Origin: a virus
Lineage: Duplodnaviria > Caudoviricetes
IMG/VR virus record: IMGVR_UViG_3300035070_002022
Coordinates: 1 to 58,762 of that record
DNA: 58,762 nt
Direction: 5' to 3' (one strand)
Shown: in pieces, positions 1-58,762 of the stretch
How positions within the stretch are numbered: position 1 is the first letter of the stretch
Layout of the letters: every line of letters starts with the position of its first letter
Made by a program: the position numbers and the translations under genes
Notes under the pieces: generated by a model
What the model saw: only the letters and a program-made list of their open reading frames with translations
What the model was told of the DNA's origin: nothing
Database searches by the model: none

Positions 1-2411
1 TATTGCGGATTAAACTGAGATAGGTCAAATCCACCTAGGTTATCATTGCCCGCGGACTCAAAGTCTTTTGGCAATCCCTGCGTTTGCCTTTGCTCTATTA
101 GCTGGCTTTGTTGTGATCCTTCTTTTTCAATTCTTTTGTCTTTACGATCTTCTATTTGTGCGTCCTTAGCTTTTATTTCTTGAGCTTTCATTTGCGCAAG
201 CTTTAAGTTGTATTGAAACTCAGTTGCCATTAACTCTTTTTTAATCTGCGCTTCGGCCTGCATTCTTTGCATTTCAAAGTTTGATTTGGCCTGTTCAATT
301 GCTACCTTTTCAGCAGTCATTGCTTGTTGCTTTTGCACCTCAGCCATTGCAGCCTTTTCAGATGCTTCCGCATTTGCTTGAGCCTGTGCTTGTATATTTT
401 GCTGAACCAGCGCTTGCTCCCTTTCCTGTTTCTTCTTACGCTTTAGCTTTAGCATTTGATTAGCTAGCTTAAGGTTTTTTATTTGATTAAGATCAATCGA
501 ATCTTCAATATCAATTTCTTTTGTTTGCAAGGCTATTTGTATATTCTTTTGCAGCTCCGCTTTTTCTTCATCGTCTGGTTCCATTTCTAGAAATATACCA
601 AAGTCATGCAGATTGAGGTTTTCAATTTCTTTTAAAGTCTCTACATTAAAAGTAGATACGCTATTCATTAAGGAGTTTTTAGTAAGAGGAAAGCTTAACA
701 CATCAGCTATTTTAAGCGAAATGTTTTCACAAGTACTTAGCGTTAATTGTATGCTAGCATCCTGTATATGCTTAGTAGCGGTGTTAGACGCATTTGCTGC
801 CATTTTCTGCAAACCAACTAAAGCATTAGGATCCGGCATTGCTCCGTCCCTGGCTTCATTCAGCCCAGTAACATCCCTAATCATTTGCATATTATAGTTG
901 TATGCGGTAATTAAAGATTGTATTTTAGATATACCAGAAGAACTTGATAGTTCCTGTATAGGAACCTTGCCTCTGTTCATATCTCCGTCCTGCGTCATTG
1001 ACCTACCAACAACTGAACCTGTTTGGAAATACATGTTTAGTGCTTCCGCCGGGTTATAATTTGTACCATTACCTAAATCAACTTCTGCTAAACCATCAAT
1101 ATCTAAAAATATTCCATCAGGAACCATTCTAGATAGCACCTGCTGTATTTTTAAATGTGTTAATTGTATTACGTCAGCAAACCCAATACATTTGCTTATA
1201 AGCGATTGTATCACTCCTTTGTACATTCTAGGAGCAGCTATAGAGTAACTCATTTCCACTCTTGTGGTGTCAGCCATTGGGCGAGTCATGTTTTCGGCTA
1301 GTTTCCATTCTAGCATAATGTCCGTGCCTACTATTTTAGCGCCTTGATACAATACTTCAATCGACCTTGATACTCTTTCAAAGTTGTCATTTGGAGGCGG
1401 ATCAAATTCGTTTGTTTTTTCAATAGCTTTTTCAAGGCCATTGTCCGTTCTTTTTATTTTAAATACCTGGTCCGTATAAGTTTTGTACTCAAAGTATAAT
1501 ACTTGTACAGTATTATAGTCGTAGTTTTCAAAGCCTCGTATCATTCTACGATTGCCTGGCATTTTTTGAATTCTTTCTAATTCCTCATCAGATATGTAAG
1601 GGAATTCTTTTTTAAGTTCAGGTATGGTGATAGATTTAACCTCTCCTACATAATATATATCGTCAAAGTTCGGATCTTCTGTATAAGACCATACGCAATA
1701 AGCCGGGTCCACATAATCAACAACTATACCTTCCGCTGGGTTGAACGACGTTTTAGTTATACCTATTCCGATGTTAACTAAATCTTGATTTACCCTAGCT
1801 CTTGTCAGGTGATACTCGTTAGTCGCTAGCACAGTGTTAATAGCTTCCTCTTCCGCTATTTCTATAGCAGGCTTGTATTTAAGCTGCATGTGTAAATCTC
1901 TTTCCTCCATGGATTCCGGAAGCTCCGCATCAGACATTCCCGATCTGCTTAGATCCGTTCCTATTACAGCAGCTGCTATAGCCCGGGTCTTCTTTGTGAG
2001 CATATCGAAAAGCATGTTTTCAGCATAATCCGTCCTTTTCTTTAAAGAATCGGGGTCTTGTGAGTAAGCTGATATGTCGTATTGCTTTTGAGTAATACCG
2101 TTAGCTACAATGTTTGAAAACTTTGATAGTATAGGTACTGGTTTCCAGTCTAAATTTAAGTAAGATAAATCGCCGTTAATAGCTAATTCATCTTTGTACT
2201 TTTGAACACTTTGCTCACCTCTAGCATATAGTCTAAGGTTATGAAAGTTATTCCAGTTAGTTAGATATCTATTTGAACCTGCTCCTCCGTAATTAAACCA
2301 CTCTTGCTCAATAGCACGAGAAACCTGTAATCCGTATTCTAGTGTTGCTTTTTCAGCATCACTTACTACCTGATCAGGAAATGGACTATTAGTATTTGTA
2401 CTTACATTCAT
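1..2411 (-). CDS. Portal protein (~803 aa; stop codon probably cut by the window edge)
   Basis: ATG at 2411 abuts the terminase stop. The same frame reads MNVSTNTNSPFPDQVV at the start and ...ESAGNDNLGGFDLSQFNPQ then TA at the edge. Size, position after TerL and coiled-coil C-terminus fit a portal. Missing from the ORF track because no complete stop is in the window. Confidence 0.8.
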   Translation of the reverse strand, partial: MNVSTNTNSPFPDQVVSDAEKATLEYGLQVSRAIEQEWFNYGGAGSNRYLTNWNNFHNLRLYARGEQSVQKYKDELAINGDLSYLNLDWKPVPILSKFSNIVANGITQKQYDISAYSQDPDSLKKRTDYAENMLFDMLTKKTRAIAAAVIGTDLSRSGMSDAELPESMEERDLHMQLKYKPAIEIAEEEAINTVLATNEYHLTRARVNQDLVNIGIGITKTSFNPAEGIVVDYVDPAYCVWSYTEDPNFDDIYYVGEVKSITIPELKKEFPYISDEELERIQKMPGNRRMIRGFENYDYNTVQVLYFEYKTYTDQVFKIKRTDNGLEKAIEKTNEFDPPPNDNFERVSRSIEVLYQGAKIVGTDIMLEWKLAENMTRPMADTTRVEMSYSIAAPRMYKGVIQSLISKCIGFADVIQLTHLKIQQVLSRMVPDGIFLDIDGLAEVDLGNGTNYNPAEALNMYFQTGSVVGRSMTQDGDMNRGKVPIQELSSSSGISKIQSLITAYNYNMQMIRDVTGLNEARDGAMPDPNALVGLQKMAANASNTATKHIQDASIQLTLSTCENISLKIADVLSFPLTKNSLMNSVSTFNVETLKEIENLNLHDFGIFLEMEPDDEEKAELQKNIQIALQTKEIDIEDSIDLNQIKNLKLANQMLKLKRKKKQEREQALVQQNIQAQAQANAEASEKAAMAEVQKQQAMTAEKVAIEQAKSNFEMQRMQAEAQIKKELMATEFQYNLKLAQMKAQEIKAKDAQIEDRKDKRIEKEGSQQSQLIEQRQTQGLPKDFESAGNDNLGGFDLSQFNPQ

Positions 2412-4625
2412 CTATTGCATTATTTTTGAGGTGGTTCCTTTATTGTCGTATTTCTTAAACCCTAAGGAATATTTCTTTGTTGTAATAGCTCCTTTGGGAC
2501 TATATCTATGTTTGTTGCATGCCATTAAAGCTAAGCCGGAGCTTATTGATGCATCATGCTTTGTCCTGTTGTTTATATCAAACTTGGCCCAGTCTTCTAA
2601 TGTTCTTTGTAAATAAACATCACCGTACCCTTCTTTTGTTTGACCAACAAAATCTTCTATATAGGTTTCAATTGCCGAGGCGTGCGCCTGCTTAATATCT
2701 TCACTTGAGTTAGGTATGCCGCCTACTTCTCGTTCTGACACAGATAACTTATTGTAAGATCTATCTGGTCTATTAATACTGAAACCTCTGTATCCTCGAC
2801 GCTTTAAGTAGTAAAGCAGTCTAGGTTTGTTATTTTCACATAATATCGGCATTCCGTAAAACACCATAGCCATTAACACATCTTCAAAAAACATCTCGGC
2901 TGTTGATGGCCTAGCTATATATTCTAAAAAGAAATGATTAGGAGGTGCGTCCTCCATTGAAAATTTAGTTAATCCGTGAAGTGCTCCGTTAGAGCCACCA
3001 CCACCCACAACACCACTAATGTCGTAACTGTCACAGCCAAAAGCTCCCATGTGCTCGTTTCCTGGATATTTAATACCATTCTTTATTATTATGTTATTCT
3101 GTTGTTCTTGATTAGGAACCCAAGTAATATAAAATCTACCATCTTTGTTCGGGTAAAACATTACTTTTGTGTCTTTAATACCGTGCTCCCATTGAAAGTT
3201 TCCTTTCGTAACCATTGTATTGTTTTTTAACTCGTCGTTGTAATCTATCTGTTGATAGATCTTAGTTAAGTTAAATAACGATTGCTTAGATTCATCTCTA
3301 AAAGCGTGCTGTTCTGTTCTTGGAAATTGACGATAGTATTCGTTCAACGCATCCGGATCGTCTTTTAATCCTTCAACTTCATTTTCCCAATGATCAATGA
3401 CGCCCTCATCAATAATGTCACCTTGAGGACCAAGAATATCTTTCTTAGGTGCTTCAAAAACCGGCCAACCGTATTCATCAATGAATCCTTCATAGTTCCA
3501 CTCCATCGGTATAAAAAGCTTATACAATCCGCTTTTTGTTTGCCCATTCTTATTTCTTTTTGTAACGTCTGAATCGTTATATAATTTTTTAAAGTTTTTA
3601 CCTCCTTTGTCTAATGCATTTGAGGTTGAGCCCATCATACACTTCCCGATAATACGGCTACCTAATCTTAAGCAAGTTTTTGTAACTCGCCAGTTGTTAA
3701 GAATGTTAGTAGGCCTTTCCCACTTACCGCTTTCGTCGTGTACTAATAGCTTTAGTTTTTCTCCATCGTAAGAGTTGTCCCCGGTGTTTTTCCAGTCGAT
3801 CGTTGTGTCGAGACCTGTAATTTCCTGGAGTTTCTCGTTTGAATCGAGTTTCCTCCTTGTAAGCTTTGAGGCCGGTACTCTGTATGCAAGCTCTGTTTTC
3901 GGGCGGTCCATTCCGTCTTGTATTGGTTTAAAGAAGAATGGATAGTTAACCGATATCGGAACAACTTTGTCTGTAAACATCTTCTTTGCATCGGGTCCAG
4001 ACTTGGACAGTATGCCAAATCTAGCATCCGTAGATATTGTGCCTTGGTTAACGGTCTCTCCTGAGGCCATGAAAGAAAAGCCTGATCTTCTGTTCTTAAG
4101 GTAGCACATGCCGTAGCTTCTTCTGTCTGCTTTGCAAGCTTCCCAAAAAAGATAGAACAATCTGTTTGATTCTCTAAAGTCTGGGTGCCCAACGTCAATC
4201 TTGGACCACTGCAGGTACATGTAATGAGTACCAGTAATATAAGTAGGCTGGTCTTTGTTAATAAACCAAAAACCTTCTTCGCGCCTGTTAAACTCTGTGT
4301 CAATATATCCATACCACTTTTCTTTAAATGCAGTTGGATACTTTTCCCAATCCGCTTCGCTTTTAATTTTACTTAATTCTTTTGGGTATTCTTTTGGCAC
4401 CCACTTATTAATTCCCTTACTGAGTTTGTCCTCTAGTAAAGGTAATGCGATATGTAAATCACCAATAACATATATATCTCCTATCTTGCCTGTTCTACTT
4501 ATTACAACAAGATCGTATTCTTTGTCGTAACCATACTCCCATTTAGCGTAGCGATTCTTTTTCTTAATTGCTTGCGGCTTAACGTAGTCTTTGGCTATCC
4601 GGTATAATTCCTGTTGATATGCCAT
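2412..4625 (-). CDS. terL: Terminase large subunit
   Basis: Walker A-like LKNRRSGFS, Walker B LLVHDESGKW, motif III GSTSN, RNase H-like nuclease GCDSYD...HDASISSGLA. Confidence 0.92.
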   Translation of the reverse strand: MAYQQELYRIAKDYVKPQAIKKKNRYAKWEYGYDKEYDLVVISRTGKIGDIYVIGDLHIALPLLEDKLSKGINKWVPKEYPKELSKIKSEADWEKYPTAFKEKWYGYIDTEFNRREEGFWFINKDQPTYITGTHYMYLQWSKIDVGHPDFRESNRLFYLFWEACKADRRSYGMCYLKNRRSGFSFMASGETVNQGTISTDARFGILSKSGPDAKKMFTDKVVPISVNYPFFFKPIQDGMDRPKTELAYRVPASKLTRRKLDSNEKLQEITGLDTTIDWKNTGDNSYDGEKLKLLVHDESGKWERPTNILNNWRVTKTCLRLGSRIIGKCMMGSTSNALDKGGKNFKKLYNDSDVTKRNKNGQTKSGLYKLFIPMEWNYEGFIDEYGWPVFEAPKKDILGPQGDIIDEGVIDHWENEVEGLKDDPDALNEYYRQFPRTEQHAFRDESKQSLFNLTKIYQQIDYNDELKNNTMVTKGNFQWEHGIKDTKVMFYPNKDGRFYITWVPNQEQQNNIIIKNGIKYPGNEHMGAFGCDSYDISGVVGGGGSNGALHGLTKFSMEDAPPNHFFLEYIARPSTAEMFFEDVLMAMVFYGMPILCENNKPRLLYYLKRRGYRGFSINRPDRSYNKLSVSEREVGGIPNSSEDIKQAHASAIETYIEDFVGQTKEGYGDVYLQRTLEDWAKFDINNRTKHDASISSGLALMACNKHRYSPKGAITTKKYSLGFKKYDNKGTTSKIMQ

Positions 4626-4897
4626 TATTTAGATCTCGATTCTGCAAACCCTTTAAAAGCGGATTTAGTTGAAGCGCTTGACGATTCGTTTATCATACTT
4701 TCCTCTTCTTGAATTCTTGTAAGAATTTCAAAAGCATCAAATATACATAACTTTTTAGTAGCGGCAGCATTTTTAAGTCTGTCAGCTGAGATATCCTCTT
4801 CTGAGTCAACGATCTTTTCTTTTGCTACCTTTACTAATTCTTCAATCGCTAGTCGCCCAGCGGCTATTATATTCTTCTTCGTTTCTATCGAGTCCAT
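4625..4897 (-). CDS. Putative terminase small subunit
   Basis: 90-aa helical protein directly upstream of, and translationally coupled to, TerL. Confidence 0.5.
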   Translation of the reverse strand: MDSIETKKNIIAAGRLAIEELVKVAKEKIVDSEEDISADRLKNAAATKKLCIFDAFEILTRIQEEESMINESSSASTKSAFKGFAESRSK

Positions 4898-5447
4898 ACT
4901 TTATAACAATATCATTTGATTTCATACAATACATAATCTGATTGTCTACAACAAATTCCCATTCGCTATTTGGTGTGAACCCAACTATGTCTCCTGGATT
5001 GATTCCAGACTCCTCTAAGGAGCTATTACCTATTTTAAGTATACCAATAAGATCAGCTACTTTATCTGTGCTTAAAAGGTCTTTACTCTTTACAGGTGCA
5101 ACAAAGCATCTATCTCCGAATGATTTCCAAGTATCCGTTCTTTTATATAAGTACACTTGATCAACCGCACAAAAAAATAAGTCGTCTTTTAAGAAAGACC
5201 TACTGTTCTTTTTGATTCCTTTCATGTCGTAAAATACCCTGAATACATTGTGATGCACCATAATCAAATCACCTTTCCTTATAGGGGTTGCAAATGCAAC
5301 TGGTGTTTCAACTACCTCAGCAATATTATTAACATGCTTAAAGCTTTCTATAGAGCTGTTTGTTATAAGGGTATGCTCTCCAACCTTTACCTCGTTATCA
5401 TACCTTTTGCCTACCGGCTTTATGATAAAGTCATATACACTCCGCAT
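4842..5447 (-). CDS. Protein with two GroES-like (co-chaperonin-like) domains
   Basis: Two similar halves: DFIIKP...IRKGDLIMV and DRCFVAP...GINPGDIVGF...IMYCMKSNDI, resembling the GroES pattern. Confidence 0.55.
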   Translation of the reverse strand: MRSVYDFIIKPVGKRYDNEVKVGEHTLITNSSIESFKHVNNIAEVVETPVAFATPIRKGDLIMVHHNVFRVFYDMKGIKKNSRSFLKDDLFFCAVDQVYLYKRTDTWKSFGDRCFVAPVKSKDLLSTDKVADLIGILKIGNSSLEESGINPGDIVGFTPNSEWEFVVDNQIMYCMKSNDIVIKYGLDRNEEEYNSRWATSD

Positions 5448-5674
5448 TAATATTCTAAGTCATATTCAACGGATATTGCCATGTTAGAGTTAAATTTCTT
5501 CCATGGCATTATCTCGTCTACTTTTTTTATAAATATATTATAAGAATTATCAGACTCTTCAAATAGTATGTGAGAGATCTCGTGACCGCCGTAAACTGTC
5601 TGTTTAACAGAGTAATGCATTGCTTCGTTTTTATAGTCAGCCCCGATACTAATCTTTCTTATAATACTATCCAT
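5447..5674 (-). CDS. Hypothetical protein
   Basis: 75-aa ORF, coupled within the operon. Confidence 0.7.
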   Translation of the reverse strand: MDSIIRKISIGADYKNEAMHYSVKQTVYGGHEISHILFEESDNSYNIFIKKVDEIMPWKKFNSNMAISVEYDLEY

Positions 5675-5678
5675 AATA

Positions 5679-5951
5679 TTACTCTACAACTGCTTCTGGT
5701 ACAATCTCTTCAAAAGTTCCATCTACAAGGTTAATATTAATTGGCCCGTACTTAGCCTCAATGTCTTTCTTAGCTTCGTCCATACCTTTTTCAAGTACAT
5801 TAACTTGGTATATAGCTTTAGCTTTTTGAACCTCTAACACACCTATATTAGCTAGGTACGATTGCAGTTCCCCTTGAAGTTCTTTAATGTTGCCTAATTC
5901 CTCTGCTGTAATAGCGTTTACTTTTGATTTCATTTCTTTTACTTTACTCAT
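5679..5951 (-). CDS. Coiled-coil protein (possible fibre assembly chaperone)
   Basis: Heptad pattern ending KYGPININLVDG; function inferred from context only. Confidence 0.5.
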   Translation of the reverse strand: MSKVKEMKSKVNAITAEELGNIKELQGELQSYLANIGVLEVQKAKAIYQVNVLEKGMDEAKKDIEAKYGPININLVDGTFEEIVPEAVVE

Positions 5952-5976
5952 TTGATTTAATTTAATTGTTAATTAT

Positions 5977-6390
5977 TTATTTATAAACTCTAAATTTTTC
6001 GCCTCTTCTTTTGTCTTGATTACTATTTGAAAAGTCAACTATTTTATTGCTTTTGTCAAAAGCTCTACCTTTGAATCCTTTAGGAAGATTGCCGTAAGTG
6101 GAAGCACTAGCCATTGTGTTAGCATTAGTTCCGCTCGTAAGGTTTCCTTTTTTACCGCTAGTAGATTGGCTTTGTGATCCAAAATCTATTGCGTTGCCAA
6201 CTTGCTTTGACAACTTGTCCGCGGGAGCACCCGAAACCACATCTATACTAGATGTTTCCTTTGTTTCAGTATCAAAGGATTTAACTTTTTTCTTCTTCTT
6301 TTTGTCTTCTCCGTTTTGATATCCACCTGTAATTTCATCTACCATTTTATTGGTAACCGGTGCTCTTCCGAATTCTTGTTTGTATGCCAT
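5977..6390 (-). CDS. Hypothetical Lys-rich protein
   Basis: 137-aa ORF with a poly-K tract. Confidence 0.6.
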   Translation of the reverse strand: MAYKQEFGRAPVTNKMVDEITGGYQNGEDKKKKKKVKSFDTETKETSSIDVVSGAPADKLSKQVGNAIDFGSQSQSTSGKKGNLTSGTNANTMASASTYGNLPKGFKGRAFDKSNKIVDFSNSNQDKRRGEKFRVYK

Positions 6391-6400
6391 AATTTTTGTT

Positions 6401-6745
6401 TTAGTATAATCGCGTTAAAGCGTAAGTTCCGCGAACGTCGCCTGTGTATTTTGTAGAAATTGAATCCCTGGTTATAAGTGTGTATTCTATTGTCACTCTG
6501 TACCCGTTGTCTGGGTTATGTAGCTTTGTTATAAAACTTGTTACTCCCTCATCAAATATTTCTTCGGTTATAACATCGTATTCTTCAAAAGAGGTATTAA
6601 AACATTGTAGTACCGCGTAATCTGACGCAAGTATTGTTTTTAAGTAATTGCTTCCTTCAGTTTTCCATATTCCATTAAATGCTTCTTGAGCTGTTAATGT
6701 TAATGACGTTAAAACTAAACATAGTGTGATAAATAAATTTTTCAT
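6401..6745 (-). CDS. Exported protein with signal peptide
   Basis: MKNLFITLCLVLTSLTLTA|QE is a Bacteroidota-style signal peptide with +1 Gln; has its own class II promoter. Confidence 0.7.
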   Translation of the reverse strand: MKNLFITLCLVLTSLTLTAQEAFNGIWKTEGSNYLKTILASDYAVLQCFNTSFEEYDVITEEIFDEGVTSFITKLHNPDNGYRVTIEYTLITRDSISTKYTGDVRGTYALTRLY

Positions 6746-6760
6746 AAGATTTGATTTTAT

Positions 6761-6792
6761 TATATAATCACACGTTTTTTTTAAAAACTTGT
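6761..6792 (-). promoter_or_regulatory. Class II phage promoter (degenerate upstream box)
   Basis: Minus strand ACAAG-N13-CGTGT-GATTAT-ATA, 15 nt before the ATG at 6745. Confidence 0.6.
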
Positions 6793-6818
6793 TTTATTCT
6801 TCTATTGCATTGCTCATG

Positions 6819-7112
6819 TTACTTTAGCGCTATAAGATCACCTGCACCTGCATCAGTTCCTGTTGCTAATACATAATCAACTATAACAGGCAAGATAAAT
6901 CCCGCTGGCACAGCTTTAAATGTTACCGCTTGAGCAGCTGTTGGAAAACCTCCTGCTGGATTAACTACCCCGGATAAAATTACTTTAATATCTCCGGCTA
7001 CACCTACATATAGGCAAGCCTGGTTTAAGTTAGTTGCATAAGATATTGTGTTACTAGGTGTTACAGCCGCTGCTTGCGTTCCAAAATCCGGTTGATTTCC
7101 AAATTGTCCCAT
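6819..7112 (-). CDS. Small putative virion/structural protein
   Basis: 97 aa; LYVGVAGDIKV...VTFKAVPAGFILPV beta-rich pattern typical of small phage tail/spike-associated proteins. Confidence 0.55.
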   Translation of the reverse strand: MGQFGNQPDFGTQAAAVTPSNTISYATNLNQACLYVGVAGDIKVILSGVVNPAGGFPTAAQAVTFKAVPAGFILPVIVDYVLATGTDAGAGDLIALK

Positions 7113-7519
7113 TATTCTTTTATTTTGTTATTCATTATTTTTCTACTTTTTTCCCACGATCTACCTACAAAGTAAGCGCCGTAGACTGTAACTAATAGCG
7201 TTTGGAATATAGGTATATATTCTGCTGCTATTTGAAAGTGACCAATATTTCCGTCAGCAAATGCTAATACCGAAAATATAAAGGTAAGATATATTAATAC
7301 CATTGGCCTAATGTTTTTAGAAAGGAAGCTATCCGAACTCATGTCCGACTTCCACCTCGCAGTAACTTCCACTTGTGCGTTAGCCTCTGCTTTTTCAAGA
7401 ATTACTTGCAATTGTTTTTTAATCTCAAGCTTCTCTTCTTTTGTAGTCGTTAGACTATCGATCACAGATCCGACTTCTTTAATAAGCCCTCCTGTTAACC
7501 ATGAAATTATTTTGCTCAT
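7112..7519 (-). CDS. Holin (3TM / GTA-holin type)
   Basis: RWKSDM.SDSFLSKNIRP motif followed by two hydrophobic helices and YFVGRSWEK. Confidence 0.75.
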   Translation of the reverse strand: MSKIISWLTGGLIKEVGSVIDSLTTTKEEKLEIKKQLQVILEKAEANAQVEVTARWKSDMSSDSFLSKNIRPMVLIYLTFIFSVLAFADGNIGHFQIAAEYIPIFQTLLVTVYGAYFVGRSWEKSRKIMNNKIKE

Positions 7520-7533
7520 ATTCTTTGTTTAAT

Positions 7534-7564
7534 AAAAACCCCGCGAATTTTACTTCGCGGAGTT
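7534..7564 (-). terminator. Intrinsic terminator
   Basis: Minus strand AACTCCGCGAA-GTAAAA-TTCGCGGGGTT followed by a T-run. Confidence 0.65.
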
Positions 7565-7615
7565 AATAATGATTAGGCTATAGGTATGCTATCTCCTAGT
7601 CCTTTAGGCTTCATG

Positions 7616-7918
7616 TTAGCTTATTAAATCGCTAACCGTTAAAACGTTTTGTCCAACTTGAGCTTCCACTAATCTACCTCCAGGGTTTGATATTAATGCA
7701 TTGTTAATAGCTACTACTACAGAATCAGTTACGCTGGTACTAGCGCAGGTTAAAATAAAGTATTTACCTTCTGACGTATATAAGTTTATTTTGTCGTCTG
7801 TGAAGCCGTCTGGAACTGCAGAAGCGTAAAAAATATCATCCGCGTTGAATACTGCTTTTTTTACTCCGGAAGCAACCCCTGTTCCGTTTACTAAATTGAT
7901 AATTAATCTTTGTGACAT
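7616..7918 (-). CDS. Hypothetical protein
   Basis: 100-aa ORF with an A-rich leader, followed by a terminator. Confidence 0.7.
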   Translation of the reverse strand: MSQRLIINLVNGTGVASGVKKAVFNADDIFYASAVPDGFTDDKINLYTSEGKYFILTCASTSVTDSVVVAINNALISNPGGRLVEAQVGQNVLTVSDLIS

Positions 7919-7982
7919 AATTTTTTTGAGTTTTTAGTCGTTTATATTTGTTTTTGGTTTAGGTTTATACAGTCCTATTCTG

Positions 7983-8087
7983 TTATTTTTTCTTTACACA
8001 ATTATTAACGGTTTTTCCGCCTTTCTTTTTTGTGCCTTGCTTTATATATCCTCTCCAACAAGGAGTTGTTTTCTTTTTAGCTTTCAT
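7983..8087 (-). CDS. Small basic protein with CWxGY...GKxVxNCVK motif (34 aa)
   Basis: Hand translation MKAKKKTTPCWRGYIKQGTKKKGGKTVNNCVKKK; ATGA overlap with the upstream ORF. Confidence 0.7.
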   Translation of the reverse strand: MKAKKKTTPCWRGYIKQGTKKKGGKTVNNCVKKK

Positions 8088-8221
8088 CGACTGCGTGGAT
8101 TAGTTATTCTAAATACAGGCTTTGCATCCCATCCGTTTCGGCCTTTAGACCCTTTAGTTCCTGTCTGCGCAGTTTTCATATATTTGCTAAGGCACCCACA
8201 ATTGCTTTTTTTATCCTTCAT
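8084..8221 (-). CDS. Small basic protein (45 aa)
   Basis: MKDKKSNCGCLSKY...; ATG at 8221 sits just after the upstream stop and is preferred to the track start at 8278. Confidence 0.6.
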   Translation of the reverse strand: MKDKKSNCGCLSKYMKTAQTGTKGSKGRNGWDAKPVFRITNPRSR

Positions 8222-8225
8222 TCTG

Positions 8226-8492
8226 CTAGCTTTTTTTATTTGACTGGCAAAAGCTTGAAGCGGCACCCACGCTGCCAAACCCCCATTTTTTTAAAGCAAA
8301 TGCTTTTCTAGTAGGATCACCATTAGGTTTTTTCATCGGGCCTTTCATACCCGCAAATCTACACGCAAAGCTTACTCGCCTAGGGTTTTTTCCGCTAGTT
8401 AATCGTTTACCCATCCCTGGATTCTCTTTACGCATTTTACGGTTTTGTTTTTCGTAAGCAGCATTTTGCTGCGATTTAGATTTTTTTGCCAT
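8226..8492 (-). CDS. Basic phage protein (DUF6321-like)
   Basis: RRVSFACRFAGMKGPMKKPNGDPTRKAFALKKW resembles a recurrent phage basic-protein family. Confidence 0.6.
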   Translation of the reverse strand: MAKKSKSQQNAAYEKQNRKMRKENPGMGKRLTSGKNPRRVSFACRFAGMKGPMKKPNGDPTRKAFALKKWGFGSVGAASSFCQSNKKS

Positions 8493-8494
8493 AG

Positions 8495-8881
8495 CTATTT
8501 ATTTGTGTTGTCCCACCTTGTTTTTGTTCCTCGTATATCGTAATGTACAAATGTGTTATATAAACCTAACCCACCTTGCATTACATGATTGTACTCGGCT
8601 AATGTATCTAATACTTTATACAGGTCTTTTGGCGGTAAGCCTTTAACCTGCAAATCAGCTGCCTTGCCTAATATATGTTGGCTGTCAGAGACTCCACCCA
8701 CTTCTTTGTTGTGACTTCGGCATCGATATGCATTAGTTATTGTTATTGGTAATTCTATAAAGTCACGAGTATACTGCAATTGATTTGCTAGCTTTTGGAT
8801 GTTAAAAAAAACTTCCATAGGCATTTTGCAACCGCACTTGCATTCAAACTCAGACTTTTTAAAGTTACTAGTAAGATTCAT
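8495..8881 (-). CDS. Peptidase M15A-family endolysin
   Basis: NF..SEF.CKCGC, YRC..HN..VGG...SQH..GKAAD and FVHYD Zn ligands; likely start MNLTSNF. Confidence 0.88.
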   Translation of the reverse strand: MNLTSNFKKSEFECKCGCKMPMEVFFNIQKLANQLQYTRDFIELPITITNAYRCRSHNKEVGGVSDSQHILGKAADLQVKGLPPKDLYKVLDTLAEYNHVMQGGLGLYNTFVHYDIRGTKTRWDNTNK

Positions 8882-9089
8882 TCGAGCGACCTTTAGCACA
8901 CTGCGTGATTGGCTTAGATTCGTAAGGCGTAGGGTATTTTAATACCTGCATGCCGTTTGCCCCTGAAGAAGATCCTTTTCCGTGAGGTCTACCCTCTTGG
9001 CTTAAAGGCCCATCCCATAATGCTGATTCTCCTATTTGTCCTTTAGCTCCACCCGTTGGGTTGGATACCATTTGTTTTTTGTAGTCCAT
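8868..9089 (-). CDS. Hypothetical protein
   Basis: 73-aa Gly-rich ORF in the operon. Confidence 0.6.
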   Translation of the reverse strand: MDYKKQMVSNPTGGAKGQIGESALWDGPLSQEGRPHGKGSSSGANGMQVLKYPTPYESKPITQCAKGRSNESY

Positions 9090-9094
9090 AGTTT

Positions 9095-9319
9095 TTATAT
9101 TAATCCTTGCATAGATTTATTTCTTGCTTCAATGTCTCCCATTACTCCGTTAGTTACAGCTGCAAAAGCAGGATTGACTCCATTTGCTTGGTAAGTAGGT
9201 TGTTGCATACCTCTGGCTTGTAATTGCGCTTGTTGTTGCGCGGCCATAGCTTGTTGCATTGCCATTTCACTTGTATCTTGTACGCCAGGCATCTGACCCA
9301 TCATGTTCATGTTTACCAT
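9095..9319 (-). CDS. Hypothetical Met/Gln-rich low-complexity protein
   Basis: 74-aa ORF in the operon. Confidence 0.6.
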   Translation of the reverse strand: MVNMNMMGQMPGVQDTSEMAMQQAMAAQQQAQLQARGMQQPTYQANGVNPAFAAVTNGVMGDIEARNKSMQGLI

Positions 9320-9321
9320 AA

Positions 9322-9768
9322 TTATCTTGTTTTATCTTTGTTAACTTTATCGAATGCAGCGGAATAAACTTTTGCGCTGTATGTGTTTTTTTTCATTAAA
9401 GGATTGCGTCTAGTTGAAGTAGGTATATCCTCTTCTCCTAACATTATACGATACATCTGCTGTATTAAGCATTTGCATCTAAAACTGATCTTATATATAC
9501 TATAGCTTTTATCCGACCCGTTATAACCTCGCCATTTGACGATCCAGCCCTCTTTAAGCAGCCTATTCCATCTCCTATTGTCCCAAGAGTATGTAAGGCT
9601 ACCGTCTTCAAAATCGCGCTTCCTAAACTGCCCTAAACAATCGAAGTAAATCAACAGTTCTAAATCAGCATCGGTAATACCATTTGTTTTACAAGCCCAC
9701 TTGCGTATAATCCTATAATGCTTTAACAGTCCGAGTTCTTTTAAATCACCTCCTGTTAACTTTCTCAT
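9322..9768 (-). CDS. Putative winged-helix DNA-binding protein
   Basis: ITDADLELLIYF...RLLKEGWIVKW...IYKISFRCK resembles a MarR-like wHTH. Confidence 0.5.
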   Translation of the reverse strand: MRKLTGGDLKELGLLKHYRIIRKWACKTNGITDADLELLIYFDCLGQFRKRDFEDGSLTYSWDNRRWNRLLKEGWIVKWRGYNGSDKSYSIYKISFRCKCLIQQMYRIMLGEEDIPTSTRRNPLMKKNTYSAKVYSAAFDKVNKDKTR

Positions 9769-10025
9769 AAAACAAAAACTACATCCTGGGTTTTTATAAC
9801 GTGGTATGTTTCCCTATCCAATTCTATTTTATGCCCCGCGTGTCTATCGTAATAAATCACATCGTTCTTTTTTATACCATCGCATTCGCTACCCGTAGAT
9901 ACAACTGTAGCCTCTACATATCTTATGTCTTCGCGGTGATTCTCAGCAAGAAGTAAACCGCCTTTTGTAGCGGTCACTCCTTCTTTTAATTTCTTTATTA
10001 TTATGTTTCTACCTATTGCGTTCAT
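9765..10025 (-). CDS. groES: Co-chaperonin GroES
   Basis: TKGGLLL mobile loop, ATVVSTG, DVIYYD; adjacent to GroEL. Confidence 0.9.
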   Translation of the reverse strand: MNAIGRNIIIKKLKEGVTATKGGLLLAENHREDIRYVEATVVSTGSECDGIKKNDVIYYDRHAGHKIELDRETYHVIKTQDVVFVL

Positions 10026-10026
10026 A

Positions 10027-11565
10027 TTATCCTCTTACGTTAGACATAACACAGTTAGTTGACAATATAGTCGAAGCAACTGATGCAGCATTCTTTAAAG
10101 CTGATTTTGTAACCAATACAGGATCTATAATTCCTGCTTTAAACATATTAACCGTTTTACCGTTTTCTACATTAACACCGTGATTCTTTTTACCGATGTT
10201 CCTGTATTCAATTCCTGCGTTTTTCATTATAGTTTTACACGGGTAATACAGCGCCTCTAAAACCAATTCTTCCTCAGAAGACTTTGCTTTTATACTAGTA
10301 GCCGCATTGATCAGGGCTATGCCGCCTCCAGCAACCACACCTTCTTTTATAGCGGCCTTGGTTGCACATATTGCATCCTCCACCCTGTCTTTCTTCTCGT
10401 TTAGCTCTACCTCTGAGTTACCACCTACTTTTACTATTGCTAGTTTAGCAGCAAGCATTGCTAATCGTTTTTCAAGTTTAATTATCTTACCTGGATTAGA
10501 CTCCGTAAGTAATTCTTCTTTAATGTTGCTGATGATCGCTTGTACTTCTTCAGACTGTTCTTCGTCTATCTGAAACACCGTGTCTTTAAATGTAGACACT
10601 GCTTTTACGCAAGTACCCAAGCAAGATAAATCAATTAAGTCTAGATCATCTCCTAAGTTTTCACTTATAACCGTAGCACCAGTTAGTAAAGCTAAATCAT
10701 CAAATATTTCTTTTCTATTTACACCGTGTGTAGGTGCGGGAATCACATTTACTTTAATAGATCCCTTGTTTTTATTCATTGCTAAAGCGGCTGCAACTTT
10801 TGCGTCAACATCACCCACAATTAGTAATGGCATGTTGTTTTTAATCACATGCTCTAATATTGTTTGTATTTGCCTAATAGTATCTACTGCTGAATCAACT
10901 AGTAATATTTTAGGATTAACCAGCTCAGCTGTGTTAGCTGCGTGATTTGTTACGAAATGATTATTAGTAAATCCTTTTTCGTATTGTACACCCTCAACTA
11001 CCTCTATGCTTGTATTGCCGTCGTGTGATGTTTCCATCATAACAACACCTGTTAAATCTACAGCTCTATATGCATCCGCAATGAGTTTACCTAATTCTAT
11101 ATCGTTGTTTGTAGATATAGTAGCTACTTCATCAATCATACTGCCGTTAACTGGCTTTGCTTGCTTGTCCAAGTGGTCTAATACTTTATCAACTACTTTA
11201 TTGATGGCATCGCGTTTTTCACGACTTGTAAACTTGTCTTCTGATTTATCAAATTCCTTTAGTATTGCATGTGCTAATACCGTGGAAGTCGTTGTACCAT
11301 CACCCGCTTCAGCCACCGTTCTTCTAGCAGCCTGTTTTACTAAAGATGCACCCATATTTTCTACGGGATCTAATAATACAGATAATTCCGCTACCGTTAC
11401 ACCATCTTTTGTTATTACAGGTACACCTTGTGCATCCTCGAATATAACGCACTCACCCCCGCCCCCAAGGGTAGAAGCTACAGCTTCGGTTAGGGTTTCA
11501 ATACCCTTAAATACTTTTTCTCTACCTTTGTCGCCAAAGCTAAATTGTTTTACTATTTGATTCAT
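10027..11565 (-). CDS. groEL: Chaperonin GroEL
   Basis: ITKDGVTVA, AGDGTTTSTVLA, EKKDRVEDA, GGGIAL, GIIDPVLVTKSAL; lacks the GGM tail. Confidence 0.97.
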   Translation of the reverse strand: MNQIVKQFSFGDKGREKVFKGIETLTEAVASTLGGGGECVIFEDAQGVPVITKDGVTVAELSVLLDPVENMGASLVKQAARRTVAEAGDGTTTSTVLAHAILKEFDKSEDKFTSREKRDAINKVVDKVLDHLDKQAKPVNGSMIDEVATISTNNDIELGKLIADAYRAVDLTGVVMMETSHDGNTSIEVVEGVQYEKGFTNNHFVTNHAANTAELVNPKILLVDSAVDTIRQIQTILEHVIKNNMPLLIVGDVDAKVAAALAMNKNKGSIKVNVIPAPTHGVNRKEIFDDLALLTGATVISENLGDDLDLIDLSCLGTCVKAVSTFKDTVFQIDEEQSEEVQAIISNIKEELLTESNPGKIIKLEKRLAMLAAKLAIVKVGGNSEVELNEKKDRVEDAICATKAAIKEGVVAGGGIALINAATSIKAKSSEEELVLEALYYPCKTIMKNAGIEYRNIGKKNHGVNVENGKTVNMFKAGIIDPVLVTKSALKNAASVASTILSTNCVMSNVRG

Positions 11566-11580
11566 TTAATTAGATTTTAT

Positions 11581-11612
11581 TATATAATCACGCGTAATTT
11601 AAAAAAACTACG
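11581..11612 (-). promoter_or_regulatory. Class II phage promoter (groEL operon)
   Basis: Minus strand CGTAG-N13-CGCGT-GATTAT-ATA, 15 nt upstream of the groEL ATG. Confidence 0.72.
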
Positions 11613-11630
11613 CGCAATTTTTATTTATTG

Positions 11631-11990
11631 TTACTCTACAGGAGGAACAGGCTCACCAATAGTAAGTGTTATTGATACTGGGTTTATCTCCAGGTTGATA
11701 GCGTTAGCTATGTTTGTTTCTATTGCTGTAACTTGCTCTGCTCCCATTGCACCTTGTGTCCAAGCTACAACTTCATCATTAGTAAGCTCGTCAAATGGTA
11801 TAAAATTTGTTATGTCGTCAATATTCAGAACCTGTGTTCCTATATTTGTAGCGGAGTAAGGGTTTCCTGCAGAATCTACTTGATCTGAGATTCCTGTAAC
11901 TATCCAGTGCACATTGTACACTACATCGTCATTTCCTGCTTCTTCCACGTAAGCATCTACTGTTTTGCAATTCCAATTGTAAGTAATCAT
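11631..11990 (-). CDS. Tail-fibre-associated protein (putative assembly chaperone)
   Basis: VVYNVHW...FIPFDELTNDEVVAW pattern, immediately downstream of the fibre genes. Confidence 0.6.
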   Translation of the reverse strand: MITYNWNCKTVDAYVEEAGNDDVVYNVHWIVTGISDQVDSAGNPYSATNIGTQVLNIDDITNFIPFDELTNDEVVAWTQGAMGAEQVTAIETNIANAINLEINPVSITLTIGEPVPPVE

Positions 11991-12028
11991 AATTTTTGTT
12001 TGTTTATTTATTTATTAATGTATTTTTA

Positions 12029-14128
12029 TTACCATTGCGCTATAGCAACTCTTTTCCATGAATTTGTGGCATAACATACATATATGTAATCCGCAGTTAT
12101 TCTTATTTCTCCCAGCGTTCCTGTGTCACCTCTACTAGACGGGGCAGTCTGCATTGCTGAGACCCTGTATCCAGTAGCTGAAATATTTGACAAGGAGGTT
12201 ATGTGACAACCTGCGGCAAGAGTTGTTGTTCCAACTCCAATACCAGCACCTTGTGTATATATCTTACTGTCTTGTAGCCCAAGAGTACCTGATTTACTAT
12301 AAGGTACATACCCGTCATTCAGATCAGTAGCTATTAATGTTTCTGCCTTTACATTGCCTGAGACATCTAGCTTAGCACTAGGATTATTCGTTCCAATACC
12401 AATGTTGCCAGCAGAGGTGATACGCATTCTTTCTGTATTACCTCCGCCAGCGGGTTGAGTATCAAACGTTAGGGCCCCCGCATCGTTAGCACCATCCCTG
12501 TCTACATTAACCGCAGCTACAGTATCACTTCCAGCTGTATTATAAAAGGCAATTCCAGCAAATCTAACATCAGTTGTAGCATTACCTCTTATTCTTATAT
12601 CGGAAAGAGTTCCATCATCTAGGTCTAAAATAGTGGCTGGACTAGTCGTACCGATGCCTACGTTGCCTGATGGCAGTAAAAGTAAATCAGCCGTGGCATT
12701 AACCTTAAGGTCAATACCATCTGTAGTTATGCTTCCTCTAGATGTTTCAGAACCTACTGCTCCATATTTAAAGTTCATAAATCCAGTACCTGCAGTGTTT
12801 ACTGTAATGTCCCCACCTGTTACATCTAGCTTGGAATCAGGAGTAGTCGTACCGATCCCGACGCTGCCTGTTGAGGCAATACGCATTCTTTCTGTACCGT
12901 TGGTGAAAAATGTTTGTGTAGTTAGTCCTGCTCCTGCTGCCCCGTGTTTAAGTTCACCGCTTACAAATTGTAATGAATTTCTTGCATCCCCATTAGCGTC
13001 ATGAAAAGAGATTATTCCACTATTAGGTAAAGTTAATGTACCACTAATACTTGATGTTACCCCGATACCTACGTTACCTGAGGAGGTGATGCGCATTCTT
13101 TCAGAATTGTTAGTTTTAAATCCTAACGCGTCTGTATTTGGTGTAGATACATACTTGGCTCCAGCTCCATTACCTTTTAATGTTAAACCTGCAAATCTGT
13201 CTAACTCAGCGTAATTTACATTTCCAGAATCTCTTGAAGTTATAGTGCCGTCTCTAACATCTAGCTTTTGTCCAGGACTAGTCGTTCCGATACCTACGTT
13301 GCCAGTAGAGGTTATTCGCATTTTTTCAGTAGCTGCAGCGCTTACGGCATTAGTGCTAAATGATAGGTCGTGATTATTCCCCGTTCCCATTTTATGGGCA
13401 GTGATTATTGCGCTTCTTGTCGAACCATGTCCTATTTCTAGAACCGCATCTTCTCCTAGAGCACCCCCACTATTATATAACCCTAGCAGTCTTTTTGCGC
13501 CATCTCCAGTATTAGAAGTATGCTTAACCTCTAGCTTACTACCTGGACTAGTCGTTCCGATACCTACGTTACCCGCCGTTGGATTGAAAACTAAATCATA
13601 ATAATTATCTCCAGGTTTTACAGATTGAAACCAAATGTAGTCTTGGTCAACTGCTCCTATTTTTAATTTAAAGTCTGTATTGATTCCAGTTCCTCCTCCT
13701 ATTTCTATGATTTCATCGCTTGATGAATAGCTTCCAACTACACTTAAAGGTGATCCTGGACTAGTAGTCCCGATGCCAACGTTGCCGCTCGACGTGATGC
13801 GCATTTTTTCAGAACCGTTTGTATCAAATCTAACAATAGGTCCGTTAATATTTATATAACCGTAATAACCTCCACCTCTTATATAATAATCACTATTAGC
13901 TGTTCCAAATTGCAGTTTACCTAAGTTAGAAGATGTAGCTAAATACAAATCTCCAGTCAAAGGAAACCCTGACCCAGCTGAAAGCGGTAAGTAAGGACCA
14001 CCTATAATACTCGAACCTGAGCCGTCTACCCAGTCAATACCTGCAGCAGTTGAAACCAATACTTGATTAGCTGAACCCGTAGATCCGTTAGTGTCTTCTA
14101 AAAAATTTGTTGTATATTTCTTACTCAT
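12029..14128 (-). CDS. Tail fibre protein
   Basis: About 8 ERMRIxxxGNVGIGTxxP repeats; C-terminal GEIRITADYIYVC..NSWKR. Confidence 0.85.
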   Translation of the reverse strand: MSKKYTTNFLEDTNGSTGSANQVLVSTAAGIDWVDGSGSSIIGGPYLPLSAGSGFPLTGDLYLATSSNLGKLQFGTANSDYYIRGGGYYGYININGPIVRFDTNGSEKMRITSSGNVGIGTTSPGSPLSVVGSYSSSDEIIEIGGGTGINTDFKLKIGAVDQDYIWFQSVKPGDNYYDLVFNPTAGNVGIGTTSPGSKLEVKHTSNTGDGAKRLLGLYNSGGALGEDAVLEIGHGSTRSAIITAHKMGTGNNHDLSFSTNAVSAAATEKMRITSTGNVGIGTTSPGQKLDVRDGTITSRDSGNVNYAELDRFAGLTLKGNGAGAKYVSTPNTDALGFKTNNSERMRITSSGNVGIGVTSSISGTLTLPNSGIISFHDANGDARNSLQFVSGELKHGAAGAGLTTQTFFTNGTERMRIASTGSVGIGTTTPDSKLDVTGGDITVNTAGTGFMNFKYGAVGSETSRGSITTDGIDLKVNATADLLLLPSGNVGIGTTSPATILDLDDGTLSDIRIRGNATTDVRFAGIAFYNTAGSDTVAAVNVDRDGANDAGALTFDTQPAGGGNTERMRITSAGNIGIGTNNPSAKLDVSGNVKAETLIATDLNDGYVPYSKSGTLGLQDSKIYTQGAGIGVGTTTLAAGCHITSLSNISATGYRVSAMQTAPSSRGDTGTLGEIRITADYIYVCYATNSWKRVAIAQW

Positions 14129-17100
14129 TTACCAATTGTTTTGTACTACATTAATCCATGCGTATGTTGTAGCCCCTGTCTGCATACACATATCCACATA
14201 GCTATTATTTCCTGAAGTCCTATACCTTAATGTTCCTACTTTGTTAGCTCCCGCGGTATCTGTGTCATCTGCAACTTTTATTCCTCCGGCTACATCTAAC
14301 TTAGCTCTTGGTGTCGTTACCCCAATTCCTGTGTCTCCTGTACCTTTGATTATAAATAAGTCTGTGCCGCCCGTATTTTCTATAAGCATAGAAGTATCTA
14401 CGCTATTTGTTCCTGCTCTTACACGTAAACCATAACTTTGACCTACAGTTGCTGAGCCATCTAATCTTGAAGCATAAACATTATTATTTCCTTGAACTTG
14501 AAATATGTCCCCAGTAGATGAAGTTTTATTAACAAGAAGATGTCCTGCTGAGGTGATACGCATACGCTCAGTATTCCCTGAAGTTGAGAAAAACCTTAAT
14601 GCTCCTGAAGAGACGCCATTGTCATAGTCAATTCTACCATTAGTTTGAGCTAAAATGATATCATCACTAATTTTCATTTTACCAACTACGTCTAGCTTTT
14701 CGCTAGGACTAGCAGTTCCTATACCTACGTTACCGCTATTCTTTATAATCATTTTAGTGGTAGGTGAGGGCTCAGAAGTATTAGCTCCTCCTCCAAACTG
14801 AAACTGAATATCCCCGCTAGTGCCTGTACTTCCGTAAGAAGTAGACCTTAATATAGTGCCTGAGCTACTTGTTGATAAAAAAGTAGATTTTCCGTTGGAG
14901 CTTGCTGTGTCTTGTTGTTGCACCTCTAGACCACCTACATTGCTGTCCATTAAGCCCCTGTTCCCTCTGTTGATTGCAATAGTTCCGCCAATTCCGCCGT
15001 TAAAATAAAGCTTCTTAATATTGTCACTTAATCTTATTGAGTTTCCATTAGTTGCCCCTGTAGTACCTGAAATATCTAATATATCTCCCGTAGACTTAAA
15101 TGTTATGTTAGGCCCCTGTTGACTTTGTAGAATTAAAGATCCGTCTGTTCCTTGTCTGTCCCCTATTTTTATTGTGTCATCCACGTGAAGTGGGTAATCA
15201 GGACTAGTAGTCCCGATGCCTACGTTGCCGTTTGCTAAAAACGTAGTAGACACAGTGGCGCCCGGCCTCATTGTTATATATCCACTGCTTTGGACCCTAA
15301 GTTCGCCGTTGTTACCTGTTAAATAGTGGTTGTCCCCACTGGTGGCATCTTGGAGTCTTATTGTTGGGGCGTCTGCATTTATATGAAGTGGTGTGCTCGG
15401 GGCGGTCGTCCCTATACCTACGTTGCCTGCGCCATCAATACGCATTCTTTCTGTTAGCGCATTTGAAGCGTTACTTGTATATAATTGTAAATTACCTCCA
15501 TTGCTATTAGTTGCCCAAGGGCTAGAATGAATTTTTGCTTGGTCTGTTTGAGTACCTGATGATGTGGTACCGTAAAATAACATCCCATAACTATTCGCAC
15601 TATTGCCTGTGCCTATGCTTGATAGTTTTATATTTCCTGAGACTTCTAGTTTTTCACTTGGAATAGTTGTATCTATACCAAAATTACCTACAACGTACCC
15701 TCCTCCATTAGCGTTAATTCTAAATTTGGTGCCTGCAGTGGTTACAAATTGCAATGAACCTCCGTTTTGCAATTGGGAAGTCCCGTATGATAGCACTGCT
15801 CCTACAGCATTACTAAGTCTTAAGCTCGGGGTTGTAGTATCTCCGTAGATGTAACCTCCTGTTCCAAGCTCTATATTTCCTTCAACCGTAAGTTTCTGGC
15901 TAGGGCTAGTCGTCCCGATCCCTACGTTGCCGTTGTTTATTATCATCTTAGCAACTCCTCCTTGCAGGAATTGCGTTCTAATATTTGTTCCTGAGTCAAA
16001 AATTAATCCCCCTCCTGAAATGTAGCCTCCTGTGCCGTCCATTATAATAGACCCTGTGTACGTTGTGCTTTTTAGATCAAGCTTGGAGTAATGAACTGTA
16101 TTCTCAATAGTCATATACCCGCTTCCTGCTGACGTGCTTTTTACATGTAAGGAGGTAATTGGGCTAGTCGTTCCGATTCCTACGTTGCCGCTTGAGGTTA
16201 TTCGCATACGTTCGGCTTGGTTAGGAACTGTCGTAGATGAAGATGTAAATCTAATTCCTCCAAAACCTCCTACTACTAAATCATTAGCAACTCTTTTTAT
16301 ACCTACGTTTTGATTGGTTATATAAAAACCGTTATTTACACCTACTCTTATGTTACCCTCGACATCTAGTTTTTCGCTAGGACTAGTAGCCCCGATACCT
16401 ACGTTACCGTTACTATCAATCAAAACATCTCTATCGCCATTGGCCCCACCTAAACCAAGAGGGCCAGTAGTGTTTTGAAGATAACCATAACTTGCGCCTT
16501 CTAAAAGAACAAGAGAGTCACCTGTGTCCGCTCTTTTTAGTCTTATCCCAGCACCTGATGAGGCGTTTTCAATATCTAAGTTATAGTTTGGACTAGTCGT
16601 TCCAATACCTACGTTGCCGCCGTTGAAGTATGAGATACCATTACTCTGTATGTTAACGTTAGTGTTACCTGAGTTTCTTAATTGTAAGGTTCCCGAGGTA
16701 CTTAGTACGCTAGAGTCGCTAGCTCCGCCGTATGCTGTAATATTGCCCGTTGCAAGTATATTTCCACTAACCTGCAACTTCTGGCCAGGACTAGCAGTTC
16801 CTATACCTACGTTACCTCCTTCCAATATAGTCATCTTAGCATCAGCTGTTGTCACTACAGCTCCAGTCATCTGGTCGTTTAAAGCAAACTGCATTGATGA
16901 AGACCTACCATACCCGGTTGTGTAAGTAGTAAATATACCAGCTTTATGTTGTCCTGAATTATCAGTGTGGGAAAGGTATAGTGATGAAACTCCGGTGTTA
17001 AAACCAGAATTAACAACCAATTCTCCCATAACTTCCAGCTTTTTAGTAGGACTAGTCGTCCCGATACCTACGTTGCCTGCTACATATAAACCTCCTGTAG

Positions 17101-18661
17101 GTGGGGCAGCATTAACAGTACCCACCGATAAGCCTCCGCTAAATCTAGCATCAGTAGCCCCCATAGCTCTAAAAAAAGTAGTGCCATCATAGTCTAAGGC
17201 AAAAGCAGTAGATGAGTATCCTGGTTCCCCTCCTTGTATATCCCAATTATGAGCTATAGTTGATAACCTTACTGTAGAGTCATAAGCGCTAGAGGATTTT
17301 ACTTCTAACAACTTGGTAGGACTAGTAGTCCCGATACCCATTCTACCATTTGGCTCGTCTAAAAAAACTGTATCAGATACTATAGTATTTCCATCACCAA
17401 CCCATATCTTACCAGTCGGCAAGTTGGGCACATCGTTGGTACGCATAATAGATGAAACAGTGATAGACCCAGCGTTTCCGCCAGATACCTTACCAATAAG
17501 ACCTAAGTTTTGAATACCATTTTCTGCACCTGTTGGTTTTGTGAGTGTTAATCCACCTCCTGATTTTAAGAATACTTTATCGCCTGTAGTTGGTGTTACT
17601 CCATCAATAGGGTCTGTAGTGAAGTTTAAGAATTCACCAGTTATTACAACTTTACCAAAACCATTGTTATTTAATGTTGTTTGTAGTAAACCAATAGCTG
17701 GTTGACTACCTGAAGATATCAATGCGTCCGCAGGAGCAATCTCTATAACGTCTGTTGCACCAACCGTTCCGGTTTGATAAACAGGCGTCCCTTTAGCTAT
17801 AGTAGCGCCAGAAGTGTTCTTACATTCAATAACAACTAGTGTAGCAGCTTCAGCTGTTATCGTACTTGGGTCTACCCAGGCGACACCCGTAGCTGTGGAA
17901 GTCAAAACCTGGTCTAAAGTTCCAGGTGCGTTATTACTATCGTAGTAGGCTCCTGTAACTCTTAAGTTACCGTCTACATGGAGTTTTTCACTAGGACTAT
18001 CCGTCCCAATACCGATATTGCTTTTTAATCCAACGCCTTGTCCAACAATATTTAAACCGCTTGACTCGTGAGTCCCTGAATCAGCTAAAGTGCTTATAGA
18101 TATTTTGCTAGTGTAATTCCTAGTTTGTTTTATTATAGTGTCGTCGTTTCCGCTTCTTAAAATATAAAAAGCGTTTGATGCTCCGTGTTGCAACGTTATT
18201 CCGTCTCCATCATTGGCGCTTACTTGCAATTTACTACTAGGACTAGTAGTCCCGATTCCTATGCGTTGAGTACTGGTATCTGAATATAATATGGCATTAC
18301 CTGAATTATCAGTAATCGAAACGTCATTACCCGCCGATGCTGGCTTAATTTGAAAAGTATTAGCGTTAAGCGCTCCTACCCTAAATCTTTCATCTCCACC
18401 TGTTTTAAACTGCAACACAGAATCAAAGCTACTATGTACACTATCAATAAAAGCAAGAGCATCCCCTCCACTATAAGATATTCCTAAAGACACTGGATTA
18501 AGAGCATGGAACAATTCCATTGCTATAGTATTGTTTGTTGTCCTAGACCCTATTTTTAGCGCATTAGAAGCGACTCCCCCGCCACTACCACCTATATAAT
18601 AATCTGTGGTAGTGCCTGGTAGAGTTATACTTTCAATAGAATTTAAAAACTTAATAGCCAT
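14129..18661 (-). CDS. Long tail fibre protein
   Basis: About 14 GNVGIGTTSP-type repeats in 1510 aa. Confidence 0.87.
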   Translation of the reverse strand: MAIKFLNSIESITLPGTTTDYYIGGSGGGVASNALKIGSRTTNNTIAMELFHALNPVSLGISYSGGDALAFIDSVHSSFDSVLQFKTGGDERFRVGALNANTFQIKPASAGNDVSITDNSGNAILYSDTSTQRIGIGTTSPSSKLQVSANDGDGITLQHGASNAFYILRSGNDDTIIKQTRNYTSKISISTLADSGTHESSGLNIVGQGVGLKSNIGIGTDSPSEKLHVDGNLRVTGAYYDSNNAPGTLDQVLTSTATGVAWVDPSTITAEAATLVVIECKNTSGATIAKGTPVYQTGTVGATDVIEIAPADALISSGSQPAIGLLQTTLNNNGFGKVVITGEFLNFTTDPIDGVTPTTGDKVFLKSGGGLTLTKPTGAENGIQNLGLIGKVSGGNAGSITVSSIMRTNDVPNLPTGKIWVGDGNTIVSDTVFLDEPNGRMGIGTTSPTKLLEVKSSSAYDSTVRLSTIAHNWDIQGGEPGYSSTAFALDYDGTTFFRAMGATDARFSGGLSVGTVNAAPPTGGLYVAGNVGIGTTSPTKKLEVMGELVVNSGFNTGVSSLYLSHTDNSGQHKAGIFTTYTTGYGRSSSMQFALNDQMTGAVVTTADAKMTILEGGNVGIGTASPGQKLQVSGNILATGNITAYGGASDSSVLSTSGTLQLRNSGNTNVNIQSNGISYFNGGNVGIGTTSPNYNLDIENASSGAGIRLKRADTGDSLVLLEGASYGYLQNTTGPLGLGGANGDRDVLIDSNGNVGIGATSPSEKLDVEGNIRVGVNNGFYITNQNVGIKRVANDLVVGGFGGIRFTSSSTTVPNQAERMRITSSGNVGIGTTSPITSLHVKSTSAGSGYMTIENTVHYSKLDLKSTTYTGSIIMDGTGGYISGGGLIFDSGTNIRTQFLQGGVAKMIINNGNVGIGTTSPSQKLTVEGNIELGTGGYIYGDTTTPSLRLSNAVGAVLSYGTSQLQNGGSLQFVTTAGTKFRINANGGGYVVGNFGIDTTIPSEKLEVSGNIKLSSIGTGNSANSYGMLFYGTTSSGTQTDQAKIHSSPWATNSNGGNLQLYTSNASNALTERMRIDGAGNVGIGTTAPSTPLHINADAPTIRLQDATSGDNHYLTGNNGELRVQSSGYITMRPGATVSTTFLANGNVGIGTTSPDYPLHVDDTIKIGDRQGTDGSLILQSQQGPNITFKSTGDILDISGTTGATNGNSIRLSDNIKKLYFNGGIGGTIAINRGNRGLMDSNVGGLEVQQQDTASSNGKSTFLSTSSSGTILRSTSYGSTGTSGDIQFQFGGGANTSEPSPTTKMIIKNSGNVGIGTASPSEKLDVVGKMKISDDIILAQTNGRIDYDNGVSSGALRFFSTSGNTERMRITSAGHLLVNKTSSTGDIFQVQGNNNVYASRLDGSATVGQSYGLRVRAGTNSVDTSMLIENTGGTDLFIIKGTGDTGIGVTTPRAKLDVAGGIKVADDTDTAGANKVGTLRYRTSGNNSYVDMCMQTGATTYAWINVVQNNW

Positions 18662-18684
18662 ATATTGGATTTTATTTTATTAGT

Positions 18685-20514
18685 TTATACGTAACTTAAT
18701 AAAGTGGCGTAAGCACTGTTTGCAACGGATCCTTTGAACTCAAATACTATAGTTCCACCACTTCTTGATATTCCAGCATATACTGTTTCGTAATCCCCTG
18801 AATTTTCTGTTACTTCTGCCTTAGTGTTTTGCCCTACCGCTCCAGCTCCAAATAACGATGCATCCGACACAGTTACCGTAAAGGTAGTTAATCCACCAGC
18901 TTCAACTCTTGTAACATAAGATAGGGCTGAATTTAATACAACTCTTGCTGCATTAGCATTTGATTGAGGCTTTAATTGAACCCATCCGTTAGATGATACA
19001 GTAAAGTGATCGCTGTCAAATCCAGAAACACCTTTTTGTGTTGCCCCATCTGATGCCCCAGCACCTGCTACGTTATCATCTGCTTGTACAACCGTATAGT
19101 TGCTCAATGTAGGAGAAGTTCCAGCCGCTATGTCATTATTAGCAAATATGAAATCCCCTGGCTCAAGTGCTTCCCCTAAGAAAGTACCTGACACTGAAAC
19201 TACGAAGTAATCCCCTGTATTAAGTGCAATGTTACTTGCTCCCTCTAAAGCTGGAACATTTGTAGCCGCATTGTAAGACCCTTGAAATATACCAACGCCA
19301 GCAATAAGTAATTCTACTTGAGCTAAGTTAGGCGCGCTTGTTCCCGTGTTTGCTGTTGGAACAGTTACCTGCCCAGTGAATAACCCTGTACCTGTTACGC
19401 TTAAGTTACCCCCTGTTAAAGTTACATTGTCTCCAACGGTTAGATCCGACGATATTGTTACGTCCGCCGGTAATCCTACGATAACCGTTCCGTTTGCTCC
19501 CGTGGTTTCTGATACTCTAATTTCATCTGCTGTCCCAGAAAAAGTAACACTTCCTCCTCCGCCACCAGAACCTCCTGGAGTCAATGTAACAACCGCGGTA
19601 TTCGCTGCTCCTGCCGATGTAGGCAATGTGTACGTAGTATTCGTATCATCCGCTGCTGGTAATGTAATTGTTTTTAAGTTTAAAGCAGTTACATGCCCCG
19701 TAGAATTAGATGTCACACTGTCTACCGCTGTAAAAGTGCCCCCATATCCTGGAGACGTAGCTGAAGTTGTATCTGTTCTACTTGTTGAATCGTGATTAAC
19801 CGTAGGCACTGGCCCAGATGGATTTGTTACGGTTATATAGGTCCCCCCATTTACTCCCGTCACGTCTCCTTGCGGTATTGCTGGGAAGGTTACTAAATCC
19901 CCCGCACCATCTACATACTGCGCTGCTGTACCTGCCCAAGTAAATGCTAATGCCGGCGTAGTAGTCGCAGATGTTACTGCCACATCTAAAGCGTCTCCTG
20001 TTGTTGTTGCTGAAACACTGGTTACCGTACCAACAAACTGGTCAGTTGAATTTATAGTTATAGTATTACCAGATCTAGCTGTTGTAACATTTGTTCCACC
20101 AGCTATATCAATAGTAGTACCAGAAGCTACTGTTAACGTGCCCCCGGTATCTCCTTGTATAGACCAAGTGTATGCGGCTGGCAAAGCAGCCCATGAATTG
20201 TCTCCTCTTAAATAGGTAGTCGCTCCAGGCGTTCCAGTGGCTGATAACGATGCAGTTAATATAGGGTCTGCCGCAGTGCCCGTGTCTACTAAGTTTACAA
20301 AGGTAGTAGAATTGGCTACTAAAGTTTCAACCCCTCCCCCTACTGATGTCCAGGCACCTCCGGCCCACACTTTTAATACGTCTAATGTAGTATCAAAATA
20401 TAATTGACCTTCCACACCCGTTCCTGCAGCCGTGTTATTAACTTGGCTTTCTATAGCCGCTTTGATTAGTTGATTTTGGTTTAAATCGACATTGTTTAAA
20501 AAATTTATTGCCAT
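18685..20514 (-). CDS. Tail fibre / structural protein
   Basis: T/G/A-rich, EGQLYFDTT motif; N-terminus MAINFLNN resembles that of the next fibre (MAIKFLNS). Confidence 0.75.
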   Translation of the reverse strand: MAINFLNNVDLNQNQLIKAAIESQVNNTAAGTGVEGQLYFDTTLDVLKVWAGGAWTSVGGGVETLVANSTTFVNLVDTGTAADPILTASLSATGTPGATTYLRGDNSWAALPAAYTWSIQGDTGGTLTVASGTTIDIAGGTNVTTARSGNTITINSTDQFVGTVTSVSATTTGDALDVAVTSATTTPALAFTWAGTAAQYVDGAGDLVTFPAIPQGDVTGVNGGTYITVTNPSGPVPTVNHDSTSRTDTTSATSPGYGGTFTAVDSVTSNSTGHVTALNLKTITLPAADDTNTTYTLPTSAGAANTAVVTLTPGGSGGGGGSVTFSGTADEIRVSETTGANGTVIVGLPADVTISSDLTVGDNVTLTGGNLSVTGTGLFTGQVTVPTANTGTSAPNLAQVELLIAGVGIFQGSYNAATNVPALEGASNIALNTGDYFVVSVSGTFLGEALEPGDFIFANNDIAAGTSPTLSNYTVVQADDNVAGAGASDGATQKGVSGFDSDHFTVSSNGWVQLKPQSNANAARVVLNSALSYVTRVEAGGLTTFTVTVSDASLFGAGAVGQNTKAEVTENSGDYETVYAGISRSGGTIVFEFKGSVANSAYATLLSYV

Positions 20515-20516
20515 AT

Positions 20517-21212
20517 CTAGTTTAAGTATGCTTTCCCGGTGAATGCCGCAGAAAAGGTTATTGTTAAGTTATTGTTATCTATATATTCTACCTGCCCATT
20601 TACAATAATATCATTATTGTTAATAACAGACACCGAAGGAAATTTTTCAAGGTTATGCTGGACATTCCATACAGTAGCCGGGGCACCCTGGGTAAACGTA
20701 AATGTTTTATCCCCTGCGCCACTAGCTAATATGAAATTAGATACATTATAAAAAAGATCCGAAGTCATTTGTCCTTGGCCTCCATTATAGGTTACCTGCA
20801 TATTATAGTATCCCACAGCTGCTTGTGTATATGAGTCTACGGTATAGTGCCCGAAAGAGGAAATGTTCTTTTGTTCACTTATTAATATATCAGACCCAAC
20901 TAAGTAATTTAAAAACGCAGTGGTTTCTTGCCCACTTCGATCGTTGCTACTAAAAGTTAGCTCAGTTACGGTATTATACGGAACAGTAGATCCCTCGGAC
21001 GTTAAAGCAAAGTTACCAATCCCCGAATAGGGTACAGCTAGGAACTTATACACCATCTGTGCGCCAATAGATATTTTACCCTGTATATTAAGGTAATTAG
21101 CTATCGCCTGAGCTGTATACTGCTTTGTTTGCCTAGAGGATTCCTCAGACCCTATCCACGCATCACCATCTTGGATGTTATTATCATATTGATAGGATAT
21201 TATTCTAGACAT
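20517..21212 (-). CDS. Structural protein (fibre-associated)
   Basis: C-terminal WNVQHNLEKFPSVSV...F.GKAYLN domain typical of phage fibre proteins. Confidence 0.65.
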   Translation of the reverse strand: MSRIISYQYDNNIQDGDAWIGSEESSRQTKQYTAQAIANYLNIQGKISIGAQMVYKFLAVPYSGIGNFALTSEGSTVPYNTVTELTFSSNDRSGQETTAFLNYLVGSDILISEQKNISSFGHYTVDSYTQAAVGYYNMQVTYNGGQGQMTSDLFYNVSNFILASGAGDKTFTFTQGAPATVWNVQHNLEKFPSVSVINNNDIIVNGQVEYIDNNNLTITFSAAFTGKAYLN

Positions 21213-21215
21213 ATT

Positions 21216-21500
21216 CTATTTTTTACTTTTAGTTTTACGTTTTGGTACCTTGTACCTTTTTTTACCCTCACGTTTAGTACCTTCTCCGTCATTTGCGCGA
21301 TTTCTAGCAACAGTTTCCCATCTTCCGTCCTTGTGATCCCAATCTTTACCTTTAACATTGACACCATTCCTCTTTGCTTTGCGTCTTTCTCTCTGGGCAT
21401 GGGCTTTTTTAGCCTTTCTGTCCGCAGTTTTAGCATAAGCTAGGTCTCTAGCAGCTTTACGCTTCTTCGCCGCAGGCGATAATTTTTGTTTTGAGGCCAT
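21216..21500 (-). CDS. Basic protein with a degenerate HNH-like motif
   Basis: GKDWDHKDG...ARNRA; first gene of the leftward operon. Confidence 0.55.
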   Translation of the reverse strand: MASKQKLSPAAKKRKAARDLAYAKTADRKAKKAHAQRERRKAKRNGVNVKGKDWDHKDGRWETVARNRANDGEGTKREGKKRYKVPKRKTKSKK

Positions 21501-21525
21501 TTATTAACATTTTAGTACTATAATA

Positions 21526-21557
21526 TATATTATCACACGAATTATCAAAAAGCTACG
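21526..21557 (-). promoter_or_regulatory. Class II phage promoter (fibre operon)
   Basis: Minus strand CGTAG-N13-CGTGT-GATAAT-ATA upstream of the ATG at 21500. Confidence 0.72.
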
Positions 21558-21666
21558 GGCTGTAAAAATTTTTTGTTGCATAATTATGGGTATAGGGCTA
21601 TATATTATTTTTGAAAATGTTTTTCATTACGGAAATCGATTTCATTTTGCCCACCCCCCCTTGGTT

Positions 21667-21726
21667 TTTAGGGATTAGGGTTTAGGGTTTGCCTTTAGCC
21701 GCGGGTTTACGCCCAGGGTTTAGGGG
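21667..21726 (+). repeat. TTTAGGG-like heptamer repeats with six G-tracts
   Basis: TTTAGGG ATTAGGG TTTAGGG ... GGG ... AGGG TTTAGGGG. Confidence 0.8.
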
Positions 21727-21765
21727 TACTAGCTAGGCCTTAGCCAAGGTGCTTGCACGCATCGC

Positions 21766-21787
21766 GTGTATAGCAACGCGTATAGCA
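21766..21787 (+). repeat. 22-bp repeat GTGTATAGCAACGCGTATAGCA, copy 1
   Basis: Identical to 22555-22576 and 23305-23326. Confidence 0.9.
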
Positions 21788-21789
21788 TT

Positions 21790-21831
21790 TTGCAGACGGT
21801 TTACGTAGTGTTTTAGATAATATAGGTGTAA
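21790..21831 (+). promoter_or_regulatory. Class I (early) promoter 1
   Basis: TTGCAGAC-ggttt-ACG-N10-GATAATA-tagg-TGTAA. Confidence 0.8.
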
Positions 21832-21860
21832 GATAATAATAATAATAAATAATAATAACT

Positions 21861-21932
21861 ATGATAATATTCTTGATCGCAATACCAATGGCTTTAATAG
21901 CAACCTTCCTAAGATGTAACTGGGATGATTAA
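21861..21932 (+). CDS. Hydrophobic micropeptide A (23 aa)
   Basis: MIIFLIAIPMALIATFLRCNWDD after the promoter and AACTATG; paralogous to 22667-22798. Confidence 0.65.
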   Translation: MIIFLIAIPMALIATFLRCNWDD

Positions 21933-21965
21933 CCTCAGCCTGTCCTTGACACCAGGGCGGATCCT

Positions 21966-22007
21966 TCGCAGACAAACCACGTCTACTATAAGATAATATA
22001 AATGTAA
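21966..22007 (+). promoter_or_regulatory. Class I promoter 2
   Basis: TCGCAGAC-aaacc-ACG-N10-GATAATA-taaa-TGTAA. Confidence 0.78.
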
Positions 22008-22026
22008 GTAACTAAATATAATAACT

Positions 22027-22206
22027 ATGACAAAGATTCTATTCAATACAGTCTACAAGACTATCAACCAGATTACCAACAGTAACAAACTAAACAGACC
22101 AGTCCATATAATATACGGCGGACTGATGGCTGACAACAGTGACATCGAAACAATAACTAAGATACTCGACCGAGAAGTAATAAAGTATAAACTAAAATTC
22201 ATATAA
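22027..22206 (+). CDS. Early hypothetical protein (59 aa)
   Basis: MTKILFNTVYK...; AACTATG start after promoter 2. Confidence 0.65.
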   Translation: MTKILFNTVYKTINQITNSNKLNRPVHIIYGGLMADNSDIETITKILDREVIKYKLKFI

Positions 22207-22208
22207 CT

Positions 22209-22355
22209 ATGAGAATGAAACTAACTGAACAAGAGCAACGAATGTATGACCACTGGGATAGCCTTAGCCTACACACGAACTCATACCAGATCCAACAAGA
22301 ACGACACAATATGTGGATCAATACAATACTTAATAACCGAACTAAAACCAAATAA
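22209..22355 (+). CDS. Early hypothetical protein (48 aa)
   Basis: MRMKLTEQEQRMYDHWD...; TAA-CT-ATG coupling. Confidence 0.65.
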   Translation: MRMKLTEQEQRMYDHWDSLSLHTNSYQIQQERHNMWINTILNNRTKTK

Positions 22356-22356
22356 T

Positions 22357-22524
22357 ATGTATCAAACAAATCAACAAGCATGGGACGAAGTAACCCGTGA
22401 ATACCAAGACTCACTCAGAAGAACTGAGGTGTGCCAAAGAATGTTCGGACAGGATAACCTGATCGGCTTAACGGAAGAACAAAAGTTTACGTTCTGGAAT
22501 GAATGCTGGAAGGAGATCTTCTAA
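22357..22524 (+). CDS. Early hypothetical protein (55 aa)
   Basis: MYQTNQQAWDEV...; start re-assigned from the track's 22246 to follow the upstream stop. Confidence 0.65.
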   Translation: MYQTNQQAWDEVTREYQDSLRRTEVCQRMFGQDNLIGLTEEQKFTFWNECWKEIF

Positions 22525-22554
22525 GCACAGCGCAGCGGCGGCAACGCCGGAGGC

Positions 22555-22576
22555 GTGTATAGCAACGCGTATAGCA
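22555..22576 (+). repeat. 22-bp repeat, copy 2
   Basis: GTGTATAGCAACGCGTATAGCA. Confidence 0.9.
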
Positions 22577-22586
22577 AATGGAGAAC

Positions 22587-22628
22587 TTGCAGACGAATTA
22601 CGTTGTATTTTAGATAATATATGTGAAT
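22587..22628 (+). promoter_or_regulatory. Class I promoter 3
   Basis: TTGCAGAC-gaatt-ACG-N10-GATAATA-tatg-TGAAT. Confidence 0.8.
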
Positions 22629-22666
22629 AAAGAAATTAATAATAATAACTAATAAATAAAATAAAT

Positions 22667-22798
22667 ATGATTTTAATCGCAATCGCAATTCCAGTAGCAT
22701 TAGCAGCAACGTTCTTAAGAACTAACAACAACACACAAACCTTTAAGGAGATCCTTGAGGACCTTGGACGCGGAGCCGGGCATGCCATGAGAAATTAA
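22667..22798 (+). CDS. Micropeptide B (43 aa), hydrophobic N-terminus
   Basis: MILIAIAIPVALAATFLRTNNNTQTFKEILEDLGRGAGHAMRN. Confidence 0.65.
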   Translation: MILIAIAIPVALAATFLRTNNNTQTFKEILEDLGRGAGHAMRN

Positions 22799-22831
22799 CC
22801 TCAACATGTCCTTGATACCGAGGAGAGAATT

Positions 22832-22873
22832 TTGCAGACAAACTACGACTATAAATAGATAATATAACTGAAT
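22832..22873 (+). promoter_or_regulatory. Class I promoter 4
   Basis: TTGCAGAC-aaact-ACG-N10-GATAATA-taac-TGAAT. Confidence 0.8.
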
Positions 22874-22903
22874 ACTAATAATAATAACTAAACACTAATA
22901 ACT

Positions 22904-23221
22904 ATGAATACAAATGAAATTTTATCAAACGCACTAAAAACTATGTCAAACGAAGAAAAAGCTAAAATCTTCCCACCGATCGAAAGAAAGAACTTCGTAG
23001 TCCGTGAAAGCTGGATGAACCGAAATCAAATCATAACCTTTGTGAATAACAAAAATCAAAAAGTTACTTACAATCATGATGAGGTGTTGAATGCAATGCT
23101 ACCTAAGTTACAGTTCCAAGCTTGCTGGCTCAAGCGAAAGTACTGGTCACAAAGTACTAACTTGCCAACGAATGTACGCCACCTGGCTACGATCGAAGAG
23201 CTCGAGTCTACTGAAAAGTAG
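22904..23221 (+). CDS. Early hypothetical protein
   Basis: 105-aa ORF, AACTATG start. Confidence 0.8.
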   Translation: MNTNEILSNALKTMSNEEKAKIFPPIERKNFVVRESWMNRNQIITFVNNKNQKVTYNHDEVLNAMLPKLQFQACWLKRKYWSQSTNLPTNVRHLATIEELESTEK

Positions 23222-23304
23222 GCTTAAGCTTTGGCTAGTAACTTAACACACCGCAAAGTGTGTATAGCATAGGTATGTTCCGACCTCAACGGCCGGTGCA
23301 AGCG

Positions 23305-23326
23305 GTGTATAGCAACGCGTATAGCA
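23305..23326 (+). repeat. 22-bp repeat, copy 3
   Basis: GTGTATAGCAACGCGTATAGCA; an extra half-site lies at 23260-23269. Confidence 0.9.
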
Positions 23327-23343
23327 CGGTAAAAGCGGTCACC

Positions 23344-23385
23344 TTGCAGACGAATTACGCTCACCTAAAGATAATATATGTGAAT
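23344..23385 (+). promoter_or_regulatory. Class I promoter 5
   Basis: TTGCAGAC-gaatt-ACG-N10-GATAATA-tatg-TGAAT. Confidence 0.8.
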
Positions 23386-23400
23386 ACAAAATAACACACT

Positions 23401-23556
23401 ATGGAAAAAGAATTTAAAGATTGGATGGAAGACGGTAATGTAGAAAAGATCGGTGAAGATACCTATATTGAGCAGACTACTCAGTGGAGAAAGAAATTTA
23501 CGATGTCCGAGTTAATCGGGTTTTACAACCGAGAGTACCGATTGAGTCAGTTTTAA
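23401..23556 (+). CDS. Early hypothetical protein (51 aa)
   Basis: MEKEFKDWMEDGNVEK... after promoter 5. Confidence 0.65.
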   Translation: MEKEFKDWMEDGNVEKIGEDTYIEQTTQWRKKFTMSELIGFYNREYRLSQF

Positions 23557-23581
23557 GAGTCGATGTAGAAAAAAACGGATC

Positions 23582-23714
23582 TCACTGAGCTAACTTAGTG
23601 AATAACTAAGCTTTTGGTAATAAATACTAGAGTAGTGTAGTCAGAGACTAACTATTAGACTAGAGTACTAATTTACTCATGGTAATAAAAGTACACTTAA
23701 AGAACTAGTATTTA
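23582..23714 (+). ncRNA. Candidate structured non-coding element
   Basis: Hairpin TCACTGAG/CTTAGTGA, then nested stems TAAATACTAG/CTAGTATTTA, AGTGTA/TACACT and GAGTA/TACTC. Confidence 0.35.
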
Positions 23715-23828
23715 ATTAAATTAATATAATTACATGTTTAGGGGTGAAAGCTACAGTAAATATGGGATTATTTTAAGGAATAAGTGGTATTAAGTGCTTG
23801 CAAGTGGCTACGGTAATGGTTGTCATGG

Positions 23829-23870
23829 TTGCAGACTAATTACGAACACCTTTTGATAATATAAATGTAA
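23829..23870 (+). promoter_or_regulatory. Class I promoter 6
   Basis: TTGCAGAC-taatt-ACG-N10-GATAATA-taaa-TGTAA. Confidence 0.8.
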
Positions 23871-23898
23871 CTAAAAATAACTAATAAAACTATAAAAT

Positions 23899-24051
23899 AT
23901 GTGGAGTAACTGTTGTGGCGCTGAAGCCAGCTATTTAAGCGATGAATTATGTGGTGATTGCCTAGAGCACGCTGTATTTGATGATGAAGACGAAGATATG
24001 GGTGACACCTGTAGAAACGGAAAAGAATGGAATAAATGTAACTGTTGTTAA
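23899..24051 (+). CDS. Cys-rich acidic small protein (50 aa, 8 Cys)
   Basis: MWSNCCGA...LCGDCLEHA...CRNGKEWNKCNCC. Confidence 0.7.
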   Translation: MWSNCCGAEASYLSDELCGDCLEHAVFDDEDEDMGDTCRNGKEWNKCNCC

Positions 24052-24053
24052 CT

Positions 24054-24245
24054 ATGATACTAGATATGCAATTAACCGACGAAGAAATAAAAGAAATAGC
24101 GGATCGTATGGACGACCTAATGTGGGAGGGATTCCACGATATAGTAGACGATGTGTACCGCCAACGTGAAGATTCCTCGTATGACTACGAGATTTGGGAC
24201 GAAGATATAATTAAAGTAAGAAAAGAATTAAGAAAATATATATAA
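24054..24245 (+). CDS. Acidic early protein
   Basis: MILDMQLTDEEIKE...; TAA-CT-ATG start. Confidence 0.7.
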   Translation: MILDMQLTDEEIKEIADRMDDLMWEGFHDIVDDVYRQREDSSYDYEIWDEDIIKVRKELRKYI

Positions 24246-24247
24246 CT

Positions 24248-24424
24248 ATGGAATTTAATGTAACACTAACTAACACTGAACACAATGTACTAATGGTTGC
24301 GCTCGACCACATGTACGAACACCTAGACGATCTGCGAGGTGAGTGGGATGACGAAGATGCAGAAATTATTAATGTAAAAAGAATGGCGGACGTTAGGTTA
24401 CTACAAAAACTATTTAAACAATAA
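24248..24424 (+). CDS. Early hypothetical protein (58 aa)
   Basis: MEFNVTLTNTEHNVLMVALDH...; TAA-CT-ATG start. Confidence 0.68.
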   Translation: MEFNVTLTNTEHNVLMVALDHMYEHLDDLRGEWDDEDAEIINVKRMADVRLLQKLFKQ

Positions 24425-24428
24425 AACT

Positions 24429-24644
24429 ATGAAAAATAACGAATACGTATACCTATGGGTACTAGATTTTAATGACGGACAAGTATATAAATATAACATA
24501 GACAAAGCAATATACAACGATTACCCCGATCACTGCGAAGATTACATGCAAAAAGTAGGTCACGAAATTAATAACGTACAGTGGATGGTATCCCCTTACG
24601 ATGAAGTGCTAGACGAAAATAACGGGTGGAACGTTGCAGACTAA
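24429..24644 (+). CDS. Early hypothetical protein
   Basis: 71 aa; ends VAD* inside promoter 7. Confidence 0.75.
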   Translation: MKNNEYVYLWVLDFNDGQVYKYNIDKAIYNDYPDHCEDYMQKVGHEINNVQWMVSPYDEVLDENNGWNVAD

Positions 24645-24675
24645 ATACGTACACCGATCGATAATAACAATGTAA
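24634..24675 (+). promoter_or_regulatory. Class I promoter 7
   Basis: TTGCAGAC-taaat-ACG-N10-GATAATA-acaa-TGTAA. Confidence 0.8.
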
Positions 24676-24695
24676 CTAACCAACAATATATAACT

Positions 24696-24851
24696 ATGAC
24701 TAAAGAATTATCACCCTTACAACGTTCGTTCGATCGAATCAACGAATTAATACCAGACAACAGCGACGTAATGCTCCGATGTAGCTTATACGAAATGTGC
24801 GCTGAATTAACTAACGAATCCTTCGCTGAAGGAATTAACGCTAAATACTAA
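24696..24851 (+). CDS. Early hypothetical protein (51 aa)
   Basis: MTKELSPLQRSFDRI...; AACTATG start. Confidence 0.65.
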   Translation: MTKELSPLQRSFDRINELIPDNSDVMLRCSLYEMCAELTNESFAEGINAKY

Positions 24852-24856
24852 TAACT

Positions 24857-25189
24857 ATGAATTACAAAGTAAAAATTAACGACCGAAGCTTAAGTATAAA
24901 CCTAATGCACAACAGTGTTATCGATCTCGGTATATTCACTGTAAAAGCTACAACTCACACATTCTTGTTTGAAGCTAAAGACACTGATTGGGGTGCGGAT
25001 ATAAATGAAACGGAACTTGAGTTCTACGTCAACAACAAACGATGCAAGTATGTAGGGTTCAAAGAATTGTACACTCAATTATACGGTAACTCCTTTAAAA
25101 CCTTTGAAGCCGATATAATAAGGCAAACCGAAGAAGTGGTTGCAAAACAAATTGTTAAAGAATATCCAGGAACTGATGTAAACTATTAA
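24857..25189 (+). CDS. Early hypothetical protein
   Basis: 110-aa ORF, AACTATG start. Confidence 0.8.
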   Translation: MNYKVKINDRSLSINLMHNSVIDLGIFTVKATTHTFLFEAKDTDWGADINETELEFYVNNKRCKYVGFKELYTQLYGNSFKTFEADIIRQTEEVVAKQIVKEYPGTDVNY

Positions 25190-25200
25190 ATATAACAACT

Positions 25201-25401
25201 ATGAAAAATGTAAATACCTTTATCGAAAAAGAATTAACGAACCTAAATCGCGGCATCATAGCTACGCCTAGCGAAGATTACCTCGATCAATTTACCGATG
25301 CTAACCACGGAACCAACGATTTTTTACTAATGCAAATGTCAAAGCAGTACGGCTACAAGCTAGCGTTACTTGCTATACGCGAACAACTAAAAACCAAATA
25401 A
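25201..25401 (+). CDS. Early hypothetical protein
   Basis: 66-aa ORF, AACTATG start. Confidence 0.75.
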   Translation: MKNVNTFIEKELTNLNRGIIATPSEDYLDQFTDANHGTNDFLLMQMSKQYGYKLALLAIREQLKTK

Positions 25402-25403
25402 CT

Positions 25404-25607
25404 ATGAATACAATTAAATTTAACAGAGTAACTAAAAATATTATATTAAACGGTGTAGGCTATCGACCATACGCTGTCGGCGAACTACCTAACTCATTCG
25501 GTTTCTTATCGAATGAAGACAGCGAGCAAGACGGTATATCTAAGTGGTTCAACCTCAACGGCTTAACCTATGTCAAAGATGATAGACCTAAAAACAAAAG
25601 GTATTAG
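25404..25607 (+). CDS. Early hypothetical protein
   Basis: 67-aa ORF, TAA-CT-ATG start. Confidence 0.75.
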   Translation: MNTIKFNRVTKNIILNGVGYRPYAVGELPNSFGFLSNEDSEQDGISKWFNLNGLTYVKDDRPKNKRY

Positions 25608-25609
25608 CG

Positions 25610-25651
25610 TTGCAGACAAAGCACGCTTACCGATCGATAATATATATGAAT
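25610..25651 (+). promoter_or_regulatory. Class I promoter 8
   Basis: TTGCAGAC-aaagc-ACG-N10-GATAATA-tata-TGAAT. Confidence 0.8.
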
Positions 25652-25667
25652 TTAAAACCAAACTATT

Positions 25668-25733
25668 ATGACTAAATTAAAAAAATTATTTACTAACCTA
25701 GCCATCGGCGCTGCCTATGCTATACGCAATTAA
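25668..25733 (+). CDS. Micropeptide C (21 aa)
   Basis: MTKLKKLFTNLAIGAAYAIRN; similar to the C-terminal half of micropeptide B. Confidence 0.6.
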   Translation: MTKLKKLFTNLAIGAAYAIRN

Positions 25734-25735
25734 CT

Positions 25736-25930
25736 ATGACACTAACTGAACACCAAAAAAACGAACTCAATACTGTAGCAGACTCTATTGCGTACTATAT
25801 TGAAGACCATTTACGTGAAACTATATCATGGCAAATGCCGGATAGCTTAGTAGATGATTTGCAAGAAGAACAATTCATGGACGCTATGGGATATGCGTAC
25901 GAAAAAGTATTACAATTACTAACAGAATAA
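25736..25930 (+). CDS. Acidic early protein
   Basis: 64 aa, TAA-CT-ATG start. Confidence 0.75.
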   Translation: MTLTEHQKNELNTVADSIAYYIEDHLRETISWQMPDSLVDDLQEEQFMDAMGYAYEKVLQLLTE

Positions 25931-26100
25931 GTAGTATCACGAATGACAGCGTAATTAACTGAAAGCACGGTGCAAGTCCGATCCTGCAAAGGAAGATAAC
26001 TACTAGGCGAAAGATACGATTCATGATCACGTAATAGCCGCTAACCGCGAAAGGAACGCCACTTAGCTAGTGAAGGAGTTCGAATCTCCTTGCGGTTACT
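25931..26100 (+). ncRNA. Candidate structured ncRNA ending in a tRNA-like acceptor/T-arm module
   Basis: AGGAG-TTCGAAT-CTCCT T-arm stacked on AACCGCG/TGCGGTT; upstream CGG-TGCAAGT-CCG and TCCT-GCAA-AGGA hairpins inside GTAGT.ATC/GAT.ACTAC. Confidence 0.55.
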
Positions 26101-26116
26101 AATTTTAAACTAAACT

Positions 26117-26476
26117 ATGGGAAGACTAATTGAAATATCACCACAACAAGATGTTGTTAATAAAATTAATGCGAAAGCAGATTTTACTCACAACATAAAC
26201 CAAACAAGACTAGAGCGCTACACTGTTAGCATAAAAAATGTGTTTACAGGTAAAAACCCATCGCTATTTCTTAAAGATACATGGAAAGTGGTAGACGATG
26301 CATTTAATAGCGATCAAGAACTGCTTGGCGGTTGGCTAAGTGAAGATGATATATATTTTCTTGACTATGGATTAAGCGTAACCGATCTTAAAAAAGCTAT
26401 GAAAATAGCTAAATTTAACAAACAATTAGCAATATACGACAATGTGTCGCAAAAAGTAATACCAGTTGCAGACTAA
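26117..26476 (+). CDS. Early protein, possible SAM-lyase-like fold
   Basis: GGW...YFLD...AMKIAKFNKQLAIYD; CDS is solid, function is tentative. Confidence 0.45.
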   Translation: MGRLIEISPQQDVVNKINAKADFTHNINQTRLERYTVSIKNVFTGKNPSLFLKDTWKVVDDAFNSDQELLGGWLSEDDIYFLDYGLSVTDLKKAMKIAKFNKQLAIYDNVSQKVIPVAD

Positions 26477-26507
26477 TCACGTCTACCTAATGATAATATA
26501 ACTGAAT
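26466..26507 (+). promoter_or_regulatory. Class I promoter 9
   Basis: TTGCAGAC-taatc-ACG-N10-GATAATA-taac-TGAAT. Confidence 0.8.
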
Positions 26508-26523
26508 ACAAAATCTAATAACT

Positions 26524-27006
26524 ATGAATATATTTTATTTACATAGCGATCCAGTTATCGCTGCCGAAAAACAATACAATAAACACGTTGTCAAGATGAT
26601 ACTTGAGTCAGCACAGCTACTGTGTTCAGCTCATCACATGCTAGATAGTGAGATAGATGTCCCCTACAAACTAACACACAAAAACCATCCGAGTGCTGTG
26701 TGGACCAGACAATCTAGACAAAACTACGCATGGCTGTATTTTCACATGTTAGCTCTTGGCGACGAATATACTAAGCGCTACGGAAAAAAGCACCTGACCA
26801 TAACTAAGTGCGAAGACGTGCTGTCTAAAACACCTGGTCCGATCTTTAATACCGGCTTGACTGAAATGCCACAATGTATGCCAGACGAGTATAAAGTTTC
26901 AGGCGATTCCGTAGCCGCTTATCGTAATTACTACATCAAAGCAAAATCACACTGCGCAAACCCTGCTAAAGAATTGCTATACGTTAAACCCGAACAATTC
27001 GACTAA
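26524..27006 (+). CDS. Pyrimidine-dimer DNA glycosylase family protein (DenV-like)
   Basis: MNIFYL...HVVKMILESAQLL...YKLTHKNHP...PQCMPDEYK...AYRNYY. Confidence 0.8.
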   Translation: MNIFYLHSDPVIAAEKQYNKHVVKMILESAQLLCSAHHMLDSEIDVPYKLTHKNHPSAVWTRQSRQNYAWLYFHMLALGDEYTKRYGKKHLTITKCEDVLSKTPGPIFNTGLTEMPQCMPDEYKVSGDSVAAYRNYYIKAKSHCANPAKELLYVKPEQFD

Positions 27007-27009
27007 ATT

Positions 27010-27159
27010 ATGAGTAAATTCATGATATACAATGCAGATGAAGTAACCTTCATACTAGCAAAAACCCTAGACGAAGCTAGACAATGGGCAATAATGTATT
27101 GCGATCATTCATACGAAATAATAGTAAGAGAAATAAGTGATATTAAATATAAATACTAA
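27010..27159 (+). CDS. Early hypothetical protein (49 aa)
   Basis: MSKFMIYNADEVTFILAKTLDEARQWA... Confidence 0.65.
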   Translation: MSKFMIYNADEVTFILAKTLDEARQWAIMYCDHSYEIIVREISDIKYKY

Positions 27160-27164
27160 AAACT

Positions 27165-27392
27165 ATGAGTAAAGTAACTAAAGAAATCCTGATCGTAGAA
27201 TCAGAAGCGGTGATCTATGCACAGTATAAACACCGAGAAGAAGAACTAATGGTAATGTTTAATCGCGGTGCGACTTACACTTACTTCGATGTACCAACCC
27301 ACGTATGGCGTGGATTACAGACTGCACATTCAGTTGGCAGCTTTGTAAGTAAACACGTACGAATGAAGTTTGAATTTAAACTTACAGACTAA
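27165..27392 (+). CDS. KTSC domain protein
   Basis: VESEAV...Y....EELMVMFNRGATYTYFDVP..VW.GL..A.SVGSF. Confidence 0.85.
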   Translation: MSKVTKEILIVESEAVIYAQYKHREEELMVMFNRGATYTYFDVPTHVWRGLQTAHSVGSFVSKHVRMKFEFKLTD

Positions 27393-27423
27393 ACACGATT
27401 AATAATAGATAATACAATTGAAT
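27382..27423 (+). promoter_or_regulatory. Class I promoter 10
   Basis: TTACAGAC-taaac-ACG-N10-GATAATA-caat-TGAAT. Confidence 0.75.
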
Positions 27424-27443
27424 AATAACTAAATAAATATAAT

Positions 27444-27809
27444 ATGGAAATGACTAAAGAAGAATTACAAAGAAAAGTAGATGAGTTAACACAATCGCTA
27501 GACTCGTTCAGCAAAAACACTGAGATGCTAAAGCAAGATCTTAAAGACGCCGAACATAAACTAAGTGTAGTTAACCGTCCTAAAATTACTAAAAAGTTTT
27601 TAGATGAGCTAAGTGATACTATCGAGGAGGCTGTAGGCAACATAGATTTTACTGATACCAATGCGTACGATTTTGATTTTGAAATAGACTACGATAACAG
27701 AATTGCGTTGAGTAATATAGAATACAATGGCGCGCACGAAATAGGTGATGAAATTTTCTGCAGAGTAGAAGATATGTTTAACGTAACACCGGATGAAGAT
27801 GAGAACTAG
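27444..27809 (+). CDS. Acidic coiled-coil early protein
   Basis: 121 aa; N-terminal heptads, very acidic C-terminal half. Confidence 0.8.
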   Translation: MEMTKEELQRKVDELTQSLDSFSKNTEMLKQDLKDAEHKLSVVNRPKITKKFLDELSDTIEEAVGNIDFTDTNAYDFDFEIDYDNRIALSNIEYNGAHEIGDEIFCRVEDMFNVTPDEDEN

Positions 27810-28068
27810 AGTAAGACAAATGTACACAAGGGGTGGTAATCTTGCCCCTAACCAATTTTTGCTATACACACCTGACGGCACGTACTTCCAAAGTTATAAC
27901 AGTACAATCGCTTTTCGTGATCACAACGGCAAAATACAACTCGACGAAAACACCTGGGATTATTCACGCACTACTGGCAAGTATCGTAACGAATTCTTAG
28001 GTGAATATAAAGAACTAACTAAAGATAAAATATTATCTGGTGAATACCAGTTAACTAACTTAAATTAG
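27793..28068 (+). CDS. Conserved phage hypothetical protein
   Basis: NQF...FQSYNSTIA...WDYSRTTGKYRNEFLG, a pattern recurrent in phage early genes. Confidence 0.75.
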   Translation: MKMRTRVRQMYTRGGNLAPNQFLLYTPDGTYFQSYNSTIAFRDHNGKIQLDENTWDYSRTTGKYRNEFLGEYKELTKDKILSGEYQLTNLN

Positions 28069-28071
28069 AGT

Positions 28072-28302
28072 ATGACAGAAGAAGAGATCCAAAAGATCGT
28101 AGATATGATCGTAGAAGAATTGTTTAAACGTATGGATGCTGAGGCTAGGGCAATGAATGAAGAATTTATTCATGAGCTACCCAGTGACGAAGAGCAAATT
28201 AAAGAGCTAGGATTGTTGCTTAAGTATTACGAGAAGATAGAAGATTATGCTCACGCTGCAAATGTTTTTGCAAATATAAAACGGTTACAAAATAATAAAT
28301 AA
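28072..28302 (+). CDS. Small protein with a UVR (UvrB/UvrC)-like coiled motif
   Basis: C-terminal YEKIEDYAHAANVFANIKRL. Confidence 0.55.
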   Translation: MTEEEIQKIVDMIVEELFKRMDAEARAMNEEFIHELPSDEEQIKELGLLLKYYEKIEDYAHAANVFANIKRLQNNK

Positions 28303-28398
28303 AGCTACCCCTAAATTATTGTGGATATTTAAACTAGTAGTTATTATTTTTGATTAAAAATAAATATTAAACTACTATTAAAATTGTTTAAGTATACA

Positions 28399-28430
28399 TA
28401 TATAATCACGTGTTTTTATGACAAACATGC
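28399..28430 (-). promoter_or_regulatory. Class II-like promoter pointing antisense into the early region
   Basis: Minus strand GCATG-N13-CACGT-GATTAT-ATA; no substantial ORF downstream. Confidence 0.5.
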
Positions 28431-28463
28431 GCGGTATTATGCTAAAGTTTAAAGAAATAATAT

Positions 28464-28616
28464 ATGAATTCAAATGATAAATTAAACGAAGACATCGAGT
28501 ATCCTACTACAGCTAGTAAGTTTGATGCGTGGATGCGTAAAATAAATAATCAGTATTACTCTAATCATCAAGCTATGACAGAGGCATACAAAAAAATGCA
28601 GAATGAAAAAATATAA
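28464..28616 (+). CDS. Hypothetical protein (50 aa)
   Basis: MNSNDKLNEDIEYP...; overlaps the sigma start. Confidence 0.55.
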   Translation: MNSNDKLNEDIEYPTTASKFDAWMRKINNQYYSNHQAMTEAYKKMQNEKI

Positions 28617-29373
28617 TATAAGTAACTACGTTAGATACCAAAAAGATCTTAAACGTACATTAAATAATTTACCTGGTTTATTTTGGGAGGAGTATACCAG
28701 AGATCAACTTATAACTAAGTTCATGCCTTTAACGGAAAACTTAGCAAGAAAATTTGCTACATCACATCAAGCAATTGGTGTGCTAACTATAAATGATCTG
28801 ATACAGTCAGGACATGTAGGTTTAATCAATGCTATCGATAAAATAGATTGGGTAGTGCTAAATGAATCTAAAAATGTAGAACAAACTTTAAAATCTTTTC
28901 TATCAAAAAGAATTAAGGGTACTATTCGAAGATATATTAATCACAACATGGGTGATATCAAAATACCTGAGTGGAAGATCACAGAAATACGTAAGCAACC
29001 AAATAACCCAGCAGTTAGTAATTTGCTAAGCAAATCTAAATCCTTATATATGAGTGATTTTACCGCAAACAATGATAGTGAATCTAATTACGAACTTGAG
29101 ATAGCTGACGATGCACCAGATTACAATGTTACATTTATGAACGAGTATCTTTTAGCATTAATTAAAAAGCATTTAACCGATCGTGAAAGAGAAGTTATAA
29201 GGCTAAGTTATGGTCTTGATTGTGATAAGCATGATGCTGTTGAAATCTGTGAGATACTGGGTATCGAGGGATCTTACAAGAAGAAAGGTGTACGTATATC
29301 AGAGATAAAACGCAAGGCTATTGACAAGCTGATTGACCGTACAAATGATGCACAACTACCTGATTTACTTTAA
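28603..29373 (+). CDS. Phage RNA polymerase sigma-70-family factor
   Basis: Region 2 NDLIQSGHVGLINAIDKID; region 4 LTDREREVIRLSYGL...EICEILG...RISEIKRKAIDKL. Confidence 0.9.
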   Translation: MKKYNISNYVRYQKDLKRTLNNLPGLFWEEYTRDQLITKFMPLTENLARKFATSHQAIGVLTINDLIQSGHVGLINAIDKIDWVVLNESKNVEQTLKSFLSKRIKGTIRRYINHNMGDIKIPEWKITEIRKQPNNPAVSNLLSKSKSLYMSDFTANNDSESNYELEIADDAPDYNVTFMNEYLLALIKKHLTDREREVIRLSYGLDCDKHDAVEICEILGIEGSYKKKGVRISEIKRKAIDKLIDRTNDAQLPDLL

Positions 29374-29392
29374 TTTATAATTAAAAATAAAG

Positions 29393-29424
29393 CGTAGTTT
29401 ATTTAAAAAATGTGTAATTATATA
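29393..29424 (+). promoter_or_regulatory. Class II promoter (replication operon)
   Basis: CGTAG-N13-TGTGT-AATTAT-ATA upstream of the ATG at 29464. Confidence 0.65.
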
Positions 29425-29463
29425 TATAACACCAAAGTATTTAAACCAATAAAAACTATATAA

Positions 29464-30036
29464 ATGAAATCAAATTTAAAAATTAAATTAGCCAATATTC
29501 AGGTTAATCTTAAAGCTAAAAAATCCAGATACAATGGGTTTGGTAAATATAATTACCGTGCTGCAGAAGATATACTTGAGGCTATAAAGCCGTTCTTGAA
29601 TCATGAGAAGTGTACGGTTACCATTAATGAAGAATTAATATCTATTGACCCACCAATATTAAAATCAACGGCTAGTATTCATGATGCTGAATCCGACGAT
29701 GCTATACACTCCGACGCTATTGTCGGTGTTGATCTGCTATCTAAAGGTATGTCTATGCCACAAAAATATGGTGCAGCCTCATCTTATGCTAAAAAATATG
29801 CGTTAGGTAACTTATTACTTATTGATGATACGGCAGATGCAGATGCATCTAATGATCACAGTGGTAAGAAAGCTCAGGAAGAGATTACATCAAAAAAATC
29901 TGCACTATATGCTAAAGCATTAAAGTTTGTGCAAGGGGGCGGAGATTTAGAAGCTATATCTAAAAAGTACAAAATGACAGCGGCAGTTAAGAAGGGTCTT
30001 GAAGAAGCAATACCAACTAAAACCGAAACTCTATAA
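29464..30036 (+). CDS. ERF-family single-strand annealing protein
   Basis: YNGFGKYNYRAAEDILEAIKP...QKYGAASSYAKKYALGNLLLIDD. Confidence 0.9.
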   Translation: MKSNLKIKLANIQVNLKAKKSRYNGFGKYNYRAAEDILEAIKPFLNHEKCTVTINEELISIDPPILKSTASIHDAESDDAIHSDAIVGVDLLSKGMSMPQKYGAASSYAKKYALGNLLLIDDTADADASNDHSGKKAQEEITSKKSALYAKALKFVQGGGDLEAISKKYKMTAAVKKGLEEAIPTKTETL

Positions 30037-30788
30037 TGACGGACGCAAAACAAAAAGAAGTAATTGAATTACTTAGAAGCGACGAAGAGTATTATGACGG
30101 TATAGGTAGACAGTATAGATCAAACTCTGATATATACAAGTTACTTAATGATCCTGAGCAATTTGGAAAGCCAACTGAACAGAACATAAACTTTATAATA
30201 GGTGGTTACATACACACTGCAATACTTGAACCCGATAAACTAGAAGCTAACTATCTTATATCAGAAGCAACAAGCAGAGTAACTAAAGTTTACAAACAAG
30301 ATGTCGCGGACAACGGCGGTAAGATGATGATCTTACGAAAAGAAGTTGAAAAATGCGACATAATGATTAATAAAATAAAAAACAATTCAGTATGTCAATC
30401 TTTATTAGAAGGAGAGCAGGTTATATACGAAGAACCTGGTATCAAAAAAATAAATGATACTTGGTGGAAAGGTAAAGCCGATTGTATCAACAAAGACCAA
30501 GGCTTAATAGTAGATATAAAAACTACTGGCGATATAAATAGATTTAAAAAGAGTGCTAACATATATAACTATGACAGTCAAGCGTACATATATAAAGAGA
30601 TATTTGGATACGATTTAGTGTTCCTCGTAATATGCAAAAAGACACATCAGATAGCTATATACGATTGCTCTGAAGAATTCTATAGTAGAGGCCGTCAGAA
30701 AGTTAAAGCTGCCGTAGAAGCGTACGAAACGCTAATAAACGATCCTTTGTTTGATCTTAAGGACTATGTGAAGACAGATACATTATAG
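30036..30788 (+). CDS. PD-(D/E)XK exonuclease (RecE/DUF3799-like)
   Basis: G..IHTAILEP, KGKAD, IVDIKTT, YNYDSQAYIY. Confidence 0.85.
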   Translation: MTDAKQKEVIELLRSDEEYYDGIGRQYRSNSDIYKLLNDPEQFGKPTEQNINFIIGGYIHTAILEPDKLEANYLISEATSRVTKVYKQDVADNGGKMMILRKEVEKCDIMINKIKNNSVCQSLLEGEQVIYEEPGIKKINDTWWKGKADCINKDQGLIVDIKTTGDINRFKKSANIYNYDSQAYIYKEIFGYDLVFLVICKKTHQIAIYDCSEEFYSRGRQKVKAAVEAYETLINDPLFDLKDYVKTDTL

Positions 30789-30830
30789 TTGCAGACTAAA
30801 TACGATCAACAAAAGATAATACACATGAAT
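30789..30830 (+). promoter_or_regulatory. Class I promoter 11 (internal to the replication operon)
   Basis: TTGCAGAC-taaat-ACG-N10-GATAATA-caca-TGAAT, directly after the exonuclease stop. Confidence 0.78.
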
Positions 30831-30848
30831 CTAATTAAATTTTTTAAA

Positions 30849-31016
30849 ATGAAACGAACACCAAAACAAACCTGCTCTGTGACAGGTATAAAAACCGCAG
30901 CGAATAATTTTTATAATAACCAAACTCATGTAAAAGCCGTTGACAACATTCGACGAAACACGGGCGCGACAAAAGAACAATTAACTAGAATGTTTAACCA
31001 ATTACAAACGTATTAA
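30849..31016 (+). CDS. Hypothetical protein (55 aa)
   Basis: MKRTPKQTCSVTG...; the track's TTG start lies in the promoter, so ATG 30849 is preferred. Confidence 0.65.
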   Translation: MKRTPKQTCSVTGIKTAANNFYNNQTHVKAVDNIRRNTGATKEQLTRMFNQLQTY

Positions 31017-31019
31017 ATT

Positions 31020-31331
31020 ATGGCAAGTATTATGAAGGCAAACATAGATCTAAGTAAAATCCCAAAGGATAAGATCTATAAAGGAAAGAAAGGTAGTTAC
31101 CTACCTATTACAATTACAATTAACGATGAGCTTGGAAATTATGGCGACAATGGCCCTATAATAGTAGAGCAAACAAAAGACGAGCGTGACGCTAAAGCAG
31201 ACAAAGTTTACCTAGGTAATGTAAAAGTTGTTTGGACTAACGGCACAAACGTAGATGCAGCGCCCAGAGAGGGTGGCGGTCAACAAGCTGCTCCAGCTCC
31301 GGCTGCGGTAGAAGATGATTTACCTTTCTAA
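31020..31331 (+). CDS. Single-stranded DNA-binding protein
   Basis: Small beta protein with a flexible linker and acidic C-terminal DDLPF tip. Confidence 0.75.
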   Translation: MASIMKANIDLSKIPKDKIYKGKKGSYLPITITINDELGNYGDNGPIIVEQTKDERDAKADKVYLGNVKVVWTNGTNVDAAPREGGGQQAAPAPAAVEDDLPF

Positions 31332-31423
31332 TGGCAGAGCAATGCGAAATGTGCGGCGAGGTCATGACTAAGTGTGACTTTGAATATTGCGACATCTGTC
31401 CAGAATGCTTAGAAGGAAATTAA
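31331..31423 (+). CDS. Zn-ribbon microprotein (30 aa)
   Basis: MAEQCEMCGEVMTKCDFEYCDICPECLEGN; TAATG coupling. Confidence 0.65.
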   Translation: MAEQCEMCGEVMTKCDFEYCDICPECLEGN

Positions 31424-31439
31424 TCTAATTAAATTTATC

Positions 31440-31471
31440 GGGAGTATATAGAAATGTATGCTCCCTTTTTT
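31440..31471 (+). terminator. Intrinsic terminator
   Basis: GGGAGTATA...TATGCTCCC followed by TTTTTT. Confidence 0.75.
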
Positions 31472-31485
31472 AACCCTTATATATT

Positions 31486-31647
31486 ATGATAGAACAATGG
31501 TATCAACAAACTATAGGACAACTGATAAATGAAAAAGCAGAGTTAGAAGTAGAGAACACAGATCTAGTAGGATACATACATGCATTACTACAAGGAGATT
31601 GTCCAGAAGAATTAAAAGAACAAATTAAAGAAAAAGTATTTAGATAA
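31486..31647 (+). CDS. Hypothetical protein (53 aa)
   Basis: MIEQWYQQTIGQL...; TAATG coupling to the primase. Confidence 0.6.
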   Translation: MIEQWYQQTIGQLINEKAELEVENTDLVGYIHALLQGDCPEELKEQIKEKVFR

Positions 31648-33353
31648 TGGTAACTGAAATTAACGGCTTTGTTATTGACGAGTACAATGTACATAAGCTA
31701 GAAGAGAAGACACAAGGTATATGTCCTATGTGCTCTCACGATCGTAAGCCTAAGAATCAAAAAGCTAAATGCGCTTCTTATGATTGGAAAAGAGGTATTG
31801 GCACGTGTCACAACTGCAATAAACCTTTTCAACTGCACACCTTCAAACGCAAGGGTAAAGCAGAGAAAGTATATGAAAAACCTAAACCTTTTGTTGATAC
31901 AGAAGTATCATCTAAAGTAGTTGAGTGGTTTGAGTCAAGAGGAATAAGTAAAGAAACACTTAAAGATGTAAGAGTAACTGAAGGCCAAACGTATATGCCA
32001 CAGACTCAGAAGAATGAAAATGCTATACATTTCAATTACTTCATGGGCGGACAGTTAACAAATATCAAGTATCGTGATGCTCGCAAAAACTTTAAGCTTG
32101 TATCTGGAGCAGAAAAAGTATTCTATAACATAGATGCTACTGTTGGCTTTGAATATTGTATAATAGTTGAAGGCGAGATGGACGTATTAGCGTTACATGA
32201 AGCAGGTATAACTAATGCAATATCAGTACCAAATGGCGCAACATTAAATAATAACAACCTTGATTATCTTGATAATTGTATTGATTATTTTGAAGACAAA
32301 GAAAAGATCATATTAGCTGTTGACACAGATGATGCTGGATTAGCATTACAAACTGAGTTAATACGTAGATTAGGATCAGAAGTTTGTTACATTACAACGT
32401 TTGAAGATTGTAAGGATGCTAATGAATATTTACAAAAGTATGGAAAAGAAAAATTATCAGAGCGTATTACGGGAGCAAACCCTGTACCAATGGAGAATGT
32501 TACGACGTTTAGGGATATCGAAGACGAAGTTACCGACTTTGTACGCAATGGCTTTACACCAGGATTTCAGATTGGGCTTGAAGACTTTGATAATATCTTT
32601 TCAACTTATACCGGTCAATTTATTACTGTCACTGGTATTCCTTCTTCCGGAAAGAGTGATTTTGTGGACCAAATGGTTGTGGGATATAACAAACGTTACA
32701 ATTGGAAGACAGCGTATGCTTCGCCTGAAAATGTACCGACCTTTTTACACGCCCACAAATTAATGCGTAAGCACTGGGAAGGCATGCCTACTAAAGCAGA
32801 TATTGGTGGAGACAAGTGGAATCAAATAGCTGATCACTGTAATGCTAACTACTTTCACATTGATATGGAAAGGTATTCATTAGAAGCTGTGCTTAGAAAA
32901 GGTGCAGAGCTTGTTAAGCGCAAAGGTATTAAATGTTTAGTAATAGATCCATTTAATAAAGTGCGTGACACAAATGCAGCAAGTGATGATGTTAACCGAT
33001 ATACTATGGATTACTTAACGAAGATAGAGGTTTTTGCTAAAAAGTACGACGTACTTGTATTCGTAGTTGCTCACCCTACTAAAATGTACAAGAATCAAAA
33101 GACAGGCGAAATTGATGAGCCTACAATGTATTCTATTAAAGGCGGAGGAGAATGGTATGATGCTAGTTATCACGGGCTACTAGTACACAGAGACTATGAG
33201 GCTAACACTGTTAAAGTAAAAGTACTTAAGTGTAAGTTTCAAAACCTTGGTACTAACGGAGCTGAAACACATTTCACCTGGGAAAAGAATAGTGGCTGCT
33301 ACATACCACTAAACAAGCCAGAAGAAATTGTAATGCCCTGGGAGAATGCCTAA
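31647..33353 (+). CDS. Primase-helicase (T7 gp4/Twinkle-like)
   Basis: Zn finger CPMC...CHNC, TOPRIM IVEGEMD...AVDTD, Walker A TGIPSSGKS, LVIDP, VAHP. Confidence 0.95.
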   Translation: MVTEINGFVIDEYNVHKLEEKTQGICPMCSHDRKPKNQKAKCASYDWKRGIGTCHNCNKPFQLHTFKRKGKAEKVYEKPKPFVDTEVSSKVVEWFESRGISKETLKDVRVTEGQTYMPQTQKNENAIHFNYFMGGQLTNIKYRDARKNFKLVSGAEKVFYNIDATVGFEYCIIVEGEMDVLALHEAGITNAISVPNGATLNNNNLDYLDNCIDYFEDKEKIILAVDTDDAGLALQTELIRRLGSEVCYITTFEDCKDANEYLQKYGKEKLSERITGANPVPMENVTTFRDIEDEVTDFVRNGFTPGFQIGLEDFDNIFSTYTGQFITVTGIPSSGKSDFVDQMVVGYNKRYNWKTAYASPENVPTFLHAHKLMRKHWEGMPTKADIGGDKWNQIADHCNANYFHIDMERYSLEAVLRKGAELVKRKGIKCLVIDPFNKVRDTNAASDDVNRYTMDYLTKIEVFAKKYDVLVFVVAHPTKMYKNQKTGEIDEPTMYSIKGGGEWYDASYHGLLVHRDYEANTVKVKVLKCKFQNLGTNGAETHFTWEKNSGCYIPLNKPEEIVMPWENA

Positions 33354-33600
33354 GGTAAAAGCTAGCATGATGGGTAAGCACAACCCAAGCGAAGAAGAAG
33401 AAGCTGCAAGACGTTGGTGTATTAATAACAACATAAGAATATCACCCTCGGCAGTAGGCGCTGGAACACCTACAAGATGGATATTAGTATTAGATCTTAA
33501 TGGTAAAATAGTTAACGGCCCTGATCAACTTGCTAAGAACGAAGTGTGGATTAAAATGTATGAGTATTATATGTATTATTATAAAAAATCAAATCAATGA
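33346..33600 (+). CDS. Hypothetical protein
   Basis: 84-aa ORF overlapping both neighbours. Confidence 0.7.
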   Translation: MPKVKASMMGKHNPSEEEEAARRWCINNNIRISPSAVGAGTPTRWILVLDLNGKIVNGPDQLAKNEVWIKMYEYYMYYYKKSNQ

Positions 33601-33809
33601 AAACAAAAGAAGTAACATTTAGAGACCCTATAATTGAGAAAGTATGTGATCAATTAGTAAACAGATCCGATGTAGGATATAAAAAGTATGGTGTAACTTT
33701 AAACGAAGACGTACCGGACTTACAGAAGTGGTTGCAACACTTACAAGAAGAACTACTAGACGCGGCTAATTATGTAGAAAAACTAAAAAGTGTATTAAGC
33801 AATGATTAA
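33597..33809 (+). CDS. Small all-alpha NTP-pyrophosphatase-like protein
   Basis: RSDVGYKKYGVTL...WLQHLQEELLDAANY. Confidence 0.55.
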   Translation: MKTKEVTFRDPIIEKVCDQLVNRSDVGYKKYGVTLNEDVPDLQKWLQHLQEELLDAANYVEKLKSVLSND

Positions 33810-34626
33810 TATAGAAAGAGAATATAGAAAACTTATGTACGATATCCTTGCCACTGGCAAAGATAAGTCAGATAGAACAGGTACAGGCACAAAGTCTGTG
33901 TTTGGTAGAACTATAAAACACGATATGAGCGAAGGATTCCCTATGTTAACATCTAAGAAAGTTAGCTTTAATGCCGCAAGAACTGAATTGCTTTGGATAT
34001 TGCAAGGTAGAACAGATCTAAAGTATTTAGAAGATAACGGCGTAAATTACTGGAGACCTGATTATGAGCGCTCAGGAAGAACAGATGAAACGCTGGGTCC
34101 TGTATACGGCAAGCAATGGAGAGATTTTGATGGTGTTGACCAGCTTTACAACCTTATCGATGCTATACACAATAATCCTGATAGCCGCCGCATGATGGTT
34201 TCAGCATGGAATGTTAGCGAGCTAAGTGAAATGGCTTTACCACCGTGTCATTACGGCTTTCAAGTCTACGTAAATAACGGTGTTCTGGATTTAATGTGGC
34301 AACAAAGGTCTGCTGATGTTTTTCTTGGTCTGCCGTACGATATTGCAATGTATGGCTTACTACTCGAGATGCTGGCTAAAGGCTGTGATTTGATCCCTGG
34401 ACAGCTAATAGGACAGCTTGGAGACTGTCATTTGTATAACAATCATTTAGATCAAGCTAAGGAATTTTTAAGTAGACCAATACGAGTTACTCCTTCGCTG
34501 AAATTGCATGATGGTTTAGCTATTAGCTATGACGGCCGTGTATATATTCCAGATGCTAAAGATATTGAATTAATCGGATATAATCCATTACCTGCTATAA
34601 AAGCACCACTAAGCGTAGGTAACTAA
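33802..34626 (+). CDS. thyA: Thymidylate synthase
   Basis: DRTGTGT, ELLW, GPVYGKQWR, MALPPCH, QRSADVFLGLP, GDCHLY. Confidence 0.97.
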   Translation: MINIEREYRKLMYDILATGKDKSDRTGTGTKSVFGRTIKHDMSEGFPMLTSKKVSFNAARTELLWILQGRTDLKYLEDNGVNYWRPDYERSGRTDETLGPVYGKQWRDFDGVDQLYNLIDAIHNNPDSRRMMVSAWNVSELSEMALPPCHYGFQVYVNNGVLDLMWQQRSADVFLGLPYDIAMYGLLLEMLAKGCDLIPGQLIGQLGDCHLYNNHLDQAKEFLSRPIRVTPSLKLHDGLAISYDGRVYIPDAKDIELIGYNPLPAIKAPLSVGN

Positions 34627-34637
34627 ACAATTAAATT

Positions 34638-35483
34638 ATGAAAGAAAAAAGGTATTATGTTTACCACGTTTTTGGTAAGAAAATAGGAATGACTAGCAAC
34701 ATACAAAGACGTGTTATTGAAGAGCAAGGTTATGTAGATTCAGAATTTGAAATACTACTATCTAGCGCAAGCATGGACGTTGCATCAAATTACGAACAAC
34801 AGTTTCAAAAACAATATGGTTATCCGGAAGACAGGCAAACATATAAGCAATTAATGAAATTAAATGATATGAAAAACGAACAAAGAATAAACGTAACAAA
34901 TCAAACGACTACATTTCCTTGTCCATTACACAGTTTAAAAAGGTATATTACGCATAAAATACCTTTATCTATAGATGTAGATGGCAAACCCGTGGAAATA
35001 ACTTTAGATAATTTAGAAGAAGTTATTGTTAGTGCTAAGGTTTCAATGTATAACCCAGAACGAACTTATATATATAATAATAAGTTAGTACAGGTAGCAG
35101 GCACAGGATCAAACGACTTTAAGAGTATTACTGTTAACGATCCTACTTATGCTTACGATTACAAACCTACAGCAGCTTGTGGTAAATGTGTATTTCCTAA
35201 AATACGTGAATGGGCCAAACAGCGTGGTATATTTGACAAAGGTGATGTTAAAACACAATATGTTAAGTTAATGGAAGAAGCTGGTGAAGTTGCTAAAGCT
35301 TTGCTAACTAATGACAAGGCTGAGATAAAAGATGGTATTGGTGATATGGTTGTTGTTTTAACTAACCTAGCACATTTATCAGGCTTTACTATAGAAGAAT
35401 GTATTGACGAAGCTTACGATGTTATAAGCAAGCGCCAAGGCAATATGATTAACGGAACTTTTGTAAAGAATGAAACGCTTTAA
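34638..35483 (+). CDS. Fusion of a GIY-YIG-like N-domain and a MazG-like pyrophosphatase
   Basis: N-terminal YYVYH...KIGMTSNIQRR; C-terminal KLMEEAGEVA...DGIGDMVVVL...AYDVISKRQG. Confidence 0.75.
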   Translation: MKEKRYYVYHVFGKKIGMTSNIQRRVIEEQGYVDSEFEILLSSASMDVASNYEQQFQKQYGYPEDRQTYKQLMKLNDMKNEQRINVTNQTTTFPCPLHSLKRYITHKIPLSIDVDGKPVEITLDNLEEVIVSAKVSMYNPERTYIYNNKLVQVAGTGSNDFKSITVNDPTYAYDYKPTAACGKCVFPKIREWAKQRGIFDKGDVKTQYVKLMEEAGEVAKALLTNDKAEIKDGIGDMVVVLTNLAHLSGFTIEECIDEAYDVISKRQGNMINGTFVKNETL

Positions 35484-35919
35484 AAAGTCAAAAAAGAAAG
35501 GTCCTGTCCGCGCTAAAAAAGTTAGCGCCGATGGGATCCAATTCAGATCAGGACTTGAAAAGCATACTTACTTAGCACTAAAAGAAGCTAGCCTATTTGA
35601 ATTGTACGAAGACGAAGTATTTAAAACCCTGGAAGGTTTCACATTCCCTAACGAATCTATTGAAAAGCAATCTAATGGCAAGGGAGAGTTTAAAAACCGA
35701 GGCGCTAAAAAAATACTTGGCATTAAATACACACCGGATTTTACTGGTTATGATTACATAATCGAATGCAAAGGAAGAGCTAACGAGCAATTTCCTTTAC
35801 GTTGGAAACTATTTAAAAGATGGTGTGTTAATAATGGAGAGACAAGAACACTATATAAACCTCAGAACCAAACAGATGTTGCGGAGATGATAAAACTTAT
35901 ACTAGATGGAAGAAAATAA
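35470..35919 (+). CDS. Endonuclease I-like Holliday junction resolvase (T7 gp3-like)
   Basis: FRSGLE...YTPDF...IIECKG. Confidence 0.85.
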   Translation: MKRFKKSKKKGPVRAKKVSADGIQFRSGLEKHTYLALKEASLFELYEDEVFKTLEGFTFPNESIEKQSNGKGEFKNRGAKKILGIKYTPDFTGYDYIIECKGRANEQFPLRWKLFKRWCVNNGETRTLYKPQNQTDVAEMIKLILDGRK

Positions 35920-36061
35920 ATATAACAAATACTTAGCTAAAAAAGCGTATGGAGAAAGACAAATAAACAAATGGGTTAAATGGTCGTGGAACAACACTGG
36001 CCGTATATCATGGAAAGAGTTAGTAAAAAAACAAAATGAATTTAACATAAAGATTTATTAA
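35906..36061 (+). CDS. Hypothetical protein (51 aa)
   Basis: MEENKYNKYLAKKAYGERQINKWVKWSW...; fills the gap before nrdB. Confidence 0.6.
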   Translation: MEENKYNKYLAKKAYGERQINKWVKWSWNNTGRISWKELVKKQNEFNIKIY

Positions 36062-36063
36062 GA

Positions 36064-37032
36064 ATGGGATTATTTGATGAAAGAATAGCGTATAAACCTT
36101 TTGAGTATCCAGAATACTATACTGAAGGTTGGCTAAAACAAGCGCAGGCTTTTTGGTTACACACTGAAATATCAATGCAAAGCGATATCAAGGATTGGAA
36201 CGAGAAGCTTACTGAAAAAGAAAAGCACCTGGTAGGAAATATACTATTAGGTTTTGCACAAACAGAGTGTGCAGTGTCTGATTACTGGACGCAAAAAGTT
36301 GTAGGCTGGTTTCCAAAACATGAGATACAACAAATGGCTATGATGTTCGGGTCACAAGAGACAATACATGCAGTAGCATATAGTTATTTGAATGAAACAC
36401 TAAAACTAGAAGACTATGAAGCCTTTTTACATGAGCCTGCTACGGCAGATAGATTTGATAACTTGGTGGCATACAGCGGCGATTCTCATGTTGGTATTGC
36501 GAAGTCGCTGGCAGTATTTAGTGCCTTTGCGGAAGGTGTTAGTTTGTATTCTGCTTTTGCTGTCTTGTATTCTTTTCAGTTACGGAATTTACTTAAAGGG
36601 ATAGGACAACAAATGAAATGGTCAGTAAGAGATGAATCATTGCACAGTAAGATGGGATGCAGATTATTTCAACACATGTGTGAAGAAAACAATCAATTAC
36701 TGAATCTTTGTAGAGAAGATATAATAACGGCTGCCGAAACAATGGTTAAGCTAGAAGTAAAGTATATAGATAAAATGTTTGAGATGGGTGATATAGAAGG
36801 TATATCGTCTAATGATCTTAAACACTTCATTAAAAAAAGAGCGAATGAAAAACTTGTGGAACTTGGCTACGTCGACCTGGGCAACTATTTTGCGTATGAC
36901 AAACAAGCAGCGGGTAATTTGGATTGGTTTTATCATCTTACCGGGGGGGTTACTCACACTGACTTTTTTGCGACTAGGCCAACTGATTACTCGAAAGCAA
37001 ACGAGGGAGAAGACTTTGAAGATATTTGGTAA
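36064..37032 (+). CDS. nrdB: Ribonucleotide reductase class I beta subunit
   Basis: FWLHTE, QETIHAVAYS, EGVSLYSAF, RDESLH, TDFF. Confidence 0.95.
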   Translation: MGLFDERIAYKPFEYPEYYTEGWLKQAQAFWLHTEISMQSDIKDWNEKLTEKEKHLVGNILLGFAQTECAVSDYWTQKVVGWFPKHEIQQMAMMFGSQETIHAVAYSYLNETLKLEDYEAFLHEPATADRFDNLVAYSGDSHVGIAKSLAVFSAFAEGVSLYSAFAVLYSFQLRNLLKGIGQQMKWSVRDESLHSKMGCRLFQHMCEENNQLLNLCREDIITAAETMVKLEVKYIDKMFEMGDIEGISSNDLKHFIKKRANEKLVELGYVDLGNYFAYDKQAAGNLDWFYHLTGGVTHTDFFATRPTDYSKANEGEDFEDIW

Positions 37033-37056
37033 TAATAAAATAAATAAATAAATAAT

Positions 37057-38778
37057 ATGTGGAATGAAAATTGGGAAAAAAACAAAGATTACCCTGCGTG
37101 GGGTGATAACGACGTCTACAAGAAGACTATATCCGGGGGATATCTATTCGACGGAGAAACGCCGAAAGAAGCTTACGTACGCGTTGCTAAAACGGTTGCT
37201 CGTAGATTATATAAACCGGAAATGGCCGAAACGTTCTTCCAGTACATCTGGAATGGTTGGCTTTGCCTCGCTTCGCCAGTACTATCTAACACAGGTACTG
37301 ATAGGGGCTTGCCTATTAGTTGCTTTGGGATTGATGTTGCTGATAGTATACAGGACATAGGACAGAAGAATTTAGAAATGATGCTACTCGCTAAGCACGG
37401 CGGTGGAGTTGGTGTCGGAATTAATATGATTAGACCCGCTGGCGCTAAAATTACAGGAAATGGAACATCAGACGGAGTCGTACCTTTTTGCAAAATCTAT
37501 GATAGCACAATCCTCGCTACCAATCAAGGATCTGTCAGAAGAGGAGCTGCGTCCGTTAACATTAATATTGAGCATGACGATTTCGAAGAGTGGTTGGAAA
37601 TTAGAGAGCCTAAAGGGGATGTTAACAGACAGTCGCTTAATCTACATCAGTGCGCAATTATTGGTGATAAGTTTATGCGTAAACTTGAACAAGGAGATGC
37701 AGAAGCAAGGACTAGATGGAGTAAACTACTTAGAAAACGTAAGGCAACTGGAGAGCCGTATATTATGTTTAAAGGAAACGTTAATAAAGCGAATCCACCA
37801 GCATATAAAGATAATGGATTAAAAGTTCACATGACTAATATATGTAGTGAAATAACATTACACACGGATGAAAGCCACAGCTTTGTTTGTTGCTTGTCAT
37901 CATTAAATCTAGCTAAATATGAAGAATGGAAAGACACTAACCTTATATATGACGCCACGCTCTTTCTTGACGGTGTTATGGAAGAATTTATTCAAAAAGC
38001 GAAGGGACTACGTGGTTTCGAAAATGCTGTTCGATCTGCGCAAAAGGGGAGAGCATTGGGCTTGGGAGTACTCGGATGGCATACATATCTCCAAGAGAAA
38101 GGTATTCCTTTCGAAGGCTTATTATCTCAGTTTGAAACTAGGAAAATATTTTCACAGATTAAAATTGAAAGTGAGAGAGCGTCTAGGGATTTGGCTGAGA
38201 TTTATGGCGAACCATTGTGGTGTGCTGGAACAGGTATGCGTAACACTCATCTGCGTGCTGTCGCTCCTACCGTTTCTAATAGTAAATTATCTGGCAATGT
38301 TTCTCCTGGGATAGAACCTTGGGCCGCCAATGTATTTACTGAACAAAGTGCTAAAGGTACTTTCATTAGAAAGAATCCAACGTTAGAAAAAGTATTAACT
38401 AAACATAATTTAAACAATGAAGAAACGTGGAATAAAATACTGGCTGACTATGGTTCAATTCAGAATATTGACGGGCTGGATAATATTACCGTGGGTGATC
38501 ATGACATACCTGCCAAAGAAGTTTTTAAAACATTTAAGGAGATCAATCAGCTGGAACTCGTTGCCCAGGCCGGATTAAGACAACAGTATATAGATCAGTC
38601 CGTTAGTTTAAATTTAGCATTTCCTGCGGTAGCAACCCCTAAATGGCTTAACAAAGTTCATATAGAAGCATGGAAGAAAGGTGTTAAAACTTTATACTAT
38701 ACACGTACTGAATCTGTTTTGCGTGGTGATCTTGCTGCTAAAGCGATGGATGAAGACTGTTTAGCTTGTGATGGCTAA
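37057..38778 (+). CDS. nrdA: Ribonucleotide reductase class I alpha subunit (no ATP cone)
   Basis: SPVLSN, SCF, NICSEI, CCLSSLNL, APTVSNS, TLYY, C-terminal CLACDG. Confidence 0.96.
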   Translation: MWNENWEKNKDYPAWGDNDVYKKTISGGYLFDGETPKEAYVRVAKTVARRLYKPEMAETFFQYIWNGWLCLASPVLSNTGTDRGLPISCFGIDVADSIQDIGQKNLEMMLLAKHGGGVGVGINMIRPAGAKITGNGTSDGVVPFCKIYDSTILATNQGSVRRGAASVNINIEHDDFEEWLEIREPKGDVNRQSLNLHQCAIIGDKFMRKLEQGDAEARTRWSKLLRKRKATGEPYIMFKGNVNKANPPAYKDNGLKVHMTNICSEITLHTDESHSFVCCLSSLNLAKYEEWKDTNLIYDATLFLDGVMEEFIQKAKGLRGFENAVRSAQKGRALGLGVLGWHTYLQEKGIPFEGLLSQFETRKIFSQIKIESERASRDLAEIYGEPLWCAGTGMRNTHLRAVAPTVSNSKLSGNVSPGIEPWAANVFTEQSAKGTFIRKNPTLEKVLTKHNLNNEETWNKILADYGSIQNIDGLDNITVGDHDIPAKEVFKTFKEINQLELVAQAGLRQQYIDQSVSLNLAFPAVATPKWLNKVHIEAWKKGVKTLYYTRTESVLRGDLAAKAMDEDCLACDG

Positions 38779-38851
38779 AGGCTAAAATTTATGACTTTTT
38801 TATACATACAATAACTAATGCGTATAAAAAATTGAATAATCTATACATATC

Positions 38852-38884
38852 AAAAAAGGGCTCTCGTAATGAGGGCCCTTTTTT
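38852..38884. terminator. Bidirectional intrinsic terminator
   Basis: AAAAAAGGGCTCTC-GTAAT-GAGGGCCCTTTTTT between convergent operons. Confidence 0.88.
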
Positions 38885-38924
38885 ATTATAGAATTTTCGA
38901 GGTGTGGTTGCCTGTTGTGTAATT

Positions 38925-39005
38925 CTATTTTGTTCTGTTCTTAAACATCAAGTAATATAAGAACGAGTTCCATTCGTGTTTTAGTTTTGCTATAAGTTTT
39001 TTCAT
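38925..39005 (-). CDS. Micropeptide (26 aa)
   Basis: MKKLIAKLKHEWNSFLYYLMFKNRTK; ATGA overlap. Confidence 0.5.
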   Translation of the reverse strand: MKKLIAKLKHEWNSFLYYLMFKNRTK

Positions 39006-39163
39006 TTTTTGTTTTTGTTTTTAGTTAATAACCACCACTTATGCATGGTATATCCGATACTCACCGCTAGCAGAGTAAGTTTAAGAATCATGTCTATCTG
39101 CGACATTGATATCGCGAGTGTGCCTATGTTTAATAAATAAATTTTCAAATCTGATATAGTCAT
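39002..39163 (-). CDS. Small membrane protein, holin-like (53 aa)
   Basis: MTISDLKIYLLNIGTLAISMSQIDMILKLTLLAVSIGYTMHKWWLLTKNKNKK: two hydrophobic segments and a basic tail. Confidence 0.65.
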   Translation of the reverse strand: MTISDLKIYLLNIGTLAISMSQIDMILKLTLLAVSIGYTMHKWWLLTKNKNKK

Positions 39164-39173
39164 TTTAGGGGAT

Positions 39174-42100
39174 TTATTTTAAAGAATTTTTTCTTTTTTT
39201 ATTTTGTAACTCTATTATTTTAAGTATCCTACTTTCTTCTGAACTTAAACCACGTAATTGAGTTTTAGTTACGCCTGCATTCCATAAAAAATCAACTTGC
39301 TCTGCTTTGCTTAGATCTTTTAAAACCTTCATTCTCGCTTGCATTGCTTTGCTATACTTGTTTTTTTCTTTTTTAGGTTTTTCAATTTTAACAGGCTCAC
39401 CTATTTCTTCTCCTCGGCTAATAGCCTCCATATCCTTGTCAAATTGCTTTTTGTTTTGAATGTCCATTAGCCTATCAATCCTGTCGGCTTCTTTAGTAAG
39501 ACTTTTCAATTCTGTTTTAGTAACACCCGCATTCCATAACATATCTACTTGCTCTTTCTTGCTTAAGTCTTTTAGCGCCTTCCTTCTTTTTTCAGTAGGA
39601 TCAAGCTTGTCATATTCTTTATCCTCTTTAAGCCCCTTGAATCTTTCCTTAGCCTCTTCTCTTTCAGCCTTAGTATCTTCTTCCGACATCAATTGCCACT
39701 TAGGCCAACCTAAAGCAATTAAAGGTTTCATCCATGTTTCAGTTTCATCGCTAGCTATATCAACAGCATCTATAGCCATGCCTTGCGCACGATCCAACGG
39801 CAAACCAGTTAGAGCAGCAACCGTATTCGTAGCAGCTGTAACGTATGGATGCTTTAAGGACATTTCGTCAAACTCTATTTCTTTCTTACCCCATTCAAAA
39901 GCATTACCAACTTTACCCGCTTTGCTTAGCTTACTAGATATAGGCGGAGATATTTTCATCACCTCATCCTTAATTGTTGCTGCTAGGTTTTGATTCCTGG
40001 TTTTTTGACTTCTTTCATAAAGCTTTATAGCTAAATTCTTAGCTACAGATACAACAGCCCCGGCTACACCAATACCCCTTAGTATACCATCGGTCATTGA
40101 GTTAGCCACTTTAATAGCCTTTTTAGTTTTGCTAGCACTTTTAGCTGCAGTGTCTTCTTCGCTTTCGTCTTCGTCGTCTCCCATCATTGCCGCAAACATC
40201 GCTTGCTGTAAAAAGTTAAATACAACGTTCTGAAGAACACCATAATAAACTATTCTGGATAGATGCGTCTTAGCATCTCCTCGGCCATTCTTAAGATCCT
40301 GAGCGGCTCTTTTTATTATCCTAGCATATTGCGACGGCGTGTTAGCAAAAGCTAATATAATGCGCCCTATTGGCTCCGCTTGTTGTTTAGATATCTTACT
40401 TGGATCACTTGACTGCTGAGATACTTCGGCAGTAGCTATGAAATCTTCCATTGCTTGTTTCTCAGCTTGCTCTAACGTATACCCAGTACCATTAATAGTT
40501 TTCTCGTTTAAGTAAGTGTTAACTCTATTTCTATAGAAAGACGCACCCCCTGTTGCAATAGCGGCACTATCCGCCATCTTAGTTGGTATAAATCCTACTT
40601 GCAAAATCTTTGCTAATACACCTTGAAATCCGTTTTCTTTGGCTGTTGTAGCAATATCTGCTTCGTTTACATTGATTTTCAAACCATCTCGCCTGTCAAC
40701 CAGGTAATCGGAATTCATAAGATATACCCAGTCTTTCCAATATTGCGGTTGATTAGCAAACGCTTTACCAGCTTGATAAAGATTATTCCCTTCAAAGTTT
40801 ATAAAGTTAGTAAAAGATATTAGCTGTAGTACAGCGGATCTTCTATTAAGGAACATGATATTACCCACCGCAGCATTTAGCCATCTAACAATACCATCTG
40901 TAACACCGTTATTGGTTGGCGTTGAGTTTCTACCCGTTCGCATTCTTCTTAAAGAATCTTTTAATGCAGTTACATAAGGCTTACCATAAGCAGCTTCTAA
41001 TTTGTTTAAATTAGTAGCTGTGAATATAGCGTCAACGTTCTGCTGCCATACTTCTAGTAATTGCTTTCTGCCGTCGGTGTTCAATGTATTAAGTAAATCC
41101 GACGTTATAGTACCCGCTGGCCAACTTTCTGTAGGAGCTTTTGGATCAACATTTTTGTTAAGACCCAATAACTTGTCCGCAAAAGCTTTCAAATCAGGGT
41201 TGGAATTTACATAGTTAACTAATATAGGCAAATCAACATTAGATAAACCAGGTATGTCAAGCCCCTGCGCATCCCAAGTATACACTCTGATAGCATCTTC
41301 TTTGGTAAACAAGCTTTCCTTCATGTTACCGTTCTCGTCTTCATACTTAAAATTCCTCTTAAGAGTTCTAGGTACAATACCTAGCTCTTTTTTAAGCGCC
41401 TTATAGTTTTTAGCTATAGTTATTCTACCGGTTCTTAAACCTGTAACCGCTTTTCCGTAAGGATCCAACAAATGCTCTTTATAAAAAGCCATAGCTGATT
41501 CACCCTTCTTGCCTTTAGGTAATGTAGTATACAACAAACCTAAGAAATCTTCAGCAGATGGTGGAACAAAGAATTTAAACTTACCTTTTTTAGCACCCTT
41601 TTTAGCTGCTTTAACAGATTGATATTCCTTAAAAGCTTCTATTCCAGATTCTTCTTCAATTATTTCGTTGAATCTTTTACTAAGCTGTAGGCTGCTTTTA
41701 ACTCTCGCTTGTTGCACTTTACTCTTAACATCGAGTACAGACAGAACTTCTTTAACAGCTTTAACGTTGCCTATGTGATCATCCGCAAAGTAAAAATCAT
41801 TGTACCCCTCCGCAAATTTACTAAGCACCCAATTAGCTTTTGCCTGCGGGTCTGAGTTAGCAAGACCAGTAATATTAGCTAACGGAATGTCAAGGCCAAT
41901 ACCTTTAAGAAATTCGTGTATAGCAAGAGCACTGTTAGCGGGTCTAGCGGTTAATATGAATACGTTTTCGTTACCAAATTTTTTGTTTCTAGCCATAGCC
42001 TTTTCAAAAAACGGTCCCTTAGCCCCTTTAACAACCTTGCTAAATTCACTAAAATCAAATTCAGCACCACTGGCCAGCATAGCGTCGCCCTCTTTAGCGA

Positions 42101-45100
42101 ACTGGGCGGCATCGATTTTACCGGTAGTGCCGTCAGGCATTGTATATAACACGTTGCTTTTAGTGGTTGCTAATGTATCATCAAAATCCCAAACGCTAAT
42201 ACCTCTGTTTTCTTGATCTAAGCTATTACCTAAAGCTATTGCTTTATCAAAGTTTTCTGCTTGTTTTATAGACTCATCTATACTAAGTCCATCAACACGT
42301 AAATTTTTAGGTAGCTTAAGACTATTTTTGTTTGCCACTTCTTTTCTTTGAGCAGCGTAGTCTATTACAAATGTACCTTTCTTGTTAATAAGTTTTTTAA
42401 CTTCTTTAGTGTTCATTCTTTCAACGCCCCCTACTTTAGGCAAAACTTTATCAAGTTTTTTAGAAATAACATTCACGTAGGCTTCTTTTAAGAATTTTTC
42501 TAATTTATTTTTAGCTGCTGTAGTGCCTCCTTCATTAATGTACTGCTGATAAGCATCGTATATAAACACAGCTGCTGTCTCATGTTCAAGTATAAACTTA
42601 GTGTCTTGAGGGGACAATCTAATAAACTTACCTAATAAAGAAACTTTACGTATCAAAGCATTCGTACCCAGCTTCATTACTGCTAATTTTTCAGAAGCCC
42701 CTGTTTTGTCACCTGATTTTATTAAAGGATCTATTTCTGAAAGAATGAGCTCTTGCGCTGTTTTAGCATCCTCTTCTAATGTTATACCCGCTGCATTAAC
42801 TTTATTAATATTACCGGTTGTCACTTGCCTTTTAATATAGTCTGTGCCTGTTACTTTTTTTATAGGCTTTTTATTTAATTCTATAAATACATTAGTTTGT
42901 TCTTTTTTTGTTTTAGGATTTATACCGGGTTTTGCGGACAAAGTAAAACCTAATTTATTTAATCCCTTTTTGCCTAGCCCGGTAGTTTTAGCTAATTCAT
43001 TAAATAAATCAGCATTAGTGGTCATATCTAAAAACTTTTCATTTGTAAAAGTTCTTCCGTATATTTTTAAAAAAGATTCAATTTTTTTAATTTTAGCATC
43101 ATCACTGAGTTTTTCTAATGAATCTTTAGATAAGCTAGTCCATATTTTATTCATACCAACATTTTGTAGTATGTTTTTGTACGCGGTGCCATAAGCGTTG
43201 CCTATTGCTTTACTTATTACTTCCGCTAATTCGTTGGCTGTAACTTCGTCAGATTTTTTTAATTGTTCTACATATTCATAAGTAAACGTTCTTGCAGCGT
43301 TTAAGTTAATTTCTTTTAAATCTTTGTAAATAAAATCTACCACATCAGCTAGGCTTGCAACTTTTTTGTCTTGCCAGTTTGGTCCAAACCTTGCATTAAT
43401 TTTATTATTCAAATCGGCTACTAAATCGTTGTTTCCTTCTATAATAAAGTTCTTAGTTAGCGCTTTAGAGTACATGTTAGGGTTTTTACCCATTTCTAAA
43501 TCCATTATAGTCATAGGATCTAAATCGCCTTCCGTCCGGCTTAACTCATTTGTGGTCATTCTACCAAACAAGTTTATTAAACCTAGTAGTGTTTGTCCTT
43601 CTTTATCTCTACCACTAACTTCTGGCTTTTTGACTATAGTCCCGTCTTCGGTTTTTCTAGCGCCTATAGCTTCAAGTACTTCGTCCATCGTAAGCTTTTG
43701 CTCAATTCTTTCCACATTACCTATACCAGTTGTTTTTCTGCTTTCAACTTTATAGGCTAGATTCATTAAGTTTTTAGGTAGACCCGTTGATTTACCAGAA
43801 AATCTTCCCTTACGGCCACTTGCATACTTATAATCCCCCGCACTTGTTTGAGGTAAAAATCTAAATAAAGCCTCGGCTATGGATTCATTAGCTTCTCTTT
43901 TGTAAGAAAAGTCTGGATTGGATGCTCGTTGCTCATTCAGACTATCTTGAAAAGCACCAACCTCATCCAAAGGAACTCTTGCTTCTCTAGTGGTATCACC
44001 TTCCTTTATTGTAAATACCGCTTGCTGTTTAGTAAACGCTTCTACTGCATTGGTATAATCTTGTTTGTTTAAATTTCCTGATCTAGCAGTTAAAGTACCT
44101 TGCGTAACACCAAACATTTCCGAAAGAATATTATTAATAAGGTTAGGTAACTTTTTAAAGTTTTCAACTTTTGTGTTACCTTCGTTCTCTATCCAAAATT
44201 CTTTAACTTGCTGCTTAGCCTGTTCTGTTCTTGTGTCACTGGCTAGCAAAGCTGAAACTTTTCTTAGCGATTGCTCTGTTATAGATTCAATTGCAGTATC
44301 AGAAAACATTTCAGTAGAAGTATCTGCTATTTTAGTTAGAGCATCAGCTCCCCTTGATATCCCTTGTTCTTTGCTTATAACACCTAATCTTTGAGCCAGG
44401 TTTCTAAGACGAAGCCCCCCTCTTTGAAATATAATATCTTCGATGTCATTAATAACCTCCTCCCCAGATCTGTTTATAGTTTCAGGTTTAAACTCATTAA
44501 TGGTAAGGCTTGTTATTTCTGCTTTAGCCGATTGCATAAACTCTTCACGTGTTACTGCAGCTGTTGCATTTTTAGCAATTTTATCGTAATAAAGTTTAGT
44601 AAATAAATTTACTGCTTTGTTTATAGGAGTTTCCAGCGCAGCCGTTATTTCTTTTTCTATTTTGTTAAGAGCAAGCGGTTTATCTACAGCTAATGGTTTG
44701 TTTTTAAGATCAGCTATTCTTTTTTCTCGACTTGTTCTGCTTTCAACTTTATCATCAATAGCTTCAATCGCCGCAATAGCATCGGCGTTTAATTTCTTTT
44801 CTTTAGCTATTAGCTCTTTATTTAGTTTTTGAGCCTCCGCTATCTTAGGCTCTATTTCTTTTTTAACATCCTTATCTAACGAATATTTTCTTTTGGACTT
44901 ATCAGCCTTAGGTCTAACTATTGCCTCCTTAGGAGCTTCCTGAATAGCCCCTGTTGTAGGTGTAGCCTCTGTAGCCGGAGCAGCGAGTGCCGCATCAAGT
45001 GCATCACCAGCTTTTTCCATTTTTTCGTATAAAGCTAAATTGTTTGGATCTTCTGCAGCTTGATCTTGTAAATCAAAGTAAGCTTCTTCCAAAGCCTCAA

Positions 45101-48100
45101 TTGACATAGACGCTTTTGTTTTAGGCTCTTGCTTTTTAGCGGGCTTTTTTGTTTGTACTTTAGGAACAACAGAAGATAATCTTTGTATTTCACTAAAGCT
45201 TAAATCTCCGTTTTTTATTTTAGTACCAATAGACGCGGCAAACGCAGCGAAATCTTCTGCTCCTTTAAAGTTAAAGTTATAGCTATTGGCAGCTATTTCC
45301 TGCATGTTATAGGCTAACGTGCTGGCAAACGTAGTGTTTTCTTTTGATGTTAAGTTTATTTTATTATCACCTATCATTTCAAAAAACGCCATTAATGTTT
45401 CTTCGGCTATCTCCGCTTCTGGCCTATTAGCTTGTTTATAAGGATTTATATTAAGCTGCATCTTAGCATCTAAAGAAGGGCTATTTTGTTTTAACCATAG
45501 CCTAATTTGATTTGCAAAAACAATCATTGATTCAGGATTGTTCTTAAATATTTTTGAAACAATGGGGTGGCCTACCTCATGAATACTTACACTAGTTTTT
45601 CCTTCTTCTAGTTGGCTTTCTACAACAGCAATAGGTATTGTTGTTCCATCTGTCAAGGGAATTGCTACCCCAGCTCCGCCATCCATAATATTTTTTTCAG
45701 CTGCTGCGGAATTTTCAGGCGTTACCTTATCTCCTAGCTCCAGAATAATATACTCTATAGCCTCATCTTTTGTTTTAAAAGACTGAAAATTTTTGTCTAC
45801 TTTTTTAGCAGCAGTATTATTTTCTTCAATGCGTTCTGTATTATAAAGCTTTATAGCTTCATCTATAACAGCTTTGTCTTTGCCGTTTTCTTTACCTGTA
45901 TTTATTTTAGCCTCATTAATTAATCTATCATAAGTATTGCGATCATTAGCTTCTAAAAGATAAAAGTTTTCGCCAAAAGTAGTTTCATCTAAAAAGTTTT
46001 TTCTTGCGTTCATGTGATTTTCAAAATCACCTTCTAACTTAGTAAGCATTTCCCTTTTATTTTCTGGGGTAAGATTAGGGTTATTCACTATATCAGAAGC
46101 TTTTTGTCTAGCCCCGTTAATAAAGTTCATTACGCCTTGAAAGCCTGCGCTTCCTTGTCTATCTATTTTTGTACTTATGTTTTTTTCTAATTTATCAATC
46201 GTAGCTTCATTTACAGCTTGCAACTCTAAAATAGTATTTTCAATATCTTTTCTTGCGGGATCTTTTGCGTCGAGCATAGCCCAATTTTGTTGAAGACGTA
46301 CTATTTGTTTCATTCTACTATCCATAGCTAATTGAGTATCCGATGTAGAATAATACCTTGCTGCCGCTCCTTTAATAAATGGAACTGTAGAAAATGCAAA
46401 CCCAAAACCTAAACTACTTAAAGCTACGTGGTCCGCATTTTCAAATATAGGCCTTCCGTCTATAGCGTTTTCTACAACATTAGTAGCTAATTCACCTGAA
46501 AGCTCTAGTATATTATCACCAACAATAGCCCTTTTCCAGTTTTGAGTTATGTAGTCCTTACTATTAAGCAGAAATTCTTTGCCAAAGCCCGCATTTTTAT
46601 AGGTTTTTATACCTCTTTGTAATATTGGGTTTGTAGTCAATGAAGTAAATACGCCATTTGCTAAACCAAAGCCAATCATTTTAGCGGTTTTTTCAACACC
46701 ACCTGTTTTTTTGCCAGTTATACTGTCTTCGTAAGTTATATCTAAGCCTTTTTGCCCAGCAGTCCAAGCTCCTACAACATAAGGTGCTAAAGTTCCTCCT
46801 GATGCAGTCATAGCTAAAAGCACGGGTGCTTGAGTAGTTATTTCCTGCATTACAAACTTAGAAAAGTTTCCAATACTACTAAAAGCATCGCCTACCGCTA
46901 CGTCTGAAACAAAGCTGGACCTAATGTCATTTGTAGCTGTTTTGTATTTAATTGCTAGTTCGTCAACGGCTATATCCATTGCTTTGCCAGCAGTAGGAAT
47001 AACCGAAGGAGCTGAATATTTAACAAGAGTGTTTGCGGCATATAACAAACCTGTTGCAATATCCGCAACACCTAAGCCAAAACTCGTGGCGTATTTTTCG
47101 GTTAAATTATAATCTAATTGAGCAGCCTCTAATGCAGGCTGTAATTTTTCGTATTGACCACCAAGCTCTGTGCCCCTTTCATATAGTTTGTCTAATGCTG
47201 TTGAGCTAGCATTTAGTAAGGCATTTTCTAATTGTATCTTGCTTAGCTGGTTCTCGGTAATTTTTACACCGGCTTTGGATACTAGCATTTGGCTTCCATC
47301 TTGAACTCCAAGTTTAAGAACAGAGCCATCAGAAAGCATTATATCTGTTTGATTAATTTTTTTACCTTCTAAATAATCCTTAGCAATTCTAACTGAGTTG
47401 GATGTTTTTTCAGCTGTATCTAATTCCGTGCAAAACACTACACTATTTACTTTAGACTCTTTAGATATTTTTGATTGTTTAGTAAACAACCCGCTAAGTA
47501 ATGCGCTTTGTGTTTTCTTTTCAATTCCTGCTTTTAAATAACGAACACTTCCTACAGCATTTGGCCTAGTTGACTCTATAAGATTTTCTGTTTTCTTTTT
47601 AGTTAGCTCAACTCTTTTGTTTGCTATTATATTAGCATAAGCCATTTGAGTACTTTGATCAAAAAGTTCTTCAGGAGATATATCAGGGTTTTCTTTTTGT
47701 ATAATTTCTCTTGCAGCTTGCAATTCGTCTTTATATGGGAACACTGTTTTCTTTACCATAACTCCACCTGTCCTGTTTCCCTGGAACTCTGATACCTCTT
47801 TTGGCTTAAATATAGTAGTAACATCCTCCGGTAGTTCAGCTTTTATAGCCTCGTCTGAAACATAAAGAGGACCACCTGGTTTTGCTAAATTAATAACCGC
47901 GCTAGCTTGCCCCGTTATTTTTGCGGCAGCATTGTAGCTCATATATTTATCACCAAAATCTGATAATATTTTAGCTGTTTCTTTCCCTGGAGTATTTTCA
48001 TTAATTCGCACAGAAGATTTTTCTTGCGTATCAGGGTTCGTGTAAGTTAATATAGCGTTTTTACTTCGATCTTTTGATTGTGTTTGTTGAACACCTTTTT

Positions 48101-48806
48101 TGTCGTATTCTATTGTAATATTAGGATCAACACTAAATATATTTTCAAATAAATTTTTTTGTTCGTCCCAGTCTGTGCCTTCTAAGCTTTCGCCATAACT
48201 TTCAATATCTTGTATAATGCTCTGCCCTTCTTGCCCCGCAGTAACATCAGTTGAAAGAACTACCTCATCTAAAGATCCACCGCCAAAACCATCTTCTATT
48301 CTAGCGTTTGGGAATTTACCTATGTAGGCATTAAGCAATGTTTCATCAGTAATACCTTCTTTTATGCCTTTGTTTTCGCCATTGCTCCACTGATATATTT
48401 CAGAGCTTATATCACCACTAAGTTTTATATCGCCGTTTCTAATAGACGACACAACGGTAGCGGCATCGTATGATTGGTCCCCTATTACTACACTTTTGTT
48501 TACTAAATCCTTATCGATTATAGGTAAATCCGAAGAAGTATCTTCCAACGGTAATACCGTATCTTCTTGTGCTGCATTTTCCGACACTGCATCCGCACTC
48601 TTTGCAGGGTCTGTTGTAAAATCTTCTTGCAAATCTTCGGGTACATTGCCTTGGATTACTTCGCTAAATGCGCTTTCAGGAGCAGCCTCTTCAGGAGCCA
48701 TCATTTGCACAAAATAGCCCATTTCATCCGCTTTCGCTAAGCCGGCGTCTCTTTCAATTTCATTTTTAAAAACTACAGTTTTTCCGTTTATTTGGTATCT
48801 AAACAT
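39174..48806 (-). CDS. Giant internal virion / ejected polyvalent protein (zincin HExxH, sigma-2-like segment, HAD phosphatase)
   Basis: 3210 aa, last of three ejection-type genes; HEVGH at 45567-45581; DFDDT at 42174-42188; hydrophobic helices in the N-terminal third. Confidence 0.8.
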   Translation of the reverse strand: MFRYQINGKTVVFKNEIERDAGLAKADEMGYFVQMMAPEEAAPESAFSEVIQGNVPEDLQEDFTTDPAKSADAVSENAAQEDTVLPLEDTSSDLPIIDKDLVNKSVVIGDQSYDAATVVSSIRNGDIKLSGDISSEIYQWSNGENKGIKEGITDETLLNAYIGKFPNARIEDGFGGGSLDEVVLSTDVTAGQEGQSIIQDIESYGESLEGTDWDEQKNLFENIFSVDPNITIEYDKKGVQQTQSKDRSKNAILTYTNPDTQEKSSVRINENTPGKETAKILSDFGDKYMSYNAAAKITGQASAVINLAKPGGPLYVSDEAIKAELPEDVTTIFKPKEVSEFQGNRTGGVMVKKTVFPYKDELQAAREIIQKENPDISPEELFDQSTQMAYANIIANKRVELTKKKTENLIESTRPNAVGSVRYLKAGIEKKTQSALLSGLFTKQSKISKESKVNSVVFCTELDTAEKTSNSVRIAKDYLEGKKINQTDIMLSDGSVLKLGVQDGSQMLVSKAGVKITENQLSKIQLENALLNASSTALDKLYERGTELGGQYEKLQPALEAAQLDYNLTEKYATSFGLGVADIATGLLYAANTLVKYSAPSVIPTAGKAMDIAVDELAIKYKTATNDIRSSFVSDVAVGDAFSSIGNFSKFVMQEITTQAPVLLAMTASGGTLAPYVVGAWTAGQKGLDITYEDSITGKKTGGVEKTAKMIGFGLANGVFTSLTTNPILQRGIKTYKNAGFGKEFLLNSKDYITQNWKRAIVGDNILELSGELATNVVENAIDGRPIFENADHVALSSLGFGFAFSTVPFIKGAAARYYSTSDTQLAMDSRMKQIVRLQQNWAMLDAKDPARKDIENTILELQAVNEATIDKLEKNISTKIDRQGSAGFQGVMNFINGARQKASDIVNNPNLTPENKREMLTKLEGDFENHMNARKNFLDETTFGENFYLLEANDRNTYDRLINEAKINTGKENGKDKAVIDEAIKLYNTERIEENNTAAKKVDKNFQSFKTKDEAIEYIILELGDKVTPENSAAAEKNIMDGGAGVAIPLTDGTTIPIAVVESQLEEGKTSVSIHEVGHPIVSKIFKNNPESMIVFANQIRLWLKQNSPSLDAKMQLNINPYKQANRPEAEIAEETLMAFFEMIGDNKINLTSKENTTFASTLAYNMQEIAANSYNFNFKGAEDFAAFAASIGTKIKNGDLSFSEIQRLSSVVPKVQTKKPAKKQEPKTKASMSIEALEEAYFDLQDQAAEDPNNLALYEKMEKAGDALDAALAAPATEATPTTGAIQEAPKEAIVRPKADKSKRKYSLDKDVKKEIEPKIAEAQKLNKELIAKEKKLNADAIAAIEAIDDKVESRTSREKRIADLKNKPLAVDKPLALNKIEKEITAALETPINKAVNLFTKLYYDKIAKNATAAVTREEFMQSAKAEITSLTINEFKPETINRSGEEVINDIEDIIFQRGGLRLRNLAQRLGVISKEQGISRGADALTKIADTSTEMFSDTAIESITEQSLRKVSALLASDTRTEQAKQQVKEFWIENEGNTKVENFKKLPNLINNILSEMFGVTQGTLTARSGNLNKQDYTNAVEAFTKQQAVFTIKEGDTTREARVPLDEVGAFQDSLNEQRASNPDFSYKREANESIAEALFRFLPQTSAGDYKYASGRKGRFSGKSTGLPKNLMNLAYKVESRKTTGIGNVERIEQKLTMDEVLEAIGARKTEDGTIVKKPEVSGRDKEGQTLLGLINLFGRMTTNELSRTEGDLDPMTIMDLEMGKNPNMYSKALTKNFIIEGNNDLVADLNNKINARFGPNWQDKKVASLADVVDFIYKDLKEINLNAARTFTYEYVEQLKKSDEVTANELAEVISKAIGNAYGTAYKNILQNVGMNKIWTSLSKDSLEKLSDDAKIKKIESFLKIYGRTFTNEKFLDMTTNADLFNELAKTTGLGKKGLNKLGFTLSAKPGINPKTKKEQTNVFIELNKKPIKKVTGTDYIKRQVTTGNINKVNAAGITLEEDAKTAQELILSEIDPLIKSGDKTGASEKLAVMKLGTNALIRKVSLLGKFIRLSPQDTKFILEHETAAVFIYDAYQQYINEGGTTAAKNKLEKFLKEAYVNVISKKLDKVLPKVGGVERMNTKEVKKLINKKGTFVIDYAAQRKEVANKNSLKLPKNLRVDGLSIDESIKQAENFDKAIALGNSLDQENRGISVWDFDDTLATTKSNVLYTMPDGTTGKIDAAQFAKEGDAMLASGAEFDFSEFSKVVKGAKGPFFEKAMARNKKFGNENVFILTARPANSALAIHEFLKGIGLDIPLANITGLANSDPQAKANWVLSKFAEGYNDFYFADDHIGNVKAVKEVLSVLDVKSKVQQARVKSSLQLSKRFNEIIEEESGIEAFKEYQSVKAAKKGAKKGKFKFFVPPSAEDFLGLLYTTLPKGKKGESAMAFYKEHLLDPYGKAVTGLRTGRITIAKNYKALKKELGIVPRTLKRNFKYEDENGNMKESLFTKEDAIRVYTWDAQGLDIPGLSNVDLPILVNYVNSNPDLKAFADKLLGLNKNVDPKAPTESWPAGTITSDLLNTLNTDGRKQLLEVWQQNVDAIFTATNLNKLEAAYGKPYVTALKDSLRRMRTGRNSTPTNNGVTDGIVRWLNAAVGNIMFLNRRSAVLQLISFTNFINFEGNNLYQAGKAFANQPQYWKDWVYLMNSDYLVDRRDGLKINVNEADIATTAKENGFQGVLAKILQVGFIPTKMADSAAIATGGASFYRNRVNTYLNEKTINGTGYTLEQAEKQAMEDFIATAEVSQQSSDPSKISKQQAEPIGRIILAFANTPSQYARIIKRAAQDLKNGRGDAKTHLSRIVYYGVLQNVVFNFLQQAMFAAMMGDDEDESEEDTAAKSASKTKKAIKVANSMTDGILRGIGVAGAVVSVAKNLAIKLYERSQKTRNQNLAATIKDEVMKISPPISSKLSKAGKVGNAFEWGKKEIEFDEMSLKHPYVTAATNTVAALTGLPLDRAQGMAIDAVDIASDETETWMKPLIALGWPKWQLMSEEDTKAEREEAKERFKGLKEDKEYDKLDPTEKRRKALKDLSKKEQVDMLWNAGVTKTELKSLTKEADRIDRLMDIQNKKQFDKDMEAISRGEEIGEPVKIEKPKKEKNKYSKAMQARMKVLKDLSKAEQVDFLWNAGVTKTQLRGLSSEESRILKIIELQNKKRKNSLK

Positions 48807-48831
48807 ATATCTTTATTTAATTCTTTTATTA

Positions 48832-50409
48832 CTAATTTACTAGTGTAGCTAATTGCTGTGACATTTCTCTAGCTTGCAGTTCTTTCATTGGATTTACTAA
48901 TCTAATGAAATTATAGCGTTGCTCAGGTATTTTTAAATCGTAAGTTCTTTTGTCTGTATCAGGCGAAGTAGTGGATTCTTTTTTAGGATTACCTGTAGCG
49001 GTAATGCTTACTACCCCGTTTTCTATAGTTGCACTGTAGGCTTCTACATATCCAGTTTTGTGTCTGATTCTAAGGCCTTTGTCTATGTTAAATAAACTTT
49101 TAGCCACACTACTTAAATCACCTCCTGCGGCCACGGCTGTATCAAAGTCTTTTTTGTATACATTGTAAAGCTGCTCTGATTTTTGAACTGAAACCTTTTT
49201 GTCCGGAGCATATTCCACCGATGATTTACCATCTATTGTAAACCTATACTGAGGAGTTTCTCCTTCTATAGACATATCTTGCACTGACATTCCAAAAGCT
49301 CCAGCTGCAGCTTGATTAATAGCTAGGTTAACTGTTCCCGCCGCATTTTTATACGCTTCTATTTTTTCGTCTGTAGCATTAGGGTCGTTTGCAGGGTTGC
49401 CCTCTCTAAAAATGTTTGCAGTATCATTGTCTACGCTTAGCTGATTTTTCATCATATCAAGGTAGTCCTCCTGTCCGAACATACCGCCAACATTAGCCGT
49501 AATTTCTGCAACTGAAGTGTCCACCAGTGCCTTGCCCTCAGGGGTGATCGTCTGCTTTTTTGTAGCAGTATAATCCCCTGTCCAACTGCCGTCTTCGTTC
49601 ATTACTTTTACTTTGTCTGTAACTATTTGCATGTTTTGTGTATACTTGGGATCCACCGCATTGCCTTTCATTAGCTGGGCTCCTGCTTGAGCAGTACCCT
49701 GTTTTACCGTTTGGGTTATGGGATTACTAGCGCGGAAATCGTCCGAAATAAATGTATCCATGCTTACGCTATACGTGTTTTGCTTTCCGCCATCGTTATA
49801 AGTAGAATTTATGCTTACGTTTCCGTCGTAGCCTACAGACATAAGAAGCGTCGTATCCGGGGCATTATTGTACGAGCTCATTACTCCTTGAGTATTAGGG
49901 CTCTCAGCAACCCCACTTTGAGAAGGTAGGGTCGCCCAGGACTCTGTGTAACCTATTATCGTACTACCGTCTTTCATTAGCCGCTGGCCTTCTTGCCCCA
50001 TCTGGGGAATTTTTGGAGCTGCAACGTTTATATTATTCAGCTGCTTTACGGCATTAGCTTGCGCCTTTAATAATTCCGCCTTTCTTTCTGGTGTTTGGGG
50101 CTTTAGCAATTCCTTCGCAGTGTCCGCTTGCACTTGGTTAAAATAGTCCTGGGTATTTCTTACACTTTCTCGAAAAGCCTCTCCCCCTTTTACTTGAAGT
50201 TTGTAGGAATCGTCTGTTCTTTTTGCATACGCTTTATCAATTGCGATACCGCCATTAATTAACCTTTGCTTTTCTATGTCATTTTTTTTCCTTGTAGCTG
50301 CTAAGTTAGCACTCCACCCTTTGGATATCTGCGCACCTATATTTGCAATTGCATTGGGGATTATTAGTCCTGACTTATCGTCTATTATTTTTGGATCTCT
50401 ATAACTCAT
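48832..50409 (-). CDS. Putative internal virion (ejection) protein
   Basis: 525 aa, between the pilot-like protein and the giant protein. Confidence 0.6.
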   Translation of the reverse strand: MSYRDPKIIDDKSGLIIPNAIANIGAQISKGWSANLAATRKKNDIEKQRLINGGIAIDKAYAKRTDDSYKLQVKGGEAFRESVRNTQDYFNQVQADTAKELLKPQTPERKAELLKAQANAVKQLNNINVAAPKIPQMGQEGQRLMKDGSTIIGYTESWATLPSQSGVAESPNTQGVMSSYNNAPDTTLLMSVGYDGNVSINSTYNDGGKQNTYSVSMDTFISDDFRASNPITQTVKQGTAQAGAQLMKGNAVDPKYTQNMQIVTDKVKVMNEDGSWTGDYTATKKQTITPEGKALVDTSVAEITANVGGMFGQEDYLDMMKNQLSVDNDTANIFREGNPANDPNATDEKIEAYKNAAGTVNLAINQAAAGAFGMSVQDMSIEGETPQYRFTIDGKSSVEYAPDKKVSVQKSEQLYNVYKKDFDTAVAAGGDLSSVAKSLFNIDKGLRIRHKTGYVEAYSATIENGVVSITATGNPKKESTTSPDTDKRTYDLKIPEQRYNFIRLVNPMKELQAREMSQQLATLVN

Positions 50410-50419
50410 ATTTTATTTT

Positions 50420-51157
50420 TTAATTGGGGTTCCATGCTCCTCCTTCGTCAGTGGCTCCTCCGCTAAGCCCAGCGGCTGCGACGCTTGTTATACTACTCAT
50501 GACCCCCGCTGTAGCAGCTGCGCTTGCTGCGTTCGCGTTGGCTATATCTTGTCTAGCTTGAGACTCTTGCCCTGACATTCTATCTAATGTTGCCATATCT
50601 CTTGCTTCTTGAGCACCAAACATAAACTGCTTTCCTGCAGCCTCAGCTTGTTGTATTCTAGCTTCTTCACTCATTTCCATTTGCGTAAGTTGCATTTCTT
50701 TGTCTTGCAGCGCTTGTTCCCCTTGAGCTCTTAGCTTTTCGTTAGCGGCTTCTTGTTGTTCTATGTTAGCTGAAACTTCTTTCTTACTTTGCTTAGCTGC
50801 TTGGGCTAATGCTGTGGCACCCCCGGCGCTCGCTCCCGTTGCTTGCAATGTGTCTAATGTATTTGCTAATGCGATATCTGTTTGTTCCATCTGGATCTCC
50901 GCAGCACCTGTAGCCACTCCTAGGGTAGCAAACGGGTTAGTCAGACTATCCCTCATTTCTTCAATCATACCTGCGTTGGACGTTACATCCGAATAAGGAT
51001 TAATAACCGCTTGCCTGTTGTTTTCAAATTGCTGCATTTGCAACTGTATGCGCTGCTTTTCTTTTTGCGCTCGCCTTTCCGCATCCCTTGCTTTGTTGCC
51101 GCTGATTAGTCCTCCTACTACAGAGACCGCGGCTGTTCCTGCTGCTATCCAACTCAT
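50420..51157 (-). CDS. Putative DNA ejection/pilot protein
   Basis: Gly/Ala hydrophobic N-terminus (MSWIAAGTAAVSVVGGL) and long Ala/Gln coiled coil. Confidence 0.65.
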   Translation of the reverse strand: MSWIAAGTAAVSVVGGLISGNKARDAERRAQKEKQRIQLQMQQFENNRQAVINPYSDVTSNAGMIEEMRDSLTNPFATLGVATGAAEIQMEQTDIALANTLDTLQATGASAGGATALAQAAKQSKKEVSANIEQQEAANEKLRAQGEQALQDKEMQLTQMEMSEEARIQQAEAAGKQFMFGAQEARDMATLDRMSGQESQARQDIANANAASAAATAGVMSSITSVAAAGLSGGATDEGGAWNPN

Positions 51158-51609
51158 ATCGTTATGTTTTTAATTAATTTTTTTTTGTATTCAAGGTATT
51201 TTGTTTTAGTCTTAACAACGGTGCGTTGCTCAATTACATCGAGATCTTCGGAGTTGTCCTTGTTTTCGTGTATGGTGGTCCATATAGTGTCCGTTACTGC
51301 ATACCCTATTCTTTGTGTTCCTTCTTCCGAAACTATCATTAAAGGAGCCTGTAATAGCTCTACGCCGTTTGTTTCAGTTAACACTATGATAGAACCTTTC
51401 ATTAGAAAGTTGTGGTGTCTATGTTTGTGTATCTTGCCTATTAAAAGAGTGCCCGCTGGTATTTCCATTTCCCTAGCGTATACCCCTGGAGCAAAAGAAT
51501 GTTTCAAAGGCAGTTCTGTTTGTTCCGTAGTAGGGTCCATTAAGAAATTTTTAATTTCTTCCATTCCTTCTACAACGGTTTTTTCTTTATTAGCTATTTT
51601 TAATTCCAT
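51154..51609 (-). CDS. Cupin-fold protein
   Basis: HSFAPGVYAREMEIPAG..LIGKIHKHRH cupin-type His motif. Confidence 0.7.
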   Translation of the reverse strand: MELKIANKEKTVVEGMEEIKNFLMDPTTEQTELPLKHSFAPGVYAREMEIPAGTLLIGKIHKHRHHNFLMKGSIIVLTETNGVELLQAPLMIVSEEGTQRIGYAVTDTIWTTIHENKDNSEDLDVIEQRTVVKTKTKYLEYKKKLIKNITI

Positions 51610-51613
51610 TTAA

Positions 51614-53200
51614 TTAAGATGATTTTACAAATCCTGTGCTTACGGCAAACAGTTCTTTTTTGCCTGCGCCGCTGTTATTTATTGACATTGTTACTTCTCC
51701 GAAGAATCCTTTTACTCCTGATGATGAGCTACCCCATACAACCTCGCCGTTTTGCGAAGGCGTACCGTTAACTAAATCGGCGTAGTACTTATCTTCTTTT
51801 AACTTAAACCTGTTTATTAATAACGAGTTTTGCATTTGTTCCAATGTAGTGACAAAAACCGAACTTGTTATAGGTAAGGTTAAATCCGTGTTAGTTTTAA
51901 AGCTGTCCATTCTCCATCCAGAATCTCCTTCATAATTTATTGTTTGAAAGTTTTTAATCATAGATGGCGCTCCGTTAAATACAAGGGTTACATTGGAATT
52001 ATTTTGATTCCCATAAAACACTCCTCTGGCCTGCGTATTCGGCGCTAATGTGTAGTGTCTGTATATTTTTCCTGTGTAAGCGGTAAAGTACTCATTGTTA
52101 AGACTAATAATTTGATTAGGTGCATAGTCAAAAAAGCTAGTCCACCCTTTAGATATTTCGTCAAATGCTAGTGTTTCGTATTTTTTCGGCTCTCCTAGTA
52201 TGCTAGGTTGAGGTATCGACAATGTATACTGTTTATTGTGAGCATCCCATCCACCTATTATATTATCCGTTGCTGTAGATAGCTTATCTCTAAAAAAGTC
52301 GGTCATACCGTAAGCAGATATAACAGTAATACCATCCATAGACAACCTGCAAACAACGTTTTGATCCCTATCGGTAAAGTATTTTCTATATCCGTTTACA
52401 GCAAATGATTCTGGATCGGTACTTATTCCGTATTCTCCAGCGTAGGCCACATTCTGCCCTATAACTAAATTACGACTAGTAACACTTGCATTACCCTCTG
52501 CGGAATATATTGCATCTTTATCGATTAAAGATTTGCTCACTTTATTTTCTTGGAAAATAATTAGGTTAGTATCTTCTGCATATAATCTTTGTATTGAGCC
52601 GTTAGCGGGATCAATTGTTCTAGTTATGTCCTCTGCAACTGAAAACTGGTTAGTTTGGTTAATGCCCGTCCTGGAATTAAATATGCCGGAGTGAATAAGG
52701 GAACTCGATCTATGCAACTGATTTGGCTCGTCCTCTACTAAATAGGCTTTTACTCCGAAATCCACTGACACATTGTTGTATCCTCCTCTAATTCTAGATT
52801 CTTCAATTAACCAATCATCATCCGCATCTGTAATACTAACAGGATATCCTTGAGGAATATTATCAAAGTTTATTATTTTACCTAAAACAACATTTTGCGG
52901 CAAAGAAGGAGTAGACGGCGGGTCTGTACCTAATACAAATTGCGTACCTAAAGCATTTCTAGAAACTATGTAGCTTCTGTAAATAACTGCGGGGTTTCCC
53001 CAAATAATAGTGGTTTCTTGACCTACATTCATGTCCGTAGCGGATTGAGCACTATTCATGGTAATCGTGCGAGTACCTGCGTCGTAAGAATCTACTTGAG
53101 GGGTGACTCCGCTAATAAGTGTAGGCTCTACGTCAGTTATTTTTTTGATCTTTTTTAACCAAAAAGTATTAAAATATTTTAATTCTATTAATGCCGCCAT
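51614..53200 (-). CDS. Tail nozzle/stabilisation protein, C-terminal part
   Basis: GSIQRL...NLIIFQENKVS...GEYGISTDPESFA...YFTD...TLAFDE...GWTSF beta-propeller-like motifs. Confidence 0.7.
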   Translation of the reverse strand: MAALIELKYFNTFWLKKIKKITDVEPTLISGVTPQVDSYDAGTRTITMNSAQSATDMNVGQETTIIWGNPAVIYRSYIVSRNALGTQFVLGTDPPSTPSLPQNVVLGKIINFDNIPQGYPVSITDADDDWLIEESRIRGGYNNVSVDFGVKAYLVEDEPNQLHRSSSLIHSGIFNSRTGINQTNQFSVAEDITRTIDPANGSIQRLYAEDTNLIIFQENKVSKSLIDKDAIYSAEGNASVTSRNLVIGQNVAYAGEYGISTDPESFAVNGYRKYFTDRDQNVVCRLSMDGITVISAYGMTDFFRDKLSTATDNIIGGWDAHNKQYTLSIPQPSILGEPKKYETLAFDEISKGWTSFFDYAPNQIISLNNEYFTAYTGKIYRHYTLAPNTQARGVFYGNQNNSNVTLVFNGAPSMIKNFQTINYEGDSGWRMDSFKTNTDLTLPITSSVFVTTLEQMQNSLLINRFKLKEDKYYADLVNGTPSQNGEVVWGSSSSGVKGFFGEVTMSINNSGAGKKELFAVSTGFVKSS

Positions 53201-53205
53201 CGGTT

Positions 53206-56200
53206 TTAGTTTTTAGATATCCTTAAAGTTCCACGCCCAGGGCTAAAGCCTTGTTCATTTGTTGTTTGTATTGCGCTAACTCCTGACGTTATGCCACTGT
53301 TTACTATTTTATTCCCGGAAGTTTCATCGTATCCGGCAACCCATTGTAGATTTACCGGCGTAGAAGCGGGAGGGGGATTCCCTGGCAAAGGCTTATTAGT
53401 CCAAGGCAGCAGCGTTGATACCGGCATTGCTCTATCTATTTTAAAATTTATATAGTTGCTTCCAGCCGCAGGCTTAAAGGGAACATATCCGGTTTGCGAA
53501 GTATAAAATTGGTTTACGTAATCTCCATAAGGAGTTTCCGCCCAAACGTAATCTGTGCTTGAGGATAGGTCTGTGTAGCTTGTTGAATTGCCTCCGCCTG
53601 TTGATCTAAAGTACTTGTAATAAGGGTATGTAGCTCCAGGATTACCTCCGTTAGCTTCAACTGCGTTAGTACCCTGCCAAGGAACGCAGGTGGGATAATG
53701 TAAATCGTCTACCCCTAGCCATACCATAGCCGTATTTGAGTTATTAGTTGCTCCAGCTGTTTGTCTTAGCCCCTCAACAAATATTGCGTATTCTATCTTA
53801 GGGGGTGTTTCAGTTCCTAGGGCGCTTGCTGCAGACCCTAAACTAACGGATCTAATTCCTTGAGCCCACACAGGATCCGGTCCATAGTTAAACACGTACC
53901 CATCTGTAAGTTCTAGGCTAGGAGCGTCGTACGTCGGAAAAGTCATAAAATTGTTGTAACCCACTCGGTTGCCTTCCATTGATCTAGGCAACTTTAGCCA
54001 TTCTGAGGTGCCCTCTTCTCTATAATAAAAATACGTTCTTGGAACACGAGCAGAAGCGCCCTGTCCGGGGACATTAAAAGGCATGTAGAAATTTACCGTA
54101 AAAGCGATACTTCCTTTATAGTGTCCGCCTGTTCCTATTTTGTAGTAGTATAAATTGTCCGTGTCGGTTGCTGGCTGTATTCCGTTTCCAAAAAAGAAAG
54201 CGGGCTCGTCTCCAGTTGCGGGAGTGGTTTCTGTTATGTAATATATTACAGAGGTGCTAGTTCCGTTGTTTGTCGGGACATTTGTGCGCAACACTCCATT
54301 GCTTACGTTGTTATTTCCGGGAGAAGTTGGGGTTATAATGCAGGTATCATTCCACAAAGCTTCCGGATTTACTGCAGGATAAGCAAGTCTTATAGTTATA
54401 TCTTGAGAGGCCGAAAAAGATGTGTAAGGATTGCTTGTGTTTGCGGGCGACTCAGCGTTAACGTCAGTTAACTTAATAGTTACGTTATACGTTCCTATTG
54501 GATTTCCTTCAAAAATGTTTTCTCCAGCTGTTGAAGTACTTTCTCCCGGAACAAATTGTGTTAGTTTTCCGCTATTAGGATCCATTGCCCAGTTGGCTGG
54601 CAACTGCTCGCCAGATGTACCTGAAAAGCTATATATTAGCTGCTGTTTTGCAGGAATTCCAGTTAACGATGTACCATTTACCGCACTGTCCCATAAAGCC
54701 GGGGCCATAAGTACTCTGTCCGATTGGCTCTTTACTATATTGCTGATTGCGTCAAAGCTAGGAGTTATGTTTTGTAGTGCTCCAAATCCTTCTGGCTCAC
54801 CTTGCAAAACTACATCTGTGGTAATTCCCTCTAAAGTGGTGCATCGTATAACAAAAGAGTACACATCTATAATGTTACTTCCTTGTGTAAATACAATACC
54901 GCTTCCGCTATATATTATTTTAAATTCGCCTTCATTCGCTCCGCCAACAGCTCCTGATTCCAACTCAAAAAACCCTACTTCATTTCCGTTTCCGTTAGTT
55001 GCGGAAATTAAAGAAGCCGTAACAAGATTTGTAAATGGAAGCCCTTGATTGTCAATCGGGCTAAACCATGCAGTAGTAACCGCTGTGTTCGTGGCAATAT
55101 CTTCTTTAAAATCCCATGTTAAGCCTTGAAATCCTGTTACTCCTGTGTTGCTAGAAGCAATTGCGGCGTTTAAGTCCACAATTAAGCCCTCTGACGAAGT
55201 TTCCCAATACAAGTCAAGGTTAGATTCAAACGGAGCTGTTTCATATATTGCAAGATAAGGCAGCATATTGAAAGGCGCTCCTGTTCCTGTAGTAATATTT
55301 GGCTGGCCAATTGACTTTTCTGTAGTTGATATTCTGGCTATTAATGGATTCGTGTCTATTTGATAAAAAACCTTGTTTCCAAAGTCACCTCCCACAGTAG
55401 TACCTCCTGACTCAGAAAGCTCTTGAAATGACATGTCGAATTCATCGGCTGTGGCTATCGCTATAGCTGTGTGGTCAATAGCATTCTTACCTGTAGAAGA
55501 CAGCCTAGGATAGTATTGGTAGTTACTAGCCTCGGAGGTAGACAACATTGTATTAGACACTCTTCCATATAATACAACAGAACTTCTAAATTGCTTGTCT
55601 TGTTCGCCTACTTCTTTTAAGTCCCTAGGTACTTTATTTATGTTGTCATTAAATAAAACCGTATGAGCTGTTAAACCAACTTCGTTGGCAGGAAAGTTCC
55701 CCCCCACTTCTTGGCCAGCTTTACTTTGCCCAGGATATCCGTTTAAAATACCAGGTAGGTAAACATTGTAGTAATCTTGTTCTGTTTGCTTAACCACAAT
55801 CTTATAGCTATACCACCCTAAATCGTTTATGGTATATGCAAATTTTAAATCCGGCTGGCTTGGAGGCAAATCGTTCTCTCTTAAATATAAGTCGTTTACT
55901 TTGCCAGACGTGGTAACTAAGTAGGTAGATCCAACAGTGTTAACTACTGTTTTAACCTTAACAAAGTCTTCGTAAGCCCCTCTTAAATAATCGTTTTGTT
56001 GAGGTATATTCTGGTTGTTTGGATAAGTGGTGTCTGCAGTAAACGTCCAGGTGGTATCGGTTATAGGGGATTCTCCCCCTACGGCAAAAGCATCCGTAAT
56101 AGCGAAGCCTTCCCCGGTTGATGCGGCTTGCTGTTTTAAAGCATAAAGCCCTGGAGTCCCAGCAGCTAAATCCATTGTAGAAGATATCGGCTGATTAACA

Positions 56201-57882
56201 AGAACCTGTATTGCATCTCCCATCCAAGAAAGAACGTTTGTGTCAGTAGAGTTTAAATCATAAGGAGCATATATTGTTGATCCAGAATAAAATAAGTTGT
56301 CTTTAGTAGCGCCTGCGTCCGCGGAAGAAAGTATAACAGGTGACTGCCTTCCAAACTTGTCTGCTAAAACAAATCCTACTTGGTAGTTTCTATTTCTTTT
56401 AACCGAATGGTTAGGATATTCTACCCAATTGTTAAAGGCCCCTGTTGAAGACTTAGGCTCTACCCTACAATTGTAATTTATGGTTTTAGGGGGCGTATGT
56501 TGATCTCTATAGTTTCCGTATATAATTCTATTTCCAGCAACCTCTTGAGATAAGGCTCTTACCGGAACTTTGTCATAAACTCTTACAGTTTGTGCCTCTG
56601 GCAGTGTTCTATAAGGCTTTCTGGATTGATATTCATAAGTGTAATAATTACTTGACCCGCTATCCCCAGCTATTGTTCCAGCCGCAATAGTAGTTAAAAC
56701 TTTCACAGCTAATGCATCGCTTTCCCTGAATAGTATTTCTAAGTCTTTTATTTTGTAATCTGAAACTATTTTGTTTCCTAAAGTAGGCAGTGGCACAACT
56801 AAATTCACATTTTGAACTAAGTTTTCCATAAAGCCTACAATAGTGGATTGATAAGCAGCGTTTTCGTCTCCGTTGATAAAAAATCCCTTTTGCTTGGGTA
56901 TATAAGCTATTTGCGTGAAAGGAGCCATTAGCGAATATTCATTGTCATCAAATTTAAACCTATAGCTAAATCTAACAAATTTGTCTTCAAGAAAATCTGG
57001 ATCTCCTGGCCAGGTGTCATCATCGCTTTTATTGCTCATGGTAGAGCTTATTAGCGATACGTATTGCCCAGCTGTAGGCGCTATTGCCATGGCAGGAGAT
57101 ACGGTTATTGTCGTAGGCCCTGAAGTTCCTATTGCTAAAACGCTTGTAACCGTAACATAATCTGTTCCTTGAGTAGGGGGAGTTGATTCAGAACAAACAA
57201 CTGTAGCTCCTATATAAGCAGATAATTCTACGCTCCTATCTCCCGCCACCTGAAAAGAAGTGACAGAAGCGCCTGATATAACCTGCAAGTCAGCTCTGTT
57301 ATAAAGCTGAATAACCGGGTACGGATTATACTTAGCTACAGATATTTGGTGCTCTTGCGTATAATAATCTACACCCGTAGATATTTGAGTAGGGTCAAAT
57401 GCCTCTGCTAAATTAACGTTTATTTTTCTAGGCTGATTTCTATTATCTGTCCAAAACAATAGATTTTCAAGCAGGTTGATACCTACTATCCTGTTTGTTA
57501 TTGAAAAGTTTAAAAACTCTCCTTGCACTAATCTTTTATAGGATCCCGTGGAATTGTTGTAAGAGTATATATAATGCTTTGAAGTAGATGGAGCATTAGT
57601 GGGGTTGGCTATATCGGGATCTTCATAGTCCGTTAAAAACACAAATAATCTATCTGTAGAGTTATCCGTCTCAATGCCTATTATAGTCAAGCCATTGCCT
57701 ATATCGGTTCCGGTAACCAAATCGTTACCAATTATGTTTTCTAAGGCACCTACATCGTTATCTTCGGATCTACCAACTGATATATTCCGAGCATCTCTAT
57801 ATTCGCCGTTAGGCAATATTCTATCATCAAGATCTTTATTCATCTTGGATTTTAGAAATGTGTTTTTGATTTCTTGTGCCAT
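53206..57882 (-). CDS. Tail nozzle/stabilisation protein, N-terminal part with a large variable extension
   Basis: KMNKDLDDR...GEYRDARN...GALENI.GN; LFWTDNRNQPRKIN; FSYRFKFDDNEYS. Confidence 0.75.
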   Translation of the reverse strand: MAQEIKNTFLKSKMNKDLDDRILPNGEYRDARNISVGRSEDNDVGALENIIGNDLVTGTDIGNGLTIIGIETDNSTDRLFVFLTDYEDPDIANPTNAPSTSKHYIYSYNNSTGSYKRLVQGEFLNFSITNRIVGINLLENLLFWTDNRNQPRKINVNLAEAFDPTQISTGVDYYTQEHQISVAKYNPYPVIQLYNRADLQVISGASVTSFQVAGDRSVELSAYIGATVVCSESTPPTQGTDYVTVTSVLAIGTSGPTTITVSPAMAIAPTAGQYVSLISSTMSNKSDDDTWPGDPDFLEDKFVRFSYRFKFDDNEYSLMAPFTQIAYIPKQKGFFINGDENAAYQSTIVGFMENLVQNVNLVVPLPTLGNKIVSDYKIKDLEILFRESDALAVKVLTTIAAGTIAGDSGSSNYYTYEYQSRKPYRTLPEAQTVRVYDKVPVRALSQEVAGNRIIYGNYRDQHTPPKTINYNCRVEPKSSTGAFNNWVEYPNHSVKRNRNYQVGFVLADKFGRQSPVILSSADAGATKDNLFYSGSTIYAPYDLNSTDTNVLSWMGDAIQVLVNQPISSTMDLAAGTPGLYALKQQAASTGEGFAITDAFAVGGESPITDTTWTFTADTTYPNNQNIPQQNDYLRGAYEDFVKVKTVVNTVGSTYLVTTSGKVNDLYLRENDLPPSQPDLKFAYTINDLGWYSYKIVVKQTEQDYYNVYLPGILNGYPGQSKAGQEVGGNFPANEVGLTAHTVLFNDNINKVPRDLKEVGEQDKQFRSSVVLYGRVSNTMLSTSEASNYQYYPRLSSTGKNAIDHTAIAIATADEFDMSFQELSESGGTTVGGDFGNKVFYQIDTNPLIARISTTEKSIGQPNITTGTGAPFNMLPYLAIYETAPFESNLDLYWETSSEGLIVDLNAAIASSNTGVTGFQGLTWDFKEDIATNTAVTTAWFSPIDNQGLPFTNLVTASLISATNGNGNEVGFFELESGAVGGANEGEFKIIYSGSGIVFTQGSNIIDVYSFVIRCTTLEGITTDVVLQGEPEGFGALQNITPSFDAISNIVKSQSDRVLMAPALWDSAVNGTSLTGIPAKQQLIYSFSGTSGEQLPANWAMDPNSGKLTQFVPGESTSTAGENIFEGNPIGTYNVTIKLTDVNAESPANTSNPYTSFSASQDITIRLAYPAVNPEALWNDTCIITPTSPGNNNVSNGVLRTNVPTNNGTSTSVIYYITETTPATGDEPAFFFGNGIQPATDTDNLYYYKIGTGGHYKGSIAFTVNFYMPFNVPGQGASARVPRTYFYYREEGTSEWLKLPRSMEGNRVGYNNFMTFPTYDAPSLELTDGYVFNYGPDPVWAQGIRSVSLGSAASALGTETPPKIEYAIFVEGLRQTAGATNNSNTAMVWLGVDDLHYPTCVPWQGTNAVEANGGNPGATYPYYKYFRSTGGGNSTSYTDLSSSTDYVWAETPYGDYVNQFYTSQTGYVPFKPAAGSNYINFKIDRAMPVSTLLPWTNKPLPGNPPPASTPVNLQWVAGYDETSGNKIVNSGITSGVSAIQTTNEQGFSPGRGTLRISKN

Positions 57883-57886
57883 TAAA

Positions 57887-58762
57887 TTATGATTTTATCC
57901 ATTTAGATTTACCTCTCATTACTTGTACTATCTCTGATAGTTTAATGTTAGATAATCTTATTTTAGCATTTCTTAGCTTAGCAGATCTGTCTTTCTTCAA
58001 ACGCTGTATAACGTACTCTGGTTGATTAATTCTTCCCGCTAATATAGAATATAGTATGTGCGCATATAATGCATCCTCGGCCATCTTAGGTATCCTAGAA
58101 TCCAAGTCATACGCTAATCCGTCTGATATGTAGTCAAGTATTATTAATCTGTCTTTCAGGTTAGAAGAAAAAGCTATTGTGCCGTCTCTTTCATTCATAT
58201 TAAACCAGCCATTTCTTTGTGCATTTTGTGGATCGTTGCCATATCTTTGCCCGTAAAATGGATTGCCTGTTAAGTAATTACCGTAAGACCAGTAATCCTC
58301 AAATGTTATATTGCCATTTAATAATCTATCATTAGCTTCCCCCCATCTTTCGTTTGTAATAGAAGTACCTTCCAAAAGATCGCCAGTATTATCCATAGTG
58401 TAATCCCCTACCTCATCCTGCAGCGGCACTTCGTAGGGGCTGCTGGTTAAATTGTTTGCTGGATATATTGGGTGTCTTACACCTAATTGATCTATATAAG
58501 CTAAGCTAACGTAGTTTACGTAGTCTTGTGGTATTGTAACGCCTAGGCTAGGAGGAATAGTTATTTCTTGAGACTTAACACTTTTTAAAGTATCGTAACT
58601 AAATTCTTGCAATCCTCTTTTAGCATGGAATATTACGTCTGTTCTTTTAACATCCCCTATTAATTTATGCTCACCAACGTAGGTTGCAATAAATCCGTTA
58701 ATAACATCGTTTAAAGAAGTGTAAGCGTAGCTTCCGTAGTTTTCTTGTACTGTATCTCCAAA
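57887..58762 (-). CDS. Tail tubular/adaptor (ring) protein, 5'-truncated
   Basis: Frame stays open to the window edge (GDTVQENYGSY...FHAKRGLQEFSYD); PQDYVNYV and LDYISDG motifs. Confidence 0.7.
   Translation of the reverse strand, partial: FGDTVQENYGSYAYTSLNDVINGFIATYVGEHKLIGDVKRTDVIFHAKRGLQEFSYDTLKSVKSQEITIPPSLGVTIPQDYVNYVSLAYIDQLGVRHPIYPANNLTSSPYEVPLQDEVGDYTMDNTGDLLEGTSITNERWGEANDRLLNGNITFEDYWSYGNYLTGNPFYGQRYGNDPQNAQRNGWFNMNERDGTIAFSSNLKDRLIILDYISDGLAYDLDSRIPKMAEDALYAHILYSILAGRINQPEYVIQRLKKDRSAKLRNAKIRLSNIKLSEIVQVMRGKSKWIKS

What the first reader, a model, noticed from the sequence alone, without database searches (positions are those of the whole stretch)
21790..30830. Eleven copies of a rigid four-part 42-bp motif define a phage-specific early promoter class
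Seen: TTGCAGAC-N5-ACG-N10-GATAATA-N4-TGWAW with invariant spacing at 21790, 21966, 22587, 22832, 23344, 23829, 24634, 25610, 26466, 27382 and 30789. All are on the + strand, each ~15-40 nt before an ATG. Known: the Bacteroidota housekeeping promoter is TTTG-N19-21-TAnnTTTG, and sigma70 uses TTGACA-N17-TATAAT; neither matches, although the TA-N4-TG end loosely echoes the -7 box. Inference: -35 = GCAGAC, 18-bp spacer carrying a conserved ACG near -24, -10 = GATAAT, start at TG/GA. An invariant mid-spacer triplet is unusual and suggests a dedicated recognition factor.
Basis: partly seen in the sequence, partly recalled or inferred. Interest (0 to 1): 0.85.

Follow-up and report, generated by a model that had tools for sequence, protein, structure and literature searches.

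The report
Phage-specific promoter class with own sigma
Eleven near-identical 42-base signals head the small early-type genes of an uncultured marine phage; they are almost certainly promoters, shared by a very large phage family that carries its own sigma factor, and that factor rather than the host's is the likeliest reader.

Summary
There are 11 copies (9 exact, 2 with one mismatch), all on the + strand, against 0.01 expected by chance. Each lies 15-38 nt before an ATG.

The motif is not private to this genome. The window is a whole IMG/VR phage record. Of 53 related phage loci with at least 5 kb of upstream flank, 50 carry at least 3 copies. The relaxed motif occurs 464 times on the gene strand and 24 times on the other, with rigid spacing. 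TTGCAGAC is a lineage variant of a family-wide TTACAAAC. The ACG triplet is lost in some lineages.

It does not match the Bacteroidota housekeeping promoter (0 of 11). It forms no hairpin and matches no Rfam family.

All relatives encode a sigma-70-family protein; here it is 28603-29373. Two cultured relatives without this sigma lack the motif, and at least one uses host-type TAnnTTTG boxes.

Best reading: a promoter class read by host core polymerase carrying the phage sigma. That would make it self-reinforcing delayed-early or middle, not necessarily the very first transcription. This last step is inferred. No transcript data could be obtained.

The parts
21790..21831 (+). class I promoter copy 1 (exact); precedes a 23-codon membrane-peptide ORF, ATG at 21861
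21966..22007 (+). copy 2 (TCGCAGAC, 1 mismatch); ATG at 22027
22587..22628 (+). copy 3 (exact); ATG at 22667; part of a duplicated unit of promoter plus small peptide gene
22832..22873 (+). copy 4 (exact); ATG at 22904
23344..23385 (+). copy 5 (exact); ATG at 23401
23829..23870 (+). copy 6 (exact); ATG at 23899; heads four small ORFs
24634..24675 (+). copy 7 (exact); overlaps the stop of ORF 24429-24644; ATG at 24696
25610..25651 (+). copy 8 (exact); ATG at 25668
26466..26507 (+). copy 9 (exact); overlaps the stop of ORF 26117-26476; ATG at 26524
27382..27423 (+). copy 10 (TTACAGAC, 1 mismatch); overlaps the stop of ORF 27165-27392; ATG at 27444
30789..30830 (+). copy 11 (exact); starts the base after the exonuclease gene stop; ATG at 30849; heads the small ORFs before the replication and nucleotide-metabolism genes. 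A site at this relative place (+2.0 to +2.5 kb from the sigma start) recurs at 22 sites across the 80 related loci
28603..29373 (+). phage sigma-70-family factor (256 aa), the candidate reader of the motif
   Evidence: TIGR02937 52.2 bits against a cut-off of 42.9, 9 of 9 homologues. phrog_351 1.4e-19. PDB profile hits SigA 6.6e-9 and FliA 1e-8. The top 50 Foldseek hits shown are sigma chains or sigma-containing RNA polymerase complexes
28464..28616 (+). 50-codon ORF overlapping the sigma start; this small ORF plus sigma is seen again in the four relatives read here (G003, G004, G006, and by homology G000)

Best explanation
The 11 sites are copies of one promoter class ('class I'). It drives the plus-strand block of small early-type genes and, through the copy at 30789, the small ORFs before the replication and nucleotide-metabolism genes. 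The phage is an uncultured ~60-kb podovirus of marine Flavobacteriia.

Anatomy, counted from an inferred start at motif position 39-41:
- An upstream half of two blocks one helical turn apart: TTGCAGAC at about -38 to -31, and ACG at about -25 to -23.
- A -10-like GATAAT(A) at -12 to -7, with the A(-11) and T(-7) that sigma-70-family factors flip out.
- A start region TGWAW, followed by an A-rich leader without a Shine-Dalgarno sequence.

The site does not fit the host housekeeping sigma. I propose it is read by host core RNA polymerase carrying the phage's own sigma-70-family protein (28603-29373). The class would then be delayed-early or middle and self-reinforcing, because in relatives the sigma gene itself lies behind such a site.

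Shown: the motif, its rigidity, its family-wide conservation, its placement, the sigma gene, and their co-occurrence.
Inferred: that it is a promoter, where transcription starts, and which factor reads it.
Unknown: how the first sigma molecules are made.
For: Promoter-like behaviour:
- 11 of 11 sites are on the gene strand and lie 15-38 nt before an ATG.
- In 80 related loci (1.27 Mb) the core ACG-N10-GATAAT occurs 363 times on the sigma strand and 5 on the other. The relaxed definition gives 464 against 24.
- The median distance to the ATG is 16 nt but varies. Internal spacings are rigid: TTRCARA-N19 gives 224 hits against at most 5 at N18 or N20; ACG-N10 gives 391 against at most 18; -N4-TGWA gives 233 against at most 26.

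Not a host-type promoter:
- 0 of 11 sites contain TAnnTTTG.
- TAnnTTTG occurs in 8 of 199 upstream regions of seven family genomes, which I estimate to be about chance.
- It occurs in 7 of 35 upstream regions of the sigma-less relative Cellulophaga phage phi38:1.

Sigma link:
- The sigma is a real sigma-70-family protein.
- It is present in 9 of 15 motif-bearing records tested, including 4 of 4 that are at least 90% complete.
- Conversely, 50 of 53 sigma-bearing loci with at least 5 kb of upstream flank carry at least 3 sites.
- phi38:1 and Flavobacterium phage elemoF_6-3D share 11 and 15 proteins with this phage. Neither has a sigma homologue.
- The elemo phage also lacks the motif: 0 and 1 core hits on its two strands, and 0 TTRCARA-N19-kATAAT. 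phi38:1 was not scanned for the motif.
- No other polymerase was found. There are no Pfam RNA-polymerase domains in the 37 window ORFs scanned. No conserved DxDxD motif occurs in seven genomes.

Precedent for a sigma gene behind its own promoter class: phages phiEco32 and 7-11 (PMC4331800, passages read).
Against:
- The sigma gene lies downstream of class I sites. It is directly downstream in G004, and 21 sites fall within 500 nt upstream of sigma across the 80 loci. A first supply of sigma therefore needs another route, which I could not identify. No consistent host-type promoter sits near sigma.
- I found no clean co-variation between the sigma DNA-binding helices and the motif variants. L082 has a near-identical sigma but TATAAT and no upstream 8-mer.
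- Two sigma-bearing loci with full flanks (L142, L149) show no class I site.
- Phage sigmas classically serve late genes. A second candidate promoter class heads the structural block and could be the sigma's real target.
- The sigma model is only moderately confident (mean pLDDT 63).
Confidence: 0.5

Rival explanations
1. Class I sites are true early promoters read by unmodified host RNA polymerase, with sigma-A or another host sigma. The phage sigma, made from these transcripts, then switches on the second motif class that heads the recombination and structural genes. This is the classical early-to-late cascade.
For: - The sites head small ORFs of unknown function, typical of early host-takeover genes.
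- The sigma gene lies downstream of class I, directly so in G004. Across the 80 loci, 21 sites lie within 500 nt upstream of sigma.
- A distinct candidate motif (GTAGYTTTTT-N10-GTRATTATATAAT) precedes the first gene of the minus block, two internal structural operons and ERF.
Against: - 0 of 11 sites contain TAnnTTTG, and no TTG lies at the right distance.
- The sigma-less relative phi38:1 does use TAnnTTTG, and the sigma-less elemo phage lacks class I.
- Two scans of 185,579 species genomes found the motif only as single, chance-level hits or on phage-like fragments. The multi-site loci checked carry phage genes. No host regulon was seen.
- The copies change in concert between phage lineages.
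Confidence: 0.2
2. Composite site. A weak -10-like element is used by host polymerase only when a phage-encoded activator or sigma-remodelling pair binds the upstream TTGCAGAC-N5-ACG half, as in T4 MotA/AsiA 'sigma appropriation'. Alternatively, the upstream half is an operator for a phage repressor that shuts the early genes off.
For: - The two upstream blocks are 10-11 bp apart, on one face of the helix. They are evolutionarily separable from the -10 block: lineages keep GATAAT but lose either ACG or the 8-mer.
- ACG lies 10 bp from the -10 element. From recall, the T4 MotA box lies about 12 bp from its -10.
- A further repeat, GTGTATAGCAACGCGTATAGCA, abuts three of the sites. This suggests extra DNA-binding regulators act here.
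Against: - No activator candidate is shared by the family. The 206-aa HTH protein next to sigma in G005-G008 is absent from this genome and from G003 and G004.
- The -10-like element itself does not fit host sigma-A.
Confidence: 0.1
3. The sites are promoters for a polymerase or factor delivered with the DNA. The model is crAss-like and N4-like phages; candidates here are the 3210-aa protein or a packaged sigma.
For: - The tail has crAss-type muzzle proteins: PF25729 at 2.6e-10 and PF25731 at 1.9e-10.
- A 3210-aa protein lies in the virion block.
- No host-type promoter that could start the programme was found.
- Earlier notes of this scan raise packaged sigmas in other phages. These are leads only.
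Against: - No D[FY]DxD motif occurs in the 3210-aa protein or the six other large window ORFs checked. No conserved DxDxD-type motif occurs in any called ORF of the seven genomes, the giant protein included.
- Only the C-terminal ~700-1000 residues of the giant protein are conserved in most relatives.
- There are no PDB or Pfam hits for a polymerase.
- The sites form no hairpin of the N4 type.
- A GATAAT -10 element points to a sigma-type reader.
Confidence: 0.07
4. Not a promoter: an RNA-level signal (a processing or translation element) or a DNA site for replication, packaging or recombination.
For: There is no direct transcript evidence. The conserved TGTAA/TGAAT end always contains a stop codon.
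Against: - No structure beyond shuffles: z between -2.16 and +1.12, with 10 of 11 sites having |z| < 1.2.
- No Rfam match.
- The distance to the ATG varies (15-38 nt) while the internal spacing is rigid.
- The sites are confined to one strand and to gene starts of one block.
Confidence: 0.05

Closest known systems
Promoters of the phage-encoded sigma of phiEco32 (gp36) and phage 7-11 (PMC4331800, passages read)
   Same: A lytic phage encodes its own sigma-70-family factor. A phage-specific motif, absent from host consensus, repeats before phage genes. The sigma gene itself lies behind phage-specific promoters, giving positive feedback.
   Different: Those motifs are single short -10-type blocks (TAATGTATA; TGATGT with TG and TATA flanks). 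They serve middle and late genes, while clear host sigma-70 promoters drive the early genes. Here the motif has four blocks over 42 bp and heads the early-type genes. No host-type promoters are evident, and the host is a Bacteroidota bacterium.
Bacteroidota housekeeping (sigma-A) promoter, TTTG-N19-21-TAnnTTTG (consensus recalled; seen here in phi38:1)
   Same: Same host phylum. The leaders are A-rich and lack Shine-Dalgarno sequences. The TA-N4-TG at motif positions 32-39 loosely echoes the -7 box.
   Different: 0 of 11 sites contain TAnnTTTG. The TTG at positions 1-3 lies 23 nt from GATAAT, not 19-21 nt from a -7 box.
Sigma-28 (FliA/SigD) class promoters, TAAA-N15-GCCGATAA (consensus recalled)
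   Same: The family-wide -10 block is often tCGATAAT: C at position 26 in 139 of 363 sites. It shares GATAA with GCCGATAA. An A-rich CAAA lies about 16 nt upstream. FliA is the best full-length solved match of the sigma (1rp3, E 1e-8).
   Different: In this window position 26 is A in 7, T in 2 and C in 2 of the 11 sites. There is no GCC and no TAAA at N15. The sigma scores 37 bits against a cut-off of 189.6 for the FliA/WhiG family. From general knowledge, Flavobacteriia have no flagellar sigma.
T7-type and N4-type phage-polymerase promoters (recalled)
   Same: Long, rigid, near-identical copies are repeated before phage genes.
   Different: No phage RNA polymerase was detected. There is no hairpin. 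The -10-like GATAAT suggests a sigma-dependent multisubunit enzyme.
T4 middle promoters (MotA box plus sigma-70 -10; recalled)
   Same: A -10 element is combined with a conserved box closer than a normal -35. Here that box is ACG, 10 bp upstream.
   Different: No MotA- or AsiA-like proteins were found. There is an additional 8-mer further upstream, and the phage has its own sigma.

Membership tests
Sigma-70-family-dependent promoter (bipartite -35/-10) | -10 hexamer with A at -11 and T at -7 | tested here: met
   GATAAT is invariant in 11 of 11 sites. The family uses GATAAT or, in two lineages, TATAAT.
Sigma-70-family-dependent promoter (bipartite -35/-10) | -35 element 16-18 bp upstream of the -10 | tested here: inconclusive
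   GCAGAC ends 18 bp upstream, but it is not TTGACA-like. The TTG is 3 bp too far upstream, and the element is dispensable in L082 and L106.
Sigma-70-family-dependent promoter (bipartite -35/-10) | transcription starts 6-8 nt after the -10 and depends on a sigma-core holoenzyme | not testable with these tools
No biochemical data exist.
Bacteroidota sigma-A promoter | -7 box TAnnTTTG | tested here: not met
   0 of 11 sites within -10 to +60 of the motif.
Bacteroidota sigma-A promoter | -33 TTTG 19-21 nt upstream of the -7 box | tested here: not met
   There is no -7 box to anchor it. TTTG-N17-22-TAnnTTTG occurs 4 times in the window, none at a class I site.
Sigma-28 class promoter (consensus recalled) | -10 GCCGATAA and -35 TAAA at 15 nt | tested here: not met
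   Only GATAA is shared. Position 26 is C in 2 of 11 sites, and positions 5-8 are AGAC.
Phage-sigma promoter classes (phiEco32 / 7-11 type) | the phage encodes a sigma-70-family protein | tested here: met
   TIGR02937 above its cut-off in 9 of 9 homologues. phrog_351 1.4e-19. Sigma folds dominate the Foldseek hits. In the window protein alone, Pfam r2 and r4 fall below their gathering scores: 19.5 against 24, and 21.7 against 24.1.
Phage-sigma promoter classes (phiEco32 / 7-11 type) | motif and sigma co-occur and are absent from sigma-less relatives and from host chromosomes | tested here: met
   50 of 53 loci. 4 of 4 near-complete records. The elemo phage lacks both sigma and motif, and phi38:1 lacks the sigma; phi38:1 was not scanned for the motif. 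Genome scans give only phage fragments or single hits. Exceptions are L142 and L149.
Phage-sigma promoter classes (phiEco32 / 7-11 type) | the sigma binds and transcribes from the motif | not testable with these tools
   Needs in vitro transcription or a reporter assay.
Single-subunit or virion RNA-polymerase promoters (T7, N4, crAss-like) | the phage encodes such a polymerase | tested here: not met
   No Pfam polymerase domain in the 37 window ORFs scanned. No conserved DxDxD. This is a sequence-level test only.

The most novel reading that the evidence does not exclude
This very abundant marine phage family may run its whole programme without the host's housekeeping sigma. Its own sigma would read a promoter with an unusual three-part upstream geometry: an 8-mer at -38 to -31, an ACG at -25, and a GATAAT -10. 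The first sigma molecules would arrive with the DNA as crAss-type virion cargo, so that host core polymerase is captured from the first minute. That would be a sigma-based counterpart of the injected polymerases of N4 and crAss-like phages.
Probability: 0.12. Interest if true: 0.8.

Novelty: new member of a known kind. Interest (0 to 1): 0.45.

Why it matters
The sigma family is very large. All 8000 scored protein clusters passed E 1e-5, the longest contigs are about 68 kb, and 514 IMG/VR stretches encode a relative. It is found in marine samples and linked to Flavobacteriia. Among cultured phages the sigma has only three weak (24-25% identity) matches, none in a Flavobacteriia phage.

A rigid, easily scanned promoter gives a way to annotate transcription units and early genes in thousands of uncultured genomes. 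It also gives a simple, testable pair (one 256-aa sigma and one 42-bp site) for studying how a phage redirects the unusual Bacteroidota RNA polymerase. No phage sigma or promoter class of this kind turned up in my literature searches. The pair could also serve as an orthogonal expression part for Flavobacteriia.

Tried and rejected
- RNA evidence. The look-up of sequencing runs listed marine metatranscriptomes holding at most 0.25 of the sampled words. No expression or 5'-end data exist, and no habitat claim is made from those shares.
- Co-variation of the sigma helices (regions 2.4/3.0 and 4.2) with motif variants across 80 loci. Differences follow clades, and no independent repeated switch was seen. 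This is uninformative.
- Host regulon. Two genome-collection scans gave 15 and 47 stretches. The multi-site stretches checked are phage fragments binned into MAGs. The single hits fit chance by my own rough estimate.
- Host-type promoter that could make the first sigma. TTG-N17-21-TAnnTTTG shows no positional peak near sigma in 80 loci. One TATTTTTG lies 120 nt before the sigma operon (28345) and another at 21606. Neither has a -33 element at 19-21 nt, and the first is not kept in G003.
- Phage polymerase. Regex, Pfam, PHROG and PDB searches of the large proteins were negative.
- Hairpin, RNA family and tRNA searches were negative.
- L142 and L149, which have sigma but no class I. I found no replacement motif.
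- Megablast of the region against cultured phages found no match.
- Earlier notes of this scan hold nothing on this genome or this sigma.
- Papers. PMC4331800 was read in passages only. All other papers were seen as search listings only. Supplements were not consulted.

Full report
**1. Observation**

Nine are exact. Two have one mismatch in the first block: TCGCAGAC at 21966 and TTACAGAC at 27382. Shuffles give 0.01 matches, and none of 100 reached 11.

The window is the complete IMG/VR record of an uncultured virus: 58,762 bp, linear, estimated 91% complete. It holds 11 forward matches, none in reverse, and none for the backwards control.

Nineteen of the 42 columns are invariant (58 bits uncorrected). 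Each site is followed after 15-38 nt by an ATG that opens at least 20 codons. Three sites overlap the last codons and the TAA stop of the preceding ORF.

**2. Genomic setting**

The genome has two divergent blocks.

- The minus-strand block holds virion genes:
  - tail fibres;
  - a GroEL-like gene and a crAss-type muzzle C-terminal domain;
  - a muzzle N-terminal domain and a holin;
  - a 3210-aa protein.
- The plus-strand block (21.8-38.8 kb) starts with about 25 small ORFs of unknown function. It continues with:
  - a 50-codon ORF plus a 256-aa sigma-like gene (28464-29373);
  - ERF and a PDDEXK exonuclease;
  - then primase-helicase, ThyA, MazG, DUF1064 and ribonucleotide reductase.

Ten motif copies head the small-ORF region. 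The eleventh starts one base after the exonuclease stop.

The host is very probably a member of the Flavobacteriia.
- The 1558-aa muzzle-like protein finds 87 cultured-phage records. Of these, 86 are named for Flavobacterium, Cellulophaga, Tenacibaculum or Maribacter, and 1 is an unnamed Caudoviricetes.
- The primase's best hit is Cellulophaga phage phi10:1 at 42%.
- Start codons lack Shine-Dalgarno sequences and favour AACTATG: 13 of 39 plus-strand genes.

**3. The motif is a family trait**

The exact core TTGCAGAC-N5-ACG-N10-GATAATA occurs 47 times in 27 stretches of 21 other IMG/VR contigs. A matrix built from the window finds 5-13 sites in each of six fully fetched relatives, always on one strand.

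Searching with an alignment of the sigma found 514 viral stretches encoding a relative; 80 were kept.

| Measure in the 80 loci (1.27 Mb) | Sigma strand | Other strand |
|---|---|---|
| Core ACG-N10-GATAAT | 363 | 5 |
| Relaxed definition | 464 | 24 |

Of 53 loci with at least 5 kb upstream of sigma, 50 have at least 3 sites. L128 has 2, and L142 and L149 have none.

Spacing is rigid family-wide:

| Spacing tested | Hits at the preferred spacing | Hits at neighbouring spacings |
|---|---|---|
| TTRCARA-N19-kATAATA | 224 | at most 5 (N18, N20) |
| ACG-N10 | 391 | at most 18 |
| -N4-TGWA | 233 | at most 26 |

The family consensus is TTACAAAC-nAAtACGA-N9-GATAATATA-nn-TGwA, so the window's TTGCAGAC is a lineage variant.
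- Some lineages lack ACG (L090, L094, L098, L102, L130).
- Others lack the upstream 8-mer and use TATAAT (L082, L106).
- Within each genome all copies carry the same variant.

**4. What it is not**

- Not the Bacteroidota housekeeping promoter. No site contains TAnnTTTG. The box is not enriched in the window (73 found against 65 expected). In upstream regions of seven family genomes it occurs in 8 of 199, which I estimate to be about chance.
- As a benchmark, the sigma-less relative Cellulophaga phage phi38:1 has it in 7 of 35 upstream regions, in textbook position.
- Not an E. coli-type promoter class: 82 consensus matches against 69.9 +/- 7.4 in shuffles.
- No hairpin: 10 of 11 sites have |z| < 1.2. 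No Rfam family. No tRNA.

**5. The candidate reader**

ORF 28603-29373 is a sigma-70-family protein.
- Pfam regions 2 and 4 are weak in the window protein. They are found in 8 of 9 and 7 of 9 homologues.
- TIGR02937 is above its cut-off in 9 of 9.
- phrog_351 scores 1.4e-19.
- A profile finds SigA, RpoD and FliA chains in the PDB, the best at 6.6e-9.
- In the AlphaFold model (mean pLDDT 63), region 2 is confident, region 4 is moderate and the linker is disordered. Its top 50 Foldseek hits shown are sigma chains or sigma-containing RNA polymerase complexes, with 86 hits at E <= 0.001.
- It belongs to no named subfamily. FliA/WhiG scores 37 bits against a cut-off of 189.6.

It is present in 9 of the 15 motif-bearing records tested, including all 4 that are at least 90% complete.

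Two cultured relatives with the same genome plan share 15 and 11 proteins with this phage: Flavobacterium phage elemoF_6-3D (first 50 kb examined) and phi38:1.
- Neither has a sigma homologue.
- The elemo phage also lacks the class I motif. phi38:1 was not scanned for it.

No phage RNA polymerase was detected by Pfam, PHROG, PDB or catalytic-motif searches.

**6. Mechanism proposed**

With GATAAT as the -10 element (A at -11, T at -7), the start falls at motif positions 39-41, inside the conserved TGWAW. That gives leaders of roughly 17-41 nt.

TTGCAGAC then lies at about -38 to -31 and ACG at about -25 to -23. These two blocks are one helical turn apart and could be read together. That they are read by region 4 of the sigma is inference.

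The motif fits no host specificity, co-occurs with the sigma, and changes in concert within genomes.

The difficulty is supply. The sigma gene lies downstream of class I sites. It is directly downstream in G004, and 21 sites fall within 500 nt upstream of sigma across the 80 loci. This matches the positive-feedback layout described for phiEco32 and 7-11 (PMC4331800, passages). Those phages, however, also have host promoters before sigma, and I could not find an equivalent here.

In G005-G008 the sigma follows a 206-aa HTH gene (HTH_11) that this genome lacks. It is preceded by a conserved inverted-repeat element, GTGACA..AGCCC..ATAGTAAGrGGCTAATGTCAC, with compensatory changes.

**7. Main rival**

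The classical cascade is the main rival: class I read by host polymerase, and the phage sigma serving a second, late class. It is kept alive by a second candidate motif, GTAGYTTTTT-N10-GTRATTATATAAT.
- It precedes the first minus-block gene, two internal structural operons and ERF in this lineage.
- Its -10 part (TATAAT-A) resembles that of class I.
- One sigma could therefore read both classes, with the upstream halves setting timing.

I could not separate these readings. Co-variation analysis was uninformative, and read data were unavailable.

**8. Novelty**

Five literature searches found no description of this phage family, its sigma or the motif (listings only). Phage-specific promoter classes tied to a phage sigma are a known kind, so this is a new member. 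Its distinguishing features are a four-block, 42-bp architecture and an apparent absence of host-type promoters. It sits in a very widespread marine family: 8000 of 8000 scored protein clusters passed E 1e-5.

Earlier notes of this scan on other phages describe phage-sigma early promoters and possibly packaged sigmas. I used them as leads only.

Noticed in passing
window 21764-21787, 22553-22576, 23303-23326 (+); half-site at 23252-23269: A 22-24-nt element, GTGTATAGCAACGCGTATAGCA (two GTATAGCA units 12 bp apart), lies 2, 10 and 17 nt upstream of three class I sites. In relative L082, TGTATAGC occupies the upstream-8-mer position of two class I sites (at 493 and 1306). It may be a regulator binding site.
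   Followed up: partly
window 6754-6774 (-), 11574-11594 (-), about 21520-21560 (-), about 29390-29425 (+): A second candidate promoter class, GTAGYTTTTT-N10-(C)GTGTRATTATATAAT(A)AAAT. It lies before two structural operons, the first minus-block gene and ERF, and is conserved in G003 and G004.
   Followed up: partly
relatives: upstream of the HTH-sigma operon (e.g. L045:16410-16462; many of L089-L152) and of the first minus-block gene in G006, G007, G008: A conserved inverted repeat, GTGACA-(a)cAGCCC...ATAGTAAGrGGCT-AATGTCAC, spans a TATA-like loop and the start codon, with compensatory AGCTT/AAGCT variants. It could be an operator or a structured promoter for the sigma operon. It is absent in this form from the window.
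   Followed up: partly
window 21655-21730: A cluster of TTAGGG/TTTAGGG-like repeats next to a C7 run in the divergent region between the two gene blocks. It could be an origin, packaging site or genome end.
   Followed up: no
window 25930-26116: A 186-nt gap without an ORF contains a tRNA T-arm-like GGAGTTCGAATCTCC, yet ARAGORN and Rfam find nothing.
   Followed up: partly
window 21790-21965 versus 22587-22831: A segmental duplication of a unit made of a class I promoter, a small hydrophobic peptide gene (MIIFLIAIP... / MILIAIAIP...) and a hairpin-containing tail.
   Followed up: no
window, plus-strand gene starts 22027-27165: A start context of AACTATG occurs in 13 of 39 plus-strand genes. 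ACTATG occurs in 2 of 32 minus-strand genes. It is Kozak-like and lacks a Shine-Dalgarno sequence, fitting a Bacteroidota host. It is often formed by TAA stop + CT + ATG.
   Followed up: partly
window 31440-31465 (+): The strongest intrinsic-terminator-like hairpin of the block (11 pairs plus T6) lies only about 15 nt before the gene at 31486 that precedes primase-helicase. It is unclear how the replication genes downstream are transcribed.
   Followed up: no
window 39174-48806 (-): A 3210-aa protein with a polynucleotide-kinase-like stretch (residues 2197-2399; phrog_415, 4e-7). In most relatives only its C-terminal ~700-1000 residues are conserved. It is probably ejected cargo of a crAss-muzzle-type tail.
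   Followed up: partly
Genome-contig loci L177, L178, L188, L198, L200, L162: Fragments or whole genomes of this phage family are binned into MAGs labelled Flavobacteriaceae, Sphingobacteriales, Bacteroidetes and even Aliivibrio. This is likely binning contamination, but the Flavobacteriaceae cases fit the inferred host.
   Followed up: partly

Follow-up and report, generated by a model that had tools for sequence, protein, structure and literature searches.

The present study analyzes a giant open reading frame and its genomic setting in a phage sequence of 58,762 nucleotides, the whole of which is called the window here. The frame (P0001; 39174..48806, minus strand) runs for 3210 aa with no internal stop and encodes a putative virion protein of the polyvalent, ejected kind. 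Relatives of the terminase were 87 phage records of Flavobacterium, Cellulophaga, Tenacibaculum and Maribacter together with one further record, and no Shine-Dalgarno sequence was found ahead of any of the 23 genes examined. The order of terminase, portal, structural genes, a protein of about 1500 aa and the giant protein is that of Elemovirus and phi46:3, and the giant frame matches by position the 3694-aa "structural protein" gp18 of Elemovirus NC_055854 and the virion structural protein gp120 of Cellulophaga phage phi46:3. It is from this equivalence of gene position to annotated structural proteins that we infer packaging and ejection of the giant protein. Elemovirus gp18 was also considered as a relative of the domain described below and was rejected, there being no similarity and the "EFKPE" common to both being a coincidence.

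Several parts can be distinguished along the giant protein, all encoded on the minus strand. The motif scan found HEVGHP, a zincin-type HExxH motif, at aa 1076-1081 (45564..45581); it is the sole HExxH of the protein, its H, E and H columns are almost invariant in alignment A1, and the putative zincin region matched no Pfam family. A domain with a predicted likeness to domain 2 of sigma factors occupies aa 1305-1484 (model residues 16-195; 44355..44894), which would correspond to regions 1.2-2.4, and is followed by a middle helical part and an alpha/beta "C module" at aa 1513-1790 (43437..44270). Within the domain a core at aa 1376-1479 (44370..44681), modeled as four helices with a beta-hairpin insert, contains the stretch singled out by an earlier, sequence-only reading of this DNA. 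The peptides which that reading quoted do exist in the frame, between aa 1404 and 1475: KLYYDKI at aa 1404-1410 (window 44577-44597), TREEFMQSAKAEITSLTINEFKPE at aa 1419-1442 (44481-44552) and IEDIIFQRGGLRLRNLAQRLG at aa 1455-1475 (44382-44444). Alignment columns of the core show an invariant cluster of E1438, F1439 and K1440 and, further on, R1462, G1463 and R1466. A HAD or polynucleotide-kinase-phosphatase-like domain at aa 2197-2399 (41610..42218; phrog_415 at 4e-07, DxDxT at aa 2207) leads into a conserved C-terminal scaffold at aa 2400-3210 (39177..41609), for which the closest ESM Atlas clusters were viral hypothetical proteins. The Atlas also gave LPD39 (0.94) and LPD38 (0.92) as leads; no Pfam LPD family matched the giant protein. 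The claim that a DxDxD motif of virion RNA polymerases is lacking proved correct across the whole giant protein, in which the motif scan found one DxDxT, that at aa 2207, and the search for a virion-RNA-polymerase signature otherwise returned no Pfam match at E ≤ 1 and the PNK/HAD family as the only PHROG.

The window also encodes a free sigma-70-family sigma factor of 256 aa (28603..29373, plus strand), recognized by NCBIfam TIGR02937 (52.2 bits against a cut-off of 42.9), phrog_351 (1.4e-19) and Pfam Sigma70_r2. It had been proposed to be the only one, and indeed Sigma70_r2 (PF04542) has one match in the entire 58,762-b record, at 28708-28941, within this gene. Its weak NCBIfam matches include a defence-associated sigma family (MzaA), which is noted as a lead. 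Promoter-like motifs of class I, TTGCAGAC-N5-ACG-N10-GATAAT, occur in 11 copies on the plus strand only, spanning 21790..30847. The free sigma gene had been placed downstream of this array, which is true of 10 of the 11 motifs, but one lies beyond the gene. Class II is represented by five listed sites which have GTGATWATATA in common, three of them with CGTAG, and the spacing between the end of GTAG and GAT is 18 nt. The earlier description of two classes with a common GATWAT box and 18-nt spacing is thus accurate. Promoters of Bacteroidota are of the type TTTG...TAnnTTTG, a pattern with 12 matches here against 8.6 expected in shuffled sequences and none between 21.5 and 31 kb, and the class I motifs are unlike it. 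Their geometry of hexamer-N18-GATAAT suits an ordinary two-domain sigma.

Structure prediction gives aa 1305-1484, approximately, the fold of a sigma-factor domain 2. The model was built from 33 fairly close sequences. In Foldseek against the PDB, model 1 had nothing at E ≤ 0.001, but about 17 of the 49 weak matches listed were sigma chains, and on that account VIA searches were undertaken. In the structure search almost all top-ranked representatives were sigma2 with the whole of sigma2 covered, while a control model showed no comparable enrichment. With SigB, all 91 of 91 residues of the aligned range superposed on the predicted model at 2.4 A, and ECF-type sigma chains aligned to model residues 87-196. 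Z was moderate in a search whose tool cautions about helical models. One match was found by Foldseek in BFVD (E 2.2e-05), with part of a protein from an uncultured virus that is called "UDP-N-acetylglucosamine kinase" and is probably a giant protein homologous to this one. The search for a sigma4-like part found none, nor any other recognizable DNA-reading part for the upstream promoter boxes. Alignment columns taken together with secondary structure place the invariant F1460, R1462, G1463 and R1466 in the last helix of the domain, with no run of aromatic residues; F1460 is the only invariant aromatic there, and nothing like the aromatic-rich signature of sigma region 2.3 stands out in these columns.

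At the level of sequence the domain has no detectable similarity to any sigma. Pfam, which returned nothing for the whole protein at E ≤ 1, returned nothing at E ≤ 10 for aa 1290-1800 or aa 1390-1502, and there was no match for the domain in PHROGs and NCBIfam at E ≤ 10. Searches of PDB sequences by phmmer had no match with either the whole protein or the segment, and the whole-family profile gave 10 weak matches with no sigma among them. Comparison by hhalign of a 130-sequence alignment of the domain with a 121-sequence alignment of the free sigma of the phage's family gave a probability of 0.5%, and there was no usable ESM Atlas neighbor. The likeness to sigma region 2 first noticed by eye is therefore borne out by the predicted fold but is no better than chance in the sequence itself. 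Wider searches found no relatives: with aa 1000-2200 and aa 2190-3210 as queries, tblastn had no match in 50,697 phage records, megablast with 30000-50000 had none either, and of 73 pattern stretches matched in the profile scan of genome contigs with A1 none was confirmed. The high conservation of the domain block is partly an ascertainment effect because homologues were fetched using the same block as query. Small stand-alone proteins with the domain (P0100, P0105, P0120, P0121, P0138 and P0145) look like truncated or chimeric gene calls and were rejected as fragments.

These results raise the possibility that the sigma2-like shape is convergent or mis-predicted and that the domain has nothing to do with RNA polymerase, being instead a structural or ejection-channel part, a binder of DNA ends or single-stranded DNA, or an effector on some other host target. 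We regard this as a real contender, though somewhat doubtful. It is consistent with the silence of the sequence searches and the ESM Atlas, with the moderate Z and the tool's caveat for helical models, and with the want of a clear aromatic melting motif, and the cassette is dispensable across the group (see below), like the variable effector domains of polyvalent proteins (PMC5512222). Against it is the specificity of a match in which nearly all top representatives were sigma2 and all of sigma2 was covered, with no such enrichment in the control, and a docking score above all three controls.

The docking paired the domain (model residues 11-200) with residues 1-400 of RPOC_FLAJ1 as a stand-in for the host beta'. 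A sigma factor docks through its domain 2 to the beta' clamp helices of the core enzyme. The median score was 0.55 (runs 0.49, 0.74 and 0.55) against 0.16 for the best of three controls, with no interface reported. For calibration, 80 solved complexes and 110 mismatched pairs were scored: 58 of the former and 2 of the latter attained the mark, but only seven of the complexes did so with scores of 0.60 or less, a range that included both passing mismatches. At least 77% of contacts agreed between runs and partner pLDDT was at least 77. Complexes of sigma with beta' have already been solved, so the pass may reflect likeness only. Prediction of a complex with host beta', proposed in the sequence-only reading, hence gives weak support for docking of the modeled domain, in that the score exceeds the controls, but with a stand-in partner and no interface.

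The distribution of these features was compared across 25 related virus records, 24 of them near-complete. Contigs of at least 59 kb among the first 80 loci listed supplied 23 of the 25, the others being G000 and G009; shorter contigs and loci L106-L145 were set aside. DNA for the giant protein came from 20 of 22 planned records, G020 and G026 being left out. The HAD part and C-terminal scaffold are retained in 24 of the 25 (38-52% identity), and these two and the HExxH motif are common to a large group of marine phages of Flavobacteriia. Class I-type arrays were present in 22 of 25 records with an almost invariant architecture, TTRCANAC-N5-ACG-N10-GATAAT, and a conserved TG(T/A)A lies downstream of GATAAT. 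A free sigma homologue (39-56% identity) is encoded in 24 of 25 records, on the same strand as the class I motifs, and in all 24 near-complete records the gene lies inside or after the array on that strand; G002, in which none was found, is uninformative because its contig stops about 950 nt past the last class I motif. The sigma2-like N module, by contrast, was detectable by profile in only 2 of 25 records, with a match in G009 that spans flank only, and by hmmsearch --max in 2 of 22 giant proteins. The central block at aa 1290-1800 was common, among 21 giants, to G027 and G023 only. In close relatives the corresponding place is taken by a different cassette, whose flanks share 69-86% identity with those of the relative bearing the N module, and central cassettes vary among the 22 giant proteins. 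The variant cassette of L018 and L020 has a sigma-like look by eye; it had no match in Pfam, PDB, PHROG or NCBIfam, and an hhalign comparison built on its two sequences scored 0.4% with the N module and 0.2% with the free sigma. The G009/G023 variant, which contains the stretch RFKP...ISTFVYRNI, resembles sigma region 2 by eye. Co-variation of the class I upstream hexamer with cassette type was considered and dropped because hexamer positions 3 and 6 vary inside single arrays.

These patterns bear directly on the cascade that the sequence-only reading had advanced, in which the sigma2-like module, once freed from the giant protein after ejection, directs host core polymerase to class I promoters, after which the newly made free sigma reads class II. 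Points in its favor are the predicted fold and the weak docking support with beta', the GATWAT box common to both promoter classes, the by-eye likeness of the G009/G023 cassette to sigma region 2, and class I motifs unlike the Bacteroidota type, whose 12 matches against 8.6 expected include none in the 21.5-31 kb interval. The position of the free sigma gene also favors it: in each of the 24 near-complete records the gene is within or beyond the class I array and shares its strand, and a sigma that reads class I could not make its own first transcript from there. The distribution, however, speaks against the claim that the module drives class I transcription. A conserved DNA signal implies a conserved reader, and with class I almost invariant in 22 of 25 records and the module detectable in only 2, exchanged for another cassette in close relatives, the module is unlikely to be that reader. 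The free sigma, at 39-56% identity in 24 of 25 records, fits the role where the cassette does not. Secondly, no sigma4-like or other recognizable part to read the upstream boxes was found, and the hexamer-N18-GATAAT geometry suits an ordinary two-domain sigma. We consider the cascade highly improbable.

A variant that would meet the objection from distribution is a virion-delivered "starter sigma" that loads the first host core polymerases onto class I, with the cassettes of other members such as G009 and G023 equally sigma2-like but diverged beyond recognition by sequence. Although very unlikely, it would, if true, solve the bootstrap problem of a phage group whose sigma gene always sits behind class I promoters. 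It is also conceivable, if distinctly improbable, that the domain is a sigma mimic acting as a decoy or competitor, which blocks the host primary sigma locally or absorbs an anti-sigma or defence sensor in favor of the phage's free sigma. The predicted fold would serve such a role, the sporadic and exchangeable distribution is typical of counter-defence cassettes, and the MzaA lead among the weak matches of the free sigma is in keeping with it. On the other hand, a few copies per virion could not titrate the polymerase of a cell, which makes an inhibitor role difficult to envisage, and stoichiometric competition with cellular sigma would likewise be unlikely.

The explanation we favor, tentatively and a little short of an even chance, is that the sigma2-like domain is an exchangeable cassette in the variable middle of a giant polyvalent virion protein and an accessory module for take-over or recruitment of RNA polymerase, not the reader of class I. 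From its gene position the giant protein would be packaged and then ejected along with the DNA, and it may be cleaved by its own putative zincin. The cassette could then engage host RNA polymerase at the sigma docking site, as the docking weakly suggests, and would act right at the onset of infection. Rather than driving early transcription, the cassette is probably an injected accessory and an optional one. For these abundant marine phages of Flavobacteriia this leaves a puzzle, in that a rigid promoter array unlike that of the host always precedes the phage's own sigma gene: what reads it at time zero?

Among known systems, the sigma-70-family domain 2 (S. aureus SigB in 8x6g, E. coli sigma70 regions 1.2-2.4) has the fold predicted for the phage domain, which differs from it in lacking detectable sequence similarity and in having additional long helices at the N terminus as well as a beta-hairpin insert. 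Neither sigma3 nor sigma4 was found with the phage module, and, unlike sigma-70-family factors, it is embedded in a 3210-aa protein and is not a free, dissociable subunit. Phage T4 gp55 is a minimal late sigma, essentially a sigma2-like domain, but it is free, newly made and works with gp33 and the sliding clamp, whereas the phage module belongs to a putative virion protein and would be the first to act instead of the last. Some phages carry complete RNA polymerases in the virion (N4, crAss-like phages, phiKZ), others enzymes by which the polymerase of the host is modified (T4 Alt); in the literature we found no report of a virion protein with a sigma-type polymerase-docking domain. The N4 virion RNA polymerase is a giant virion protein of about 3000 residues believed to be ejected with the DNA (PMC13434306, PMC4496689). 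As in N4 and in crAss-like phi14:2, with its gp66, a giant protein of about 3000 residues lies at the end of the structural module, but here there is no recognizable polymerase motif or family match and at most a polymerase-binding domain. Since the phage carries its own free sigma, it relies on the host core enzyme. A further framework is that of polyvalent proteins, for which zincin processing and functions that jump-start transcription are described (Iyer et al. 2017, PMC5512222); in the main text of that survey the word "sigma" occurs 0 times. Like the proteins described there, the giant protein combines many unrelated domains in one huge polypeptide with content variable between relatives, and has an HExxH that could process the protein, a HAD enzyme domain and a role proposed for the opening minutes of infection. 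The predicted sigma-like fold appears to be new for polyvalent virion proteins, and if the domain binds core polymerase it would represent a novel route by which a phage takes over transcription ahead of all gene expression.

The stretch of the 3210-aa protein that a sequence-only reading likened to sigma region 2 is most likely a sporadic, probably injected, RNA polymerase-directed cassette, accessory to the conserved sigma-based programme of its phage group; what is directly observed of it are its sequence, predicted fold and distribution. The record is linear (58,762 b, completeness estimate 91%) and encodes terminase, portal, GroES/GroEL, tail fibres, Erf, exonuclease, primase-helicase, ThyA, MazG and ribonucleotide reductase. 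Its terminase relatives are 87 phage records (68 Flavobacterium, genus Elemovirus, about 60 kb; 15 Cellulophaga; 2 Tenacibaculum; 1 Maribacter; one other), and we infer a Bacteroidota/Flavobacteriia host. No Shine-Dalgarno sequence precedes any of the 23 larger genes checked, which fits a Bacteroidota host; the regions upstream of these starts are rich in A, many of them ending in AACTATG. The giant ORF (39174-48806, minus strand) contains the three peptides originally quoted, at aa 1404-1410, 1419-1442 and 1455-1475 (44382-44597), and it does lack DxDxD, as had been said. It has a single HExxH at aa 1076, with H, E and H columns nearly invariant in the family alignment, a single DxDxT at aa 2207, a HAD/PNK-phosphatase-like domain, and a conserved C-terminal scaffold that in the Atlas lies nearest to viral clusters, with LPD38 and LPD39 only as leads. 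The middle is variable and in this lineage consists of the sigma2-like domain followed by one without a recognised fold. In Elemovirus NC_055854 the terminase, portal, structural genes and a 1470-aa protein are followed, last, by a 3694-aa "structural protein", and in Cellulophaga phage phi46:3 the same module closes with a 1440-aa virion structural protein. The 3210-aa protein sits at the position of these last genes, and because of that position we infer that it is packaged and ejected; it may also be cleaved, and contact of the cassette with beta' would affect RNA polymerase.

The likeness to sigma region 2 stood at the level of predicted fold and failed at that of sequence. Pfam had no match to the whole protein at E<=1 or to the flagged segment at E<=10, and NCBIfam and PHROGs had none to the segment at E<=10. 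No sigma came up when PDB sequences were queried with the protein, the segment or a 33-sequence family profile, and hhalign of a 130-sequence domain alignment with 121 members of the free sigma's family returned a probability of 0.5%. Homologues were 94 giant proteins from marine metagenomes retrieved with the flagged block itself as query, which biases its conservation profile upward, and 32 of them were aligned with aa 1290-1800. The AlphaFold2 model of that range (pLDDT 77.7, pTM 0.66) is, like all the structural evidence, a prediction from a shallow alignment. Foldseek found no significant match for it in the PDB, with sigma chains making up about 17 of 49 weak rows among the matches listed. 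In a VIA-align comparison with each of 48,161 PDB cluster representatives, the titles at ranks 1-28 point to a sigma or a holoenzyme with two exceptions, 7s01_A, an AR9 polymerase chain, and 3les_A, an epitope scaffold, neither of which names a sigma. The top 35 include only two entries that are clearly unrelated. ECF-type sigmas aligned to model residues 87-196, which puts the core at aa 1376-1479 (44370-44681, minus strand), almost exactly the span first flagged. Aligned ranges and secondary structure suggest region 2.2 for REEFMQ...NEFKP (model helix 131-149) and regions 2.3-2.4 for DIEDIIFQRGGLRLRNLAQRL (model helix 166-184); a beta-hairpin insert separates the two helices. By predicted structure the flagged stretch is sigma-like; no sigma4-like part was found. 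In BFVD the model's best match (A0A218MLT5_1, E 2.2e-05, 518 columns) is a piece of an uncultured-virus "UDP-N-acetylglucosamine kinase", probably a homologous giant protein with a further, perhaps zeta-toxin-like, domain.

The domain (model residues 11-200), modelled in complex with the first 400 residues of Flavobacterium johnsoniae beta', was graded "weak support", with scores of 0.49, 0.74 and 0.55 (median 0.55) against 0.16 for the best control, at least 77% of contacts shared among runs and a partner pLDDT of at least 77. The output named no interface. In calibration, 58 of 80 complexes with solved structures reached the mark, as did 2 of 110 mismatched pairs; among those at 0.60 or less were only 7 of the 80, together with both mismatches that passed. 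This prediction weakly supports contact with beta', and because sigma-beta' complexes are in the PDB the score may reflect no more than the fold likeness.

Both promoter classes were present as described. The class I motif, TTGCAGAC-N5-ACG-N10-GATAAT, has eleven copies, all on the plus strand (21790-30847), and class II has five sites with common GTGATWATATA, three of them with CGTAG 18 nt upstream of GAT. Class I is unlike the Bacteroidota promoter type, a pattern with 12 hits (shuffles, 8.6) of which none falls within the early region; the hexamer-N18-GATAAT geometry fits an ordinary two-domain sigma. The motif was exact in two relatives despite block identities of only 50% and 46% (14 and 8 copies, single strand, 0 in controls). 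An IMG/VR scan for TTNCANAC-N5-ACG-N10-GATAAT matched at least 120 stretches, the commonest first box by far being TTACAAAC (116 of 175 instances among the matches listed). Such arrays, of the form TTRCANAC-N5-ACG-N10-GATAAT and often then TGTAAC, characterise a large group of marine phages with genomes of 60-70 kb. Class II, as GTAG-N16-GTGATWATAT, is kept in the nearer relatives G001 and G002 (5 and 5 sites, 0 in controls), on the strand opposite to class I at 5/5 and 4/5 sites respectively; matches in the related record G009 are weak only.

The one free sigma gene (28603-29373, plus strand; phrog_351 at 1.4e-19; TIGR02937 at 52.2 bits vs a 42.9 cut-off) is the sole Pfam region-2 match in the record and lies within the class I-driven block. 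Just upstream of it a class II-like site (28399-28430, minus strand) points leftward, antisense to early genes 27444-28302, and may give an antisense transcript or be a regulatory site. In two related records (G015:C1:29954-30739, minus; G021:C1:18107-18894, plus) the sigma ATG falls only 6-7 nt past a class I GATAAT box, which suggests a leaderless mRNA and possible autoregulation. Homologues in two complete records are interrupted, G009:C1:58338-58985 by one TAG and one TAA in frame, lacking the region 4.2 end, and G024:C1:55770-56520 by several in-frame stops; sequencing error, pseudogene formation or gene splitting could account for them.

Distribution was compared across 25 records, namely this one, G009 and 23 contigs of at least 59 kb from the first 80 listed loci (24/25 at least 90% complete). 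Class I motifs in at least four copies on a single strand occurred in 22/25 (control hits 0), free sigma homologues in 24/25 (39-56% identity), and a giant ORF of 2300-3817 aa with HAD and C-terminal parts in 24/25 (38-52% identity). The sigma homologue was on the array's strand in all 24 near-complete records, and at or after the array's downstream end where positions were shown. By profile search the sigma2-like module occurred in only 2/25, this record and G027, the G009 match being restricted to flanking profile positions; hmmsearch with all filters off found it in only 2/22 giant proteins. By blastp against 21 other giants the central block (1290-1800) recurred only in G027 (aa 1339-1482, 30%) and, as the following alpha/beta C module, in G023 (aa 1644-1781, 31%). 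The proposal that the module drives class I was sound in its logic so far as it goes, class I not being Bacteroidota-like and the sigma gene lying in the class I block, but the comparative data speak against the module as reader. A promoter that hardly changes in sequence throughout the group calls for a reader conserved to the same degree, a role that suits the free sigma or the host enzyme but not a cassette found in a small minority.

A less likely alternative is that every giant protein hides a sigma2-like cassette diverged beyond sequence detection. Phage sigma2-like domains can diverge that far, as this phage's own module, likewise lacking sequence signal for sigma, has done. That the module can be swapped, which speaks against it as reader, is directly visible in one subgroup. 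The module is present in the homologous giant protein P0140 and at locus L021, whereas loci L018 and L020 (the latter in G009) hold an unrelated-looking cassette between flanks 69-86% identical to P0140. This variant of about 110-125 aa (L018:10421-10750; L020:9686-10060; G023:C1:23164-23463) replaces the sigma2-like module and in G023 is accompanied by the C module found here. Its RFKP...DGK...ISTFVYRNI resembles sigma regions 2.2-2.4 by eye only; sequence tools gave it no support, hhalign from two sequences returning 0.4% vs the sigma2-like module and 0.2% vs the free sigma.

Polyvalent proteins of phages and conjugative elements are described as huge, combining unrelated domains and often processed by zincin-like peptidases, and as entering with the DNA and acting ahead of gene expression (PMC5512222). 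The word "sigma" is absent from that survey's main text, and literature searches for virion-borne sigma or sigma-like factors turned up only RNA polymerases carried in virions and sigma-like subunits that are not. The 3210-aa protein bears the hallmarks of this kind: it combines an HExxH motif, a HAD/PNK-phosphatase-like domain, a C-terminal scaffold and a variable middle. The predicted sigma2-type fold in a polyvalent-type protein appears to be new, a new domain type inside a known kind of protein.
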